DNA of 64,000 nucleotides from Eledone cirrhosa (Eukaryota): positions 22,196,001 to 22,260,000 of the forward strand of contig OZ024740.1 in assembly GCA_964016885.1 (NCBI GenBank), read 5' to 3'. Position numbers and translations under genes: made by a program. Position 1 is the stretch's first letter; every line of letters begins with the position of its first letter. Under the pieces are notes generated by a model. The model was not told where the DNA came from. It worked only from the letters and a program-made list of their open reading frames with translations, and did not search any database. This document shows, in pieces, positions 1 through 64,000 of this stretch.

Positions 1-1092
1 AAGTGTAAGCTGTCCCTAAAAGGCCGGGCGGAGGTGGCGAACATTTACATAGCGTCCGTCACTTACTACCGCCTGACTGTCGTGCCTTGCCCTAAGGAAA
101 CACTCACCACCATGGAACGCATGCTCTTCCAATTTCTTTGGAAGAAGCGCCCTCCTATGGTGAGAAGATCCATCTGCTGCCAACAACCTTCGAAAGGAGG
201 GCTGGGGATGCGGTGGTTGATGATGCGTAGGCACGCATTAAGGCTACGGCACCTACAGGTATTCCTCACTGGTCAACCGGTGTGGGCTCCGTTCGTGAAA
301 CGAGCCTTTCCGAGACTCCTCTCGCTCACCGAGCTGCAGTCCTGGGTCAAGCAAAGATCCGGAAAACTGGGAGACTGGCACACTGAGTGTGCTCAGGCGC
401 TCAGGGCTCTCTGGCAAGCGGGCCAGGCCATCGGTGGAGAATCCACCTCATCATTCTATAGAGGGCTGGTGGCTAGCAGGGGCGATGACACCCTTGGAGA
501 GTCGCTGGACATGGAAGAGGACGAACTGGCCAGCCTGTTCGGTAGGACTTTCGGCCCGGGACCAATGGACAACTTCCAGAAGTCACTAGCCTGGCAGTGC
601 TACCGGGGGTCTCTACCCGTTCGAGAGAGGCTCTACAGACACGGGCGCCCGGGAAGGGATCCCTCGAAAAAGATTTTCCCTAGATGCGTGCGTCACGAAG
701 AAACCGTTGCGCACGCATTGGTGCAATGTCCGGGCGTGGCTGATCTGTGGGCCTACGCCGAACGACTGCTGTCGCGGGTAGCGCCGATTCAATTGACCGC
801 CGAGTCCGTGATGACAATCAAACCGCCTCCCCTCTTCACAAAGGAAGCAAAGGCGGTTTTTCTGTGCGTAATAGCCATTTTGAAAGAGGTTGTTTGGTGG
901 ACACGATTGAAAGGTCTGAGGTCAGGCAACTTCCTCTCTGGCCATAGTCTGGTCTACTTCTTCCGATATCACTTCGGAAGAAGGATAAGAATGGAGAGAG
1001 AGGTGCTTGGCCACGGGCAGTTTTATGAAAGGTGGGTGATAGTGGCGAGAATGGCTCGTGTAAATGGGCCTTCTCTGTATACCATCCTGTAG
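1..1092 (+). CDS. ORF2 C-terminal part of copy A (post-RT region plus CCHC-type zinc motif, first Cys replaced by Phe)
   Basis: Open frame from base 1 to TAG 1092; KGGLGM motif and FPRCVRHEETVAHALVQC align with ORF2 of copies B and D. Confidence 0.88.
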   Translation, partial: KCKLSLKGRAEVANIYIASVTYYRLTVVPCPKETLTTMERMLFQFLWKKRPPMVRRSICCQQPSKGGLGMRWLMMRRHALRLRHLQVFLTGQPVWAPFVKRAFPRLLSLTELQSWVKQRSGKLGDWHTECAQALRALWQAGQAIGGESTSSFYRGLVASRGDDTLGESLDMEEDELASLFGRTFGPGPMDNFQKSLAWQCYRGSLPVRERLYRHGRPGRDPSKKIFPRCVRHEETVAHALVQCPGVADLWAYAERLLSRVAPIQLTAESVMTIKPPPLFTKEAKAVFLCVIAILKEVVWWTRLKGLRSGNFLSGHSLVYFFRYHFGRRIRMEREVLGHGQFYERWVIVARMARVNGPSLYTIL

Positions 1093-1306
1093 GTAAAGAA
1101 GTGAAGGAGAGGGGAGCACCTTCTCCATGTGCTCCCCGGGCAAAGGATTGCACACTTTTTCGGGGGTGTGTGCAACCCCCATCACGTCCCCTCTCTTTTG
1201 AGGTTGTTTTCGATTATTTTCATTTTATACCCTTTTTACTCGATTGTATGTAAACTCCCCCTTTGTATTTGTCCCTTCTTTTTATGCCTTTATGGTAAAT
1301 AAAGAA
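1..1306 (+). mobile_element. L1/Tx1-clade non-LTR retrotransposon, copy A (3' part; the rest is outside the window)
   Basis: ORF2 C-terminus homologous to copies B-D; 3' UTR with stem-loops and AATAAA at 1298-1303, directly followed by (ATCT)n. Confidence 0.93.
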
Positions 1307-1363
<57 letters not shown>

Positions 1364-1390
1364 CCTATCTATCTATCTATCTATCTCTCT
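1307..1390 (+). repeat. (ATCT)n microsatellite between copies A and B
   Basis: About 20 ATCT units read directly. Confidence 0.98.
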
Positions 1391-1609
1391 ACGATGGACA
1401 CATGTGCTGAGCTCGCTCGGTAAGTTTTTGTTTAAATTCATACGTAAATTGTAAACTGTAAACTTTCATTTTTGTATCATTTTGTAGAGGGACTGCCAGG
1501 TCAAATTTTGATCTGGTCGGTCTCTCAAAATATTCTGCGCCTTTGGGAGAAATAGTATTGTGAACATTTTATCTTTCGAAAAACTTCGAAAAACCCTATT
1601 TTGAGAAAA

Positions 1610-1786
1610 ATGGCTGAAGCATCTTCACCATCAATCAAAGAAGGAAAGGGGAAGTCATACTCACAGCTTCCCCCTGCCACTGTCACAGCAGCAGATGCCA
1701 AAGGCAGAGGTCAGAGAGAGGAAGAATTGTCTTCACCTGTTGACCGACCACTAGATGTAGCCACAACTACACAAGAATTTGAAAAC

Positions 1787-1817
<31 letters not shown>

Positions 1818-3429
1818 GCAACGATAAAGACAACACAAACGTCACAAGTATCCACACACGAAACGAGAAAAACAACAACAACAACAAAGATGAAAACAAC
1901 TCAAACGACGAGAAACAAAACAATACTAATATCCAAAACGAAAACAAAATATCTTTTGCACAAACGGCTAAATTATCAGTCGCTTATGTGCTGGAAGATA
2001 TTTCAAAAGCAAAAGAAATGCTGGAAAAAGCCAAGAAATATGTGTCTTTTGGCGAAAACGGATCGTTTTCTATACATTCACCTCCGGAGCTAAAAAGACA
2101 GACGGAATTACGAACTGTCGTATTCCGAACAATTTTAAATAAAACAAAGAAACCAGCGCAACCATCTCAAGCGGAAACTCAGTTAGTCTTGAAAGACGCG
2201 ATGAGAGACATCACTTTCATACAAAAGGATAAACTCTATGGGAGTTTATCCATATTGATGAAAGACGAATTGGCGGCAAAAAAATACTCTGTGTCGCCAA
2301 TTCGGTCCACACACTACACCTTCTTCCCCACCTACATGGGTAAAAAAACCCAGAGGATATGGATAACCACCATCACCCCAAACATAAACTACTGGTGGTT
2401 ACTAACCGGTTTCCTCAATTTAGACGAGGACAACCTCATCTCAATAGGGAAGGCATCCGGCGACGCGTTCAGTGGAACGAGCCTCGAAGTTCTGACCCAA
2501 ATAAGGCCAGAACGCATCGCCCAAATCCCTGAGCGCGTCATGCTGGATGACCGTACCCACCTCAACATTATTGTGGAGGGTAGGCGTCCCTCCTGTTACC
2601 TCTGTGGCAATAGAGGTCACCTGAGGGCTGCCTGTCCCCAGCTCACACAGAAAAAAACACTGCTACCAACACCAACACCACCCCAACTACAACAACAAAA
2701 ACAACCACAACAACAACAAAAACCAACAACCCCACCACCACCACCACAACAACAACAACAACAAACACGTGAAAAAATAACACAGAATACTGTCCCACCC
2801 AAAACAAATACAAAAACACGCACACCGCAAACACTACCAGAAAACATACCCCTCCCACCCAACAAGGAAGACGAACCTCTTTCGTCGCAAGACGAAAAAG
2901 ATCCCTTCCAACAAGTAAAAAGAAAGAAGAGGAGACGCACCACAGACACACATGTTAACTTTAATCCCCCCAAGAGAACACAAACTACACACAAACCACC
3001 CCTCCCTGTCACACAACACTAACTGCTACACAAAAAAAGACATTACAATACACATACATGAACACAGACAACAAAGAATTACGGAAAACAATTTCAGCAA
3101 ACCCTTCGGTCCAAACTGAAGGGCCAAACTTTATAACTGCTGTGGGACTACCTCATTTGAAAATGATAAAAGTCCCAATGCACTTGTACAAAACACTGAA
3201 AATAAATTTCACGGAGGACGTGGGCCCCCCCTGCGTCAAACCAATCAACCGCGTCCTCCTAAAAAATTTCACCCCCCCACCCCACCCAGACACCCACTCA
3301 ACGACAAACACCCCAACCCCACAACACACCGATGCCCCTTCACTTCCACAAACCACAACCCCACCCAACAACCCATCCCCAACCAGCATGGAAATTGAGC
3401 GGCCCGTTTCCCGGGACGCAGAGAGGTAA
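1610..3429 (+). pseudogene. ORF1 of copy B (Asn-rich N-terminus, CCHC zinc knuckle, Pro/Gln/Thr-rich tail); one frameshift near 3000-3020
   Basis: MAEASSP start shared with copy D; CYLCGNRGHLRAAC knuckle; frame 1601..3022 continues in frame 3058..3429, whose product matches the C-terminus of copy D ORF1. Confidence 0.85.
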
Positions 3430-3453
3430 GTGCCTTTTCTCTTTACCACCAAC

Positions 3454-6400
3454 ATGGCTGTGCTAAGAGTAGGGTGTCTAAATGCGCGTGGCCTGGGCTC
3501 GTCTTGGAAGCAAGCAATGCTTCTAAATGACCTCAGGTCACAATCTATAAATGTGATGGTTATCTGCGAGGCCCGGATCAGCAGCATCCGACAGCTAGCC
3601 CCCACCTTTGACGACTTTGAGATGCACGCATTTCTCTGTCAGCCCGGAGGTGGGGGTGGGGTTGTCGTTCTGCTGCAAAAACATATGGGCCTTGCAACAC
3701 AGATAGTTCACTTGGACCCAGGGGGTCGACTGGTGGTGCTGGACCTTGGCAGTGGTGAAGGTGGAGCCCTTAGGCTGATAGCCGCATATGCCCCTTTTGG
3801 GACAGAGCGGCCCGACTTTTTCCAGCGTCTGGAGTCTTTTCTAGGGACGTCCCGTTCCCTGCTTTTAGTGGGGGATTGGAATGGTATCCTGGATGCACGT
3901 TGGGACTATGCAGGGGCATGTCCCGATAGAGAGGGGTGCAACAGCCTCAAGGGGTTACTCGGCCGATTTGACCTGGCCGATAGATTTCGACTAGATTTTC
4001 CGACGGTGCCAACCTGGTCTTGGTCAAATCGCAGCGGATCATCTAGATCGTACCTAGATAGATTTTTAGTTAGAAATAAGGACAGGGACTTTTTAAGTTG
4101 TCCAGAAATGCTCATGGTTGGCTATTCAGACCACAAGTTGGTGACCTGCATGGTCAACCTTGATAGAACGCATAGACAGGGCCCCGGTTACTGGAAGCTC
4201 AACTTGTCCTTGCCGGCAAGTAGAGCCTACAGGAATCGGATTAGTACGTTAGTTAAGGAACGGTTGACTGGAGCGATCGTCAACAGCAGGTGGTGGGTAT
4301 CTCTAAAGAGAGAGATTAGAGTAGTCTCGATTGAATTTAGTAAGGTTCTAGCTGCGGATAGGAATAGGAAGGAAAGGGAGCTAATAGATAGAGTAGAAGA
4401 GGCAATTAGAAGCGGCGACGTGGCCAGAGTGCTAGCATCGAGAACGGCTTTGAGCCAGTTTTTCGACGCGAAGCACGAAGGCTGCGTTGTCCGAAGTAAA
4501 ATACGTGCTCTAGGGAACGAGGGGGCCAAAGCTGTTAGCTGGGCCCGCGTGACAGAGGCCAACAGTGGAACTAAATCCACCATCCGGTCTTTGCGAGACC
4601 TGGATGGACGGGCGATTCTTGAGCCTAAGCAGATGTGTGAGGCCTTTCAAAGGCACTTTGCCCGACTGTTCGGGAGGGGCGGGGAGCCGGTTGGAAACGT
4701 GGACTTCGGTCCATACCTCGACGGCCTGCCGCGCCTCTCGGACAGGGAGGCGAAGTCTTGCGAGGAGCCGATTTCGGCCGCTGAGATAGAAGACGTGCTG
4801 GGCCAATGCGGCAAACGCAAATCCCCGGGTCTCGATGGTCTTCCTTACGAATTATATCTAGCTATGCCGGACTTGTTCCCCGATCTCCTCGAGGCGGTCT
4901 ACTGCAACTGGCGACAGAACGGGAGAATTCCCTGTACTGTGACCAAGGGCGTAGTCACGCTAGTGAGGAAGGACGAGAACAAGGGGGACGAAATAAGTAA
5001 CTTCAGGCCCATAACTCTGCTAAATACAGAGTTACAGATTTTGGCCAAGGTGCTAGCAAAGAGGTTGGCGCTTGTCGTGGGCAACCTGGTGGGAGATGCG
5101 CGGACATGCGCTATCCCGTCCAGGTCCATCCATGACAACCTCCACCTCATGCGATACATCATAGAGAGGGTTGGGAACGAACCCGGCTTTGGTGGGGCTC
5201 TGATCAACTTGGATCAATCTAAGGCGTTCGATAGGGTCGACCATGGTTACCTGGATGCGGTGCTAGCGGCGGAAGGCTTCGGACCCGTTTTCAGGGGCTG
5301 GATCACTGCTATGCACAGCAGCCGCATCTGCTCTAGGGTCAAGGTGAACGGCTACCTCTCGGAGCCGTTCAAAATCGCGCGGTCCATCCGACAAGGGTGC
5401 CCTCTCTCCTCCCTTCTGTATGTGTTGACTCTCGAGCCACTACTGCGGAAGTTGGAGTTGTTGCAGGGCATCCCTATGGAACCGGGATTGCGGAAAGCGG
5501 TGTCAGCCTACGCCGATGATGTGACAGTAATGGTGTCGACGGCCTCCGAAATCGAGGTGGTCGGCACCTTACTGGAGGAGTACGAAAAGTTCACAGGGGC
5601 TAAGCTGAACCGGGACAAGTCGATCGGTTTGCAACTCGGCACGTGGAGGGGCAGACCGATGCCCTCCGATGGCGTCGTCGGACGCTGGACGGAGGGCCCG
5701 GTGAAGTTGCTCGGGGTCTGGTTCGGACCGGACCTCCAGGTGGAGAAAAACTGGGCGGAGGTTACGAACAGGGTGTTTGCACTGACCCAGAAGTGGGCCA
5801 GTTGCAAACTATCCCTGAAAGGTCGGGCGGAGGTGGCGAACACTTATATAGCGTCCGTCATCTACTACCGCCTGACCGTAGTGCCCTGCCCAAGGGAAAC
5901 CCTCACCAAGATGGAGCGCGCGCTCTTCCAATTCCTTTGGAAGGGGCGGGCTCCTATGGTGAGGAGATCCATCTGCTGTCAACACCCTTCGAAAGGAGGG
6001 CTGGGGATGCCGTGGCTAATGATGCGTAAACACGCATTAAGGCTACGGCACCTCTACGTATTCCTCACCGGACAACCGGTGTGGGCCTCGTTTGTGAGAC
6101 GAACCTTTCCCAGACTCGTCTCACTCACCGAGCTGCAATCCTGGGTCAAGCAAAGACCGAGAAAACTGGGCGCCTGGCACACTGAGTGTGCCCAGGCGCT
6201 CACCGCCCTCTGGCAGGCGGATCCGGTTATCAGTGGAGACTCCACCGCAACATTCTATAAAGGGCTGGTACGCAGCAGGTGCGACGACGCCCTCGGAGAA
6301 GCCCAAGACATGGAGGAGGACGAACTGGCCGGCCTGTTCGGTAGGACATTCAGCCCGGGACCTATGGACAACTTCCAGAAGTCCCTGGCCTGGCAGTGCT

Positions 6401-6891
6401 ACCGAGGGGCTTTACCCGTTCGAGAAAGGCTCTACAGACACGGGCGCCCGGGTAGGGACCCCGCCAAAAAGATCTGTCCCAGATGCGTGTGCGACGAGGA
6501 AACCGTTGCACACGCATTGGTACACTGCTCGGGCGTAGCCGATCTGTGGGGCTATGTCGAACAACTGCTGTCAAGGGTGGGACCGATCCGGTTGACCACC
6601 GAGTCTATTGTAATGATCAAGCCGCCTCCCCCCTTCAAAGATGAAGCAGAGGCGGTGTTTCTGTGCGTAATAGCCATGGCGAAAGAGGTTGTATGGTGGA
6701 CGCGTCTGAAAGGACTGAGGTCAGGCACCTTTCTCTCTGGCCAACAACTGGTCCGTTTCTTCCGATATCATTTCGGAAGAAGGATCAGGATGGAGAGAGA
6801 GGTGCTGCACCCCAGTCGTTTTTATGAAAGGTGGGTGAAAGTGGCGAGAATGGCCCGTGTGAATGGGCCTTCTCTTTACATAAGCCTGTAG
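3454..6891 (+). CDS. ORF2 of copy B: AP endonuclease, reverse transcriptase and C-terminal CCHC (1145 aa, intact)
   Basis: APE motifs LNARGL, ICEAR, LVGDWN, YLDRFL, SDHKLV; RT motifs FRPITLLN, LDQSKAFDRV, RQGCPLS, YADD; CPRCx8Hx4C. Confidence 0.96.
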   Translation: MAVLRVGCLNARGLGSSWKQAMLLNDLRSQSINVMVICEARISSIRQLAPTFDDFEMHAFLCQPGGGGGVVVLLQKHMGLATQIVHLDPGGRLVVLDLGSGEGGALRLIAAYAPFGTERPDFFQRLESFLGTSRSLLLVGDWNGILDARWDYAGACPDREGCNSLKGLLGRFDLADRFRLDFPTVPTWSWSNRSGSSRSYLDRFLVRNKDRDFLSCPEMLMVGYSDHKLVTCMVNLDRTHRQGPGYWKLNLSLPASRAYRNRISTLVKERLTGAIVNSRWWVSLKREIRVVSIEFSKVLAADRNRKERELIDRVEEAIRSGDVARVLASRTALSQFFDAKHEGCVVRSKIRALGNEGAKAVSWARVTEANSGTKSTIRSLRDLDGRAILEPKQMCEAFQRHFARLFGRGGEPVGNVDFGPYLDGLPRLSDREAKSCEEPISAAEIEDVLGQCGKRKSPGLDGLPYELYLAMPDLFPDLLEAVYCNWRQNGRIPCTVTKGVVTLVRKDENKGDEISNFRPITLLNTELQILAKVLAKRLALVVGNLVGDARTCAIPSRSIHDNLHLMRYIIERVGNEPGFGGALINLDQSKAFDRVDHGYLDAVLAAEGFGPVFRGWITAMHSSRICSRVKVNGYLSEPFKIARSIRQGCPLSSLLYVLTLEPLLRKLELLQGIPMEPGLRKAVSAYADDVTVMVSTASEIEVVGTLLEEYEKFTGAKLNRDKSIGLQLGTWRGRPMPSDGVVGRWTEGPVKLLGVWFGPDLQVEKNWAEVTNRVFALTQKWASCKLSLKGRAEVANTYIASVIYYRLTVVPCPRETLTKMERALFQFLWKGRAPMVRRSICCQHPSKGGLGMPWLMMRKHALRLRHLYVFLTGQPVWASFVRRTFPRLVSLTELQSWVKQRPRKLGAWHTECAQALTALWQADPVISGDSTATFYKGLVRSRCDDALGEAQDMEEDELAGLFGRTFSPGPMDNFQKSLAWQCYRGALPVRERLYRHGRPGRDPAKKICPRCVCDEETVAHALVHCSGVADLWGYVEQLLSRVGPIRLTTESIVMIKPPPPFKDEAEAVFLCVIAMAKEVVWWTRLKGLRSGTFLSGQQLVRFFRYHFGRRIRMEREVLHPSRFYERWVKVARMARVNGPSLYISL

Positions 6892-7154
6892 GTGGAAAAG
6901 AGGAAGGAACGAGGGAGCACCCCCTCTCTGTGCTCCTGAGGAAAAGGGTTGCACACTTTTTTCGGGGGTGTGTGCGACCCCCCAAGGCGCCTCCTCTCTA
7001 TTGAGGATTTTGTTAAAAATTTTATTTTTTGTTATATCTTATTTTATTTTTATATTTTGTTATTGCCTCCTCCTTATTGAGGACGCCTTTTTGTGTAAAC
7101 TCCCCCCTTTGTACTTGTCCCACTTTTGATGCCCTAGTGGCAAATAAAAGAAAC

Positions 7155-7156
<2 letters not shown>

Positions 7157-7199
<43 letters not shown>
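7157..7199 (+). repeat. (ATCT)n microsatellite between copies B and C
   Basis: About 10-11 ATCT units. Confidence 0.98.
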
Positions 7200-10100
7200 A
7201 GACGTGTGTAACTTCGCGGAGAAGTTTCCGTTAATTTATGTAAGAAAAAAACGTGAGTTTTTAGTTAATTTTTATATCATTGTGTAACTTGAACCTTCAG
7301 GTGGTGGGTCAACTCATTTTCGCCCCTACAGGGGCGGAATATCCATTTGAAAATTTTTTCTCCATCGAATCTTGGAAAAAATATTGTAAAATTTTGATTA
7401 CGTTATGAACGCTGCGTCCAACGATAATGGTGGTGGAGAGGCAGTAAAACTACAAAGCTCGCAGTCAACAACGTCTTCTTCACTAGATACTATAGAGATG
7501 GAAAGACGAAATGAAAATGTAAAAACGAATTCATATTCAAACAACACAAATGACACCAAACAATTCAATGACAACAAAAATAACAGCAACACCAATAATG
7601 ATGATAAAAGCAACAATGATAACAACAACAAAGAAAAAAATAAAGACAACACCAATAACACCAGCATCAAAGACAACAACAACACCAAGGAAAATACGGA
7701 TAATACCAACATCGGTGACAACAAGAATAACAACAACAATAACAACAATAATGACAACATCACCAATACGGATTCCACAAAGAAACCAAAAATCTCCTTT
7801 GCAGAGAAAGTTTTAAAAAAAGGAAGAATTGATATATCTCGACATAACAAATGCTGAACAACTTTTAAAGGACGCTAGGAGATATGTCAGTTTCGAAAAA
7901 AATGGTGCTTTCAGCATCAATTCTCCTGTAGAAATTCGCAAGGAAACTGCTCTCAAAACGATAGTTTTTAGGACAGTTTCCAATTTTACCCGAAAACCAG
8001 TCCAATTGTCACAGAAAGAAATTGAACTGGTTTTCAAAAATTCAATGAATGATATTGCATTCATTCAAAGAAGAAAACTTTTTGGGAGTATTTCGGTACT
8101 CATGAAGGATCAATTGACGACCCAAAATTACTCTGTGTCGCCAATTGTATCCAACCTGTACACCTTTTTCCTTACATACATGGGAAAAAGGACACAAAAG
8201 ATCAGAATCACGAGTGTCACACCAAAGGTGAACATATGGTGGATACTGTGCGGCTTCATCAATTTTGATGAAGACAGAATACTGTCAGTAGGCAAGTCCC
8301 CCAGAGATGTATTCAATGGGACTAGCATTGAAGTTCTGGTGCAAATGAGCCCAGAGCGAATAGCTATGATCCCACAGCGTGTACTCATGGACGGACTCAC
8401 CTACATAAACTTTTCGGTTGAGGGTAGGCGGCCTTCATGTTACCATTGCTTTAGCAGGGGTCACCTGAGGGCTTCCTGTCCTAAATTAATGAACCAAAAA
8501 AAGGCTCTTCTGCCGACACCCATCAAAACAACACAACAACCAACACCACCACCACAACAACAACACCAACACACAAAAATAACCACAACAAACACAGTCC
8601 CACCCAACCCCACTCCACCTAAAACCACTGCAAAATCACATACAGACACAACAGCTCCCCAAGACATACCCCTCCCCAATCACACAGACGATACAACAGA
8701 TGAGGCTATCTCGCCATCACCCAGTGAAGACGAGGGAGAACCCCATCGCTCGAAAAGAAAGAAAAGACATAACAAAAGCAAAAAACCAGCAAACACTACC
8801 ACAAACATACAACCACCAACACAAACAACAAAAACATCACAAACCAAACTCCCACCTCCTGAAAACAAAATACCTACAACAAAACGAAAGCCCACACAAG
8901 AACTACAGACAAAAACAAACACAACACAAGAAAATTACACTTACACTTACATAAACACTGAAAACAAAACACTAATGGAGACCATCACGAACGACCCTTC
9001 GGTGAAAACCGAAGGGAAAACTTTCACCCACTCTATTAAAAATAACAAAAAACTGAACCTAAAACTGATTAGGGGGGGTGGGGTTGCTGTTTTGCTGCGG
9101 AAACACCTGGGCCTCGTAACACAGACGGTACATCTGGACCCGGAGGGTCGACTGGTGGTCCTATACGTTGACGGTAGTGAAGGTGGAGCCTTCAGGCTGG
9201 TGGCCGCATATGCCCCATCCGGGACACCGCGGCCAGATTTCTTCAAACGTCTAGAGACTTTTCTGGGAACGTCCCGCTCCTTGCTTTTAGTGGGGGACTG
9301 GAATGGAATCCTAGATGCACGTTGGGACTATGTGGGAGCATGTCCCGATAAAGGGGGGCGTAACAGCCTCAAACAGTTAATCGACCGATTTGACCTGGCC
9401 GATAGATATCGACTAGATTTTCCGACTGCGCCACTGTGGACGTGGAGTAATCGTAGCGGAACATCTAGATCGTACCTAGATAGGGTTCTAGTTAGAAATA
9501 AGGATAGGGACATGTTAAGCTGTCCACAAATGTTCATGGTTGCCTATTCAGATCACAAACTAGTGACCTGCATGGCCAACCTTGATAGAACCCATAGACA
9601 AGGACCCGGCTACTGGAAGCTGAACTTGTCGTTACCGACAAGCAAAGACTACAGTAGACGGATTAGCACTTTAGTTAAACAGCACTTGACAGGGGCCATT
9701 GTCAACAACAGATGGTGGTACTCTCTCAAGAGGGCAGTTAGATTAGACTCGATAGTTTTTAGTAAAGAATTAGCGTTAGATAGAAATAGAACCGAGAAGG
9801 AACTGGTAGATAAAGTAGAAGAGGGAATTAGAAGTGGCAACGTAGCCAGCGTGCTAGCAACGAGAACAGCCTTGGACCAGTTCTTCGACGCAAAGCACGA
9901 GGGCTGCGTTGTCAGAAGCAAAATACGTGCTCTGGGAAACGAGAGAGCAAAAGCTGTTAGCTGGGCCCGAGTGACGGAGGCAAAAAGTGGCAACAAGTCC
10001 ACGATTCGGTCTTTGAAGGACCAAAACGGACGCGTGATACGTGAGCCGAAGCAGATGTGTGCGGCTTTTCAGCGGCACTTTGCTCGGCTGTTGGGGGGGG

Positions 10101-12536
10101 GGGGGCGCCGGGAGAGGCTATGGATTTCGGTCTATACCTCGACGGCCTACCGCGACTCTCGAACAGCGAGGCAAGGTTCTGCGAAAAGCCGATTTCAGCC
10201 ACTGAGATAGGGGACGCGCTGAGCCAATGCGGCAAACGCAAATCTCCAGGTCTCGACGGTCTACCCTACGAATTTTACGTAGCAATGCCGGACTTATTCT
10301 CCGGTCTCCTGGAAGCGGTCTACTGCAACTGGCAACAGAACTGGAGAATTCCCAGTTCTGTAACCGGTGGCGTGGTCACACTAATCAGGAAGGACGAGAA
10401 TAAGGGGGATGACATAGGCAACTTCCGGCCCATAACTCTGCTAAACACAGAGTTATAGATTTTGGCCAAGTTGTTGGCAAAGAGGTTGGCGCTTGTCGTC
10501 GAGAACCTGGTGGGAGAAGCGCAGACATGCGCAATCCCGACCAGGTCCATACACGACAACCTCCACCTCATGCGATACATCATAGAGAGGGTAGGGTGTA
10601 AATCCGGCATCGGTGGGGCCCTGATCAACTTGGATCAGTCTAAGGCTTTCGATAGGGTTGACCATCGTTACCTGGATGCGGTGCTCGAGGCGGCAGGCTT
10701 CGGACCCGTGTTCAGGGGCTGGATTGCTGCAATGCACAACTGCAACATCTGCTCAAGGGTCAAGGTGAAGGGCTACCTCTCGGAGCCGTTCCATATTACG
10801 CGATCCATTCGACAGGGATGCCCTCTCTCCTCCCTTCTGTACGTACTGACTCTCGAGCCACTACTGCGGAAGCTGGAGCTATTGCAGGGCATCCCTCTGG
10901 AACCGGGACTGCGGAAAGCAGCGTCGGCCTACGCTGACGACGTGACAGTAATGGTGTCGAGCGCCTCGCAAATCGAGGAAGTCGGCACCTTACTGAAGGA
11001 ATACGAAAGTCTCACAGGAGCGAAGCTGAACCGGGACAAGTCCTCGGATCGTGGAGAGGCAAGCCGATGCCTTCCGATGGCGTCGTCGGACGCTGGACGG
11101 AAGGACCGGTAAAGCTGCTCGGGGTCTGGTTTGGTCCGGACCTCCAGGTGGAGAAGAACTGGAAGGAAGTGACGGCCAAGGTCTTTGCACTCACCCAGAA
11201 GTGGGCCGAGTGCAAACTATCCTTGATAGGTCGAGCGGAGGTGGCGAACACTTTTATAGCGTCCGCCATCTATTACCGCTTGACTGTCGTGCCTTGTCCA
11301 GCCAAAACGCTCGCCAAAATGGAGCGCGCGCTCTTCCGATTCCTTTGGAAGAGGCGGGCTCCTTTGGTGAGAAGATCCATCTGCTGCCAACACCCTTCTA
11401 ACGGAGGGCTGGGGCTGCCGTGGTTGACGATGCGCAAACACGCGCTCAGGCTGCGGCATCTCTACGTATTCCTCACCGGACAACCGGTGTGGGCCCCGTT
11501 CGTGAGGCGAGCCTTCCCATGACTCGTCTCGCTGACCGAGCTGCAGTCCTGGGTCAAGCAAAGACCGAGGAAAATGGGCGACTGGCACATCGAATGTGCT
11601 CAGGCGCTCACAGCCCTCTGGCAGGCGGACCCGGTGATCAGTGGAGACTCCACTTCGTCATTCTATAGAGGGTTGGTCCGCAGCAAGTGCGACGACGCGC
11701 TCGGTGAAACTCTAGGCGTAGAGGAAGATGAACTGGCCAGTCTGTTCGGTAGGACCTTCCGCCCGGGACCGATGGACAACTTCCAAAAGTCCCTGGCCTG
11801 GCAGTGCTACCGAGGAGCTCTACCAGTTCGAGACAAGCTCTACAGACATGGGCGCCCGGGAAGGGACCCTGCAAAAAAGATCTGTCCGAGGTGCGTGCGA
11901 GACGAAGAAACCGTCACGCACGCATTCATACACTGCCCGGGCGTCACTGACCTGTGGGGCTATGTAGAACGACTATTGTCGCGGGTGGGACCAATCCAGT
12001 TGACCACCGAGTCCATTGTCATGATCAAACCGCCACCCTCCTTCAAAAACGAAGGAGAGGCGGTTTTCCTTTGTGTGATAGCTATGGCAAAAGAGGTTGT
12101 ATGGTGGACAAGGTTGAAAGGGCTGCGGTCAGACACCTTTCTCTCCGGCCAACAACTGATTCTTTTTTTCAAATACCACTTTGGAAGAAGAATCAGGATG
12201 GAGAGAGAGGTGCTGTACCCCAGCAAGTTTTATGAAAGGTGGGTGAAAGTGGCGAGAATGGCCCGAGTGAATGGGCCTTCTCTCTATATCAGCCTGTAGG
12301 TTGAGGAAAAGGAGGAGGAGAGGAAAGGAGTACAAACTCTTTGTACTCCTGGAGATGAGGGTTGCACATTTTTTTTCGGGGGTATGTGTTACCCATATAA
12401 ACTGTCTCCCTCTATTGGGGAAAATCGACTAACTTTTTAAATTCCATTTGTGATAACATTTTACACGTTTTTATTGTATGTAAACTTCCCCTTTGTATTT
12501 GTCCCCTTCTTTTGTGCCCCTGTGGCTAATAAAGAA
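7200..12536 (+). mobile_element. L1/Tx1-clade retrotransposon copy C (degenerate, distinct 5' UTR, internal deletion)
   Basis: Homologous ORF1 and ORF2 remnants; AATAAA at 12528-12533; ATCT arrays on both sides. Confidence 0.93.
7405..12299 (+). pseudogene. Disrupted ORF1-ORF2 of copy C
   Basis: Frameshift near 7820; in-frame ORF1/ORF2 fusion by deletion near 9071; frameshift in a G-run near 10100; TAG at 10456 (CAG in B and D); deletion of about 13 nt near 11043; TGA at 11520. Confidence 0.9.
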
Positions 12537-12541
12537 ATCTC

Positions 12542-12580
<39 letters not shown>
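12537..12580 (+). repeat. (ATCT)n microsatellite between copies C and D
   Basis: About 10 ATCT units. Confidence 0.98.
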
Positions 12581-12797
12581 GGGATGGACACACGCGTATA
12601 CCTTGCTGAGTAAGTTCTGTTTAAATTTCTATAGAAATTCTTGTCTGTTAACTTTAATTTTTGTACCATTTTGTAGAGGGACTGCCAGGTCAAACTTTGA
12701 TCTGGTCAGTCTCTCAAAATATTCTACGCCTTTAGGCGAAATAGTTAAACAAAAAAAAAAAGTTTTTTTCTTGTTGAAAAGTCAATATTTTTTTTAA

Positions 12798-14575
12798 ATG
12801 GCCGAAGCTTCTTCACCAAAATTCGAAGGAGGAAAGGGGAAGATAAACTTACAGCTTCCCCCTGCCACTGTCACAGTAGCAGAGGTCAAGAAGAAAGGTC
12901 AGCCAGAGGAAGAATTCTCTCCACCGACAACTTGACGTTGCCATGGCAACAACCCAAAGAACCAGCAACAGCAACAACAATGCGACGGACGAAAACAACA
13001 CCAATAACAATAACAACAACAACAAGACCAATAACGGTGACAACAACAACAATGATAACAATAACACCACCAACGACAACAACAACACAAACAAACAAAA
13101 TTTCTCCTTCGCCGAGACGACAAGGAAAACCCTCGACTATCTGCCAGTAGATATAACCAAAGCGAAGAAGCTACTGGCAGATGCGAAAAGATATATAGTG
13201 TACGGAGAAAATGGTTCATTCACAATCCATTCCCCCCCGGAACTAAAAAGCCAGAGACTCCTAAACACGGTCATGTTTAGGACAATCTCGAACAAAAGTA
13301 AAAAACCAGCTCAACCATCACAGAGTGAGATAGAGCTGGTTTTAAAAGACGTCATGAAGGACATCACCTTCATTCAGAAGGATAGACTCTACGGGAGTCT
13401 ATCCATTCTCATGAAGGACAGGGACACAGCAGTGAAACTGTCCATCAAACCAATCACATCCACCGCATACACCTTCTACCCTACGTACATGGGTAGAAGA
13501 ACACAAAAAATAAAAATCCACACCATCCTACCGATTATGGACATATGGTGGGTTTTGACAGGTTTCCTGGACCTGGAGGATGACATGCTGGTGTCCATGG
13601 GAAAGGCATCGGATGACGCGTTCAGTGGAACGAGCCTCGAACTTGTAGTTCAAATGAGGCCCGAAAGGATCGCCCAGATCCCTGAACGCGTCATACTGGA
13701 TGATCTAACCTTCATCAACATTACCGTTGAGGGTAGACGGCCCTCGTGTTACCTCTGCGGAACCAGAGGTCACCTGAGGGCTGTCTGTCCCCAACTTAAT
13801 AAGAAAACCCCAATCCTGCCTACACCACCAACAACTGCACAACCAACACAATCACCACAACTACCACTACAAAAACAACCACCACAGCTCAAACCAAAAC
13901 AAAACAATGTCCAACCCATCCCCTCCACTCAAAAAACAAAAACAATTTCCAAAACACCCGCACCGCAAACACAACCCGAAAATATACCCCTCCCCTCCAA
14001 CGCGGAAGATGACCCTAGTTCGTCGTCAGACGAGGAGGAGCACTTCCACACAATCAAAAGAAAAAAAAAGAAAACACACCTCAGACACACAAATGAAAAC
14101 AACCCCTCCCCAAAACATAACACTGACACCAACACAAAAGAGCTCACAACAACAGCAAACAAAAAACACCACCCAAAAACAAAAACATGCATACACATAC
14201 ATAAACACAAGAAACAAAAAACTGTTAAACATTGTGTACAACAACAATCTAATAAAAACACAAGGGCTTAACTTCACCCAGGCAGGGGATTTCCCCCACC
14301 TCAAAATGATTAAGGCCCCACAGGACACCTATAAAACTTTAAAAAACAATTTTAAAGAGGACGTGGCCCCCCCCCCCCCCTGCGTCGGGCCCATTAACCG
14401 CGTCCTCCTAAAAAACTACCCCACCCTCTCCCCAAACACCCACACAACTCCAAGCTCCCCAACCACACAAAACACTGATGCCCCTACACTTCCACAAACC
14501 ACCACCCCACCCAACAACCCATCCCCCACCCTAATGGAAATTGTGCAGCCCGATACCCGGGACGCAGAGAGGTAA
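12798..14575 (+). pseudogene. ORF1 of copy D with two frameshifts (near 12921 and at an A-run near 14061-14069)
   Basis: ATG 12798 gives MAEASSPKFEGGKGK; continues in frames 12943 and 13907; CYLCGTRGHLRAVC knuckle; ends RDAER-stop as in copy B. Confidence 0.85.
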
Positions 14576-14599
14576 GTGCCTTTTCTCTTCACCACCAAC

Positions 14600-17500
14600 A
14601 TGGCTATGCTAAGAGTAGGCTGTTTAAATGCGCGTGGCCTGGGCTCAACTTGGAAGCAAGCAATGCTTCTAAATGACCTCAGGTCACAACGTATAGATGT
14701 GATGGTTATTTGCGAGGCTCGGATCAGCAACGTGCGACAGCTGGCCCCCACCTTTGATGACTTTGAGATGCACGCATCTCTCTGTCAGCCCGGAGGTGGG
14801 GGTGGAGTTGTCGTTCTGCTGCAAAAACATCTGGGTCTCGCAACACAGATGGTACATTTGGACCCGGAGGGTCGACTAGTGGTTCTGGATCTTGGCAGTG
14901 GTAAAGGCGGAGCGTTTAGGTTGGTAGCCGCCTACGACCCTTTCGGGTCAATGCGGCCGGACTTCTTCCATCGTCTGGAGACTTTTCTAGGGACGTCCCG
15001 CTCCTTGCTATTAGTGGGGGACTGGAATGGTATCCTAGATGCACGCTGGGGCTACGTAGGGGCCTGTCCCGATAGAGAGGGGTGTAATGGCCTCAAAGGG
15101 TTAATCGGTCGATTTGACCTGGCCGATAGATATCGACTAGATTTTCCGACTGCGCCAACCTGGACTTGGGCAAATCGTAGCGGATCATCTAGGTCGTACC
15201 TAGATAGGTTCTTAGTTAGAATTAATAATAAGGACTTTTTAAGTTGTCCAAAAATGCGCATGGTTGGCTATTCAGACCACAAGTTAGTGACCTGCATGAT
15301 CAACCTTGACAGAACTCATAGACAGGGACCCGGTTACTGGAAGCTCAACTTGTCCTTACCGGCAAGTAAGGCTTACAGGGACCGGATTAGCACCTTAGTT
15401 AGGGAGCGGTTGACGGGCGCCATCGTCAACAGCAGGTGGTGGGGATCTCTCAAAAGAGAGATTAGAGTAGTCTCTATAGAATTTAGTAAGGAGTTAGCCT
15501 CCAATAGAAACAGGAAGGAAAGGGAGTTGGTAGATAGTGTAGAAGAGGCAATTAGAAGCGGCGACGTGGCCAGAGTGCTAGCGTCGAGAACGGCCCTGGG
15601 CCAGTTCTTCGACGCGAAACACGAAAGCTGCATCGTCCGAAGCAAAATACGTGCTCTGGGAAACGAGGGGACCAAAGCTGTTAGCTGGGCCCGCGTGACA
15701 GAAGCCAAAAGAGGGAGCAGATCCACTATCCGGTCTTTGCGAGACCAGGATGGACGGGTGATCCTTGAACCTAAGCAGATGTGCGAGGCTTTTCAAAAGC
15801 ACTTTGCCGGATTGTTCGGAAGGGGCGGGGGGCCGGTTGGGGACGTGGACTTCGGTCCATACCTCGACGGCCTGCCGTGTCTCTCGGACAGGGAGGCGAA
15901 GTCCTGCGAGGAGCCGATTTCAGCCGCTGAGATAGAGGACGTGCTGAGCCAATGCGGCAAACGCAAATCCCCGGGTCTCGATGGTCTTCCATACGAACTA
16001 TATCTAGCTATGCCGGACTTGTTCCCCGATCTCCCCGAGGCGGTCTACTGCAACTGGCAACAGAACGGGAGAATTCCCTGTGCTATGACCAAGGGCGTAG
16101 TCACGCTAGTGAGGAAGGACGAGAACAAGGGGGACGATATAAATAATTTCAGGCCCATAACTCTGCTAAATACAGAGTTACAGATTTTGGCCAAGGTGCT
16201 AGCAAAGAGGTTGGCGCTTGTCGTGGGCAACCTGGTGGGAGATGCGCAGACATGTGCTATCCCGTCCAGGTCCATCCACGATAACCTCCACCTCATGCGA
16301 TACATCATAGTGAGGGTTGGGAACGAACCCGGCTTTGGTGGGGCCCTGATCAACTTGGATCAATCTAAGGCATTCGATAGGGTCGACCATGGTTACCTGG
16401 ATGCGGTGCTAGCGGCGGCAGGCTTCGGACCCGTTTTCAGGGGCTGGATCAATGCCATGCACAGCAGCCGCATCTGCTCTAGGGTCAAGGTGAACGGCTA
16501 CCTCTCGGAGCCGTTCGAAATCGCGCGGTCCATCCGACAGGGGTGCCCTCTCTCCTCCCTTCTGTATGTAATGACTCTAGAGCCACTGCTGCGGAAGTTG
16601 GAGTTGTTGCAGGGCATCCCGTTGGAACCGGGATTGCGGAAAGCGGTGTCGGCCTACGCCGATGACGTAACAGTAATGGTGTCGACGGCCTCGGAAATCG
16701 GGGCGATCGGCACCTTACTGGAGGAGTACGAAAGGTTTACAGGGGCTAAGCTGAACCGGGACAAGTCGATCGGTCTGCAACTCGGCACGTGGAGGGGCAG
16801 ATCGATGCCCTCCGATGGCGTCGTCGGGCGCTGGACGGAGGGCCCGGTGAAGTTGCTCGGGGTCTGGTTCGGACCAGACCTCCAGGTGGAGAAGAACTGG
16901 GGTGAGCTGACGAACAGGGCGTTTGCACTGACCCAGAAGTGGGCCGAGTGCAGACTGTCCCTGAAAGGTCGGGAGGAGGTGGCGAACACTTATATAGCGT
17001 CCGTCATCTACTACCGCCTGACCGTCGTGCCTTGCCCAAGGGAAACGCTCGCCAAAATGGAGCGCGCACTCTTCCAATTCCTTTGGAAGAAGCGGGCTCC
17101 TATGGTGAGGAGATCCATCTGCTGTCAACACCCTTCGAAAGGAGGGCTGGGGATGCCGTGGCTAATGATACGTAAACACGCATTAAGGCTACGGCACCTT
17201 CAGGTATTCCTCTCCAGTCAACCGGTGTGGGCCCCGTTTGTGAGGCGAGCCTTTCCCAGACTCGTCTCACTCACCGAGCTGCAATCCTGGGTGAAGCAAA
17301 GACCGAGAAAACTGGGCGCCTGGCACACCGAGTGTGCCCAGGCGCTCACGGCTCTCTGGCAGGCGGACCCGGCTGTCAGTGGAGAATCCACCTCGTCATT
17401 CTATAGAGGGCTGGTGGTTAGCAGGTGCGACGACGCCCTCGGAGAAGCCCTAGGCATGGAGGAAGACGAACTGGCCAACCTGTTCGGTAGGACATTCAGC

Positions 17501-18037
17501 CTGGGACCCATGGATAACTTCCAGAGGTCCCTGGCCTGGCAATGCTACAGAAGGGCTCTGCCCGTTAGAGAAAGGCTCTACAGACACGGGCGCCCGGGTA
17601 GGGACCCATCGAAAAAGATCTGTCCCAGATGCGTGTGCGACGAGGAAACCGTTGCACACGCATTGGTACACTGCTCGGGCATTGCCGATCTGTGGGGCTA
17701 TGTCGAACAACTGCTGTCAAGGGTGGGACCGATCCGGTTGACCACCGAGTCTATTGTAACGATCAAGCCGCCTCCCCTCTTCAAAAACGAAGGAGAGGCG
17801 GTGTTTCAGTGCGTAATAGCCATGGCGAAAGAGGTTGTATGGTGGACGCGTCTGAAAGGACTGAGGTCAGACACCTTTCTCTCTGGCCAACAACTGGTCC
17901 GTTTCTTCCGATATCATTTCGGAAGAAGGATCAGGATGGAGAGAGAGGTGCTGCACCCCAGCCGTTTCTATGAAAGATGGGTGAAAGTGGCGAGAATGGC
18001 CCGTGTGAATGGGTCTTCACTCTACATCAGACTATAG
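14600..18037 (+). CDS. ORF2 of copy D: APE, RT and CCHC (1145 aa, intact)
   Basis: Same catalytic motifs as copy B, colinear and the same length. Confidence 0.96.
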   Translation: MAMLRVGCLNARGLGSTWKQAMLLNDLRSQRIDVMVICEARISNVRQLAPTFDDFEMHASLCQPGGGGGVVVLLQKHLGLATQMVHLDPEGRLVVLDLGSGKGGAFRLVAAYDPFGSMRPDFFHRLETFLGTSRSLLLVGDWNGILDARWGYVGACPDREGCNGLKGLIGRFDLADRYRLDFPTAPTWTWANRSGSSRSYLDRFLVRINNKDFLSCPKMRMVGYSDHKLVTCMINLDRTHRQGPGYWKLNLSLPASKAYRDRISTLVRERLTGAIVNSRWWGSLKREIRVVSIEFSKELASNRNRKERELVDSVEEAIRSGDVARVLASRTALGQFFDAKHESCIVRSKIRALGNEGTKAVSWARVTEAKRGSRSTIRSLRDQDGRVILEPKQMCEAFQKHFAGLFGRGGGPVGDVDFGPYLDGLPCLSDREAKSCEEPISAAEIEDVLSQCGKRKSPGLDGLPYELYLAMPDLFPDLPEAVYCNWQQNGRIPCAMTKGVVTLVRKDENKGDDINNFRPITLLNTELQILAKVLAKRLALVVGNLVGDAQTCAIPSRSIHDNLHLMRYIIVRVGNEPGFGGALINLDQSKAFDRVDHGYLDAVLAAAGFGPVFRGWINAMHSSRICSRVKVNGYLSEPFEIARSIRQGCPLSSLLYVMTLEPLLRKLELLQGIPLEPGLRKAVSAYADDVTVMVSTASEIGAIGTLLEEYERFTGAKLNRDKSIGLQLGTWRGRSMPSDGVVGRWTEGPVKLLGVWFGPDLQVEKNWGELTNRAFALTQKWAECRLSLKGREEVANTYIASVIYYRLTVVPCPRETLAKMERALFQFLWKKRAPMVRRSICCQHPSKGGLGMPWLMIRKHALRLRHLQVFLSSQPVWAPFVRRAFPRLVSLTELQSWVKQRPRKLGAWHTECAQALTALWQADPAVSGESTSSFYRGLVVSRCDDALGEALGMEEDELANLFGRTFSLGPMDNFQRSLAWQCYRRALPVRERLYRHGRPGRDPSKKICPRCVCDEETVAHALVHCSGIADLWGYVEQLLSRVGPIRLTTESIVTIKPPPLFKNEGEAVFQCVIAMAKEVVWWTRLKGLRSDTFLSGQQLVRFFRYHFGRRIRMEREVLHPSRFYERWVKVARMARVNGSSLYIRL

Positions 18038-18300
18038 GTGAGGAAGATGAAAGACCAAGGGAGCACCCCTTCTCTGTGCTCCTGAGGGGAAAGGGTTGCA
18101 CACTTTTCTCGGGGGTGTGTGCGACCCCCAAGGCGCCTCCTCTCTATTGAGGACTTTGTTATAAATTTTATTTTTGTTATATTTTATTTTATTTTTATAT
18201 ATTGTTATTGCCTCCTCCTTATTGAGGACGCCTTGTTTTGTAAACTCCCCCCATTGTACTTGTCCCACTTTTGATGCCCTGGTGGCAAATAAAAGAAACA

Positions 18301-18370
<70 letters not shown>
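18301..18370 (+). repeat. (ATCT)n microsatellite ending the array
   Basis: About 17 units. Confidence 0.98.
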
Positions 18371-18371
<1 letters not shown>

Positions 18372-18475
18372 TAGAAGTAGATATTTCGAAAAACGTTGCA
18401 ACCGAAGGAAAACAGGGAGACGATACTTTGGTTCGTGAAGACGTTCCCTGACATTGAGCGAAAAAAAAGCATTTT

Positions 18476-18526
18476 AGTTTTAGAAGATCCCGTTAAGGGT
18501 GAAAGCAGCGATTCTTTGCTTAAACT
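18476..18526 (+). ncRNA. Degenerate type I hammerhead-like motif in a probable Penelope-type terminal repeat
   Basis: agttt-TAGAAGA-tccc gttaa gggt-GAAA-gca..tgc-TT-aaact; stems pair but the core has two mismatches to CUGANGA; AATAAA and (TA)n lie downstream. Confidence 0.4.
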
Positions 18527-18633
18527 TTAATCTGTTCTTATAATAAATATTTGCTCTACGGTTCTTATATATATATTATATATATATAATCCTTATCGAG
18601 CCCTCTTCCGATTTTAGTCTTCATATTTATTAT

Positions 18634-18677
<44 letters not shown>

Positions 18678-19019
18678 ATAAGAGAGTATTGAAGTTTGCT
18701 TGAAGCATTGTGGAATAATAAGGTATATTTTCTTTAGGTCGTTTTGGAAGCCTCGACAATGCAGATGGGTAATTCTCCGGGTAACAAGATCCGGTGGTGG
18801 AGAGAGAGATGTAAGTGAATGTAGGTTCAGATGTATAGCGTGTAGAAAAACGTAGGAAAGAGCGTAAAGGATAAAACTAATAACACGAGATAGAGTTACC
18901 TTGGGAGAGATTTAATTGTCCCTATATATTTCGGATTCACATCCATCATTGGGTGGGGGTTGTCTGCCGGAAAGGTGCGAAACGTGTCCTCCGCTGTTCG
19001 TTGTTTTGAATATCACTTA

Positions 19020-19475
19020 ACAACTGTTTGGGTCCCGGGGGACCGCAACATCAAAGGGAATGAACTGGCGAACGCCCAGGCGAAACAAGGCTCAGCACCT
19101 ACTCAACTGGAAAGTTCAATCGAAGCCGCCACCCGACGCGCCGTCATTCGCCAGGAATTTCGCCCACCACCGATCCAGCATCAACGTCTACAATCAGTCT
19201 TTAGCTGCCACCCAAATGAGGAGAGTGAGCAAACTCTCTCCAAAGCAGATAGGAACCATCTCGTCCGCTTCCGCAGTGGACATCACACGTCATTAAGGAG
19301 ATAGCACCATTGTGCGGAGAGGAAGAAGAATCCTCCGAACATCTTTGGATGAGATGTCCGGCCTTGATGGTGGATTGTTATCACCACCAACTCGGCTCCA
19401 GCATGGATGAACTCGTGCGTCTCCCACACGCCAGTCTAGCGCTACTGAGGGTAATCCTCAGGCGCCTGCGGTAAG
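19020..19475 (+). mobile_element. 3' fragment of an RNase H-bearing LINE (I/Ingi/Nimb/R1-group-like)
   Basis: WVPGDRNIKGNELANAQAK matches the RNase H motif WVPGHxxIxGNExAD; LVRFRSGH; downstream CGEEEESSEHLWMRCP zinc-knuckle remnant; (CAA)n tail. Confidence 0.75.
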
Positions 19476-19920
19476 AAAAACAAAACAAAAAAACAACAAC
19501 AACAGCAGTAGCAACGGAAACAACAACAACAATATCAACAATAATAGCAACAACAACACCAACACCACCACCAGCAACAACAATAACAACACCAAAAATA
19601 GCAGCAGCAACACCACCACCACCACCACCAACAACAACCACAACAAGCACACCACCACCACAACAACAACAACCACCACCACCACAACAACCACCACCAC
19701 CACAACAACAACAACCACCACAACAACAACCACCACCACCACCACCACAACAACAACGACAACAACAACAACCACAACAATAACCAACACTACCACAACA
19801 ACAACAACAATCTCACCAACAACACCACCACCACCACTACCACAACAACAACCACAAAAACATCAACAACAACAACTACTACTACTACTACTACTGCTGC
19901 TACTGCTACTACTACTACAA
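19476..19920 (+). repeat. (CAA/CAC/TAC)n compound trinucleotide repeat
   Basis: Read directly; probably the expanded tail of the preceding LINE. Confidence 0.95.
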
Positions 19921-20228
19921 GCATCTCGTATTGTGTTGGCGTTTCAACATGGAACAAAACATCACAATAACGATGTTACGGTTGCTCATTAAGTGTGCAA
20001 GGGAGATAACTACGAAACTGTTTTTTTTTATTTCACACAGCAGTAATGTCCCTTACTATATTACAGAAAGCTGCATGCAAATTAAAGAAGGGTTGGGAGA
20101 AATAAGTTTTGTTTTGTTGTTTAGTGAGAAAGGCAATGCTCATGACTCCTGTCAAGACCTCTGACATTAGTGTGAGGGAGATCTTATCCGAATGATTTAA
20201 ATACAGTGGACTCCACCAACGAATGTAG

Positions 20229-20485
20229 AGGTGCGTGGCCTAGTGGTAAGGGTGTTGGACTTACATTCATAATGTCGTGGGTTCGATTCTGGGCTGGGTT
20301 GTGTGTTGTATTCTTGAGCGAAACACTTCATTTCATAGGTGCTCCAGTATACTCAACATACTCAGATAATGAGTACCATCAATAGCTGGAAGTTTAACCC
20401 TGGGATGGACTAGTGTCCTGTCCAAGGGAGAGTCTTGTTTCCTCAGTCGCTTCACGCAATGAAACCAGAATAAGCACGGGCCTGC
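20229..20485 (+). mobile_element. tRNA-derived SINE, family A
   Basis: A box TGGCCTAGTGG, B box GGTTCGATTC, conserved CTTGAGC..ACACTT..TGCTCCAGT domain; related copies near 27319, 27860-28110 (-), 29866, 47936 and 57470. Confidence 0.8.
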
Positions 20486-20972
20486 TGACAGACTTGAGAC
20501 TTTGGATTCCCGGATAAGACAGACTTTAGACTTTGGATCACCAAGGAATAGGTTGTGGGGTTAAAACGGATTAAGTCAACCACATAGCCGGTTGTAGTAT
20601 TCCTCATAAAATGTAAGAAAACAAAAATGAAACTTACACCCGTGCAAGTTTAACGGGCTTCCTATGAGGTAACCTATGAGGTTACATCTCATAGGAGGCT
20701 TCATGAGTGTTTTAATGACAAGACCACCGGTCCTATCACGAAGACCAACATAATATGCGTAACACACAACGCGGTGTCTAGTCCCAAAATCGAACCCTCG
20801 ATATCATAATCTTGAACCCACCTTAACCGAAAAAAAAAGAGTAAAAAAAACAACAACCTGAAAACAAAACAGGACTTAACTTTGGTGTTCATTCCATTAA
20901 AACCCTTAGGCCACAGACTTTCACTTCTCCAGGCCCATAAGAGGATTTAAAACATCTACTTCAAACCTACTA

Positions 20973-21160
20973 AATAATTGTTTCTACTTTTGGCACAAGG
21001 CCAGCAATTAATCCAGTGTATTACTGGTACTTTATTTTATAGACCCCGTGCGGTTGAAAGTCAAAGTTAACCTCGGCAGGTTTTGAACTCATACCGTAAA
21101 GGGCCGTAACTCTATATATCAAAGCATGGCGTCCGACCCTCTACCGATACTGCCAATCCA
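20973..21160 (-). mobile_element. tRNA-derived SINE, family B (about 185 bp)
   Basis: Reverse complement of GGATTGGCAGTATCGG..GAGTTCAAA..GGTTAACTTTG..TAAAATAAAGTACCAGTAA..GTAGAAACAATTATT; more than 10 copies in the window. Confidence 0.85.
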
Positions 21161-21354
21161 ATGTTGTTCAAGCGTTTTCAAACATCAGACAAAAGAGGAT
21201 TTATATGATGGAGTTGAAATAAACTACGTGAGAAAGATAGATAAAACTTTTCAAAATGTGGTGTAACTTAGTTGAAAGAGAGATTCTTTGGGGCTACCAG
21301 TGAAATCACCCCAGCCGCAACTTGGTGCAGTCTGCGACTAACCAAGGTTCTGTG

Positions 21355-21700
21355 CACGTCGGGCTGAGGAGGCCAAGCTCCTCAAATACCAGTCACTCTC
21401 CGATAGGTTTTCGGTTGTACCCTTGGCAGTGGAGATTTCTGGTGTCCTCGGCCCTAGGGCTACCTCCCTACTCACCACCATAGGCATTGAGCTGGCTACC
21501 TGTAGCAGTGGAAACTTCTGGTGTCCTCAGCCTTAGGGCTACCTCCCTACTCACCACCATAGGCGCTGAGCTAGCCAGACGCAGGTGTGACCCTCGCGAG
21601 CTGGAATGGCTTTACCAGCACGTCTCCCTTGCCGTCCTCCGAGGAAACGCCTTCTCCATTCTGTACGCCGGGGCTGTGGGAGGCCACCAATATGATTGAC
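21355..21700 (+). mobile_element. 3' relic of a CRE-like (restriction-like endonuclease) non-LTR retrotransposon, with an internal duplication
   Basis: AEEAKLLKY..VPLAVEISGVLGP and AVETSGVL..WLYQHVSLAVLRGNAFSIL match the C-terminal RLE region of CRE-clade elements. Confidence 0.65.
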
Positions 21701-21850
21701 TGACTTGTCATTTTATCAGTCAGATGTTTTTAGACATTACCCAGTTAATTAATGTTTTGGTAAAAGATTGGCTCAATTACCACCCAATCCCCATTCACCT
21801 ATTGTATCTATGTGCATTCATCCTTGGTCACCCCATTGTTTTTTTCCTGT

Positions 21851-22010
21851 CTTCTTCTTCTTCTTCTTCTTCTTCTTCTTTAGAAAGTCGTGGGTGCAGA
21901 GTCCTCAACACTCCTTCCAGCAGGTCCTGTCAGAAGCAACCGTCTCTACCTGATCCGACTGGATCCCCAAGCGAGACCAGAGAAGCTCATGGATGTTATC
22001 CAACCATTGT
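21851..22010 (-). mobile_element. RTE-clade LINE 3' end with (GAA)n tail
   Basis: Minus strand encodes WLDNIHELLWSRLGIQSDQVETVASDRTCW, homologous to 33295-33690; (TTC)n at 21851-21880. Confidence 0.7.
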
Positions 22011-22631
22011 GTACCCCAGTCTATTTAATTCAAATCTATTCTTCCTTCTTCTGCTGAGATTGTAAGGATATTTCGGAGAGATTTTGTTTCAATCTCGATC
22101 AAATCGAATGACCACACCATCTCCTCTCGACATACCAAGTTCATGGACAAGGATATTAGGAGTTAGGTAGAGCATATAGTGGTTTTCGAACTTGCAACCT
22201 TTAGACTTATTGACCAGTAATCTAATTACTAGTTTTGTTTGTTTGATATAATACCACATATTTATAGATGAGCAGAGTAAGAAGATATATTGTACAGAAA
22301 TTTCTGTTGAATATTTATAGCGAATGTGAAGTGAAAAGATTTCTGTATTTGAAATAAGGATGCAGAAATGGTTAACCGGGAGTTGAGATAACCCCTCACA
22401 TTATGGTGCTCAGTGGAAGAGATATAGTTTGGTAAATGGATGAACGACGGAGAGAGTGTATGAAATAGAGTGAGAGATTGTGTGTTTGTGAGTGAGAGAG
22501 AGAGGGAGAGAGAGAGAGAGAAAGACAAAGATATAGGGAGACGGGGAGAGAGGGAGAGAAGTGGAGATTTCTGACCTGGCACTGCCCCCCCCCCCCCTAT
22601 CCCCAATCTCTTCTAGTCGCACCCTTATCAG

Positions 22632-23460
22632 CTAGATGCTTCGCAACACGGCAGAACGTAACGTGGCCCGGGGGTCAGCTCTGGTTGATTGGATCGATGA
22701 AGGCCACACCATCCCCCAGCATGTAGATGTCCAACGTAATTGGGATGACATGAAGTGTAGGTCAACTTTTAGACAGATCGAGTCTTCCTTGCACCAACAT
22801 CGTCTCGCCTGCCTCCGTTCTGCAGTCAAAAAGTGACGCGTGGTTAAATTCGGTAATCTTCTCATCAACCAGTACCCTTCTTGATGATGAGTCCACTCGC
22901 ATCGGAATGACCCAGATCTTTGGCCTCCCCGTATGTAAGTCATACAAATGTTATTGTGGAACCGTTGTCGATGAGTTCGGTCTGCACCCATTATCCTGCC
23001 TCCACAGCACAGGTTGCTTCTCTCGACATGCCGCTCTGAACCACATAATCAGAAGGAGCCACGACATGGCCGGCTTCCTGTCATAACTGGAGCCAACTGG
23101 CCTTGACCATGTTGATGACAAACGTCCAGACGGGAGAACTCTCTTCTCATTCTAGGGAGGTAAATATTTAATCTGTGATGCCATGTGCTGTGACGAGTTC
23201 TCCGCATCCAGCCTTGTTGCTTCGGCTGCAAACGCGGACCCCCTCCCCCCGCTCGCAATGCAGGAGAAGGAAGATAACTAAATACCGGGGCTTCACCGAC
23301 TGTTTCCTTTTCTTACCTGTGGCTGGCACGACCTCAGGTGTCCTCAGTCCTCAAACTGCTGATTTTCTCTTAAAACCTCGCTGAAAGGAGTATCGTGGGA
23401 TGTCACAGCAGACATCGCTGGTTATTCAGCACGGCAATGCCCTCGCCACTTTCCTCTCGT
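22632..23460 (+). mobile_element. Longer degenerate CRE-like retrotransposon 3' fragment
   Basis: Frameshifted remnants RHAALNHIIRRS, QLEP, DDKRPDG, RRKITKY, FLPVAGTTSGVLSP and GNA. Confidence 0.6.
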
Positions 23461-24323
23461 CGTGTAACTAAGCCATAACACTCACACTGGGATGTACAGT
23501 CCGTCATTCCCCCCTCTTTCCCTTTCTTTCGTTACTTAATTATTTTTTTCTTATTTTTTTCTTACGTTTCCTCCTTTCCTTCTCTTTCGCTCCCTTATTG
23601 TACAGTTTTTTGTACACGAAGACTTCATGAGCCCCTATATATCAACTCGTGTGGACAACTAAAACTTCAGTGCTTTGCTGCATGTTGTCCAGTACTCTTC
23701 TTAAAAATATTTTTGAATACTCGGAATATATCATATTTGAAGAGTTTAAAAAATATAGAAAGGAAGAGGGAAAGAAGAAAGAGACAGAGAGACAAGATAG
23801 GAAGAAAGGGGAGGGGGTATAATAGAGAGATAACATATTCAATCGGGAAAGCACAAGGACCCTCACTAATGAAAACACAAACAAACATTATAATCGAATC
23901 TTCAACACCATTACTTCATTATAATTCGAACTCCCATCACCAGAATATTTTGTACTAAAAGTTTAATCAAAATTGTCTCAAGAAATACCAATAATTAAAA
24001 GAAGGAAGCGACTACCTTGGGTGTTTTCCTTAATTTTTGGACTCGTCAATGATTCGCCTTCAGAGACTTATATAAAGAACAAGAATGGGGGTTTGGCAGT
24101 GATTTTGGTCATAGGGACAAAAAACATGGAAATTAATTTACGTTTGCCTGAATAATTTGAAAGACAGGCAGGGTGTTGGTCTGAAGAAGACAGCGTGGGC
24201 ATAAAGAACGGAAGCAGTGAAACGAACGTCCCAGTAAACGACCCAACACGTTTGAGTATTTGACAGAGAGCCACAAACTCTAAAGGTAACTTTAACAAAT
24301 ATTTCTGTATACTCGGAAGATAG

Positions 24324-24548
24324 TTAACCCTTTACCATTTACATTACTCTATATATAATATTGTATTTTTATGGTAAAGGCTTTATCTTATATAACTCAC
24401 ATAATATTGAATCTATGAGATTTTAATATTATTTATTTTGAGAACAATACATTAACATCAGTATAAGCAGCTGGTTATAGCCGATTTGAACAGAAAGAGG
24501 AGAGAGAATTCTGGCTGGATACGGCCGGTTTAAATGCTAGAGTGTTAA
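24324..24548. mobile_element. piggyBac-like MITE (TTAA-flanked)
   Basis: TTAACCCTTTACCATTTA..TAAATGCTAGAGTGTTAA imperfect terminal inverted repeats; second copy at 56802-57000. Confidence 0.65.
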
Positions 24549-24889
24549 GCAAGGTAAATATACTTTAAATCACGGCATATGGCGAAGTTTGTTACCCAAG
24601 AACAATTTTGTTTGTTGTCTGTATATTGTGAATATTTAATACGAAGGTAGGGTGAACATTTCATAGGCTAACTATGGAGTGATGCTAGTGCTGTGAAATC
24701 TTACATTAATTTCAACACTTTTTATTAATAACTGCATTTTCTTTCCGGGGACTGTTAAAAAATACACCTCATCTGGTCATTCCATGAGAGTATCTTGGTC
24801 AGCTTATGAACTTTTCAGTCGACTTTCGTAGTTTAGTTGAAATTGAACATATTTTCGATGTCTCCTTCCCTACTACGTCCTTTACCAAT

Positions 24890-24925
<36 letters not shown>

Positions 24926-24929
<4 letters not shown>

Positions 24930-25105
24930 AATGGCTTCTACAGGACTAGAACTGTTTACTTCTGGAGGAATCGTCAGGGCTTCCTAATGATTTCTCCCGA
25001 ATGAAACAGTTCTAGTCCTGTAGGAGTCGCTTATTAAATATTTATACTCTATGTATTGAGTACCTTACTTTGGTTATCCCCGATTGAACCCGGCATAAAC
25101 TTATA
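24926..25105. mobile_element. Penelope-like terminal-repeat fragment with a partial inverted duplication and degenerate hammerhead motifs, inside (TA)n
   Basis: Inverted arms CTACAGGACTAGAACTGTTT / AAACAGTTCTAGTCCTGTAG; hammerhead-like cores on both strands; TA runs on both sides. Confidence 0.6.
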
Positions 25106-25723
25106 TATATTTATATTATCCATTAGAACTGGAAACTTTGGTTCCCTTACCTAATGAAACTTAACCCTTTTTCACCATGTGGTCTACGAAATCCATTAAG
25201 ACTTCATTAACCCCTAAATATCAACTCCCGTGGAAATTAAAACTTTAGTGTATCACTGTTTCTTGTGCAGTGCTCTTATAAACCTTTTACTTCTCAACTA
25301 TATTTTACAAACAGAAGTTATACGATGATGGAAATATTGACAAAAGATAAACAAAATTAATGGAAAAAAAGGAAGTTGTAAAAAAAAAATCAAAAAAAAA
25401 TCAGACTGTAGAGGCGAGGAAAGGACTATAAATGTCAGACGAGGAAAAATAGGGAAAGAGCAAGGACTGTTAGGCAACGATGGAGGGTGACGCTCTGTGC
25501 CTAGATCAGGGCGGTGTTTCGGCTACATCCCGCGGAAACAACTCCAAAGGTATTTTCACAGACAATGGCCAGTGACACCCGATACAATGGAACTTGGATG
25601 TTAAAACATAACTCTTACTGAGGGTCGAGTCAATAGATTCACCCGAGTGTTGCCAAGAATACTGTGGCATATCACCCGAGTGTAGCCAATAATACTGTGG
25701 TATATCATTCGAGTGTAGCCAAC

Positions 25724-25990
25724 AATTGTTTCTACCCAGTACATTACTGGTACTTTATTTTATCGACCCCGTAAGGATGAAAGGCAAAGTTAACCTCGGC
25801 GGGATTTGAACTCAGAATGGCAAGGGGCGTAACTCTATGCGTCAAAGCATGGCGTCCGACCCTCTACAGATACTGCCAATCCAGTAGCCAATAATTGTTT
25901 CTACTTTTGGCATAAAGCCAGCAATTTCCCAGTGTATTACTGGTACTTTATTTTATCGACCCCGTAAGGATGAAAGGCAAAGTTAATCCA
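25724..25990 (-). mobile_element. SINE family B, one near-full copy plus one partial copy
   Basis: Same A/B box and tail sequence as 20973-21160. Confidence 0.8.
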
Positions 25991-26355
25991 GTAGCCAATA
26001 ATACTGTGGTATATCATGAGTATAGCCAATAATACTGTGGTATATCATGAGTATAGCCAATAATACTGTGGTATATCATGAGTATAGCCAATAATACTGT
26101 GGTATATCATGAGTATAGCCAATAATACTGTGGTATATCATGAGTATAGCCAATAATACTGTGGTATATCATGAGTATAGCCAATAATACTGTGGTATAT
26201 CATGAGTATAGCCAATAATACTGTGGTATATCATGAGTATAGCCAATAATACTGTGGTATATCATGAGTATAGCCAATAATACTGTGGTATATCATGAGT
26301 ATAGCCAATAATACTGTGGTATATCTGAGTATAGCCAATAATACTGTGGTATATG
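25991..26355. repeat. 31-bp minisatellite (GTATAGCCAATAATACTGTGGTATATCATGA), about 11-12 copies
   Basis: Near-identical tandem units with no spacers; diverged units at about 25640-25725. Confidence 0.95.
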
Positions 26356-29300
26356 GCCTGAGTCGATTGGATTTCTGTTAAGTTTTCTAATATTACAAAT
26401 ATAAATTATAAATTTAAGAAACAATTTTCAAGTTATTTGCCTTTTCTGATTGAGGTTGATATGGTGTAGAAACGTGGTTTCGGTGTTAACCGAGTCTTGT
26501 CCCGTCTTGCCAAATTTCTGTCGGAGGTCTCTGGTTGTGCCTACTAAAGCTATACAATTTGCCAAGATTGCAGCCCAACTTATATATTTTAGTCGCATTT
26601 CATTCATTGTAGAGATGTTATGCTTCAATAAAAGCTTCAATGAAGAACTCGTTTACTGAATTAGGTAACAAAATTATCTAAGTTATATTTATTCAATCTG
26701 CAGGGTACCTTGAAGTTAATAAAAAAAAAATCCCTTTTCATTTTATCATGGCGCTCCATGTCCCCATTAATTAGGAAACGAATAATTTCCGACTGTTTTG
26801 AAAGTCCGATTTGTTCCAACACATCGATAACCACAATAAAAATATAAATCTCATATCTAGGTTGAGACTAGTATAAAAGTAAATATTTACCTTGGGTTCT
26901 AATACAGTTATTGAAGTTAGAAATAAAATTAATTTCGTTTTTCACTCTAACATAGCAGATACGTAAATGATATTCGATTCGTTTGCAAGTAAACGGCCCC
27001 ATTGCGCTATATCTTAGATGACCATGCCATCTTTTTGTTCTAGCAATGACAAACTCAGTATTGTTTCTGAGGTTTTGTCCTTTGTCGAGATTGACTCGAA
27101 TATTATTCGATATAAAACTCATGGATGGTAGAAATGTTTTCATTAACACTGCACCCTCTAACAACCCCAGGTGCCACTGATTCTCTGAAAGTTTGTTTCT
27201 TTCCACTCACCATCTGTATTTTTACATTGTCCCATTGTTACTGAAGACTTAAGTAACATGAAGTAATGTGATGAACCTAGTTAGGCATTGAAAGTTGACA
27301 TTTGATAATCAACTCTCGTGAAGGCTTAGTGGTTAGAGCATTGGGCTTGCAATCGAAAGGTTGATGTGTTGTTTCCTTGAGCAAGACACTTTATTTCACG
27401 TTGCTCCAGTTTGCCCAGCTGTAGAAATGATAGGACTGGGGTCCCTATCATTAAATCACCCAAGACACCTTCAATGAGATATACCTTGGAGGCCAGCTAA
27501 AAGTACATAGGTGTGAGCTGTCACGCGCGCGCGCGCGGTTGGATTTGGACCTTGGGGGCCCCGGGGAACTTCAGGTTTGGGGTGCCCCTCATACATAAAA
27601 AGCTAGAATACACAGCAAACCCCCAAATTTTACATATCAAAGTTAGCTTGGTGCAAGTAATTGGAACTGAAAAGTTATACATACAGGTATTGAATTAAAC
27701 ATTCTAACCTTCCTAAAACAAAAGCCCAGCTGAAGGCACAAATAAATTTCTACGGGCATCGCTGGTGCCCCCCCACCACTGCAGAAGAGTAATTGCTTCC
27801 TTGCTTCCCTTCTCCCCTTCCCCGGCCCTGCTCGTGTGTATTTGGACCGCTGTCGGTTCCAATAAATGTTCCAGATTTTGATCAACTGGAACAGCCTGCT
27901 GGTGAAATTAACATGCAAGTGGCTGAGTATTCCACAGAGAGGTGTATACTTAACGCACTTCTCAGGGAGATTCAATGTACCAATGTGTGACAAGGCTGGC
28001 TCTTTGAACTACACGTACAACTCTTTGTCAGCTGAATAAACTGGAGCAAAGTGAAATGACACAACGTGCTTCCAAGACTCGAACACACGACCTTACGTTT
28101 ATGAGCCGAACACTTTTAACCTCTTGTAATAGCTGTGTTAAGTCAGACGTTACAATGTATTGCAATTTTGATATATAAAATAAAATTTGTGTATCGCTAT
28201 CAAGATAACATGGAAATTATTGCGCATAGAAACGTAAAAATGATAGATGCTACGAATAATCACAAAAAAGGGTCGATGTCCAATGAAACACCCGACTCCA
28301 GTTGTTAGACTTTTTTTCCTTGTTTTTGTCACGTGCTTTCAACTAATCTGACCCCCCCCCCCCCACACACACACAAAGCACCGCAAACGACCTTTTCCTC
28401 CAGGAAAAGAGAATGGGATATCATAGTTTCCTATTCAGTTTTCTTTCGGGGATTTTTTTTCCCCTTTCCTGGTCATTTCGTGTTCTTTCAAAGAATCTGA
28501 ATTCGAAATTACGCGAAAATGATTCCTTTTCCTGAAAACTGTCTCGCATGTTAAACTATTACAGTAGCTTCCCACCCTTTTCGGAAAAAAACCCGTCTAC
28601 AGTTTTGTAAAAACATTTTCCCCGTTTCTTCATGTGCTTTCAACTAAGCGGACTAGCAACTGCTAATTTTTGGCCGCCTTTCCGTCTTGGGCATCTCTCT
28701 GCTTTTCAGTCCCCTGGATTGTCTATTATATTCCTTTGTTGGATACATTTCGGATTAACTGATGTAACCGGATTCATACTGAACCCGGTCATTGAAATGT
28801 TCATCGTATAATAAACCTTTAAGGAATTACACCAGTCCAGCCTCCTGTTATTTTATAATAATTTAACTCCGTACTCGCATCACCACCAACAACACAAACG
28901 AAGACGGGTGAGTTGCATTACGTCGAGTGCTCTGCCTAATATTACATCAAGGTTGACCATACGGAATGACCAATTCTATCCAGTGGTGAACCAACAAACT
29001 GTGTGCGTGTTCCTTCCTATTTTAGAGTTTCGGTGTGTCAATTTTAACCAACGCCACTGGGAAGTCTGTGTGGCAGCCTGGGCAATCTAAAACCTACTAG
29101 ACACTTCCACTGTTTCCGTCTACTAAATTTCACTCAAAAGGCTTTGGTCAACCAGAGATAATAAAAAATAAATGCTTAAGGTCCCACGCAGTGACTGAAT
29201 GTGAAACCACGTAGTTGTAAAGTGAACTCTTTATGTAGTTCAAAATAAGTCTGGAAATAAAAATGATAGTCCCATCTGGAGTAACTTTTATGTCTGCTCA

Positions 29301-29865
29301 ATCAGACCTTGGGCTAAACCATAACACTATCGGTGACTTTTTGACAATATATGAAGTTCTGTTTTCTGGAGATAAAACACCCGAGTAATTACGAAGTTCT
29401 CTTATCTGTTAGAATTAGTTTTCCTGATAAGATATCTGAAGTGGACAATTGTCCATTTGACAGAGAATTTTAAATTAAACACCTTATATCGTGATCAAAG
29501 TTCTTAATGCATTTGATTATCTTAGACTTTGGTTAATACTTCCTAATTTTTACCGTGAAGTAAATATTTGTTTGGTTTTCGATAAGTTTAATCATTCGAT
29601 ATAAAGCAAATAGTTTGTCTGATTTGTTTATAAGTCAGCTGCAACTAGGCCTATGATTTAAAGACATTCCAGATATGAACATCTCGTTTTGTATATTGAA
29701 AAGACTAGTAACTTGAGGGAGATTTGGCTGTTATATTTAGTAGGTCGAGCAACCACATGAACTTTTACGTTGGCAAACTTTTAACACGAGCACAAAGGTC
29801 ATTACAAGGAAGGTATATTGTTCCCAGTATATAATTGGTATTTATTTTATCGACAGTAAAGGGAA

Positions 29866-30180
29866 GTGGCTTTGTGGTTAAGATATTCGGTTTACAATCG
29901 TAATGTCGTGAGTTAGATTCTCGGCGGCGTATTGTCCTTGAGCAAGGCACTTTATTTCGTGTTGCTCCAGTTCACTCACCTGGCAAAAATGAGTTGCACC
30001 TGTTATTGGTAGTCAGCCTTGTCAGAGTCTGTATCGCACTGAATCTCCCTGAGAACTACGTTAAGGGTCTGCGTATATGTGGAATGCTCAGCCACTTGCA
30101 AGTTAATTTCACGAGTTGGCTGTTCCGTTGATTGGATCAACTGGAACACTCGTCGTCGTAAACGATGGAGTACCAGTTAA
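29866..30180 (+). mobile_element. tRNA-derived SINE family A, long copy
   Basis: TGGCTTTGTGGTTAAG head, CCTTGAGCAAGGCACTTT domain; 3' part shared with 27860-28110 (-) and 57580-57740. Confidence 0.7.
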
Positions 30181-30536
30181 AAATGTTATCGACCAAGTAA
30201 AGTAGTTTTGTTTAGCCCTCTACCTGTCATCAATTGCACTTTCTAATATTTTGGTAATGATTTAAAATAAAGGCTGTACATTTCGTAGGAAAGGGTACAA
30301 TCGATGTAATCAACCTCGGTAGGATGTAAGTTATTATAGATGAAAGTTAACCCTTTCGTTGCTATATTTCTAATGAAAGACATTGTCAATAGTTTTCAAG
30401 TAATTTCGAAAATAATGTAAACTAATTTCCTCATTAGGCCAGTGTTATAAGGGAAGGTCTTGTATAGTAGAATCGGGAGCCATTCAGGCGGTTTCGTATC
30501 AAACAGCTTAAACTCCGAATTTATCATAGTGAGGCC

Positions 30537-30721
30537 GGTGGATTGGCGGTATTGGTAGTCGTACACCATGCTTTGTAGCATAGAGTTGCGGCCCTTTATG
30601 ATCTGAGTTCAAATCCCGTCGAGGTTAACTTTGCCTTTCATCCTTGCGGGGTCGATAAAATAAAGTACCAGTAATGCACTGGGATAATTGCTGGCCTTGT
30701 GCCTAAAGTAGAAACAATTAT
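30537..30721 (+). mobile_element. SINE family B
   Basis: Full-length match to the family B consensus. Confidence 0.85.
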
Positions 30722-33294
30722 AGTTAGAGCATAGTAGTTTAGAAGATCCGAATAATTCGGGCGTTGATGCATCTAATCTATTTCCCATAGTTCTGTTCGA
30801 ATGAGATCCCCACCACGGAGCATAAAGGGAGTTCCTCCTTTGTGTTGCCCCTCCCCACATATTTGCCCAATTACTTCAGTAATTCATTCAAAGAAATACT
30901 TGTGTGGTACAGGGCATGATAGAATCGCTTTGGGAAATATTTTAAGTCGGGGTCGGGCAGAATACTTTGCGGTATACATTCCGCCGTTCTTCGATCTGAT
31001 TTCAAATCCTACCGAAGCCAACTTTATCGCTGACCTTGGGATCGATAAAATACTAGTTCTGAACTGAGGTCGATTCAATTAAGTCGCTGTATTTCTCTAT
31101 CGAAAGGCAGCGAATTGGCAGTCGTTAGAACATTGGATAGAATACTTTGAAGGATTCATTCCAGCTCTCTGCTCTGTGGCTTCAAATCCAGCCGTGGTCA
31201 ACTTTGCCTTTCATCCTTTCGAGGTCGATAAGAAAGTACCAGTCTCATACTGGGGGTCGATAAGAAAGTACCAGTCTCGTACTGGGGCTCGATAAGAAAG
31301 TATGTCTCGTACTGGGGGCCGATAAAGTACCAGTCTCGTACTAGGGTCGATTCTTCCTTTATATTTCTTTCTCACTTCGTTTTTCTCACTCTCTAGCCTT
31401 CTCTGGAAAAGAATTTGTGTTCAGACTTGAAGTGATGAGTTCCACTTGGTTGAAAAATGTCCTAGAAACGCCGTATGTCAATATGGTGCCCCTCTGACCC
31501 CCCCCCCCCCCAAGAAGTTACGGTTCATACATACATACATGCCTCTCTGCAAAAATCGGTTGTGGTCAAGTCTGGAGAATTATAGGTTGAAAAATGTGCC
31601 TTTAATACTCCATTATGAATATATAGTCGGTATAACAGATACAGAACATTGACATAGGACCCGTAAACCACCGAAAGACATACCAAGGGCCCCGGTAAGA
31701 TGAGGCAAAGTTGACTGAGAAATAATTTCTGTAAAGAGTCGGATATTAATGTTTATAATATAAGCACAATGTTCAAATTCGTTTATGTTGCCAATTAAAT
31801 CAATCCAGTAGTTGATTGCATTTTATTTTATCGAACCCCAAAATGATAAAAGGGGACAGTTGATCACATCGGGATTTTACCTCGAAAGGTAAATGTTTTA
31901 TTGGTCAAAAAGGTGCACGATTGTGGGGACAATAAAAAGGACGGAAAATATAAAGTGATTTACATCGAATAAAAGAATAGCGATGTAATTGTTTTGCAAG
32001 TTTTTTTATATGAAATGTTGAAACAGATGTCAGCTAAATTATAGAAATATAAAATTATACTGAAGCGAAAACCAAACCAGTGTTTATTACAATTTTTTTT
32101 TTCTAGCAATATTAGAACATTACATATTAATGTAACAAAGGAATAAGTAACTTACCAAATATGTCAGTAATCCTGGTATTGTAAAAACAACCAACACATA
32201 CGTTACTTAGAACATGAATACAATTAGAAATAACACCTTTTTATCAGTAAATATTATTTTTTATTAGTTCCTCTATTCAATATATCAAATCTTATCACAA
32301 ATCAAAGTACAAATTTCCTCAGTTTTAAATCAATTTAGTCTCCTCTCACACTAAATACAACTATTTCATAGTACAAAGGTGGATAGACGAATCCATGTTG
32401 GTGGTTCAGTGGCCAGTCTAGTCGATGATCCGGTTTCGAGATACGCTCATGTCATACATGGACTTTTTTTAGATTAGGTTTTCAAAAAGTAGGATTGCCT
32501 CCACCCCAACGTTTTGGGAAGGGGACGGAAGTGAAATTAAGAATTCTTAATTTGATATTCTACCTTTAGAATAATTTTCTGTTTATTGCAATTTCTGACA
32601 GAACCCACTGGAAGGAATGTTTGAGGACTCTGCTCCATGACCCTTTCTGGAATAAGTGGGCGACGAATAAAATAAAATAAAACGATGCGACTGTATGTTT
32701 AAAAACAAATCCACAAATTTAAGATTAACCTTGCCAAAAAAGATCTGTCCTTTTAAATAAGAATGCAACAAACCCCCTTTTACCAAGCATAGGTTGGGTA
32801 GTTGTGGCAAGAATTTCTGTAAAAAGTGGGGCTCTGATTTATAAAATATTGGATAGTCTGCTTTAAGTTAAACCCGATTATGCAGTTACTTAAGTGTGTG
32901 TGTGTGGGGTGGGGTGGGTGTGTGTGTGGGGGTGGTGGTGGTGGTGAGATTATTGCTAAGGAGGAATGTGACATACGCGAATCTTAAGGACCAGTTTTCG
33001 GGTGGGGGGTACTAACATAAAACGATACCAAATGAATATTCTGGTTATTCTAAAATACTAGAAATTTCACTAAAGTTTTTTGTTCTTGGATGACCGCTGT
33101 CCTCCGTCAAATCGGGTCTGAAGGAGTTCTATGAAGAGAAGTGATTAATGCAGCAGATGTCACTAGCTTCTATTTGTAGCAACATTTTACCTATTTTGTT
33201 CTCAACGGTTTAGTTAGAATATACTAACTGAAGATGTGCAGATTGTTCGATTTTAATGTACATATTCGAAAGAATGAGCTTCCACTTATTACTG

Positions 33295-33690
33295 AGAGGG
33301 TCATGAGTGCAGAGTTCTCAAACACTCCTTCTAGCGGGTCCTGTCAGAAGCAAACGTCTCCAACTGAGCTGGCAGGATTCCCAAGCGAGACCACCCAAGC
33401 TCATGGATGATATCCAACCATCTTGCTCAGGTTCTACCATTGGGTCTCTTTCTGGGTGGTTTTGCCCGTAAAATATCTCCAGCGATTCTTTCCTGAGACA
33501 TTCTAACCACATGTCCAGAGTATTGGAGCTGTGATCTCTTAATTCGGTGAAGTAGCGGCTCTATCTGGAGTGACTCTCTGATCTTCGAGTTACGCACTCT
33601 ATCGAGTAACGTTACTCCAAATACCCTTCGGGGGAATCCCATTTCGGTCGCTTGTATTCACGATCGTATTCTTTCGGTCATTATCCAAGA
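33295..33690 (-). mobile_element. RTE-clade LINE 3' fragment
   Basis: IQATEMGFPRRVFGVTLLDRVRNSKIRESLQIEPLLHRIKRSQLQYSGHVVRM..KRPNGR is typical of an RTE ORF C-terminus; related copies at 52400-52770 and 60705-61030 (+). Confidence 0.8.
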
Positions 33691-33747
33691 TAAATAAGAT
33701 ATATATATATCTACATACATTTGTCTTTCTCTTATTTCTTTTTCTAG

Positions 33748-33784
33748 ATGATCACATTAAAAGAACTTTTTATGAAGTACAAAA
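33748..33784 (+). CDS. MFSD1-like coding exon 1 (MITLKELFMKYK)
   Basis: ttttctag|ATG ... A|gtaagt; phase 1 matches the next exon; the upstream acceptor implies an earlier (probably UTR) exon. Confidence 0.7.
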
Positions 33785-34782
33785 GTAAGTATTGAATAAA
33801 TTGAAAACTTTTCTTTACCGGAAACCAACTTTCTCGTTACAAGTTCGTTTTCACAAGTAATTTTATTTCGTTTAAATATTGTAATAATTCTAATGTTTGC
33901 CAAGGTCAGAAATATGGGAAGGTGAAGGTCGATTTTATCAACCCCCAAATACTTAACTGGTACTTAATTTATCAAACCCGGAATGTTGAAAGGCAAAGTT
34001 GACCTCGGTGGGATTTGAACTCGGAACGAAGAACTAAATACTGCAAAGCATTTTGTCAGTTCTACTAATACTGTTAATTCACCTCTCTTATCATAATGGT
34101 TTCTGATTTAGACACAAAGCCAACAATTTTGGAGGGTTAAGTCGATTAAATCAACTCCAGTGCATTACTGGTACGTTATTTTATCGACTCCCTAGGGAAA
34201 ACGGGTAAAGCTAACCTCGGTGAGATTTGAACTCAGAACATAAGGGCCGAAACCCAATACTACAAAGCATGGTGTCTGAGGTTCTGATACTGCCAATCCA
34301 CTGCTCTTAATTATGATAAAAGCATTGCTAAGTGGTAATTGTTGCTTCGTACCCACGTAGTTCCAAGTTCGATTTCATTGTGCGTTACTTTGGACGAATG
34401 CCTTTTGCCATAGTGTTAGACTAATAGCTGGAGAATGGAATTTGGTCGACAGAAGCTACTCGAAAGCCCGTGAAGTTGTACGCGCGCACATATATACATG
34501 TTTATAAGAACACTTAGTTCAAATATAAGGCAAATAGCTTAGATTGAAAATAAGTATTTTAATGATTGTTTACCGCTAGGTAGAATAGTTGGGGGCCATT
34601 TTAACTTGTTTCCTGGCAACACACGAACACGCAATGCCGATGGTATGATACAAACCATTCACCTCTCGGTTGTTTGTTCTAACATTAAACCCAACTGCTC
34701 ACGCTCAAAAATAAATATATTTTCATGAAACTAAATTTATCGATGAAATTCAATTTAGTCTTTCTAAAATAAATTATCATTG

Positions 34783-34816
<34 letters not shown>

Positions 34817-34877
34817 GAAATTTCAAAAACAATTTAGATAATTTAATTTCACTAAATTATTGTATCTTATTTTCTAG

Positions 34878-34984
34878 AATTTTTTCGGTTTGTAGTGCTG
34901 ACTTTAACCAGCCTCCTGTCATTTGGTGCCAATTACTGTTATGATATGCCAGCTGTTTTACAACACACGCTTCAAGAAAACTGG
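34878..34984 (+). CDS. MFSD1-like exon 2 (KFFRFVVLTLTSLLSFGANYCYDMPAVLQHTLQENW; TM1)
   Basis: tttctag| ... |gtatgt; resembles MFSD1 TM1 FGSYFCYDNPAALQ. Confidence 0.88.
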
Positions 34985-35581
34985 GTATGTGAGCTTTTAA
35001 AAATGTTTTTCAAATTTTATATTAAATTTAATAAAATTTTTCACAAACACTTCTTTTTTTCACTTTTCAAGACTGCAGATATTTAAATAGAATATTGGTA
35101 TCGAACCAGTTAATCTAATAACAAATTGTACATTTAATTGAACTTGTCTTAGTTGATTGGGAATGGGAAACTGTATAGCATGCCACCATCACTGACCCCA
35201 AGATGCTGTTGTATTTTAAAATAAAATATATATGTTTTCCTAAGAAATTGAAAATTCTCGGACAATTATATTTTCTAGTGTGTAAATGTTTCCAAAGTCT
35301 AACACTGAAGTTTAAATTCGATTTGTAAGAAAATTCTGCCTTTTCACGCGAGTCTGTGATATTGTCACATGTGAATGGCATTCATAGAAAAACATGGTAT
35401 GAATGAATGAGGAACAGAGGTTGAAGAGAAGACAATCTGCTGATTTAAATTACGAACGTGTTAATCATTTTCTTATTCTATATAATACAGAATATAACTA
35501 TAGATTTCAGCTTGTACTTCATTTGTAAATTAAACTTAAATACGCTGAACAGGCATAAGCGACTGTTGTGTGTAAGATATA

Positions 35582-35961
35582 TTTCTTTATTTGCCACAAG
35601 GGCGCACAAGAAAAGGGGACAATAGACATATGCCGGGTATTTTACATAGTCGTGTAAAAGTTTTAACATGCAAATATAACAATCGAAATCCTCAAAAGGG
35701 GGCGGGGGAGGCATTACAAATGGGTTGTTTAATACCCCGTAGATAGAACTCAACTACAGGAGCATGTTGTGCAAGTGCTCCTTTCTTCCTTTTGCTCTCT
35801 TCAACCTACAGGTTTATATACAGTAAGGCCCAATCACTCGGACCATTCTCGCCACATTCACTCACCTTTCAGTAAATTTACTGGGGTGCAGTACCTCTCT
35901 CTCTACTCTGATTCTCCTTCTAAAGTGGTACCTAAAAAAGGGAATGAGTTGTTGTCCGGAG
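35582..35961 (-). mobile_element. 5'-truncated solo copy of the same Tx1-like family (ORF2 tip plus 3' UTR)
   Basis: Minus strand encodes SGQQLIPFFRYHFRRRIRVEREVLHPSKF..VARMVRV and ends GTGGCAAATAAAGAAAT like copies A-D. Confidence 0.88.
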
Positions 35962-36523
35962 TGAGATTGTATAGACAGACGGTTACTAATGTCTAGTATA
36001 TTTAAGTGGTTGGCTTTAAATCTTTAGGTTTATTCTATTGTATACTGTATGCAATGTATGGTCTTGCAACTCCCAGCATTTCTAGAGCATCTGAAAACCT
36101 GGCGGAGCTCAGCCCTCTCCATGTCTGAATACAGCAGATTTCTTCCAGAGGAGAGTGAGAGAATGGAGAAAAGATATAGGGGAAGAATTGACCCAGTACT
36201 TGACTGGTACTTTATCAACTTGGACTGTATGAAAGGTAAAAATTGACCAAGTATATTGTATAATCTGGTCATACGATTATTTCTGATACGTCATTGTACT
36301 CCATTTGAGACAGGATAGCTTCCTTATAGTTTATAATTATGTATCCCCCCCCCCCCAATTACACGCAAGTTGTATCATTCATGCCTCTCCAGTAACATTC
36401 CCTATCATATACATCTAATCTGTTCAATGCACTTGACATATTTGTTTGAGCCTTTATGGAGATACAGGAGATTGAGTCATGTCAGCTTTATTGATCTCAG
36501 GCTGTGGCTTGTACTCAGAACAC

Positions 36524-36813
36524 CAGGGCCGGATTTAATGGGGTGCAATTGCCGCGGGCTCCCCTGTAGTTGGGGGCCCCCACCAGCGATGGCCGTAGCA
36601 AGTTATTTGTGCCTCCGGCTAGGCTTTTTAGTTTTAGGATAGTTAGAAGTTTTGAATTTAATACCTGTATGTATAACTTTTCAATTCCAATTACTTGCAC
36701 CAAGCTAACTTTGATATGTAAAATTGGGGGTTTTCTGTGTATTTTAATTTTTTGTGTATGTGGGGAGCCCTAACCTGAAGTGCTCCGGGCCCGAAGGTCT
36801 AAATCCAACGCTG
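36524..36813. mobile_element. hAT-like MITE
   Basis: Terminal inverted repeats CAGGGCCGGATTTA / TAAATCCAACGCTG; 8-bp target duplication cagaacac/cataacac; related pieces at about 27530-27830 (-) and 48250-48405. Confidence 0.7.
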
Positions 36814-37729
36814 CATAACACCGCTTTTCCCTCACAAAAAATTGAACTTAGATTGCAAATGCAGTTCACCATGAGCTTACCACACCTTTCATACTCATTT
36901 GGTAGTGTCAAGTGCTGTTTCGAGACCTACCGAGGTCAAACTTGCCATTCATACTTTCGAGGTTGATAAAAAAAGTACATGTCTATTACTGGGCACGATT
37001 CTTCCTCTATTTCTTCCTCACTTCATCTCACCTTCTGTAAATGAAGTCAGCTGTGTTCACACCTGGAGAGGGGATGTAAAATAGAGAATATATAATTTTT
37101 TCTTAAAATGAAAATTCTAAGACAATTATATTTTCTAGTCTGTAAATATCTCTAGTTTACATAACTGTTTAAACCCTGTTTGTAAGAAAATTGCACTTTT
37201 TCACGCGAGTCTTCTATGGTGGTCACGGAGAGATAGGCTCCGCAAAATGTTGAAATCCCCAACACCCGCCGTGCGTCAACGCAAACGAGGTCATAAAGCA
37301 GGGCTTGGACGCTGCAGACTTCCCCTCCCAGCTCGAGCCGGTGGGGATGGACCGAGGGGATGGCAAAAGGCCAGTCGTATGACCATCTTCCTGTTCCGCG
37401 GTGGCAAACTCCTCGACCGGGATCCCACTTGCAGCGACACTTTCTCCAGCTGACGTAAAATATCTATTAATATAATTTAGGGATTGTTACGTCAAAATAC
37501 TGTTGGTTCCCCAAAGTGAGCACTCGATGTATGGTTTCTAGTATGTACTTTGGTGTTGTAGTATGTACTAAGCAGAGCTCTGAGCTTTTGATTTCAGTCG
37601 GGCTCGATCAATAGAGATCGAACATTGAGCTGATGAATCGCAAACTCGCATCATACCTGAATAAACTTGAGGATTTGACACCTCGTCCATACTTATTACT
37701 ATTAATAATATTATTACTATTAATAAAAA

Positions 37730-37910
37730 GGTGATGGATTGGCAGTATCGATAGAGGGTCGGACGCCATGCTTTGCAACAAAGAGTTACGCCCCTTTATG
37801 ATCTGAGTTCAAATCCCGCCGAGGTTAACTTTGCCTTTCATCCTTACGGGGTCGATAAAATAAAGTACCAGTAATGCACTGGGTAATTGTTGCCAAAAGT
37901 AGAAACAATT
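37730..37910 (+). mobile_element. SINE family B
   Basis: Near-consensus copy 50 bp upstream of exon 3. Confidence 0.85.
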
Positions 37911-37960
37911 GTTACTATTAATAAATATTTTTTTCTTCCTCGTTCCTTTATTCAATGAAG

Positions 37961-38064
37961 TCAAATTGTAGCAACGGTGAGCAAGATATCGGCAAATGTT
38001 GCGAAGAATGTTTAAGTCTTGGTGCTGATCGTTACAACCAGTTGTACACATCATATTCCTGGTC
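37961..38064 (+). CDS. MFSD1-like exon 3 (SNCSNGEQDIGKCCEECLSLGADRYNQLYTSYSWS)
   Basis: aatgaag| ... tc|gtgagt; phase 0 to phase 2; LY.SYSW motif at the start of TM2. Confidence 0.85.
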
Positions 38065-39208
38065 GTGAGTATACTTAACTTTCAAATAATTCTGTTCTGG
38101 TTATTGGGCTACAGCCATTGCTAGGACTTCTCCTTCCTCTATTTGAGGTCATTATCAATTCCTCCCCCACCGCACATCGATAAATTGGCAGTATCGGTAA
38201 AAGATTGGACATGCTTTGCGGCATAGTTACGTCCCTTTACGTTCTGAGTTCAAATCCTGCAGCGGTTAACTTTACCTCTCATTCTTCTGAGCTCTAAGCA
38301 CCAGTAACGCACTGTGGTCGATTTAATCGACTTTCCTCTTCACCCAAAATTGTTGGCCTGGTGTTTTAAATCAGAGACCATTATCAACAGCCTAGCATAT
38401 CTAATTATTGGTGAGGTGACCTTAAGATTTATATATTACTTTGAAAATTTGAGTCCTTACTGTCTCCACGTTTTAAGTATTAGATTTCATTCAAAATATT
38501 TTAAAGCAAATCTCTGATGGCCAATCATTTTCACGAGAACTGTGAGTCACCAAATATAAATTTACTTCTAATTACTGTATACAACACAATATGACATAAA
38601 ACTGTCAGCAGGCGGTCAAAAGCTTAGTATAGCTCATTGATAGTACATTTAAATTCTGTTGTGCATCACTGAAGTAAATACTACAGGTTCTCGGACCTGC
38701 CAACCTCTAAACTCAAACGAGGAGTACCATGAAAAAAGTGTCCCAAAACGGGGAGAAATGAGGCAAAATGGGTAGATTTTACATAATGAAAGCTATAGCT
38801 ATTTACACAAGAGACATCTTTCACCTACCCCTAAGTGGTCTGGGTTAATGTGGGTTATGAGGAAAAGAAATGGTAAACACTCTTAATGTAACGGGTAACA
38901 TTGTTACTTATGGTTCAACTTTCATCAGTGGGTTTATTCTTGTCTTAAATCGGTGTTATATAATATAAATCCCCGTTTCACATCAAATTGCCCTTAAGCA
39001 GAGGACACATTTATAGATATTGTAGATACTCTGAAAACATCTGGAAAGCCTTTGATTTGGAAAGTCTACTCGAGCAAACTTTAGCTGGGGTAACTAACAA
39101 TACGACCCGCTTCCGTTGCACAAATGTGGGCACTGTCCCATCCCGTTTATCTAATCAAAATAAGGTAGTTACTATAGCGACAACCGTACATTCCAGTTGT
39201 ATTTGGTA

Positions 39209-39734
39209 CTAGCAGTAAAGCCCGGCGTTGCTCGGGGTCGCTCAGTAGCTGTGTTAAAGTTACAATGTTAAGTTTCTTTTTTGGCTTAAAAACTGTAGTG
39301 TCTACTGTGCAGACTTGCATGTGGTGTTTTTGATTAATATTCCCTCGACCAACAATATGCCTTATGAAGTTAAGAAAACATAACGATAACCCGAATGTTA
39401 TAACAAAAGAGAATGCTGGGGATTAAAAACTGCACTGGTTATTTATTAACAAAGATCGAAAATGTAAACACTGCAACGCAGAGAAAAACAACTTAAGACG
39501 CTCAATGTAAACAGAACAAAGGGAAATAACTCGTCACTTACGCTCAAAATTCGATACATTAGATTCGATTTCGTCACATAGGGTGGGTCAATTTGAAATA
39601 TTTTTTTTCCGATGTCTTCGCTAGGGCTCAATATACAAGTATAGCAATTTCGGTGCAATTCCGTCAGAGATTCTAAGAGGAGATGTGTGCCAAAAATCGA
39701 TAGACAGACAGACAACCACAGCTTTATATATATA
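39209..39734 (-). mobile_element. Non-autonomous Helitron, copy 1 (internally shorter)
   Basis: Minus-strand 3' end CTAG|T preceded by hairpin CCCGAGCAACGCCGGG; near-identical to the next copy. Confidence 0.8.
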
Positions 39735-40600
39735 CTAGCAGTAAAGCCCGGCGTTGCTCGGGGTCGCTCAGTAGCTGTGTTAAAGTTACAATGTTAAGTT
39801 TCTTTCTTGGCTTAAAAACTGTAGTGTCTACTGTGCAGACTTGCATGTGGTGTTTTTGATTAATATTCCCTCAACCAACAATATGCCTTATGAAGTTAAG
39901 AAAACATAACGATAACCCGAATGTTATAACAAAATGCTGGGGATAGAAACTGCACTGGTTATTTATTAACAAAGATCGAAAACGTAAACACTGCAACGCA
40001 GAGAAAAACATTAGCGTAACCAAATTATCAGTTATGTCTGTCTGCACGCCTATATCACCTTTCTGCACGACTGTCTGTCTGCACACCTATATCACCTTTC
40101 TGCACGACTATCTGTCTGCACGCGTATATCACCTCTCTGCACGACTGTCTGTCTGCACGACTGTCTGTCTGCACGCCTAACGACGAAATATTTGCTTGTT
40201 TTACGTAGTCTTTAAATAGACTTGTTTTCAAGTAAAAATATTGTTTTAAAATGCTTTTAAATGGAAATGAAGCAAAACGGAAGCTTAGTGTTCGAACTGA
40301 TGAATTTTGCAGGTCAATATTTTGCTGGCTCGACAACTGTTAAAGCCAGCGTAATTTTTTACGTAAGACGCTCAATGTAAACAGAACAAAGGGAAATAAC
40401 TGATAACTTACGCTCAAAAATCGATACATTATATTCGATTTCGTCACATAGGGTGGGTCAATTTGAAATTTTTTTTTTCCCGATGTCTTCGCTAGGGCTC
40501 AATGTACAAGTATAGCAATTTCGGTGCAATTCCGTGAGAGATTCTAAGAGATGTGTGCCAAAAATCGATAGACAGACAACCACAGTTTTATATATATAGA
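39735..40600 (-). mobile_element. Non-autonomous Helitron, copy 2
   Basis: 5' A|TC at 40601/40600, 3' hairpin plus CTAG; extra segment of about 350 bp (40011-40362) with TCTGCACG/CTGT repeats. Confidence 0.82.
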
Positions 40601-40899
40601 TAAGTTGAGCTTTAGAAAATAGTGAAATAGGTTAGTCGTCTGAAGTTTTCCAACACCGGGGTGATCAATATTATATAAATATTTGTCAGTATCGGTAGAG
40701 GGTCGGGCATGCTGTCCAGCATAGTTACGTCCCTTTACCATCTGAGTTCAAATACCGCCGAGATTAACTTTGCCTTTCATCCTTACGGGGTCGATAAAGT
40801 ACCAGTAATGTACTAGGTAATTGCTGGCATTGTGCCAAAAGTAGAAACAATTATATAAATATTAAACCCTTTCAAAATAAAATTGATAATTATTCTTGC

Positions 40900-41099
40900 A
40901 TTCATGAGTTTTATATCGAATAATATTAGATTCGTTTGCAAGCAAACAGCCTCATTACACTGTTTATTTATTTTTTTTTAGATGACCATCACGATCCTTT
41001 TGTTCTAGTGGTGACAGCCTCATTACACTGTTTCTTTAGATGACCATCGCCATCCTTTTGCAAACGAATCGAATATTATTCGATATAAAACTCACGAAT
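40900..41099. mobile_element. MITE with about 40-bp terminal inverted repeats
   Basis: ATTCATGAGTTTTATATCGAATAATATTAGATTCGTTTGCAA vs TTGCAAACGAATCGAATATTATTCGATATAAAACTCACGAAT; a relative lies at about 26965-27125. Confidence 0.7.
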
Positions 41100-41181
41100 A
41101 CATTTATGTATCCGCAATGCTAGAGCGGGAAACGCAATTCTAATTTTGTTTTAATTCTATTTTCATTTTTATTTCCACAAG

Positions 41182-41237
41182 AAATGCCTGCGTTGTGATT
41201 TTCTCAGGATTTCTCACAGACAAGTTCGGCCACACGA
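41182..41237 (+). CDS. MFSD1-like exon 4 (NACVVIFSGFLTDKFGHT; MFS motif A)
   Basis: ccacaag| ... a|gtaagt; phase 2 to phase 1; GxLxDKFG. Confidence 0.9.
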
Positions 41238-41589
41238 GTAAGTTCAAACATTTTCCTATTTCTTTCGTTTACCATGGAAGCTGAGAATTCGACACTCCTC
41301 ATAACATTTAAAGACTTTAGTTTAATTGCAAAATTACAAAAAACAAATTTTCAGATAAAGGGATTTTTCAAGAAATAGAGAAAAAAGTGATGTTTCTAAA
41401 GCTCAACTTATACCAAATACAACTGGAATGTACGGTTGTCGCTATAGTAACTGCGTTATTTTGATTAGATAAACGGGATGGAACAGTGCCACATTTGTGC
41501 AACGGAAGCGGGTCGTATTGTTAGTTACCCCAGCTAAAGTCTGCTCGAGTAGACTTTCCAAATCGAAGGCTTTCCACCTTCAACTAATA

Positions 41590-41940
41590 CCCTCCACCTC
41601 TGGGTCCCAGCCAACAGGATAAAGAATATATTGCTCCGGGAGTGGGCGAGGGAGAACCGCTAGAACAGCCACTGCTCTTCGCGGATCTTGCACATGTGGG
41701 CGGCCAACTCCTCTCCGATAGCAGTGAATGTAGTCCAGGGGGCCAACAACACCGGAAGTGTCCACTGATACAGGCTCTACCACACAAACATACCAGAGCG
41801 GTCGATACTTGGATAGTTTACCCTCTTCGGCTTGGTCTCTCTTGCCGTCGCCCACTCGGTCCAGCCCCGCTGGCTCAAGCCTGCGCCGTCTAGACCATGT
41901 TTTATGATCTCGTTGAGCAGCATGGGTGGGAGGCGACCAG
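41590..41940 (-). mobile_element. CRE-like retrotransposon 3' relic
   Basis: GDGKRDQAEEGKLSKY..EPVSVDTSGVVGP, homologous to 21355-21700. Confidence 0.55.
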
Positions 41941-42164
41941 AACTGCTCTTAATTATGTTTCTACTTTTGGCACAAGGCCAGCAATTACCCAGTACATTAC
42001 TGGTACTTTATTTTATCGACCCCGTAAGGACGAAAGGACGATTTTATCGACCCCGTAAGGACGAAATAAAGGTACTAAATGTACTAAATTTTGCTTTGTA
42101 CCCACGTAGTTCCGAGTTCGATTCCATTGTGCGTTACTTTGGGCGAATGCTTTTCTCTTTTCGT

Positions 42165-45100
42165 ATCTCTCTGCTCTCCCTTTCTCGTCTCCCTGCTCTC
42201 CCTTTCTCGTCTCCCTGCTCTCCCTTTCTCGTCTCCCTGCTCTCCCTTTCTCGTCTCCCTGCTCTCCCTTTCTCGTCTCCCTGCTCTCCCTTTCTCGTCT
42301 CCCTGCTCTCCCTTTCTTGTCTCCCTGCTCTCCCTTTCTTGTCTCCCTGCTCTCCCTTTCTTGTCTCCCTGCTCTCCCTTTCTTGTCTCCCTGCTCTCCC
42401 TTTCTTGTCTCCCTGCTCTCCCTTTCTTGTCTCCCTGCTCTCCCTTTCTTGTCTCCCTGCTCTCCCTTTCTTGTCTCCCTGCTCTCCCTTTCTTGTCTCC
42501 CCGCTCTCCCTTTCTTGTCTCCCCGCTCTCCCTTTCTTGTCTCCCCGCTCTCCCTTTCTTGTCTCCCCGCTCTCCCTTTCTTGTCTCCCCGCTCTCCCTT
42601 TCTTGTCTCCCCGCTCTCCCTTTCTTGTCTCCCCGCTCTCCCTTTCTTGTCTCCCCGCTCTCCCTTTCTTGTCTCCCCGCTCTCCCTTTCTTGTCTCCCC
42701 GCTCTCCCTTTCTTGTCTCCCCGCTCTCCCTTTCTTGTCTCCCCGCTCTCCTTTTCTTGTCTCCCCGCTCTCCTTTTCTTGTCTCCCCGCTCTCCTTTTC
42801 TTGTCTCCCCGCTCTCCTTTTCTTGTCTTCCCGCTCTCCTTTTCTTGTCTTTCTCCGCTCGCCTTTTCTTGTCTTCCCGCTCTCCTTTTCTTGTCTTTCT
42901 CCGCTCTCCTTTTCTTGTCTTTCTCCGCTCTCCTTTTCTTGTCTTTCTCCGCTCTCCTTTTCTTGTCTTTCTCCGCTCTCCTTTTCTTGTCTTTCTCCGC
43001 TCTCCTTTTCTTGTCTTTCTCCGCTCTCCTTTTCTTGTCTTTCTCCGCTCTCCTTTTCTTGTCTTTCTCCGCTCTCCTTTTCTTGTCTTTCTCCGCTCTC
43101 CTTTTCTTGTCTTTCTCCGCTCTCATTTTCTTGTCTTTCTCCGCTCTCCTTTTCTTGTCTTTCTCCGCTCTCCTTTTCTTGTCTTTCTCCGCTCTCCTTT
43201 TCTTGTCTTTCTCCGCTCTCCTTTTCTTGTCTTTCTCCGCTCTCCTTTTCTTGTCTTTCTCCGCTCTCCTTTTCTTGTCTTTCTCCGCTCTCCTTTTCTT
43301 GTCTTTCTCCGCTCTCCTTTTCTTGTCTTTCTCCGCTCTCCTTTTCTTGTCTTTCTCCGCTCTCCTTTTCTTGTCTTTCTCCGCTCCCCTTTTTCTTGTC
43401 TTTCTCCGCTCCCCCTTTTTCTTGTCTTTCTCCGCTCCCCTTTTTCTTGTCTTTCTCCGCTCCCCCTTTTTCTTGTCTTTCTCCGCTCCCCCTTTTTCTT
43501 GTCTTTCTCCGCTCTCCTTTTCTTGTCTTTCTCCGCTCCCCTTTTTCTTGTCTTTCTCCGCTCCCCTTTTTCTTGTCTTTCTCCGCTCCCCCTTTTTCTT
43601 GTCTTTCTCCGCTCCCCTTTTTCTTGTCTTTCTCCGCTCCCCCTTTTTCTTGTCTTTCTCCGCTCCCCTTTTTCTTGTCTTTCTCCGCTCTCCCTTTTTC
43701 TTGTCTTTCTCCGCTCTCCCTTTTTCTTGTCTTTCTCCGCTCTCCCTTTTTCTTGTCTTTCTCCGCTCTCCCTTTTTCTTGTCTTTCTCCGCTCTCCCTT
43801 TTTCTTGTCTTTCTCCGCTCTCCCTTTTTCTTGTCTTTCTCCGCTCTCCCTTTTTCTTGTCTTTCTCCGCTCTCCCTTTTTCTTGTCTTTCTCCGCTCTC
43901 CCTTTTTCTTGTCTTTCTCCGCTCTCCCTTTTTCTTGTCTTTCTCCGCTCTCCCTTTTTCTTGTCTTTCTCCGCTCTCCCTTTTTCTTGTCTTTCTCCGC
44001 TCTCCCTTTTTCTTGTCTTTCTCCGCTCTCCCTTTTTCTTGTCTTTCTCCGCTCTCCCTTTTTCTTGTCTTTCTCCGCTCTCCCTTTTTCTTGTCTTTCT
44101 CCGCTCTCCCTTTTTCTTGTCTTTCTCCGCTCTCCCTTTTTCTTGTCTTTCTCCGCTCTCCCTTTTTCTTGTCTTTCTCCGCTCTCCCTTTTTCTTGTCT
44201 TTCTCCGCTCTCCCTTTTCTTGTCTTTCTCCGCTCTCCCTTTTTCTTGTCTTTCTCCGCTCTCCCTTTTTCTTGTCTTTCTCCGCTCTCCCTTTTTCTTG
44301 TCTTTCTCCGCTCTCCCTTTTTCTTGTCTTTCTCCGCTCTCCCTTTTTCTTGTCTTTCTCCGCTCTCCCTTTTTCTTGTCTTTCTCCGCTCTCCCTTTTT
44401 CTTGTCTTTCTCCGCTCTCCCTTTTTCTTGTCTTTCTCCGCTCTCCCTTTTTCTTGTCTTTCTCCGCTCTCCCTTTTTCTTGTCTTTCTCCGCTCTCCCT
44501 TTTTCTTGTCTTTCTCCGCTCTCCCTTTTTCTTGTCTTTCTCCGCTCTCCCTTTTTCTTGTCTTTCTCCGCTCTCCCTTTTTCTTGTCTTTCTCCGCTCT
44601 CCCTTTTTCTTGTCTTTCTCCGCTCTCCCTTTTTCTTGTCTTTCTCCGCTCTCCCTTTTTCTTGTCTTTCTCCGCTCTCCCTTTTTCTTGTCTTTCTCCG
44701 CTCTCCCTTTTTCTTGTCTTTCTCCGCTCTCCCTTTTTCTTGTCTTTCTCCGCTCTCCCTTTTTCTTGTCTTTCTCCGCTCTCCCTTTTTCTTGTCTTTC
44801 TCCGCTCTCCCTTTTTCTTGTCTTTCTCCGCTCTCCCTTTTTCTTGTCTTTCTCCGCTCTCCCTTTTTCTTGTCTTTCTCCGCTCTCCCTTTTTCTTGTC
44901 TTTCTCCGCTCTCCCTTTTTCTTGTCTTTCTCCGCTCTCCCTTTTTCTTGTCTTTCTCCGCTCTCCCTTTTTCTTGTCTTTCTCCGCTCTCCTTTTTTCT
45001 TGTCTTTCTCCGCTCTCCTTTTTTCTTGTCTTTCTCCGCTCTCCCTTTTTCTTGTCTTTCTCCGCTCTCCCTTTTTCTTGTCTTTCTCCGCTCTCCCTTT

Positions 45101-45600
45101 TTCTTGTCTTTCTCCGCTCTCTCTTTTTTCTTGTCTTTCTCGGCTCTCTCTTTTTTCTTGTCTTTCTCCGCTCTCTCTTTTTTCTTGTCTTTCTCCGCTC
45201 TCTCCTTTTTCTTGTCTTTCTCCGCTCTCTTCTTTTTCTTGTCTTTCTCCGCTCTCTTCTTTTTCTTGTCTTTCTCCGCTCTCTTCTTTTTCTTGTCTTT
45301 CTCCGCTCTCCCTTTTTCTTGTCTTTCTCCGCTCTCCCTTTTTCTTGTCTTTCTCCGCTCTCCCTTTTTCTTGTCTTTCTCCGCTCTCCCTTTTTCTTGT
45401 CTTTCTCCGCTCTCCCTTTTTCTTGTCTTTCTCCGCTCTCCCTTTTTCTTGTCTTTCTCCGCTCTCCCTTTTTCTTGTCTTTCTCCGCTCTCCCTTTTTC
45501 TTGTCTTTCTCCGCTCTCCCTTTTTCTTGTCTTTCTCTGCTCTCCCTTTATCTTGTCTTTTCTTTGCTATTGTCTTTTCTCCGCTCTCCCTTTGTCCTTA
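42165..45600. repeat. Pyrimidine-rich minisatellite; unit grows from 22 to 24 to 26 bp (e.g. CTTTCTCCGCTCTCCCTTTTTCTTGT)
   Basis: Periodicity read directly; stop-free frames are an artefact of the near absence of A. Confidence 0.97.
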
Positions 45601-46571
45601 CTCTTCGTCTCTTGCTTGCTCTCTATCTCTTTGCGCTCTCTTTCTTCTCCCAATCTCTCCCGTTTTCTACCTGTTCTCCTTTTTCTCTCCCCTTACTGAC
45701 ACAAACTTTAAATAACAATACATCTTAAACTAAACTCGTGGGCCATAAAGGTGTGGTCTATTCTATCATAGACACAAGACCAATCATATTGACCCCAGTA
45801 CTTGACTTTCATCGCCCCCACCCTCTTTTACTTCGAAGAGGGAACAGAATTAAACTTCGTTACCATATTTGTAATAAAATATACTGCCTATGATTTTCAA
45901 CTAATTTCAAAATTAACCGAACACTTGTCGGGATTTAAGGAGTCATTTTTAATGTTTACAACATTTAAGTTGTATAACATTCAGTAGAGGGTCGGACGCC
46001 ATGCTTTGACGCATAGTTACGTCCCTTGCCATTCTGAGTTCAAATCCCGCCGAGGTTAACTTTGCCTTTCATCCTTACGGAGTCGATAAAATAAAGTACC
46101 AGTAAATGTACTTGGTAATTGCTGGCCTTGTGCCAAAAGTAGAAACAATTATGATGGAAGGTATTAAGGGTGATCTTAGATTTTGCTGATTAGAAAAAAT
46201 AATTTTATTTATTTAAAAACCACGATTTCTTTGCAGGATACTGTATACCGTATTATATTCGTGCGCATATTGACATATTTTTCACAAATTTAGTAATATA
46301 TATATATATATTTAAAAGTTAAACAGGGTTCAATGAATACATCAAAGAATGAGTTTTACAATAGATAGGAAAACCTTTTTCTGTTGAGTGCTTCCAGAGT
46401 TATTAATATTAATTCAAAATATTAACAAAATGGATATTCTTGTGATCAATTATATTTTATTATACATATTTCAGAGGTACTGAGTTAAGTTCGGCAGTAC
46501 GTCCTCATCAGATAAAATAAGATGTTGCATGACAACCATCTATGTCAGGGTATAAGATTCAGTCATGATAG

Positions 46572-46620
<49 letters not shown>

Positions 46621-46753
46621 GAAAATGAGGTTTTTTTTTTTACAAAAATGAAAAATAACCGAGGTGTCCTACACGAGTGAAAGTATAAAGAAAAAGATGA
46701 AATCGAAAATGCAACTGGAGTCTTAATTTTTTTAAATATATATATTTATTTGG

Positions 46754-46794
46754 TACCTTTACCGGTTTCGCAGTTCATCTGCTTTTCAAAAGTA
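46754..46794 (-). ncRNA. Minimal type I hammerhead ribozyme, U3-A8 core variant
   Basis: Minus strand: tactt-TTGAAAA-gcag atgaa ctgc-GAAA-CCGG-TA-aaggta, followed by AATAAA and (TA)n. Confidence 0.6.
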
Positions 46795-46836
46795 GAGTTG
46801 AGATGGAGGGTCTATGGTTTTTCTCACATCTTATTT

Positions 46837-46865
<29 letters not shown>

Positions 46866-46872
<7 letters not shown>

Positions 46873-47310
46873 AAATAAGGACGATTGGTTACTAGTTCGA
46901 CTCTAGATCGTTACAGGTCGAACCTTGAACTGATCAGTGGCGAAACGCGCGTCACCAACCAATAAACGTAATGGAGTAACCAATCGTCCTTGTTTTATTT
47001 TATTTTACTATAATACACTGTCTAGCTTTACACCTCGACACTGAAGTGAACCTAATATATATATATATATATATATATATCCATCCATCCAGGGAGTGTA
47101 ACTTGGAGTTACTGTAGGTTCACTTCTGATCGAGGTGTAGAGCTATACAGTGATTATAGCAACATAAATCAAGGACGATTGTTACTTCTTCATTACGTTT
47201 ATTTGGTTGGTGACGCGCGTTTCGCCACTGATCAGCTCAAGGTTCGAGCTATATCGATCTAGCCCAACTCTGTAATCCACGGCTCGTCAGACCCCTTACA
47301 ATGGTAATGA
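46866..47310. mobile_element. Two tail-to-tail Penelope/retrozyme-like terminal repeats inside (TA)n arrays
   Basis: 46915-47054 (+) is the reverse complement of about 47114-47250; the + copy starts with an inverted piece of its own 3' region; TA runs flank and separate the copies. Confidence 0.7.
47209..47293 (-). ncRNA. Type I hammerhead ribozyme with extended stem II and palindromic stem III
   Basis: Minus strand: ggt-CTGACGA-gccg..(about 50 nt)..tggc-GAAA-CGCGCG-TC-acc; complete canonical core, GUC site, AATAAA downstream. Confidence 0.7.
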
Positions 47311-47484
47311 ATATATATATATATATATATATATAATCTCAAAGTATCGGGATCCGACGGCTGAGCTCTTGCTCTTTCAATAGCTAGTTTCAAACTCTAT
47401 GTATTTTCATTTCATCCTAGATTTGCTGATATAAGCTGTGTAGCATATACAAATTTAATAGATTAATTATTTCTTTCTCTCCAG

Positions 47485-47634
47485 TCTGTTCCCTACTGTT
47501 CTCCTCTTCTGTTGTTGCTGGAGCTGGTTTCTTAACAATTTCAGTCACTTCCAATCTACAGCGATCACAACTTATGTATCCTTTGATGTTAATTGGTCGA
47601 ATGTTACTAGGTATTGGTACTGGATCTCTCCGAA
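47485..47634 (+). CDS. MFSD1-like exon 5 (ICSLLFSSSVVAGAGFLTISVTSNLQRSQLMYPLMLIGRMLLGIGTGSLR)
   Basis: ctctccag| ... a|gtaagt; phase 1 to phase 1; GRxxxGIG motif. Confidence 0.9.
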
Positions 47635-48789
47635 GTAAGTACATTATATCTTTTATATCTTTTATATTTTACATGGACTTCCCCCGAAGATCATGTATAT
47701 ATATTCACATAAATTTGAATTTCAAAGATTTGTATTTTGTATATAATATATAAATCATTGAATACAATTTTTAATATCCAAGTTACAGTGTTTGAACTCC
47801 CAAGATGTTAATTATATTCTCCATCTCCGACTCACTAACTTTTCATCGAAAAATGGAAATGAATGATGCCCAGGTAAAATATATTCTAGAATAGGATTGA
47901 ATAGGATTAAATGCAATGTACTATTCTGAATATGAAAGTGCATGGCTTAGTGGTTAAAGCGTTGGCCTTGCAATTGGGAGGTTGTGAATTCGATTCTCGA
48001 ACCAGGTGGTGCATTGTGTCCGAGCAAGAAACTTTATTTCACGTTATTCCAGTTTACTCAGCTGTAAACGTTGTGACGTTATCGGCCATTGCCTTTCTTT
48101 CACAATATTGGCGGCGCGGTATACACGGGCGATTGGTGGTTTTCCACAAAAAACCTTGCCTGGACTTGCGCTTCGGAGGGGAACTTTCTAGGTGAAAATC
48201 CTATAGTCATTAGTGGCCAATGGGGGCTTTCTTTTTCTCCTATTCTGAATATATATTTAATACCTGTATAACTTTCCAATTACTTCCAAGCTAACTTTAT
48301 GTGAAATTGGGGGGGTTGTGTATTATAATTTTTTTGTATATGAGGCCCCCTCCCAAACCTGAAGTCCCTCTGCCCCCCCCCCCTCCCCAGTTTAAATCCA
48401 ATCTTGTGTGCAATCCATTCAACAGGTTTCCAAATAGTTTGTCCACATTTATTCACAAAGCTTTGAATATACCCAGGGCTTTGGTAAATGGAACTTGCCC
48501 AAGATGCCACGTACTGTAATAGAGGCCAGAGTGTTACCGTTTCAAAGTGAACTTCGGTTATGCTGTGTTCATAACCTTTTGGTTTAATCTTTTGTAATGA
48601 AATGCTTCAGTGGTAGACTTGTTGTAAGCATCCCAATCAAGTCGTAGGTTGTCATCTGTGGCTAGCATTAATCTGTTCACCCCGAAATTAACATTTGAGT
48701 TAATCAACAGTGCTGAATTTTACAGAATTTTAAAATTGAAGATAATTCTCTGTTGACAAATTCTATTAATATTATTCTAAATATTTCTC

Positions 48790-48821
<32 letters not shown>

Positions 48822-48949
48822 GTGGTGGGTAGTTTGAAGATATTGCGAAAGGTGTCCCACGTTTAACCAAATATATGTACATGACAGCTAGAGACTTCGT
48901 TAAGAATGCAAGACACATGTGGTTATTAAAATATTCTTTGAAATTTCAG

Positions 48950-49108
48950 TCGTACAAGACAGAATTGTAGCTTTCTGGTTTGAAAAAGACGAACTGGCTT
49001 CAGCTTATGGTATCATTATGGCTATTGCTCGACTGGGAAGTGTGATAAATTTTCTAATAACTAAAAACTTGGAGCATCGCTTCGGCTTAACCAAAACACT
49101 TTTGTTTG
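48950..49108 (+). CDS. MFSD1-like exon 6 (IVQDRIVAFWFEKDELASAYGIIMAIARLGSVINFLITKNLEHRFGLTKTLLF)
   Basis: atttcag| ... g|gtaagt; WFxxxEL and ARLGS motifs. Confidence 0.92.
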
Positions 49109-49362
49109 GTAAGTTAACTTATTTGTATTTTCTCACAGACGTCTGATTGAATCTACTCGGCTGTGATTGTTGTCACTAGCAACAGTTTAAGGTAAAGTAA
49201 ATATAGACATAACAGCTTTTCAGTTGATGTTTTCGTTGTGAAAAAGATGAAGTGTAAACACTTGTTACTATTTCCTCTGTACACAGAAAAACATAAGGAA
49301 TTACTGCATTTCATATTTTCGTCTCATAGTAATTCTAATAAGTAGATGTCTTCTGATAAGTA

Positions 49363-49548
49363 TGGATTGGCAGTATCGGTAAAGGGTCGGACGCCATGCT
49401 TTGCAGCAAAGTTACGGCCCTTTATAGTCGGAGTTCAAATGCCGCCGAGGTTAACTTTATCTTCCATCCTTACGGGGGTCGATAAAATAAAGTACCAGTA
49501 ATACACTGGGATAATTGTTGGCCTTGTGCTAAAAGTAGAAACAATTAT
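49363..49548 (+). mobile_element. SINE family B
   Basis: Near-consensus copy; others at about 33905-34305 (-), 38185, 40682, 41950 (-), 45985, 50023 and 50650. Confidence 0.85.
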
Positions 49549-50511
49549 TCTGTCAAGCAGGATGTAGAGTATAAATGAAATAATCAATATAATTTGTATG
49601 ACACGTTTTCGTTTAGCAACGTAACTGTTTAATATATATGCTAGCACACCGCATATATTAGATTTGATATAAATGTAATGTAGATAGCAATTTTTGAATT
49701 AGAAGCCTCGCTGTGAAAAGAATGAAATAAGTGATTGGATGTTGGACACCTATAACCAACGATGCCGTTCCCAAAATACACAGTATAAAATAAAATATAA
49801 GAAAACGTGACTTTTGAAACCTAGGTTTCGTATTTCACATGGCTTTGTCGTTCTCTAACCAATCAAGATATCTGTATCCATCACAATGGAATGGATTTCC
49901 GTCCATTTCGACGATGAGCGTTTTTGTTGTTTGATTAACAGAGCGGCCTGTCCATGAAATTAACTGAGCATTCCAGACAGGTTTAACCATAACGTAATTC
50001 TAAAATATTCATTGTGCTAAGAGCGGTGGAGGGTCGAAAACGTGCTTTGTTATAATTACGGCCCTTTACCATCTGAGTTCACATCTTGCCTAGGTTACCT
50101 TTGTCTTTCATCCAGAAATGCACTGGGGTCGATTTAATTGACTTTTCCTGCCCCCAAATGGTTGGCCTTGTGCCTAAATCAGAAACGAATATTCAGAATT
50201 TGTTTACCTGATTTCGCTCATAAGGCTTGGCTGTTTCCAGAGCTATGATGACTTTTGTTCAAGATGCCTTACAGTGGATTCGAACGCTATGATTGCCAAG
50301 CAGACGTCTTAACAATTCAGCCATACTTGGTTCATATTCAGTCAACAGCTACAAGAAAGTTATGGTTTAAATTGGATCTCTGTTCGGGATTTACCTGAAC
50401 CTTTTCTAGAATTCACTATTGTGGTTTTTGAAAAAGTTATATTTCGAAGATGTTAATGTTATGTAAAACTTTATCTCCATGTTATTATATTTTGTAATTG
50501 TATTGTTTCAG

Positions 50512-50618
50512 GTTTCTTTCTGTGTCTGTTCAGTCTTGGCTTAGCACTTATACTGGCTCTCTTCGAATATTCTACACAACAGGATGAGGATGAAAGTCAA
50601 GAAAAACCTAAAGTACCG
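50512..50618 (+). CDS. MFSD1-like exon 7 (GFFLCLFSLGLALILALFEYSTQQDEDESQEKPKVP)
   Basis: gtttcag| ... ccg|gtaagt; TM6 plus central loop. Confidence 0.88.
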
Positions 50619-51019
50619 GTAAGTACCCAGACAGAATCATTAGATAGGGCTCTTTGTTCTGAGTTCAAATCTCGCCTAGGTCAACTTTAACTCTCAAACT
50701 TCGAGTCGATAAAATATAGAAATCCAGTACTGGAGTTGATTTAAACATTCAGCTCTCACAACTTGTTAGTTTTATGTCTAAATCAGAAAATATCATTTTG
50801 GTGTAGTTATTCAGGAGGTGACGTTCTCTAAGTGGAGCTGTCTGCTAACGTCACTGCATCAGTTTAATCTTTTCGTAGATTAAACTGAAAATTAAAATTT
50901 TATACGCTTCGCTTGTTTGGTGTCATACGCCAGAAATAATTGGCTCTATAAATGACTAGTGCGCTTTCGGCTATAGGGTCGACATATGACTAAAAACTAA
51001 TTATCATTGTTAATTGCTA

Positions 51020-51050
<31 letters not shown>

Positions 51051-51074
51051 ATACTTAGATTTTTCTTCTTCCAG

Positions 51075-51175
51075 ACCATGCGTGACCTGAAAAAACTTTC
51101 TAGCCTTTATTGGATGATAAACATTTCCAGATTGTTTTTCTTCAATGGAGTTGTTCAATTCGTGGTTGACTCAAC
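51075..51175 (+). CDS. MFSD1-like exon 8 (TMRDLKKLSSLYWMINISRLFFFNGVVQFVVDST)
   Basis: cttccag| ... ac|gtaag; phase 0 to phase 2. Confidence 0.88.
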
Positions 51176-52030
51176 GTAAGTATTAATGGTGTTTCCACAC
51201 AGAAGAAATGTATAATGTAAAGACAAAGCATCTCGTTGAATTCTGCTGACTTTTGACCTTCATGTTTATGGCGAGTATATGAAGGAGGGAGGGGAAGTTA
51301 GATGTTTCCGATCCATGAAACCGGACTGGGAAAGTAACCTAAAGAGAATGTGTTCTTTCGGGAGACTTAAGTGTCTGGAGAAGCAATATATATATTAAGA
51401 ATGAAGATTAAATTCAACGTTACATGTACCACTGTCTTGCTTTATGGTGGTGAATTGTGGGTCATCACACTGGATTATTTAATGTATCTAACATAGAACG
51501 TAGAGATAATGAATAATACTGGGTATCAAATGCTCTGATCGCGTGTCAACATTGATTTATAGGAAGAACATCACCATTCCTCCACTACCTGATCCTTCGT
51601 AAGCTCATATTTGTCAGTCAAGTATTGACTCTCAGAAACTGTGCCGCCTTTTCTCAAATACGTGATGTATGTCCCACGACTTGGTGCAAGGAATCCAGGC
51701 CGGCAGAAGAGACGGTATTTAGAGCATATCTAGGAGCAGCTAGGCGACCGAGACTGGCTAATGGAACTAGAGAATAACCCTAGTCTGTCTTGGCAAAATA
51801 GCTGCTTGTACATTTATAATACCGAACCTAATGTACCAATGATGGCCCCCATTTCACATAAATACCATATATTTCAGGATTTGAATGTTATCTTGAAAAA
51901 TATGTTCTTCCCCTTCAAATATGCTTGACTAGACGTTTGAAATATTTCCTCTTATGCCTTGTTTTATTCCTTGAAATCTTTCGATAAACTTCGCGAATTT
52001 ATCTCCCCCAATTCCTTTTTCCATTTGAAG

Positions 52031-52139
52031 AGAATTTTTCCAAGACAAATACAATATAAATCCAGAACGTTCAGCTTACATTATTGGAGCTATATACGAT
52101 GTTGGAATGATCTGTTCCCCTCTCGTTGGATTTTTCGCG
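52031..52139 (+). CDS. MFSD1-like exon 9 (EFFQDKYNINPERSAYIIGAIYDVGMICSPLVGFFA)
   Basis: tttgaag| ... gcg|gtagg; FFxxKY and SPxxG motifs. Confidence 0.88.
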
Positions 52140-52328
52140 GTAGGTGCTAATATATTCTCCAGATCTTTTTTCAATGATAAATTATATCCGTAAACTGTAT
52201 AAATATTCTTGGAATGCATTAGTCAAATGTCCTTTGTTTAAAGAAAGGATGTAATTTATGGGCTGAGTCTCATTCTAGCATGTCGAATGACTCATTAGTA
52301 TGGGAAGTGATCACGTAGGCTAACTGGT

Positions 52329-52370
<42 letters not shown>

Positions 52371-52399
52371 TAGTCAAATATTGTAAACAAGAATACTTC

Positions 52400-52770
52400 T
52401 TGGCGATACTCACGATTTCTCGAAATGGAGCTTCTCTGAAGGGTCTTTGGAGTAACGACACTCGATAGTGCGTAGCTCGGAGATCAGTCAATCCAGGTAG
52501 AGCCGCTACTTCTCCGAATTGAGAGATCACAGCTCCAATACTATGGGAATGTAGTTATGTCTCGGCAAAGAATCGCTGGACAGATTTTACGGGCAAAACC
52601 AACCGACAAGAGACCCAGGAGTAGATCTCGAGGAAGATGGTTGGATAACATGAGATTAGTTAGTCTCGTTTGGTGATCCTGCTGGATCAGTTGGAGACGG
52701 TTGCTTCTGACAGGACTAGCTAGAGGAAGTTTGAGGACTTTGACTTCACAACCCTCTCAGGTCGAAAGAA
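52400..52770 (+). mobile_element. RTE-clade LINE 3' fragment
   Basis: Homologous to 33295-33690 in the opposite orientation. Confidence 0.7.
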
Positions 52771-53509
52771 AGAATTATTGTAAACTTCGCTGTTTCATAA
52801 GTGGAGTGTAACCTAAATTAGAATCATATACACCCTCGAGGAAGAAGTTTCGGGCTGGACTCTTCGTTTGTCTCCTGAAAGTTTGTTCAAAATGTTATCT
52901 CCCTTTTCAAGACGGAAAAACATTTCATTTTGCAAATATCTTGTATAAACTATATGGACACTTGTCTGGGTTCACAATTCTGAGGATCCAGTTTCACTTC
53001 TGCCTCAAGACATCTTAGGCAAAAGCTTATCAACCTTAGCTTTAGGTCTAACCAAGCTTAGTAAGTGAAATTTCCTAGATGCAAACCGCGTGAAAGCCTG
53101 TTAGTTGGATTATACCAGTAATTTAAGGATCAAGCATCATTACTGTCTCACTGCGGGTTCGTGCCTGTGGAATGCATCGTTAATTTTGACGAACCAGAGG
53201 TTTTAACTGATAAAACTGCATGCTCATCGTCGCAACCGGTGGGGGAGCCATCATTTTCTCCAGAACGGATCTTTGTTTCCTCTGGTTCAACCGTTTCACT
53301 TTGATAGTGTAACGTATCGATAACATTAACTAAATTTCTATCGCAACTTAGTCTTGTAGTTAATTTCTATTTGAATGGTAGTATGGTAGTGTTATAGTAA
53401 GGTGGTGGTGTGTTATAGTAAGGTGGTGTTATAGTATGGTGGTGCGTTATAGCATAGTGTTTATAGCACTTTAGTACTGTTTAAAGTCATGTTTAACGGT
53501 AGTCGTGTG

Positions 53510-53856
53510 TTTATATTTAAACACATGACTATATTTAAACACATGACTATATTTAAACACATGACTATATTTAAACACATGACTATATTTAAACACATGA
53601 CTATATTTAAACACATGACTATATTTAAACACATGACTATATTTAAACGCATGACTATATTTAAACGCATGACTATATTTAAACGCATGACTATATTTAA
53701 ACGCATGACTATATTTAAACGCATGACTATATTTAAACGCATGACTATATTTAAACGCATGACTATATTTAAACGCATGACTATATTTAAACGCATGACT
53801 ATATTTAAACGCATGACTATATTTAAACGCATGACTATATTTAAACGCATGACTAT
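53510..53856. repeat. 18-bp minisatellite (ATATTTAAACRCATGACT), about 19 copies
   Basis: Read directly; an A-to-G variant block starts at about 53640. Confidence 0.97.
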
Positions 53857-54550
53857 AGTAGCGTGTTTAAATATAGTAATTTTTATAGTAGCGTGTTTAA
53901 ATATAGTAATTTTTATAGTAGCGTGTTTAAATATAGTAATTTTTATAGTAGCGTGTTTAAATATAGTAATTTTTATAGTAGCGTGTTTAAATATAGTAAT
54001 TTTTATAGTAGCGTGTTTAAATATAGTAATTTTTATAGTAGCGTGTTTAAATATAGTAATTTTTATAGTAGCGTGTTTAAATATAGTAATTTTTATAGTA
54101 GCGTGTTTAAATATAGTAACTTTTATAGTAGCGTGTTTAAATATAGTAACTTTTATAGTAGCGTGGTTAAATATAGTAACTTTTATAGTAGCGTGTTTAA
54201 ATATAGTAACTTTTATAGTAGCGTGTTTAAATATAGTAACTTTTATAGTAGCGTGTTTAAATATAGTAACTTTTATAGTAGCGTGTTTAAATATAGTAAC
54301 TTTTATAGTAGCGTGTTTAAATATAGTAACTTTTATAGTAGCGTGTTTAAATATAGTAACTTTTATAGTAGCGTGTTTAAATATAGTAACTTTTATAGTA
54401 GCGTGGTTAAATATAGTAACTTTTATAGTAGCGTGGTTAAATATAGTAACTTTTATAGTAGCGTGGTTAAATATAGTAACTTTTATAGTAGCGTGTTTAA
54501 AATATAGTAACTTTTATAGTAGCGTGTTTAAATATAGTAATTTTTATAGT
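53854..54550. repeat. 30-bp minisatellite (ATAGTAGCGTGTTTAAATATAGTAAYTTTT), about 23 copies
   Basis: Read directly; contains the reverse complement of the 18-mer core. Confidence 0.97.
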
Positions 54551-54615
54551 AACATGTTTATATACGTGTATTTAAATAGTCATTCCTGTATTTAATAATT
54601 TCTATTTAAATATAG

Positions 54616-54753
54616 GATTATACTAAATCTGTGAAACAGATGTTGTTTGTTGGTATCATCAGTTTGTTTCCTGTGTTTCTGGTGTTGGCCTATACAGATT
54701 TAAACCCTATAATCGGTACCGTATGGATTGGATTGTGTCTCACTGTATGTGTG
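54616..54753 (+). CDS. MFSD1-like exon 10 (DYTKSVKQMLFVGIISLFPVFLVLAYTDLNPIIGTVWIGLCLTVCV)
   Basis: aatatag| ... gtg|gtaaga; phase 0 to phase 0; two hydrophobic helices. Confidence 0.88.
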
Positions 54754-55652
54754 GTAAGATATTTTCATATTTTCTGTGTCTACCCATACTGGAGTACCAG
54801 CTCCTATTTTTAAGCCTAGGGATGCCAGGCCCTTTCTAGTGTTTAATCTGGGACTAGTTTTATTGAACTTCATTTATCGACTAGTTAAGTTGAATAGTTG
54901 CATTCTTTTAGTTCTCCCCACCCCCTTTTACGTCCGTATGTTTGGAGATAAGCAAACCTGTCTATACGTATTCCTACGCGCATGTGCCAGCGCATGGAGG
55001 GGAATGCGCCATTTAGTTGCTATGTTATACAAAATACATTGTCTGCACAAAAAAGTATATTAATCAGAAACGAAGTCGAATAGATTTCTTAAATCCCCCA
55101 CAAAATTCACGAATTAGTAAGTTATCCTTGATTGGGTGAGGGGACAGATTGAGATAAACTTGGCCTTTTCCAGTCTCTCTCACCCTCCAGCCTCCCCCTC
55201 CTTGTTCTCGCTTTCTTCCCCTTTCGTTCCCTGCTCTCCCTTTTGCTCCCTGCTTTCTAGTCATTAAACCGCAAGTTGCATTAAAGGGAAATAATTTGGT
55301 AAGGGAAGTAATTGAGATTTCTGAATGTAAGGGAGATAAATAAAACTTTCGAACAGCATAGTCGCTCTAGTCATGGATGTCTCGTCTTGTAAGACCAGTG
55401 AGGGATAACCATATATTTGAGGTGCTCCACAAAATTCACGAAGAAAATTCCGTGAAAAATTAAATATATATTCACTTTTAATTGAATTATGCAAGACATA
55501 CAATATATTAATTTCTTAATGATCGACTAAGATAAAATTATGGTGACGAAAACATTTGTCTTGGCGTGGGTCAAGTTGTTTATAATGTAAATGCGGTAGG
55601 TTGATCTCTAACTTATTTGCTTCCCCGTTTATTTCAACAACTCTCTATACAT

Positions 55653-55800
55653 GAGTGGAGACATCTGGTGTCCTTGGCCCCAAGACCACCTCCCTACTCA
55701 CCACCATCGGCACGGAGTTGGCTGTGAGCCTTGCGAGCTGGAATGGTTTTCCAACACATCTTCCTCGCCATCCTCTGGGGAAACGCCATCTCTATTCTGT
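55653..55800 (+). mobile_element. CRE-like 3' relic
   Basis: VETSGVLGPKTTSLLTTIGTELA; same family as 21355-21700; another copy at 57150-57350 (-). Confidence 0.6.
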
Positions 55801-56029
55801 CCCCCCCCCCCATTTGCCTATAATAGAAGAGAGCAAGTAAGCATCAACGTTATTTACTTGTAATCTCGCACACTGGAAAGCTACAATATCTAGTGAACAC
55901 TTTAAACATGTGTGCAAGCAATGGAGAAGCTGAGACACTCATTTTTATAACATTGTCACACACGCACACTCGTATACACGTGTACGAGAGCGAGAACCCT
56001 TACTTATAACAAACCTATTTTATTTCTAG

Positions 56030-56169
56030 ATCTGCTATTGGCCAGTTATGACTAAAGTGATCCCACCATATCTACTCGGTTCTGGTTTAGGAATTTGTAC
56101 TTCTTTGACAGCAGTTGGTGTCGGAACAACATCGTTTATTGTTGGTAAAATTCTTGAACATGATGACGG
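56030..56169 (+). CDS. MFSD1-like exon 11 (ICYWPVMTKVIPPYLLGSGLGICTSLTAVGVGTTSFIVGKILEHDDG)
   Basis: tttctag| ... gg|gtaagt; WP..IP..LG motif. Confidence 0.9.
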
Positions 56170-56663
56170 GTAAGTATGCTTTACAATTTTTTTTTTTTTT
56201 TCTATAGTTTTCTTTCAATACCTCCTATAAAAACGGATAATAAGCGGAGTAATACTGTGCATTCTCCACGTGCTACACATACAATCCAAATGTCTTTCTA
56301 TTTAAACTAAATATATATTTTTATAAGGTGTTCTGAATAAAGGACTGGAAGGTTTTTCATTTGGTTGCTGAATCAGGGCTGACTTCTTGCGATGTGAATA
56401 ACTGTACATTTTAGCTGTTTTAAAGGCTCTTGTGAATGTCATATATATATATACAACCACATCAGTGGGGGGGGGGGGGGGGGGGACTATTTAAAAATTT
56501 TTATTTGTGTGTGTGATTTCTTCTTTCAAACAAACTAAATAATCATTGTAATGTAGAGCTAGGTTAAAAGTAATATATTACTCGGTTATGTCCCTTTAAC
56601 ATTTGTTGCTTCCCTTATTTTATCGTCCCTGGAAGTGTACTAATAACTTTTGTTTAATTCCAG

Positions 56664-56778
56664 TACAACTCAATCTCAGATGCTTCACCTATGGCGGATC
56701 ACCATGATATATTTAACCCTGAATGTTTTTTTCTCCTTCCTCTTCATCTGTATCTTCTTCCTCATGGATAAAAATCAG
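56664..56778 (+). CDS. MFSD1-like exon 12 (TTQSQMLHLWRITMIYLTLNVFFSFLFICIFFLMDKNQ; last TM)
   Basis: attccag| ... cag|gtaaat; if unspliced it reads on VNNPTFFI to TAA at 56805. Confidence 0.85.
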
Positions 56779-56801
56779 GTAAATAATCCAACATTTTTTA
56801 T

Positions 56802-57000
56802 TTAATCTTTAACGTTGACATTACTCTATATTATATTTTCATGGTAAAGGCTTCATCTCATAATATCGAATGAGATTCTGATATTTATTTTGAGAACAAT
56901 ACCTTAACATCAGTATGAGCAGCCAGTGATGGCCAATTTGAACTGAAAGAGGTGAGAGAATTTTGGCCAGATACAACCGGTTTAAATGCTAAAGAGTTAA
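56802..57000. mobile_element. piggyBac-like MITE, second copy
   Basis: TTAA at both ends; colinear with 24324-24548. Confidence 0.65.
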
Positions 57001-57894
57001 TCTGATACTTTGCTTTCCATCTTCTTGAGATAAAATACCACTCGATGAAATGGGTGCCTCAGTGTCTGTGAATCTTACACCAGGTCCGGACACAACGGAA
57101 CCAAACTCCTATTACTGCTTCAGTCTCTCGCGCTCTCCATCTCTCGATATTATAAACAAATGGGAGCCCACGTGCTGGCCGCCCGCGACCCAGGCGGACA
57201 GAATAGAGGTTTCCCCGGGGGATGGCAAGGGAGACGCGTTGGAAAAGCCATTCCAGCTTGTGAGGGTCACATCTGCAGGTATTCAACGTTGTGACAATGG
57301 TGGTGAGTAGGGAGGTGACCCTAGGGCCAAGGACACCAGATGTCTCCATTGTATATCAGTTGCATGTATTTTAGTGAGTTTGGTCAGGCTGGAGACATTT
57401 GAGAGGTCAGTCCTTCAGTGAAACGTAAGTGTCTGAGCATATTTCAGAGAATAAGTTTGGTTATTTGCAATCGTCAAGTTGTCAGTTCAATCTCCGTGAC
57501 CATAGCAACAGGTCAACTCATGTCGAGAGTGAAATTGGGTAGAAACAAATAGTTTGGAAGTCCGTCGTGTTGACTATACCTGTAATTCAAAAGGCCTGCG
57601 TTGATACATTGTCAAGCTGAATCTCCCTGAGAATTATGTTAAGGATACATGTATTTGTGGGAGAATTATCTAGATATACCTTAATTTTATGAGGAAGCTG
57701 TGTCGTTGCTGGAATTAGAACACTTCTCGTGGATACCAGAGGTACGCCTAATCCCTCTTTATGGTAGTGTAGTCATTGGTAAGGGTGTGATGTATGGCCT
57801 ATACTGTTGCTGCTTTCTTACTAGAAGAAATGATTTCTCTGAAAGTTGATGAAATATCCACAAATCTGATAGTTTGAATCTTATACCCGACAGC

Positions 57895-58014
57895 CAGTGC
57901 TGGATTTACCATTGTACTTACCCTCCCCGGCAAAAGTTTTTCAAATGCCAAACGTTCAAAGGGGCCTCATAACTTAACTAGCGCAAGGCCTCTTTTGTCC
58001 TAAATCCGACACTG
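57895..58014. mobile_element. Short hAT-like MITE
   Basis: CAGTGCTGGATTTA / TAAATCCGACACTG inverted termini; imperfect 8-bp duplication ccgacagc/ctggcagc. Confidence 0.55.
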
Positions 58015-58359
58015 CTGGCAGCTGGCTAAATGATCTAGTTTATCTGTATATAAGCGCTGTTTTGTCTCATCGATTCGCCTGGGAATCGTAGAGGTAACTC
58101 GTTATTGGTTGATAGTCGGTCCATGGGCCTAGATATGTAATTGCCAACTGGCACCTTGAGCGGACCACCATCTTCGTAATTGGCACCTTGCGCGGACCAC
58201 CATCTTTCAAGAATTCAGAATAGGTTTCAGATTTGAAAATGACTCCCTTCGCCTCCCTTAACTCTAAGAGGATCTGCAATAAAGATTGAACGCTATTTTC
58301 TCTTTTAGTAAATGGTGTAAAAGTAAAAATAAGACTTTAGTAACAATAACTTACATTAT

Positions 58360-58670
58360 TGTAATCAAAACAGCACAGCTCCCATGACTTTCGGAAACAT
58401 TTGTTCACGCTCAGTTGCTGAAGCATGGAACAAACTACCTGCATCAGTTGTTAGCTGTCGAGACACTGCATTCTTTAAAACTTCCATGCTTCCTGAGATT
58501 CGCCAACACTACACACGATGTCCTTCCTCCTTACACATGCACACATGTATTTCATGACTCGTACACTGTTCATTTTCCTGACATTTGTACTTTATTTTAT
58601 GTACAATACATGCACTTTTGATGAGTTGTAGTGCACCTGAGCACTGTACACAATAATTTCATTATTATTA
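58360..58670 (+). mobile_element. CR1/L2-type LINE 3' fragment
   Basis: FRKHLF..VAEAWNKLPASVVSCRDTAFFK C-terminal motif and (ATT)n tail. Confidence 0.65.
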
Positions 58671-60704
58671 ATATAAATAATTGAATATAACTTTCTTATA
58701 TTAACAGGCTGTAATTGAAACTGACTATGAAAAGCTTCGTCCACGAGCCAAGACGTGTATGGATAGGTTTGAACGAATCGGCTCATATAACACATTTGGA
58801 GACACAAAACGTCCAGTTAGATCCATGACCTGTGTGGGATATATTTAATTACATCTTGAGACTATTAAATTGTCACCAGTTTGTAAACAGACATGAGAAC
58901 TATTCATTAGTTATATATTGATTTACGCTCGAAAGGATTTTTATAGACTCGTTCATTGTTAGGTTTTCTGTTCTACATAATTTCCGAAAAGAATTAACAT
59001 TTCATATGAAAGTATTCCTTTTGTGTTTTGGTTGATAATTGGAATTCTATCCTAAATATTTCATGAAATTTATATCGTGTATTTTTGTTATCCAAACGTA
59101 GCCTGTTGTTACATTGTTGTACAATCTCTTGTGACTGCCACAACACTAAAAAAAAAAAATCTGAAATAAATGTTACATTTTTAATATTCTTGCACAAACA
59201 ATATAGTAAATTAATACAAATGATTTATTTCCCAACCAATTTTCAATATTTTTTTGTTTACTATTCTTTTGTTCGTTACACAAATTAATATCGGAATAAG
59301 ACATTTCACAGGGGAAAATATTGTCTGAGAATCTTTACAATTTGTTACATTCATAAATGGACCAAATATTTCACACTTCTTTCCAAGTAATTACACCTAG
59401 TCATTCATTATTTTAAAAGCAATCCTGACAGTTTTGTATTTAAAGACATCACTATTTTAAAAACACGCTACATGCTTAATGTTATTAGGAACGAACTAAC
59501 TGCAACATAAAATAGTAGATATAAGCCCCTATATAAAGCTAGAAATAGATCCGAGCCGGATGAGAAGTAACCGAAACAGGTTATAGACCCAGGTTAAATT
59601 TGAAGTTTAGGCGTCATTTCAAACTACTTATACATAATAATTGATTTAAGTATAGTTTACTGGTATGTACAGTAGTGTACATTATGTACTTAGAAGTAAA
59701 ACAGAATAAAAAAAACTGTAAATTGATGCAGTTAGATGCCATCAAAATCGTAGGCTCATGTCGACTAACATACCTAGTACCTATGGCTTTGTGTCGAAGA
59801 TCGAGGGTATGTTTGTTACATATATATAGTGTGGCTTATGGCTGCTAGTTACATGTATAGTAGTGATCAGGCTTTAAATTAACATGGGAGACAACTCTTC
59901 TAGAAAGATAACAAGGGAAGATAACTTCTGTCAACATGGAGGTGGGTTTTTTTTTTTTCCTTCCCCCCAGACATCAATTCAATTTGGTTTCCATACTATT
60001 CTCATCAATATTATCGATCATAAATCCAATTTCAATAAAATATGCACATAAATTACATTACTTTAATCGCAATTCATTCATGTATGAAAATGTATTGATT
60101 AGTTGTCTCTGAAAATATCGACCTCTATTGATAATCTAGGAGCCTAGGTGGTCAAACAATGTTAGAAGCAGTAACCAATCTCACTCAAACCACACCTACA
60201 AAAAAAAAAAAAAAAAAAAAAAATTCTGAAAAAGGTCAACTGAAACGCCTTTTGGTCGTCTGTTCGTTCGCTTCTAAATTAATAAATTTGTTATAATCGA
60301 TATACTGTTTTTCAATTGATTGTCAGCAATATCCATAATTAAAACTGTTTTTTTCAGCTAGACTAGTATGCCGTGTACTTAAGTCGGACTTCATACAATC
60401 ATGTGTACTTGAATATTTTCGCCATGAATTTCAATAATTAAAGTTTGCTTCGCAATCTTAAAGTTCGGAATTGGATCCAGTTAAGTGAAATATTGGACCA
60501 AATGTCCTGTACTATATTCCCGAATCAACCCAAACCTGTGAGTGAAATTTGGTAGACGGAAACTGCATCGAATCCTGTCGAATGAATTGTAACTCGAAGG
60601 TGTTTGGTATTGTGATTGCATAAAATTCATGGAACGAATGAAACGCCTAGGTTGGAAGAGTCACGCTGAATCTCCGACAGTTACGAAGCTGCTGAAATAG
60701 CGTT

Positions 60705-61030
60705 CCTTCGAAGGGGGTTTGGAGTAACGTTACTCGATAGTGTGTAGCTCGGAGATCGGTCACTCCCGGTAGAGCTGCTACTTCTCCGAGTTGAGAAATA
60801 ACAGCTCCGATACTGTGGGTATGTGGTGACTGTCTAAGGAAAGGATCTCTGGACAGACTTTAGGGGTAAAACTAGTCGGTAGGAAACTGATGAGTAGGCC
60901 ACGAGGAAGATGGTTGGATAACGATCAGCGTGTCTGGTCTTGCTTAGGGATCCAGTTGGATACGGTTACTTCTGACAGAACTCGCTGGAAGCGGAGTTTG
61001 GGGACTTTTCCCTCACGGCCCTCTCAGGAA
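60705..61030 (+). mobile_element. RTE-clade LINE 3' fragment
   Basis: GVTLLDSV..SEI..LPVELLLLRVEK..RPRGRWLDN; homologous to 33295-33690. Confidence 0.65.
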
Positions 61031-63155
61031 TAAGTGGCCGAAGACGTGCGCATGCCGATAAAAATTCTCAACCACTTGTACGTTAACTTAAATTGCTGAT
61101 CTTTCATCTTAACCGAGGAACGCCCATTAAATTTATTCCAAATTAGTTTCACTTTTAACAGGTAGGGAGGTTTTAGGAAATTGTCATGTTTATGGCTTTC
61201 ATGAAAAGCATTGACATAATGTAATACTAATAAACTGAAATTAGTCAATTGAAACTATGGAGCCTGTTTATGAATTGTGGTTATGGAGGCAGGTTTGGTG
61301 TGATACGAGGGTAGGCTGGATAGTACATAGGCTGACTAAAACACTCTCATGGAATGACCACATGAGGTTTATTTTTCATCCTAGTCCATGGAAAGAGACA
61401 ATGCAGTTATTGATAAGAGTTGAAATTAATGCAGGATTTCATATCTCTAGCGTCAGTCCTTCATAGTCAGCTTATGGACTTTTCAGCCACCCTCGTTTTT
61501 AAATTTTGTGGATGACCCTTGTGTCTAACAGATTAGGAAAGAGTAGCTTCTGCATGGAAGTAGTCCTTGCTGGAAGTGATGGCAGATGAGTTAACCCTTT
61601 AGAATTATATACATAGTATATAATTAATATTTGAAATATGTGAGTCCCGAACGCAAGAAACTGTAATGCCAGTAAATCACTTTAGATAATAGTTGAGAAA
61701 ATTGAGTAAATCACCCTTATTGACGAAGAAATAATGTGCAACTGCTATTATAGTTATTGCCTGCGTACCAGTTTTATAATTGTTAACTAAGGTTTTGAAT
61801 ACGTTATCTTTGAAACAAATTTAGGAAGTGCCTAACAAAACCAAAGAGAAAATCCTGACCTGAACATTGCTATTAAAGAAATATGAGCTGAGTTTAAAGT
61901 CCTCAGACTCGTGAAACTGAAGTACGTATGAATAAACGGTGTCTCTGATCGAGACGACGCGAGAGTGTATTTGAATTCATATAAAATTCGATAGAATAGC
62001 TGTTAAAACACCCAAATGCTGACCAGCGATGGGCAAAAAATGCTCAAACAAGCAGAAAGCTTCATCTTTCTGTTGCACGATCCAGCATTCTAAAATGGTA
62101 CTCAATTAAATCATGCGAAACCATTTTGCTGGTTTAAGAGATGAAGGTAAAGGCACCTGTCTGTGAACTTGTCTTGTACATCACCTTTCTTTAATTCCTT
62201 CAAGTTACTTCTGGGTGACAACACACTTCTTGTCTTCTTTCTATTTTTTCTGGGTTTCATCCACTTCATGGATTGTCTCTCTGCTGACTATTGGCCGCTA
62301 GTCTGTCTTCTGGGGGCGGTGAGTTTTCTCTTTTATATGAATTTTAAGTACATGTTTCTTTAAATAATCTGCGTAATATTTCACATCTTTCACAGTCGAA
62401 CTTAATTATGTGGATAATTCTGATTTGCGAACTAAAACTTTGATAGAACATTTCTCTTTGGAACTTTTTAGTTGACACACTCCCTGCCCATTGTCCCCAA
62501 AACTACAGCCAATTTGTATTTTCTGCCAGGAAAAAATGCATTTGGAAGGTTAGTTTGACCAGAGCAAACCTACGGTCGAGCGACATCAAATATCTTACGG
62601 TTTCGTTTTAATGTAGGAAAACCCATAGTTGTATTTTTCATCTAACTTGTGAAAAGACCTTTCCCAATTCTATCCCTATAGTCCCAATTAAACAAATAAC
62701 CCTCTATGCGATTATTCGAGCTGCTGGAAGTCAAATCATGTCTGGCCATCTTAGAAAAGGATATTAGATAATGTGACCCTTAACTTTCTCTATATAAATT
62801 TAAAAAATCGAAATGGTCATTGTTGGAGTGTCTTTAGTCATGGATCTGGTCGATCAGGGATGACATGGAGCTCAACAACTCGGTCACAACTAGTCTCATG
62901 TTGTTTGTTGAATATTTCAGGCCAGCCTTGGTTGTGATCCCATCTCGGAGGCCGTAGTTCGAATGACCAGGCAGCGGCCATGTATCAATTGTTAAATGTT
63001 TAAGTACAATTCATCCTATTGGAGAGGATCACTATATTGCACACCCTAACACATACTAGTTAACAGAATGGGGTGAAGCATGAAATCTCAGATATTATGT
63101 CAATATTTTTCTATACATCTCATGGTTTTGTCTAGCTCCAGATCGAGGAGACATG

Positions 63156-63213
<58 letters not shown>

Positions 63214-63283
63214 CAGCGAAACTGTACAATCGGGACTTAGACAGATATATACCTATTTTTTTTTTTCTTCAATTATTTCTTCC

Positions 63284-63326
<43 letters not shown>

Positions 63327-63329
<3 letters not shown>

Positions 63330-63530
63330 CGAAGGAATTATGGCAAGGAACCAGGTGGACCATAACGCACCAGAGTACTCAATACTTAGGGTAGTAGAGT
63401 GGGTAATAGGAAAATGTATGACCCCGACGGCAGAGCTCAAGCCGTTTCGCCGGCTATTTCTGTCTATTAGTCCAGAAATAGCCGTCGAAACGGCTTGAGC
63501 TCTGCCGTCGGTTATACATTTTCCTATTAT
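63327..63530. mobile_element. Penelope-like terminal fragment with an about 58-bp-arm fold-back containing the 3' half of a hammerhead
   Basis: Near-perfect inverted repeat at 63404-63529; GAAA-CGGC..GCCG-TC on both strands; flanked by (TA)n. Confidence 0.6.
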
Positions 63531-63569
63531 ATATATGCTGGGATATACAGTATATGTATATAATCGTAG

Positions 63570-64000
63570 TGGTGGTCTTAGTTACAGTCAGTGTTGTTGT
63601 TGTTTGTAGTGTACAATTGTGGTGGTGGTGGTGTGTATTGATGTGGTGGTGGTGTGTATTGGTGTGGTGGTGGTGGTGTGTATTTGTGATGGTGGTGGTG
63701 TATATTGGTGTGGTGGTGGTGTGTATTGATGTGTGGTGGGTTTGGTTTGGTGTGGTGGTGTGTATTGATGTGGTGATGGTGGATTTGGTGTGGTGGTGGT
63801 GGGTTTGGTGTGTATTGATGTTTGGTGTGTATTGATGTGGTGGTGGTGGGCTTGGTGTGGTGGTGTTGGGTTTGGTGTGTATTGATGTGGTGGTGGTGGT
63901 ATTGATGTGGTGGTGGTGGTGGACTTAGTATGGTGGTGGGTTTGGTGTGTATTGATGTGGTGGTGTGGTGTTTGGTGTGTATTGATGTGGTGGTGGTGGG
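63570..64000. repeat. GGT-rich degenerate repeat (GTGTATTGATGTGGTGGTGGT-like)
   Basis: Read directly; runs off the end of the window. Confidence 0.9.

What the first reader, a model, noticed from the sequence alone, without database searches (positions are those of the whole stretch)
1..18370. Array of diverged Tx1-like retrotransposons nested in one (ATCT)n microsatellite: candidate new target-specific lineage
Seen: four copies lie head-to-tail in one orientation. Each 3' end (..AATAAA(A)GAAA) abuts an ATCT array with no poly(A), and each visible 5' end (B, C, D) starts directly after ATCT. The copies differ in ORF1, 5' UTR and 3' UTR, so this is not a recent tandem duplication. Established: Tx1-group L1-clade elements include sequence-specific families that target microsatellites (Kibi: (TC)n; Koshi: (TTC)n) or multicopy RNA genes (Keno, Dewa, Mutsu). 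Inference: these are independent insertions of several subfamilies into a single (ATCT/GATA)n tract, so the APE would be specific for a tetranucleotide repeat. I do not know of a named family with this target. ORF2 is intact in copies B and D, so the enzyme can be tested.
Basis: partly seen in the sequence, partly recalled or inferred. Interest (0 to 1): 0.82.

Follow-up and report, generated by a model that had tools for sequence, protein, structure and literature searches.

The report
Octopus LINE stacking in ATCT microsatellites
Four diverged copies of a Tx1-type jumping gene, likely from an octopus, lie head to tail with a run of the simple repeat ATCT at every joint, and broken-off copies elsewhere also start right after ATCT, so this family likely seeks out ATCT repeats: a new target word for a kind of repeat-seeking element already known from fish and crocodiles.

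Summary
Copies A–D (80–93% identical, with third-position excess) lie head to tail. Each 3' end reads AATAAA(A)GAAA, three bases, then ATCT (CTCT in C), with no poly(A). ORF2 (APE-RT-CCHC, 1145 aa) is open in B and D; ORF1 is broken in B, C and D. An RT tree places them with U2- and U1-flanked Tx1 elements. The nearest protein carrying a species name is from Argonauta (62%).

ATCT is more than a tail. Public reads show 5'-truncated copies joined directly to ATCT runs (two joints, one loose end). A fifth, truncated copy at 35.6–36.0 kb sits in a degenerate GTCT/ATCT tract, with the same 3' phase and no array. No genome was held, so no genome-wide fraction exists.

The inference that the endonuclease reads ATCT is untested. 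A sister lineage builds similar arrays with endonucleases 90–96% alike but unrelated joint sequences, which points to a read-through RNA tail or self-targeting.

Tetranucleotide-targeting Tx1 (TTCC, TTTC) is published. ATCT was not found in ten literature searches; Repbase and Dfam could not be checked. Verdict: new member of a known kind.

The parts
1..1307 (+). Copy A: 3' part of ORF2 (1-1092) and 3' UTR; cut by the window edge
   Evidence: (zf-RVT)
1307..1391 (+). (ATCT)n array between A and B, about 21 units
1392..7153 (+). Copy B, full length
1610..3429 (+). ORF1 of B with CCHC knuckle; one frameshift near 3020-3060
3454..6891 (+). ORF2 of B, 1145 aa, APE-RT-CCHC, catalytic residues present
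7156..7199 (+). (ATCT)n array between B and C, 11 units
7200..12537 (+). Copy C, full length but dead (ORF1 broken; deletions at about 9003, 9062, 10092 and 11042; in-frame stop)
12537..12580 (+). (ATCT)n array between C and D, 11 units
12581..18298 (+). Copy D, full length
12798..14575 (+). ORF1 of D, frameshifted; differs from most laid records by indels near 12922 and 14061
   Evidence: (table 4)
14600..18037 (+). ORF2 of D, 1145 aa, open
18056..18128 (+). Two predicted 3' UTR hairpins; the first is kept in all five copies (also 1110-1180, 6911-6982, 12324-12396, and 35720-35785 minus strand)
18301..18371 (+). (ATCT)n array after D, about 18 units, followed by non-element sequence
35582..35964 (-). 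Copy E: 5'-truncated solo copy of another subfamily (end of ORF2 and 3' UTR); degenerate GTCT/ATCT tract upstream, a single ATCT in the same phase downstream, no array

Best explanation
This is a head-to-tail stack of four subfamilies of a Tx1-clade LINE, likely of an octopod, that likely inserts by target-primed reverse transcription into (ATCT)n microsatellites. Shown: the anatomy, the L1/Tx1-type APE-RT-CCHC protein with intact catalytic residues in B and D, the shared 3' phase (GAAA, three bases, then ATCT in four of five 3' ends, CTCT in C), and truncated copies starting directly after ATCT. Inferred steps: (1) the APE nicks the AGAT strand; (2) the RNA, which has AATAAA only 4-5 nt from its end and leaves no poly(A), likely runs a few units into the flanking ATCT and pairs with the freed AGAT 3' end to prime reverse transcription; (3) the cDNA joins the upstream ATCT through 2-5 nt of microhomology; (4) ATCT is left on both sides, so the target is renewed and later subfamilies land at the same place, giving one-orientation arrays whose spacers then drift in length by slippage. 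Specificity is most likely shared between a nicking preference of the APE and RNA-DNA pairing; the share of each is untested.
For: Junctions in the window. Third-position excess rules out recent local duplication. Reads laid on D: joint 18317->16993 with ATCTATC between, in raw reads of X18 (153 reads, one start place) and a contig of X1; joint 18316->16958 with an ATCT run between (113 reads, one start place); an X1 loose end at 17455 beginning with a degenerate ATCT run (2 contigs); and other full-length 5' ends preceded by an ATCTCT variant (73 of 129 X18 reads at 12577, 4 start places; 2 X1 contigs). The truncation points at 16958 and 16993 share 2-5 and 3 nt with an ATCT run. Copy E has a degenerate GTCT/ATCT tract at its 5' side and the same 3' phase; TATCT occurs at 0.12% of positions in the non-element part of the window. 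Clade: 84-row group (SH-aLRT 97) with U2-flanked L005/L008 and U1-flanked L110, excluding plant L1 hits. Precedent: microsatellite-targeting Tx1 (PMC4494074; PMC3812793) and RNA 3' end to target pairing in SART1 and R1Bm (PMC7265360).
Against: No genome was held, so there is no count of flanks. One search shows only 15 of 1,457 joints and 24 of 7,939 loose ends, and drops human-like reads, so the ATCT junctions have no denominator. The two truncated-copy joints could also arise by microhomology deletion inside an existing array. The 16993 joint sits behind another copy's 3' end, which fits self-targeting equally well. Copy E is not in a true ATCT array and its 5' junction is uncertain by about 10 nt. 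All four perfect arrays belong to one locus. The sister lineage forms such arrays with no microsatellite (0 of 67 3' ends followed by ATCTATCT).
Confidence: 0.62

Rival explanations
1. Self-targeting with an inherited tail. The enzyme has no ATCT preference. New copies insert at the 3' end of an older copy (after AATAAAGAAA), duplicating the next ~17-25 bases. The RNA carries those bases onward as a read-through tail that also steers founder insertions to similar sequence. ATCT is simply the tail this lineage inherited.
For: Sister lineage in G001 (39-40% ORF2 identity; same 17-row clade, support 100). Eight subfamilies have APE domains 90-96% identical, with the same hairpin loop in seven, yet their joint 12-mers match at 4.36 of 12 against 4.31 shuffled. 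All 4 visible array ends carry 11-18 nt of the array's internal spacer. Of 5 visible array starts, 2 match the spacer closely, 2 partly and 1 weakly. Truncated copies sit exactly behind a 3' end plus spacer. The read joint at 16993 has only about 26 nt of ATCT behind a 3' end.
Against: That lineage is distant (APE 39-41% identical to B and D, different loop), and its contigs were probably binned because they are arrays. Its spacers may be ordinary target duplications spread by unequal exchange. Five diverged subfamilies in the window all keep ATCT, whereas the sister spacers turn over quickly, which suggests something holds ATCT in place. APE swaps do move specificity in TRAS1/SART1, and Tx1L APE is sequence-specific (as cited in PMC1919474).
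Confidence: 0.25
2. ATCT is only an element-encoded microsatellite tail, as in RTE-type LINEs. The tandem comes from template jumps, recombination between tails, or passive accumulation.
For: Every perfect array in the window lies 3' of a copy. Microsatellite 3' UTRs are described for an octopus RTE LINE (PMC9115989). Passive accumulation near repeats is described for Drosophila Waldo (PMC3812793).
Against: Copy E has no tail array but an ATCT-like 5' flank. Truncated 5' ends follow ATCT with microhomology. The four copies differ in decay (C dead; ORF2 open in B and D), which argues against a single template-jump event.
Confidence: 0.1
3. Assembly artefact: diverged copies joined through collapsed ATCT repeats.
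Against: The arrays are 44-85 bp, short enough for reads to bridge. Raw reads from a different sample bridge a 3' end, ATCT and another copy, so such joints exist as DNA.
Confidence: 0.03

Closest known systems
Crocodilian Tx1 families preferring (TTCC)n/(TTTC)n (Tx1-1_Crp, Tx1-5_Crp, Tx1-6_Crp, Tx1-1_Gav, Tx1-2/3/5/8_AMi) and fish Kibi (TC)n and Koshi (TTC)n (PMC4494074, passages and section 16 read; figure 3 and supplements not available)
   Same: Tx1 clade, APE-type LINE, found inside a short tandem repeat, including tetranucleotides.
   Different: Target word ATCT/AGAT is not a pure pyrimidine run; the host is a cephalopod. Kinship to Kibi/Koshi could not be tested because no named sequences were on hand.
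Waldo (ACAY)n and Mino (AC)n, R1 clade; Dong (TAA)n (PMC3812793, passages)
   Same: Non-LTR elements that interrupt microsatellites, Waldo with a four-base unit.
   Different: Other clades (R1 and R4 assignments partly recalled); other repeat words.
Tx1L of Xenopus (in Tx1D), Keno (U2 snRNA), Tx1-Mar/SINEU-3, Tx1-1_ACar (telomere) (PMC4494074; PMC10088271; passages)
   Same: Same clade. Tandem insertions around a duplicated target are described for SINEU-3.
   Different: Targets are a transposon, an RNA gene or telomeric repeats. Rfam finds no RNA gene in the window, and the window's copies do not group with the U2-flanked loci.
Octopus vulgaris L1-Tx1 families (PMC13282606, passages and supplement searched)
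   Same: 80 L1-Tx1 consensus families, 13 recently active, are counted in an octopus; this family may be among such library entries.
   Different: The passages and supplement I saw give no target, no ATCT and no sequences, so identity could not be checked.

Membership tests
Tx1 clade (L1 group) non-LTR retrotransposons | Two ORFs; ORF2 with N-terminal APE, RT and C-terminal CCHC, no RNase H | tested here: met
   Pfam Exo_endo_phos, RVT_1 and zf-RVT, no RNase H hit. Best PDB match is human L1 ORF2p, E 2e-46 against R2 E 3e-20. APE model pLDDT 89; top fold match is the L1 endonuclease, TM 0.79.
Tx1 clade (L1 group) non-LTR retrotransposons | ORF1 with CCHC zinc knuckle | tested here: met
   zf-CCHC in B (E 0.0027) and D (E 0.035), both below Pfam's cut-off; the motif is visible in B, C and D.
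Tx1 clade (L1 group) non-LTR retrotransposons | RT phylogeny within Tx1 rather than L1 proper | tested here: met
   Quick IQ-TREE of 107 rows: 84-row clade (SH-aLRT 97, no bootstrap) with U2-flanked L005/L008 and U1-flanked L110, apart from plant L1 hits. The anchors are identified by their flanks, not by name.
Microsatellite-specific Tx1 (Kibi/Koshi type) | Target repeat in more than 20% of flanks genome-wide (criterion of PMC4494074) | tested here: inconclusive
   4 of 5 copies in the window are in perfect arrays and the fifth in a degenerate one, but four share one locus. Read junctions have no denominator. No genome.
Microsatellite-specific Tx1 (Kibi/Koshi type) | Repeat at the 5' side of truncated copies (target, not tail) | tested here: met
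   Two joints and one loose end, plus copy E; four cases, small and not a random sample.
Kibi/Koshi lineage proper | (TC)n, (TTC)n, (TTCC)n or (TTTC)n target | tested here: not met
   The repeat is ATCT.
Kibi/Koshi lineage proper | Monophyly with Kibi/Koshi RT sequences | not testable with these tools
   No Repbase sequences available.
Sequence-specific APE retrotransposons | Endonuclease cleaves the target sequence selectively | not testable with these tools
   Needs a nicking assay. Catalytic residues N10, E39, Y112, D141, N143, D202 and H227 align with L1; the hairpin loop is the same length as L1's, which says nothing about specificity.
Keno / RNA-gene-targeting Tx1 | Insertion in U2, 5S or tRNA arrays | tested here: not met
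   No Rfam match in the window; does not group with L005/L008.

The most novel reading that the evidence does not exclude
In this cephalopod Tx1 clade the landing site is programmed by RNA, not by the endonuclease. Each transcript carries 12-20 bases of read-through flank that pair with a matching genomic site, so target identity is inherited and rewritten like a guide. The family in the window is a branch whose guide locked onto the abundant ATCT microsatellite, while sister subfamilies with near-identical endonucleases each home to a different short sequence.
Probability: 0.2. Interest if true: 0.78.

Novelty: new member of a known kind. Interest (0 to 1): 0.42.

Why it matters
As it stands, it adds an ATCT/GATA target and a cephalopod host to the list of target-specific Tx1 LINEs. 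It also shows that an abundant octopod LINE is tied to a microsatellite class (33,368 contigs of one run and 82,333 of another organism's run lay on copy D). Such repeats are commonly used as population markers (recalled), so element-linked loci could misbehave. The mechanism of microsatellite targeting by APE elements is described as not well understood (PMC3812793). Two natural open ORF2 copies, plus a sister clade with near-identical endonucleases but unrelated joints, make the question 'enzyme or RNA tail?' directly testable. If the tail decides, it would be a natural, re-programmable LINE targeting rule.

Tried and rejected
No whole genome for the window.

Viral contigs: no relatives. The one match to a 3'-end+ATCT pattern is chance.

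Metagenome contigs: 70 loci, mostly 21-33% identical (a few short segments up to 49%). A repeat scan of these and 7 further loci showed no (ATCT)n array.

Sequencing runs: no RNA holder listed, so nothing can be said about expression. In one search the counts of records running over the ends (195, 721, 11, 70) and the depth table were not used as copy numbers or flank fractions, because pure-repeat records can contribute and the tool warns against it. Of the 10 'before' loose ends shown, 9 read by eye as diverged element sequence and were not counted either way.

Telomere-type terminal addition was considered, since the orientation fits HeT-A-like arrays (PMC10088271). Nothing supports it: no telomeric repeat, and the window edge cuts copy A. 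RNA-gene targets were rejected. The protein atlas gave only generic APE-RT clusters. The ATCT runs in G001 lie outside its element arrays.

Literature: ten searches found no ATCT/GATA-targeting Tx1; (Tx1 + retrotransposon + ATCT) returned 0 papers. Most subscription papers, Repbase Reports, Repbase and Dfam were not searchable. Figure 3 and the supplements of PMC4494074, which list targets family by family, could not be seen and may bear on novelty. Look-ups of earlier findings by place and by sequence were empty.
Full report
OBSERVATION. The window begins inside a LINE and holds four same-strand copies: A 1-1307, B 1392-7153, C 7200-12537 and D 12581-18298. ATCT arrays of 44-85 bp lie at 1307-1391, 7156-7199, 12537-12580 and 18301-18371. 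These are the only ATCT/AGAT runs of three or more units in the window. The 10 other perfect microsatellites of 20 bp or more beyond 18.4 kb hold no piece of the element. No 3' end has poly(A); each reads AATAAA(A)GAAA and then seven bases ending in TCT. The last 1092 nt of ORF2 are 80.2-93.0% identical between copies, with a third-position excess (A vs C 47/42/127; B vs D over the whole ORF2 69/52/154). The copies therefore descend from separate active lineages rather than from local duplication. ORF2 is open over 1145 aa in B and D. ORF1 is frameshifted in B and D, and C carries several deletions and a stop. No copy is whole, but B and D give natural ORF2 proteins.

A FIFTH COPY. A 5'-truncated copy E lies at 35582-35964 on the minus strand, 73-83% identical to the others over its ORF2 part. 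It ends in AATAAAGAAA, then TATATCT, then unique DNA. That is the same phase as the array copies, but there is no array. Its 5' flank is a degenerate GTCT/ATCT tract, with the junction uncertain by about 10 nt. TATCT occurs at 0.12% of positions in the non-element part of the window, so the phase match is unlikely to be chance. It is one case.

WHAT IT IS. ORF2 has APE, RT and C-terminal zinc-finger domains, and ORF1 has a CCHC knuckle scoring below Pfam's cut-off. Human L1 ORF2p is the best solved relative, and the APE and RT catalytic residues align. The APE model (pLDDT 89) matches the L1 endonuclease best. In a quick RT tree of 107 rows, B and D fall in an 84-row clade (SH-aLRT 97) with elements flanked by U2 (L005, L008) and U1 (L110) snRNA genes, apart from plant L1 hits, but not next to the U2 group. 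That supports Tx1 membership; named Repbase references were not available. The nearest protein with a species name is from Argonauta hians (62% over 509 aa, against 35-39% to the sister branch), and cuttlefish proteins fall nearer the sister branch. The window's common SINE resembles the octopus tRNA-SINE as I recall it. The host is likely an octopod. The 3' UTR folds into two hairpins (z -1.8 to -2.5 in A-D, -0.7 in E). The first is kept in all five copies with one compensatory change, which is thin support for an RT-recognition signal.

TARGET OR TAIL. No genome was held, so I laid four public runs on copy D with 16 repeat bases each side. The family is abundant and diverse in all four. Of 15 joints shown (1,457 in all), two join an ATCT run directly to a truncated 5' end. 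One is at element position 16993 (153 raw reads with one start place in X18, and one X1 contig); the other is at 16958 (113 reads, one start place). The truncation points share 3 and 2-5 nt with the repeat, as expected when cDNA joins target DNA. Of 24 loose ends shown (7,939 in all), one at 17455 (2 contigs) begins with a degenerate ATCT run; the other nine 5'-side ones look like diverged element sequence. Other full-length 5' ends are preceded by an ATCTCT variant (73 of 129 reads at 12577). These cases, with E, argue that ATCT is target DNA. Limits: there is no denominator, human-like reads are dropped by the tool, the 16993 joint lies behind another copy's 3' end, and microhomology deletion within an array could mimic both joints.

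THE SISTER LINEAGE. A scan of prokaryote genome contigs returned 41 loci from animal-type contigs in one bin (G001) encoding ORF2 relatives at 39-42% identity. They share a 17-row clade (support 100) with B and D. These contigs are largely head-to-tail arrays of 6.4-6.8 kb units. None of 67 3' ends is followed by ATCTATCT or poly(A). Instead each is followed by a 12-18 nt spacer typical of its array or subfamily. All 4 visible array ends carry 11-18 nt of it; of 5 visible array starts, 2 match closely, 2 partly and 1 weakly. Truncated copies sit exactly behind a 3' end plus spacer. Eight subfamilies have APE domains 90-96% identical, with the same hairpin loop in seven, while their spacers are no more alike than shuffled (4.36 vs 4.31 of 12). 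So in this clade arrays do not need a microsatellite, and joint sequence can change without the enzyme changing. These contigs are a biased sample, and the spacers may be plain target duplications spread by unequal exchange.

MECHANISM. The best reading (0.62) is repeated target-primed insertion into ATCT tracts. The APE nicks the AGAT strand; an RNA end that likely reads through into ATCT pairs with the primer; the 5' end joins by microhomology; and the target is renewed on both sides. RNA-end pairing with the target is reported for SART1 and R1Bm (PMC7265360, passages), and APE-borne specificity for TRAS1, SART1, R1Bm and Tx1L (PMC1919474, passages). The main rival (0.25) is self-targeting at the older copy's 3' end with an inherited ATCT tail and no ATCT-reading enzyme. 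A pure tail (0.10) and an assembly artefact (0.03) fit less well. All steps after the anatomy are inferred.

WHAT IS KNOWN. Tx1 families already target Tx1D, U2 genes, (TC)n, (TTC)n, and in crocodilians (TTCC)n/(TTTC)n, and tandem insertions around a duplicated target are described for SINEU-3 (PMC4494074; outline, passages and section 16 read; figure 3 and supplements not seen). A telomere-specific Tx1 is cited in PMC10088271 (passages). ACAY-targeting Waldo elements are listed in PMC3812793 (passages). Octopus L1-Tx1 families are counted without targets in PMC13282606 (passages and supplement). PMC9115989 has no Tx1 mention (passages), and PMC10294476 mentions the clade only generally (passages). 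Ten searches found no ATCT/GATA-targeting Tx1; Repbase and Dfam were out of reach. Unchecked notes of this scan describe other target-specific Tx1 arrays in other genomes. They show the pattern is common and are not used as support.

VERDICT. A real, likely ATCT-seeking Tx1 family of an octopod: a new target word and host for a known kind of element. Interest 0.42; the RNA-programmed reading has probability 0.2 and would merit 0.78.

Noticed in passing
G001 contigs, loci L071-L109, L113, L118, L126-L143: A genome listed as a bacterial MAG holds at least 16 animal-type contigs made largely of head-to-tail Tx1 arrays (83 ORF2 matches): likely host contamination of a reference genome.
   Followed up: yes
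L096:945 and L096:13733; L104:1019; L089:1636; L094:14747: Sister Tx1 arrays carry array-specific 12-18 nt spacers at internal joints, at array ends and (often imperfectly) before the first copy, though their endonucleases are 90-96% identical; possible RNA-tail-guided or self-targeted insertion.
   Followed up: partly
L071:1640, 8189, 14747: The sister subfamily nearest to the window's by tree path has TATCT directly after its AATAAA; three copies of one junction, may be chance.
   Followed up: no
L005:4675-4885, L008:5815-5977, L110:3036-3199 and 9961-10137: Tx1-type elements flanked by U2 (Keno-like) and U1 snRNA sequences.
   Followed up: partly
L018:4285-4339: A distant relative (43% best segment) is followed by an (AT)27 run near the contig end.
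   Followed up: no
window 18990-19420: Decayed fragment that by eye resembles the RNase H end of another LINE (motif recalled), followed by a 400-bp AAC-rich tract at 19479-19876.
   Followed up: no
window 20971-21160, 30539-30721, 37735-37913, 40683-40857, 45981-46152, 49363-49549 and others: About ten copies of a ~190-bp SINE resembling the octopus tRNA-derived SINE (recalled).
   Followed up: partly
window 42305-45560, 53512-54564, 25992-26354: Homogeneous minisatellites of 26, 18/30 and 31 bp; the first two create long spurious ORFs (41904-45728, 53489-54595).
   Followed up: no
window 12922 and 14061: Copy D's ORF1 differs from most laid records at these places (8-nt and 1-nt indels, table 4), so its breaks look private or are assembly homopolymer errors.
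   Followed up: partly
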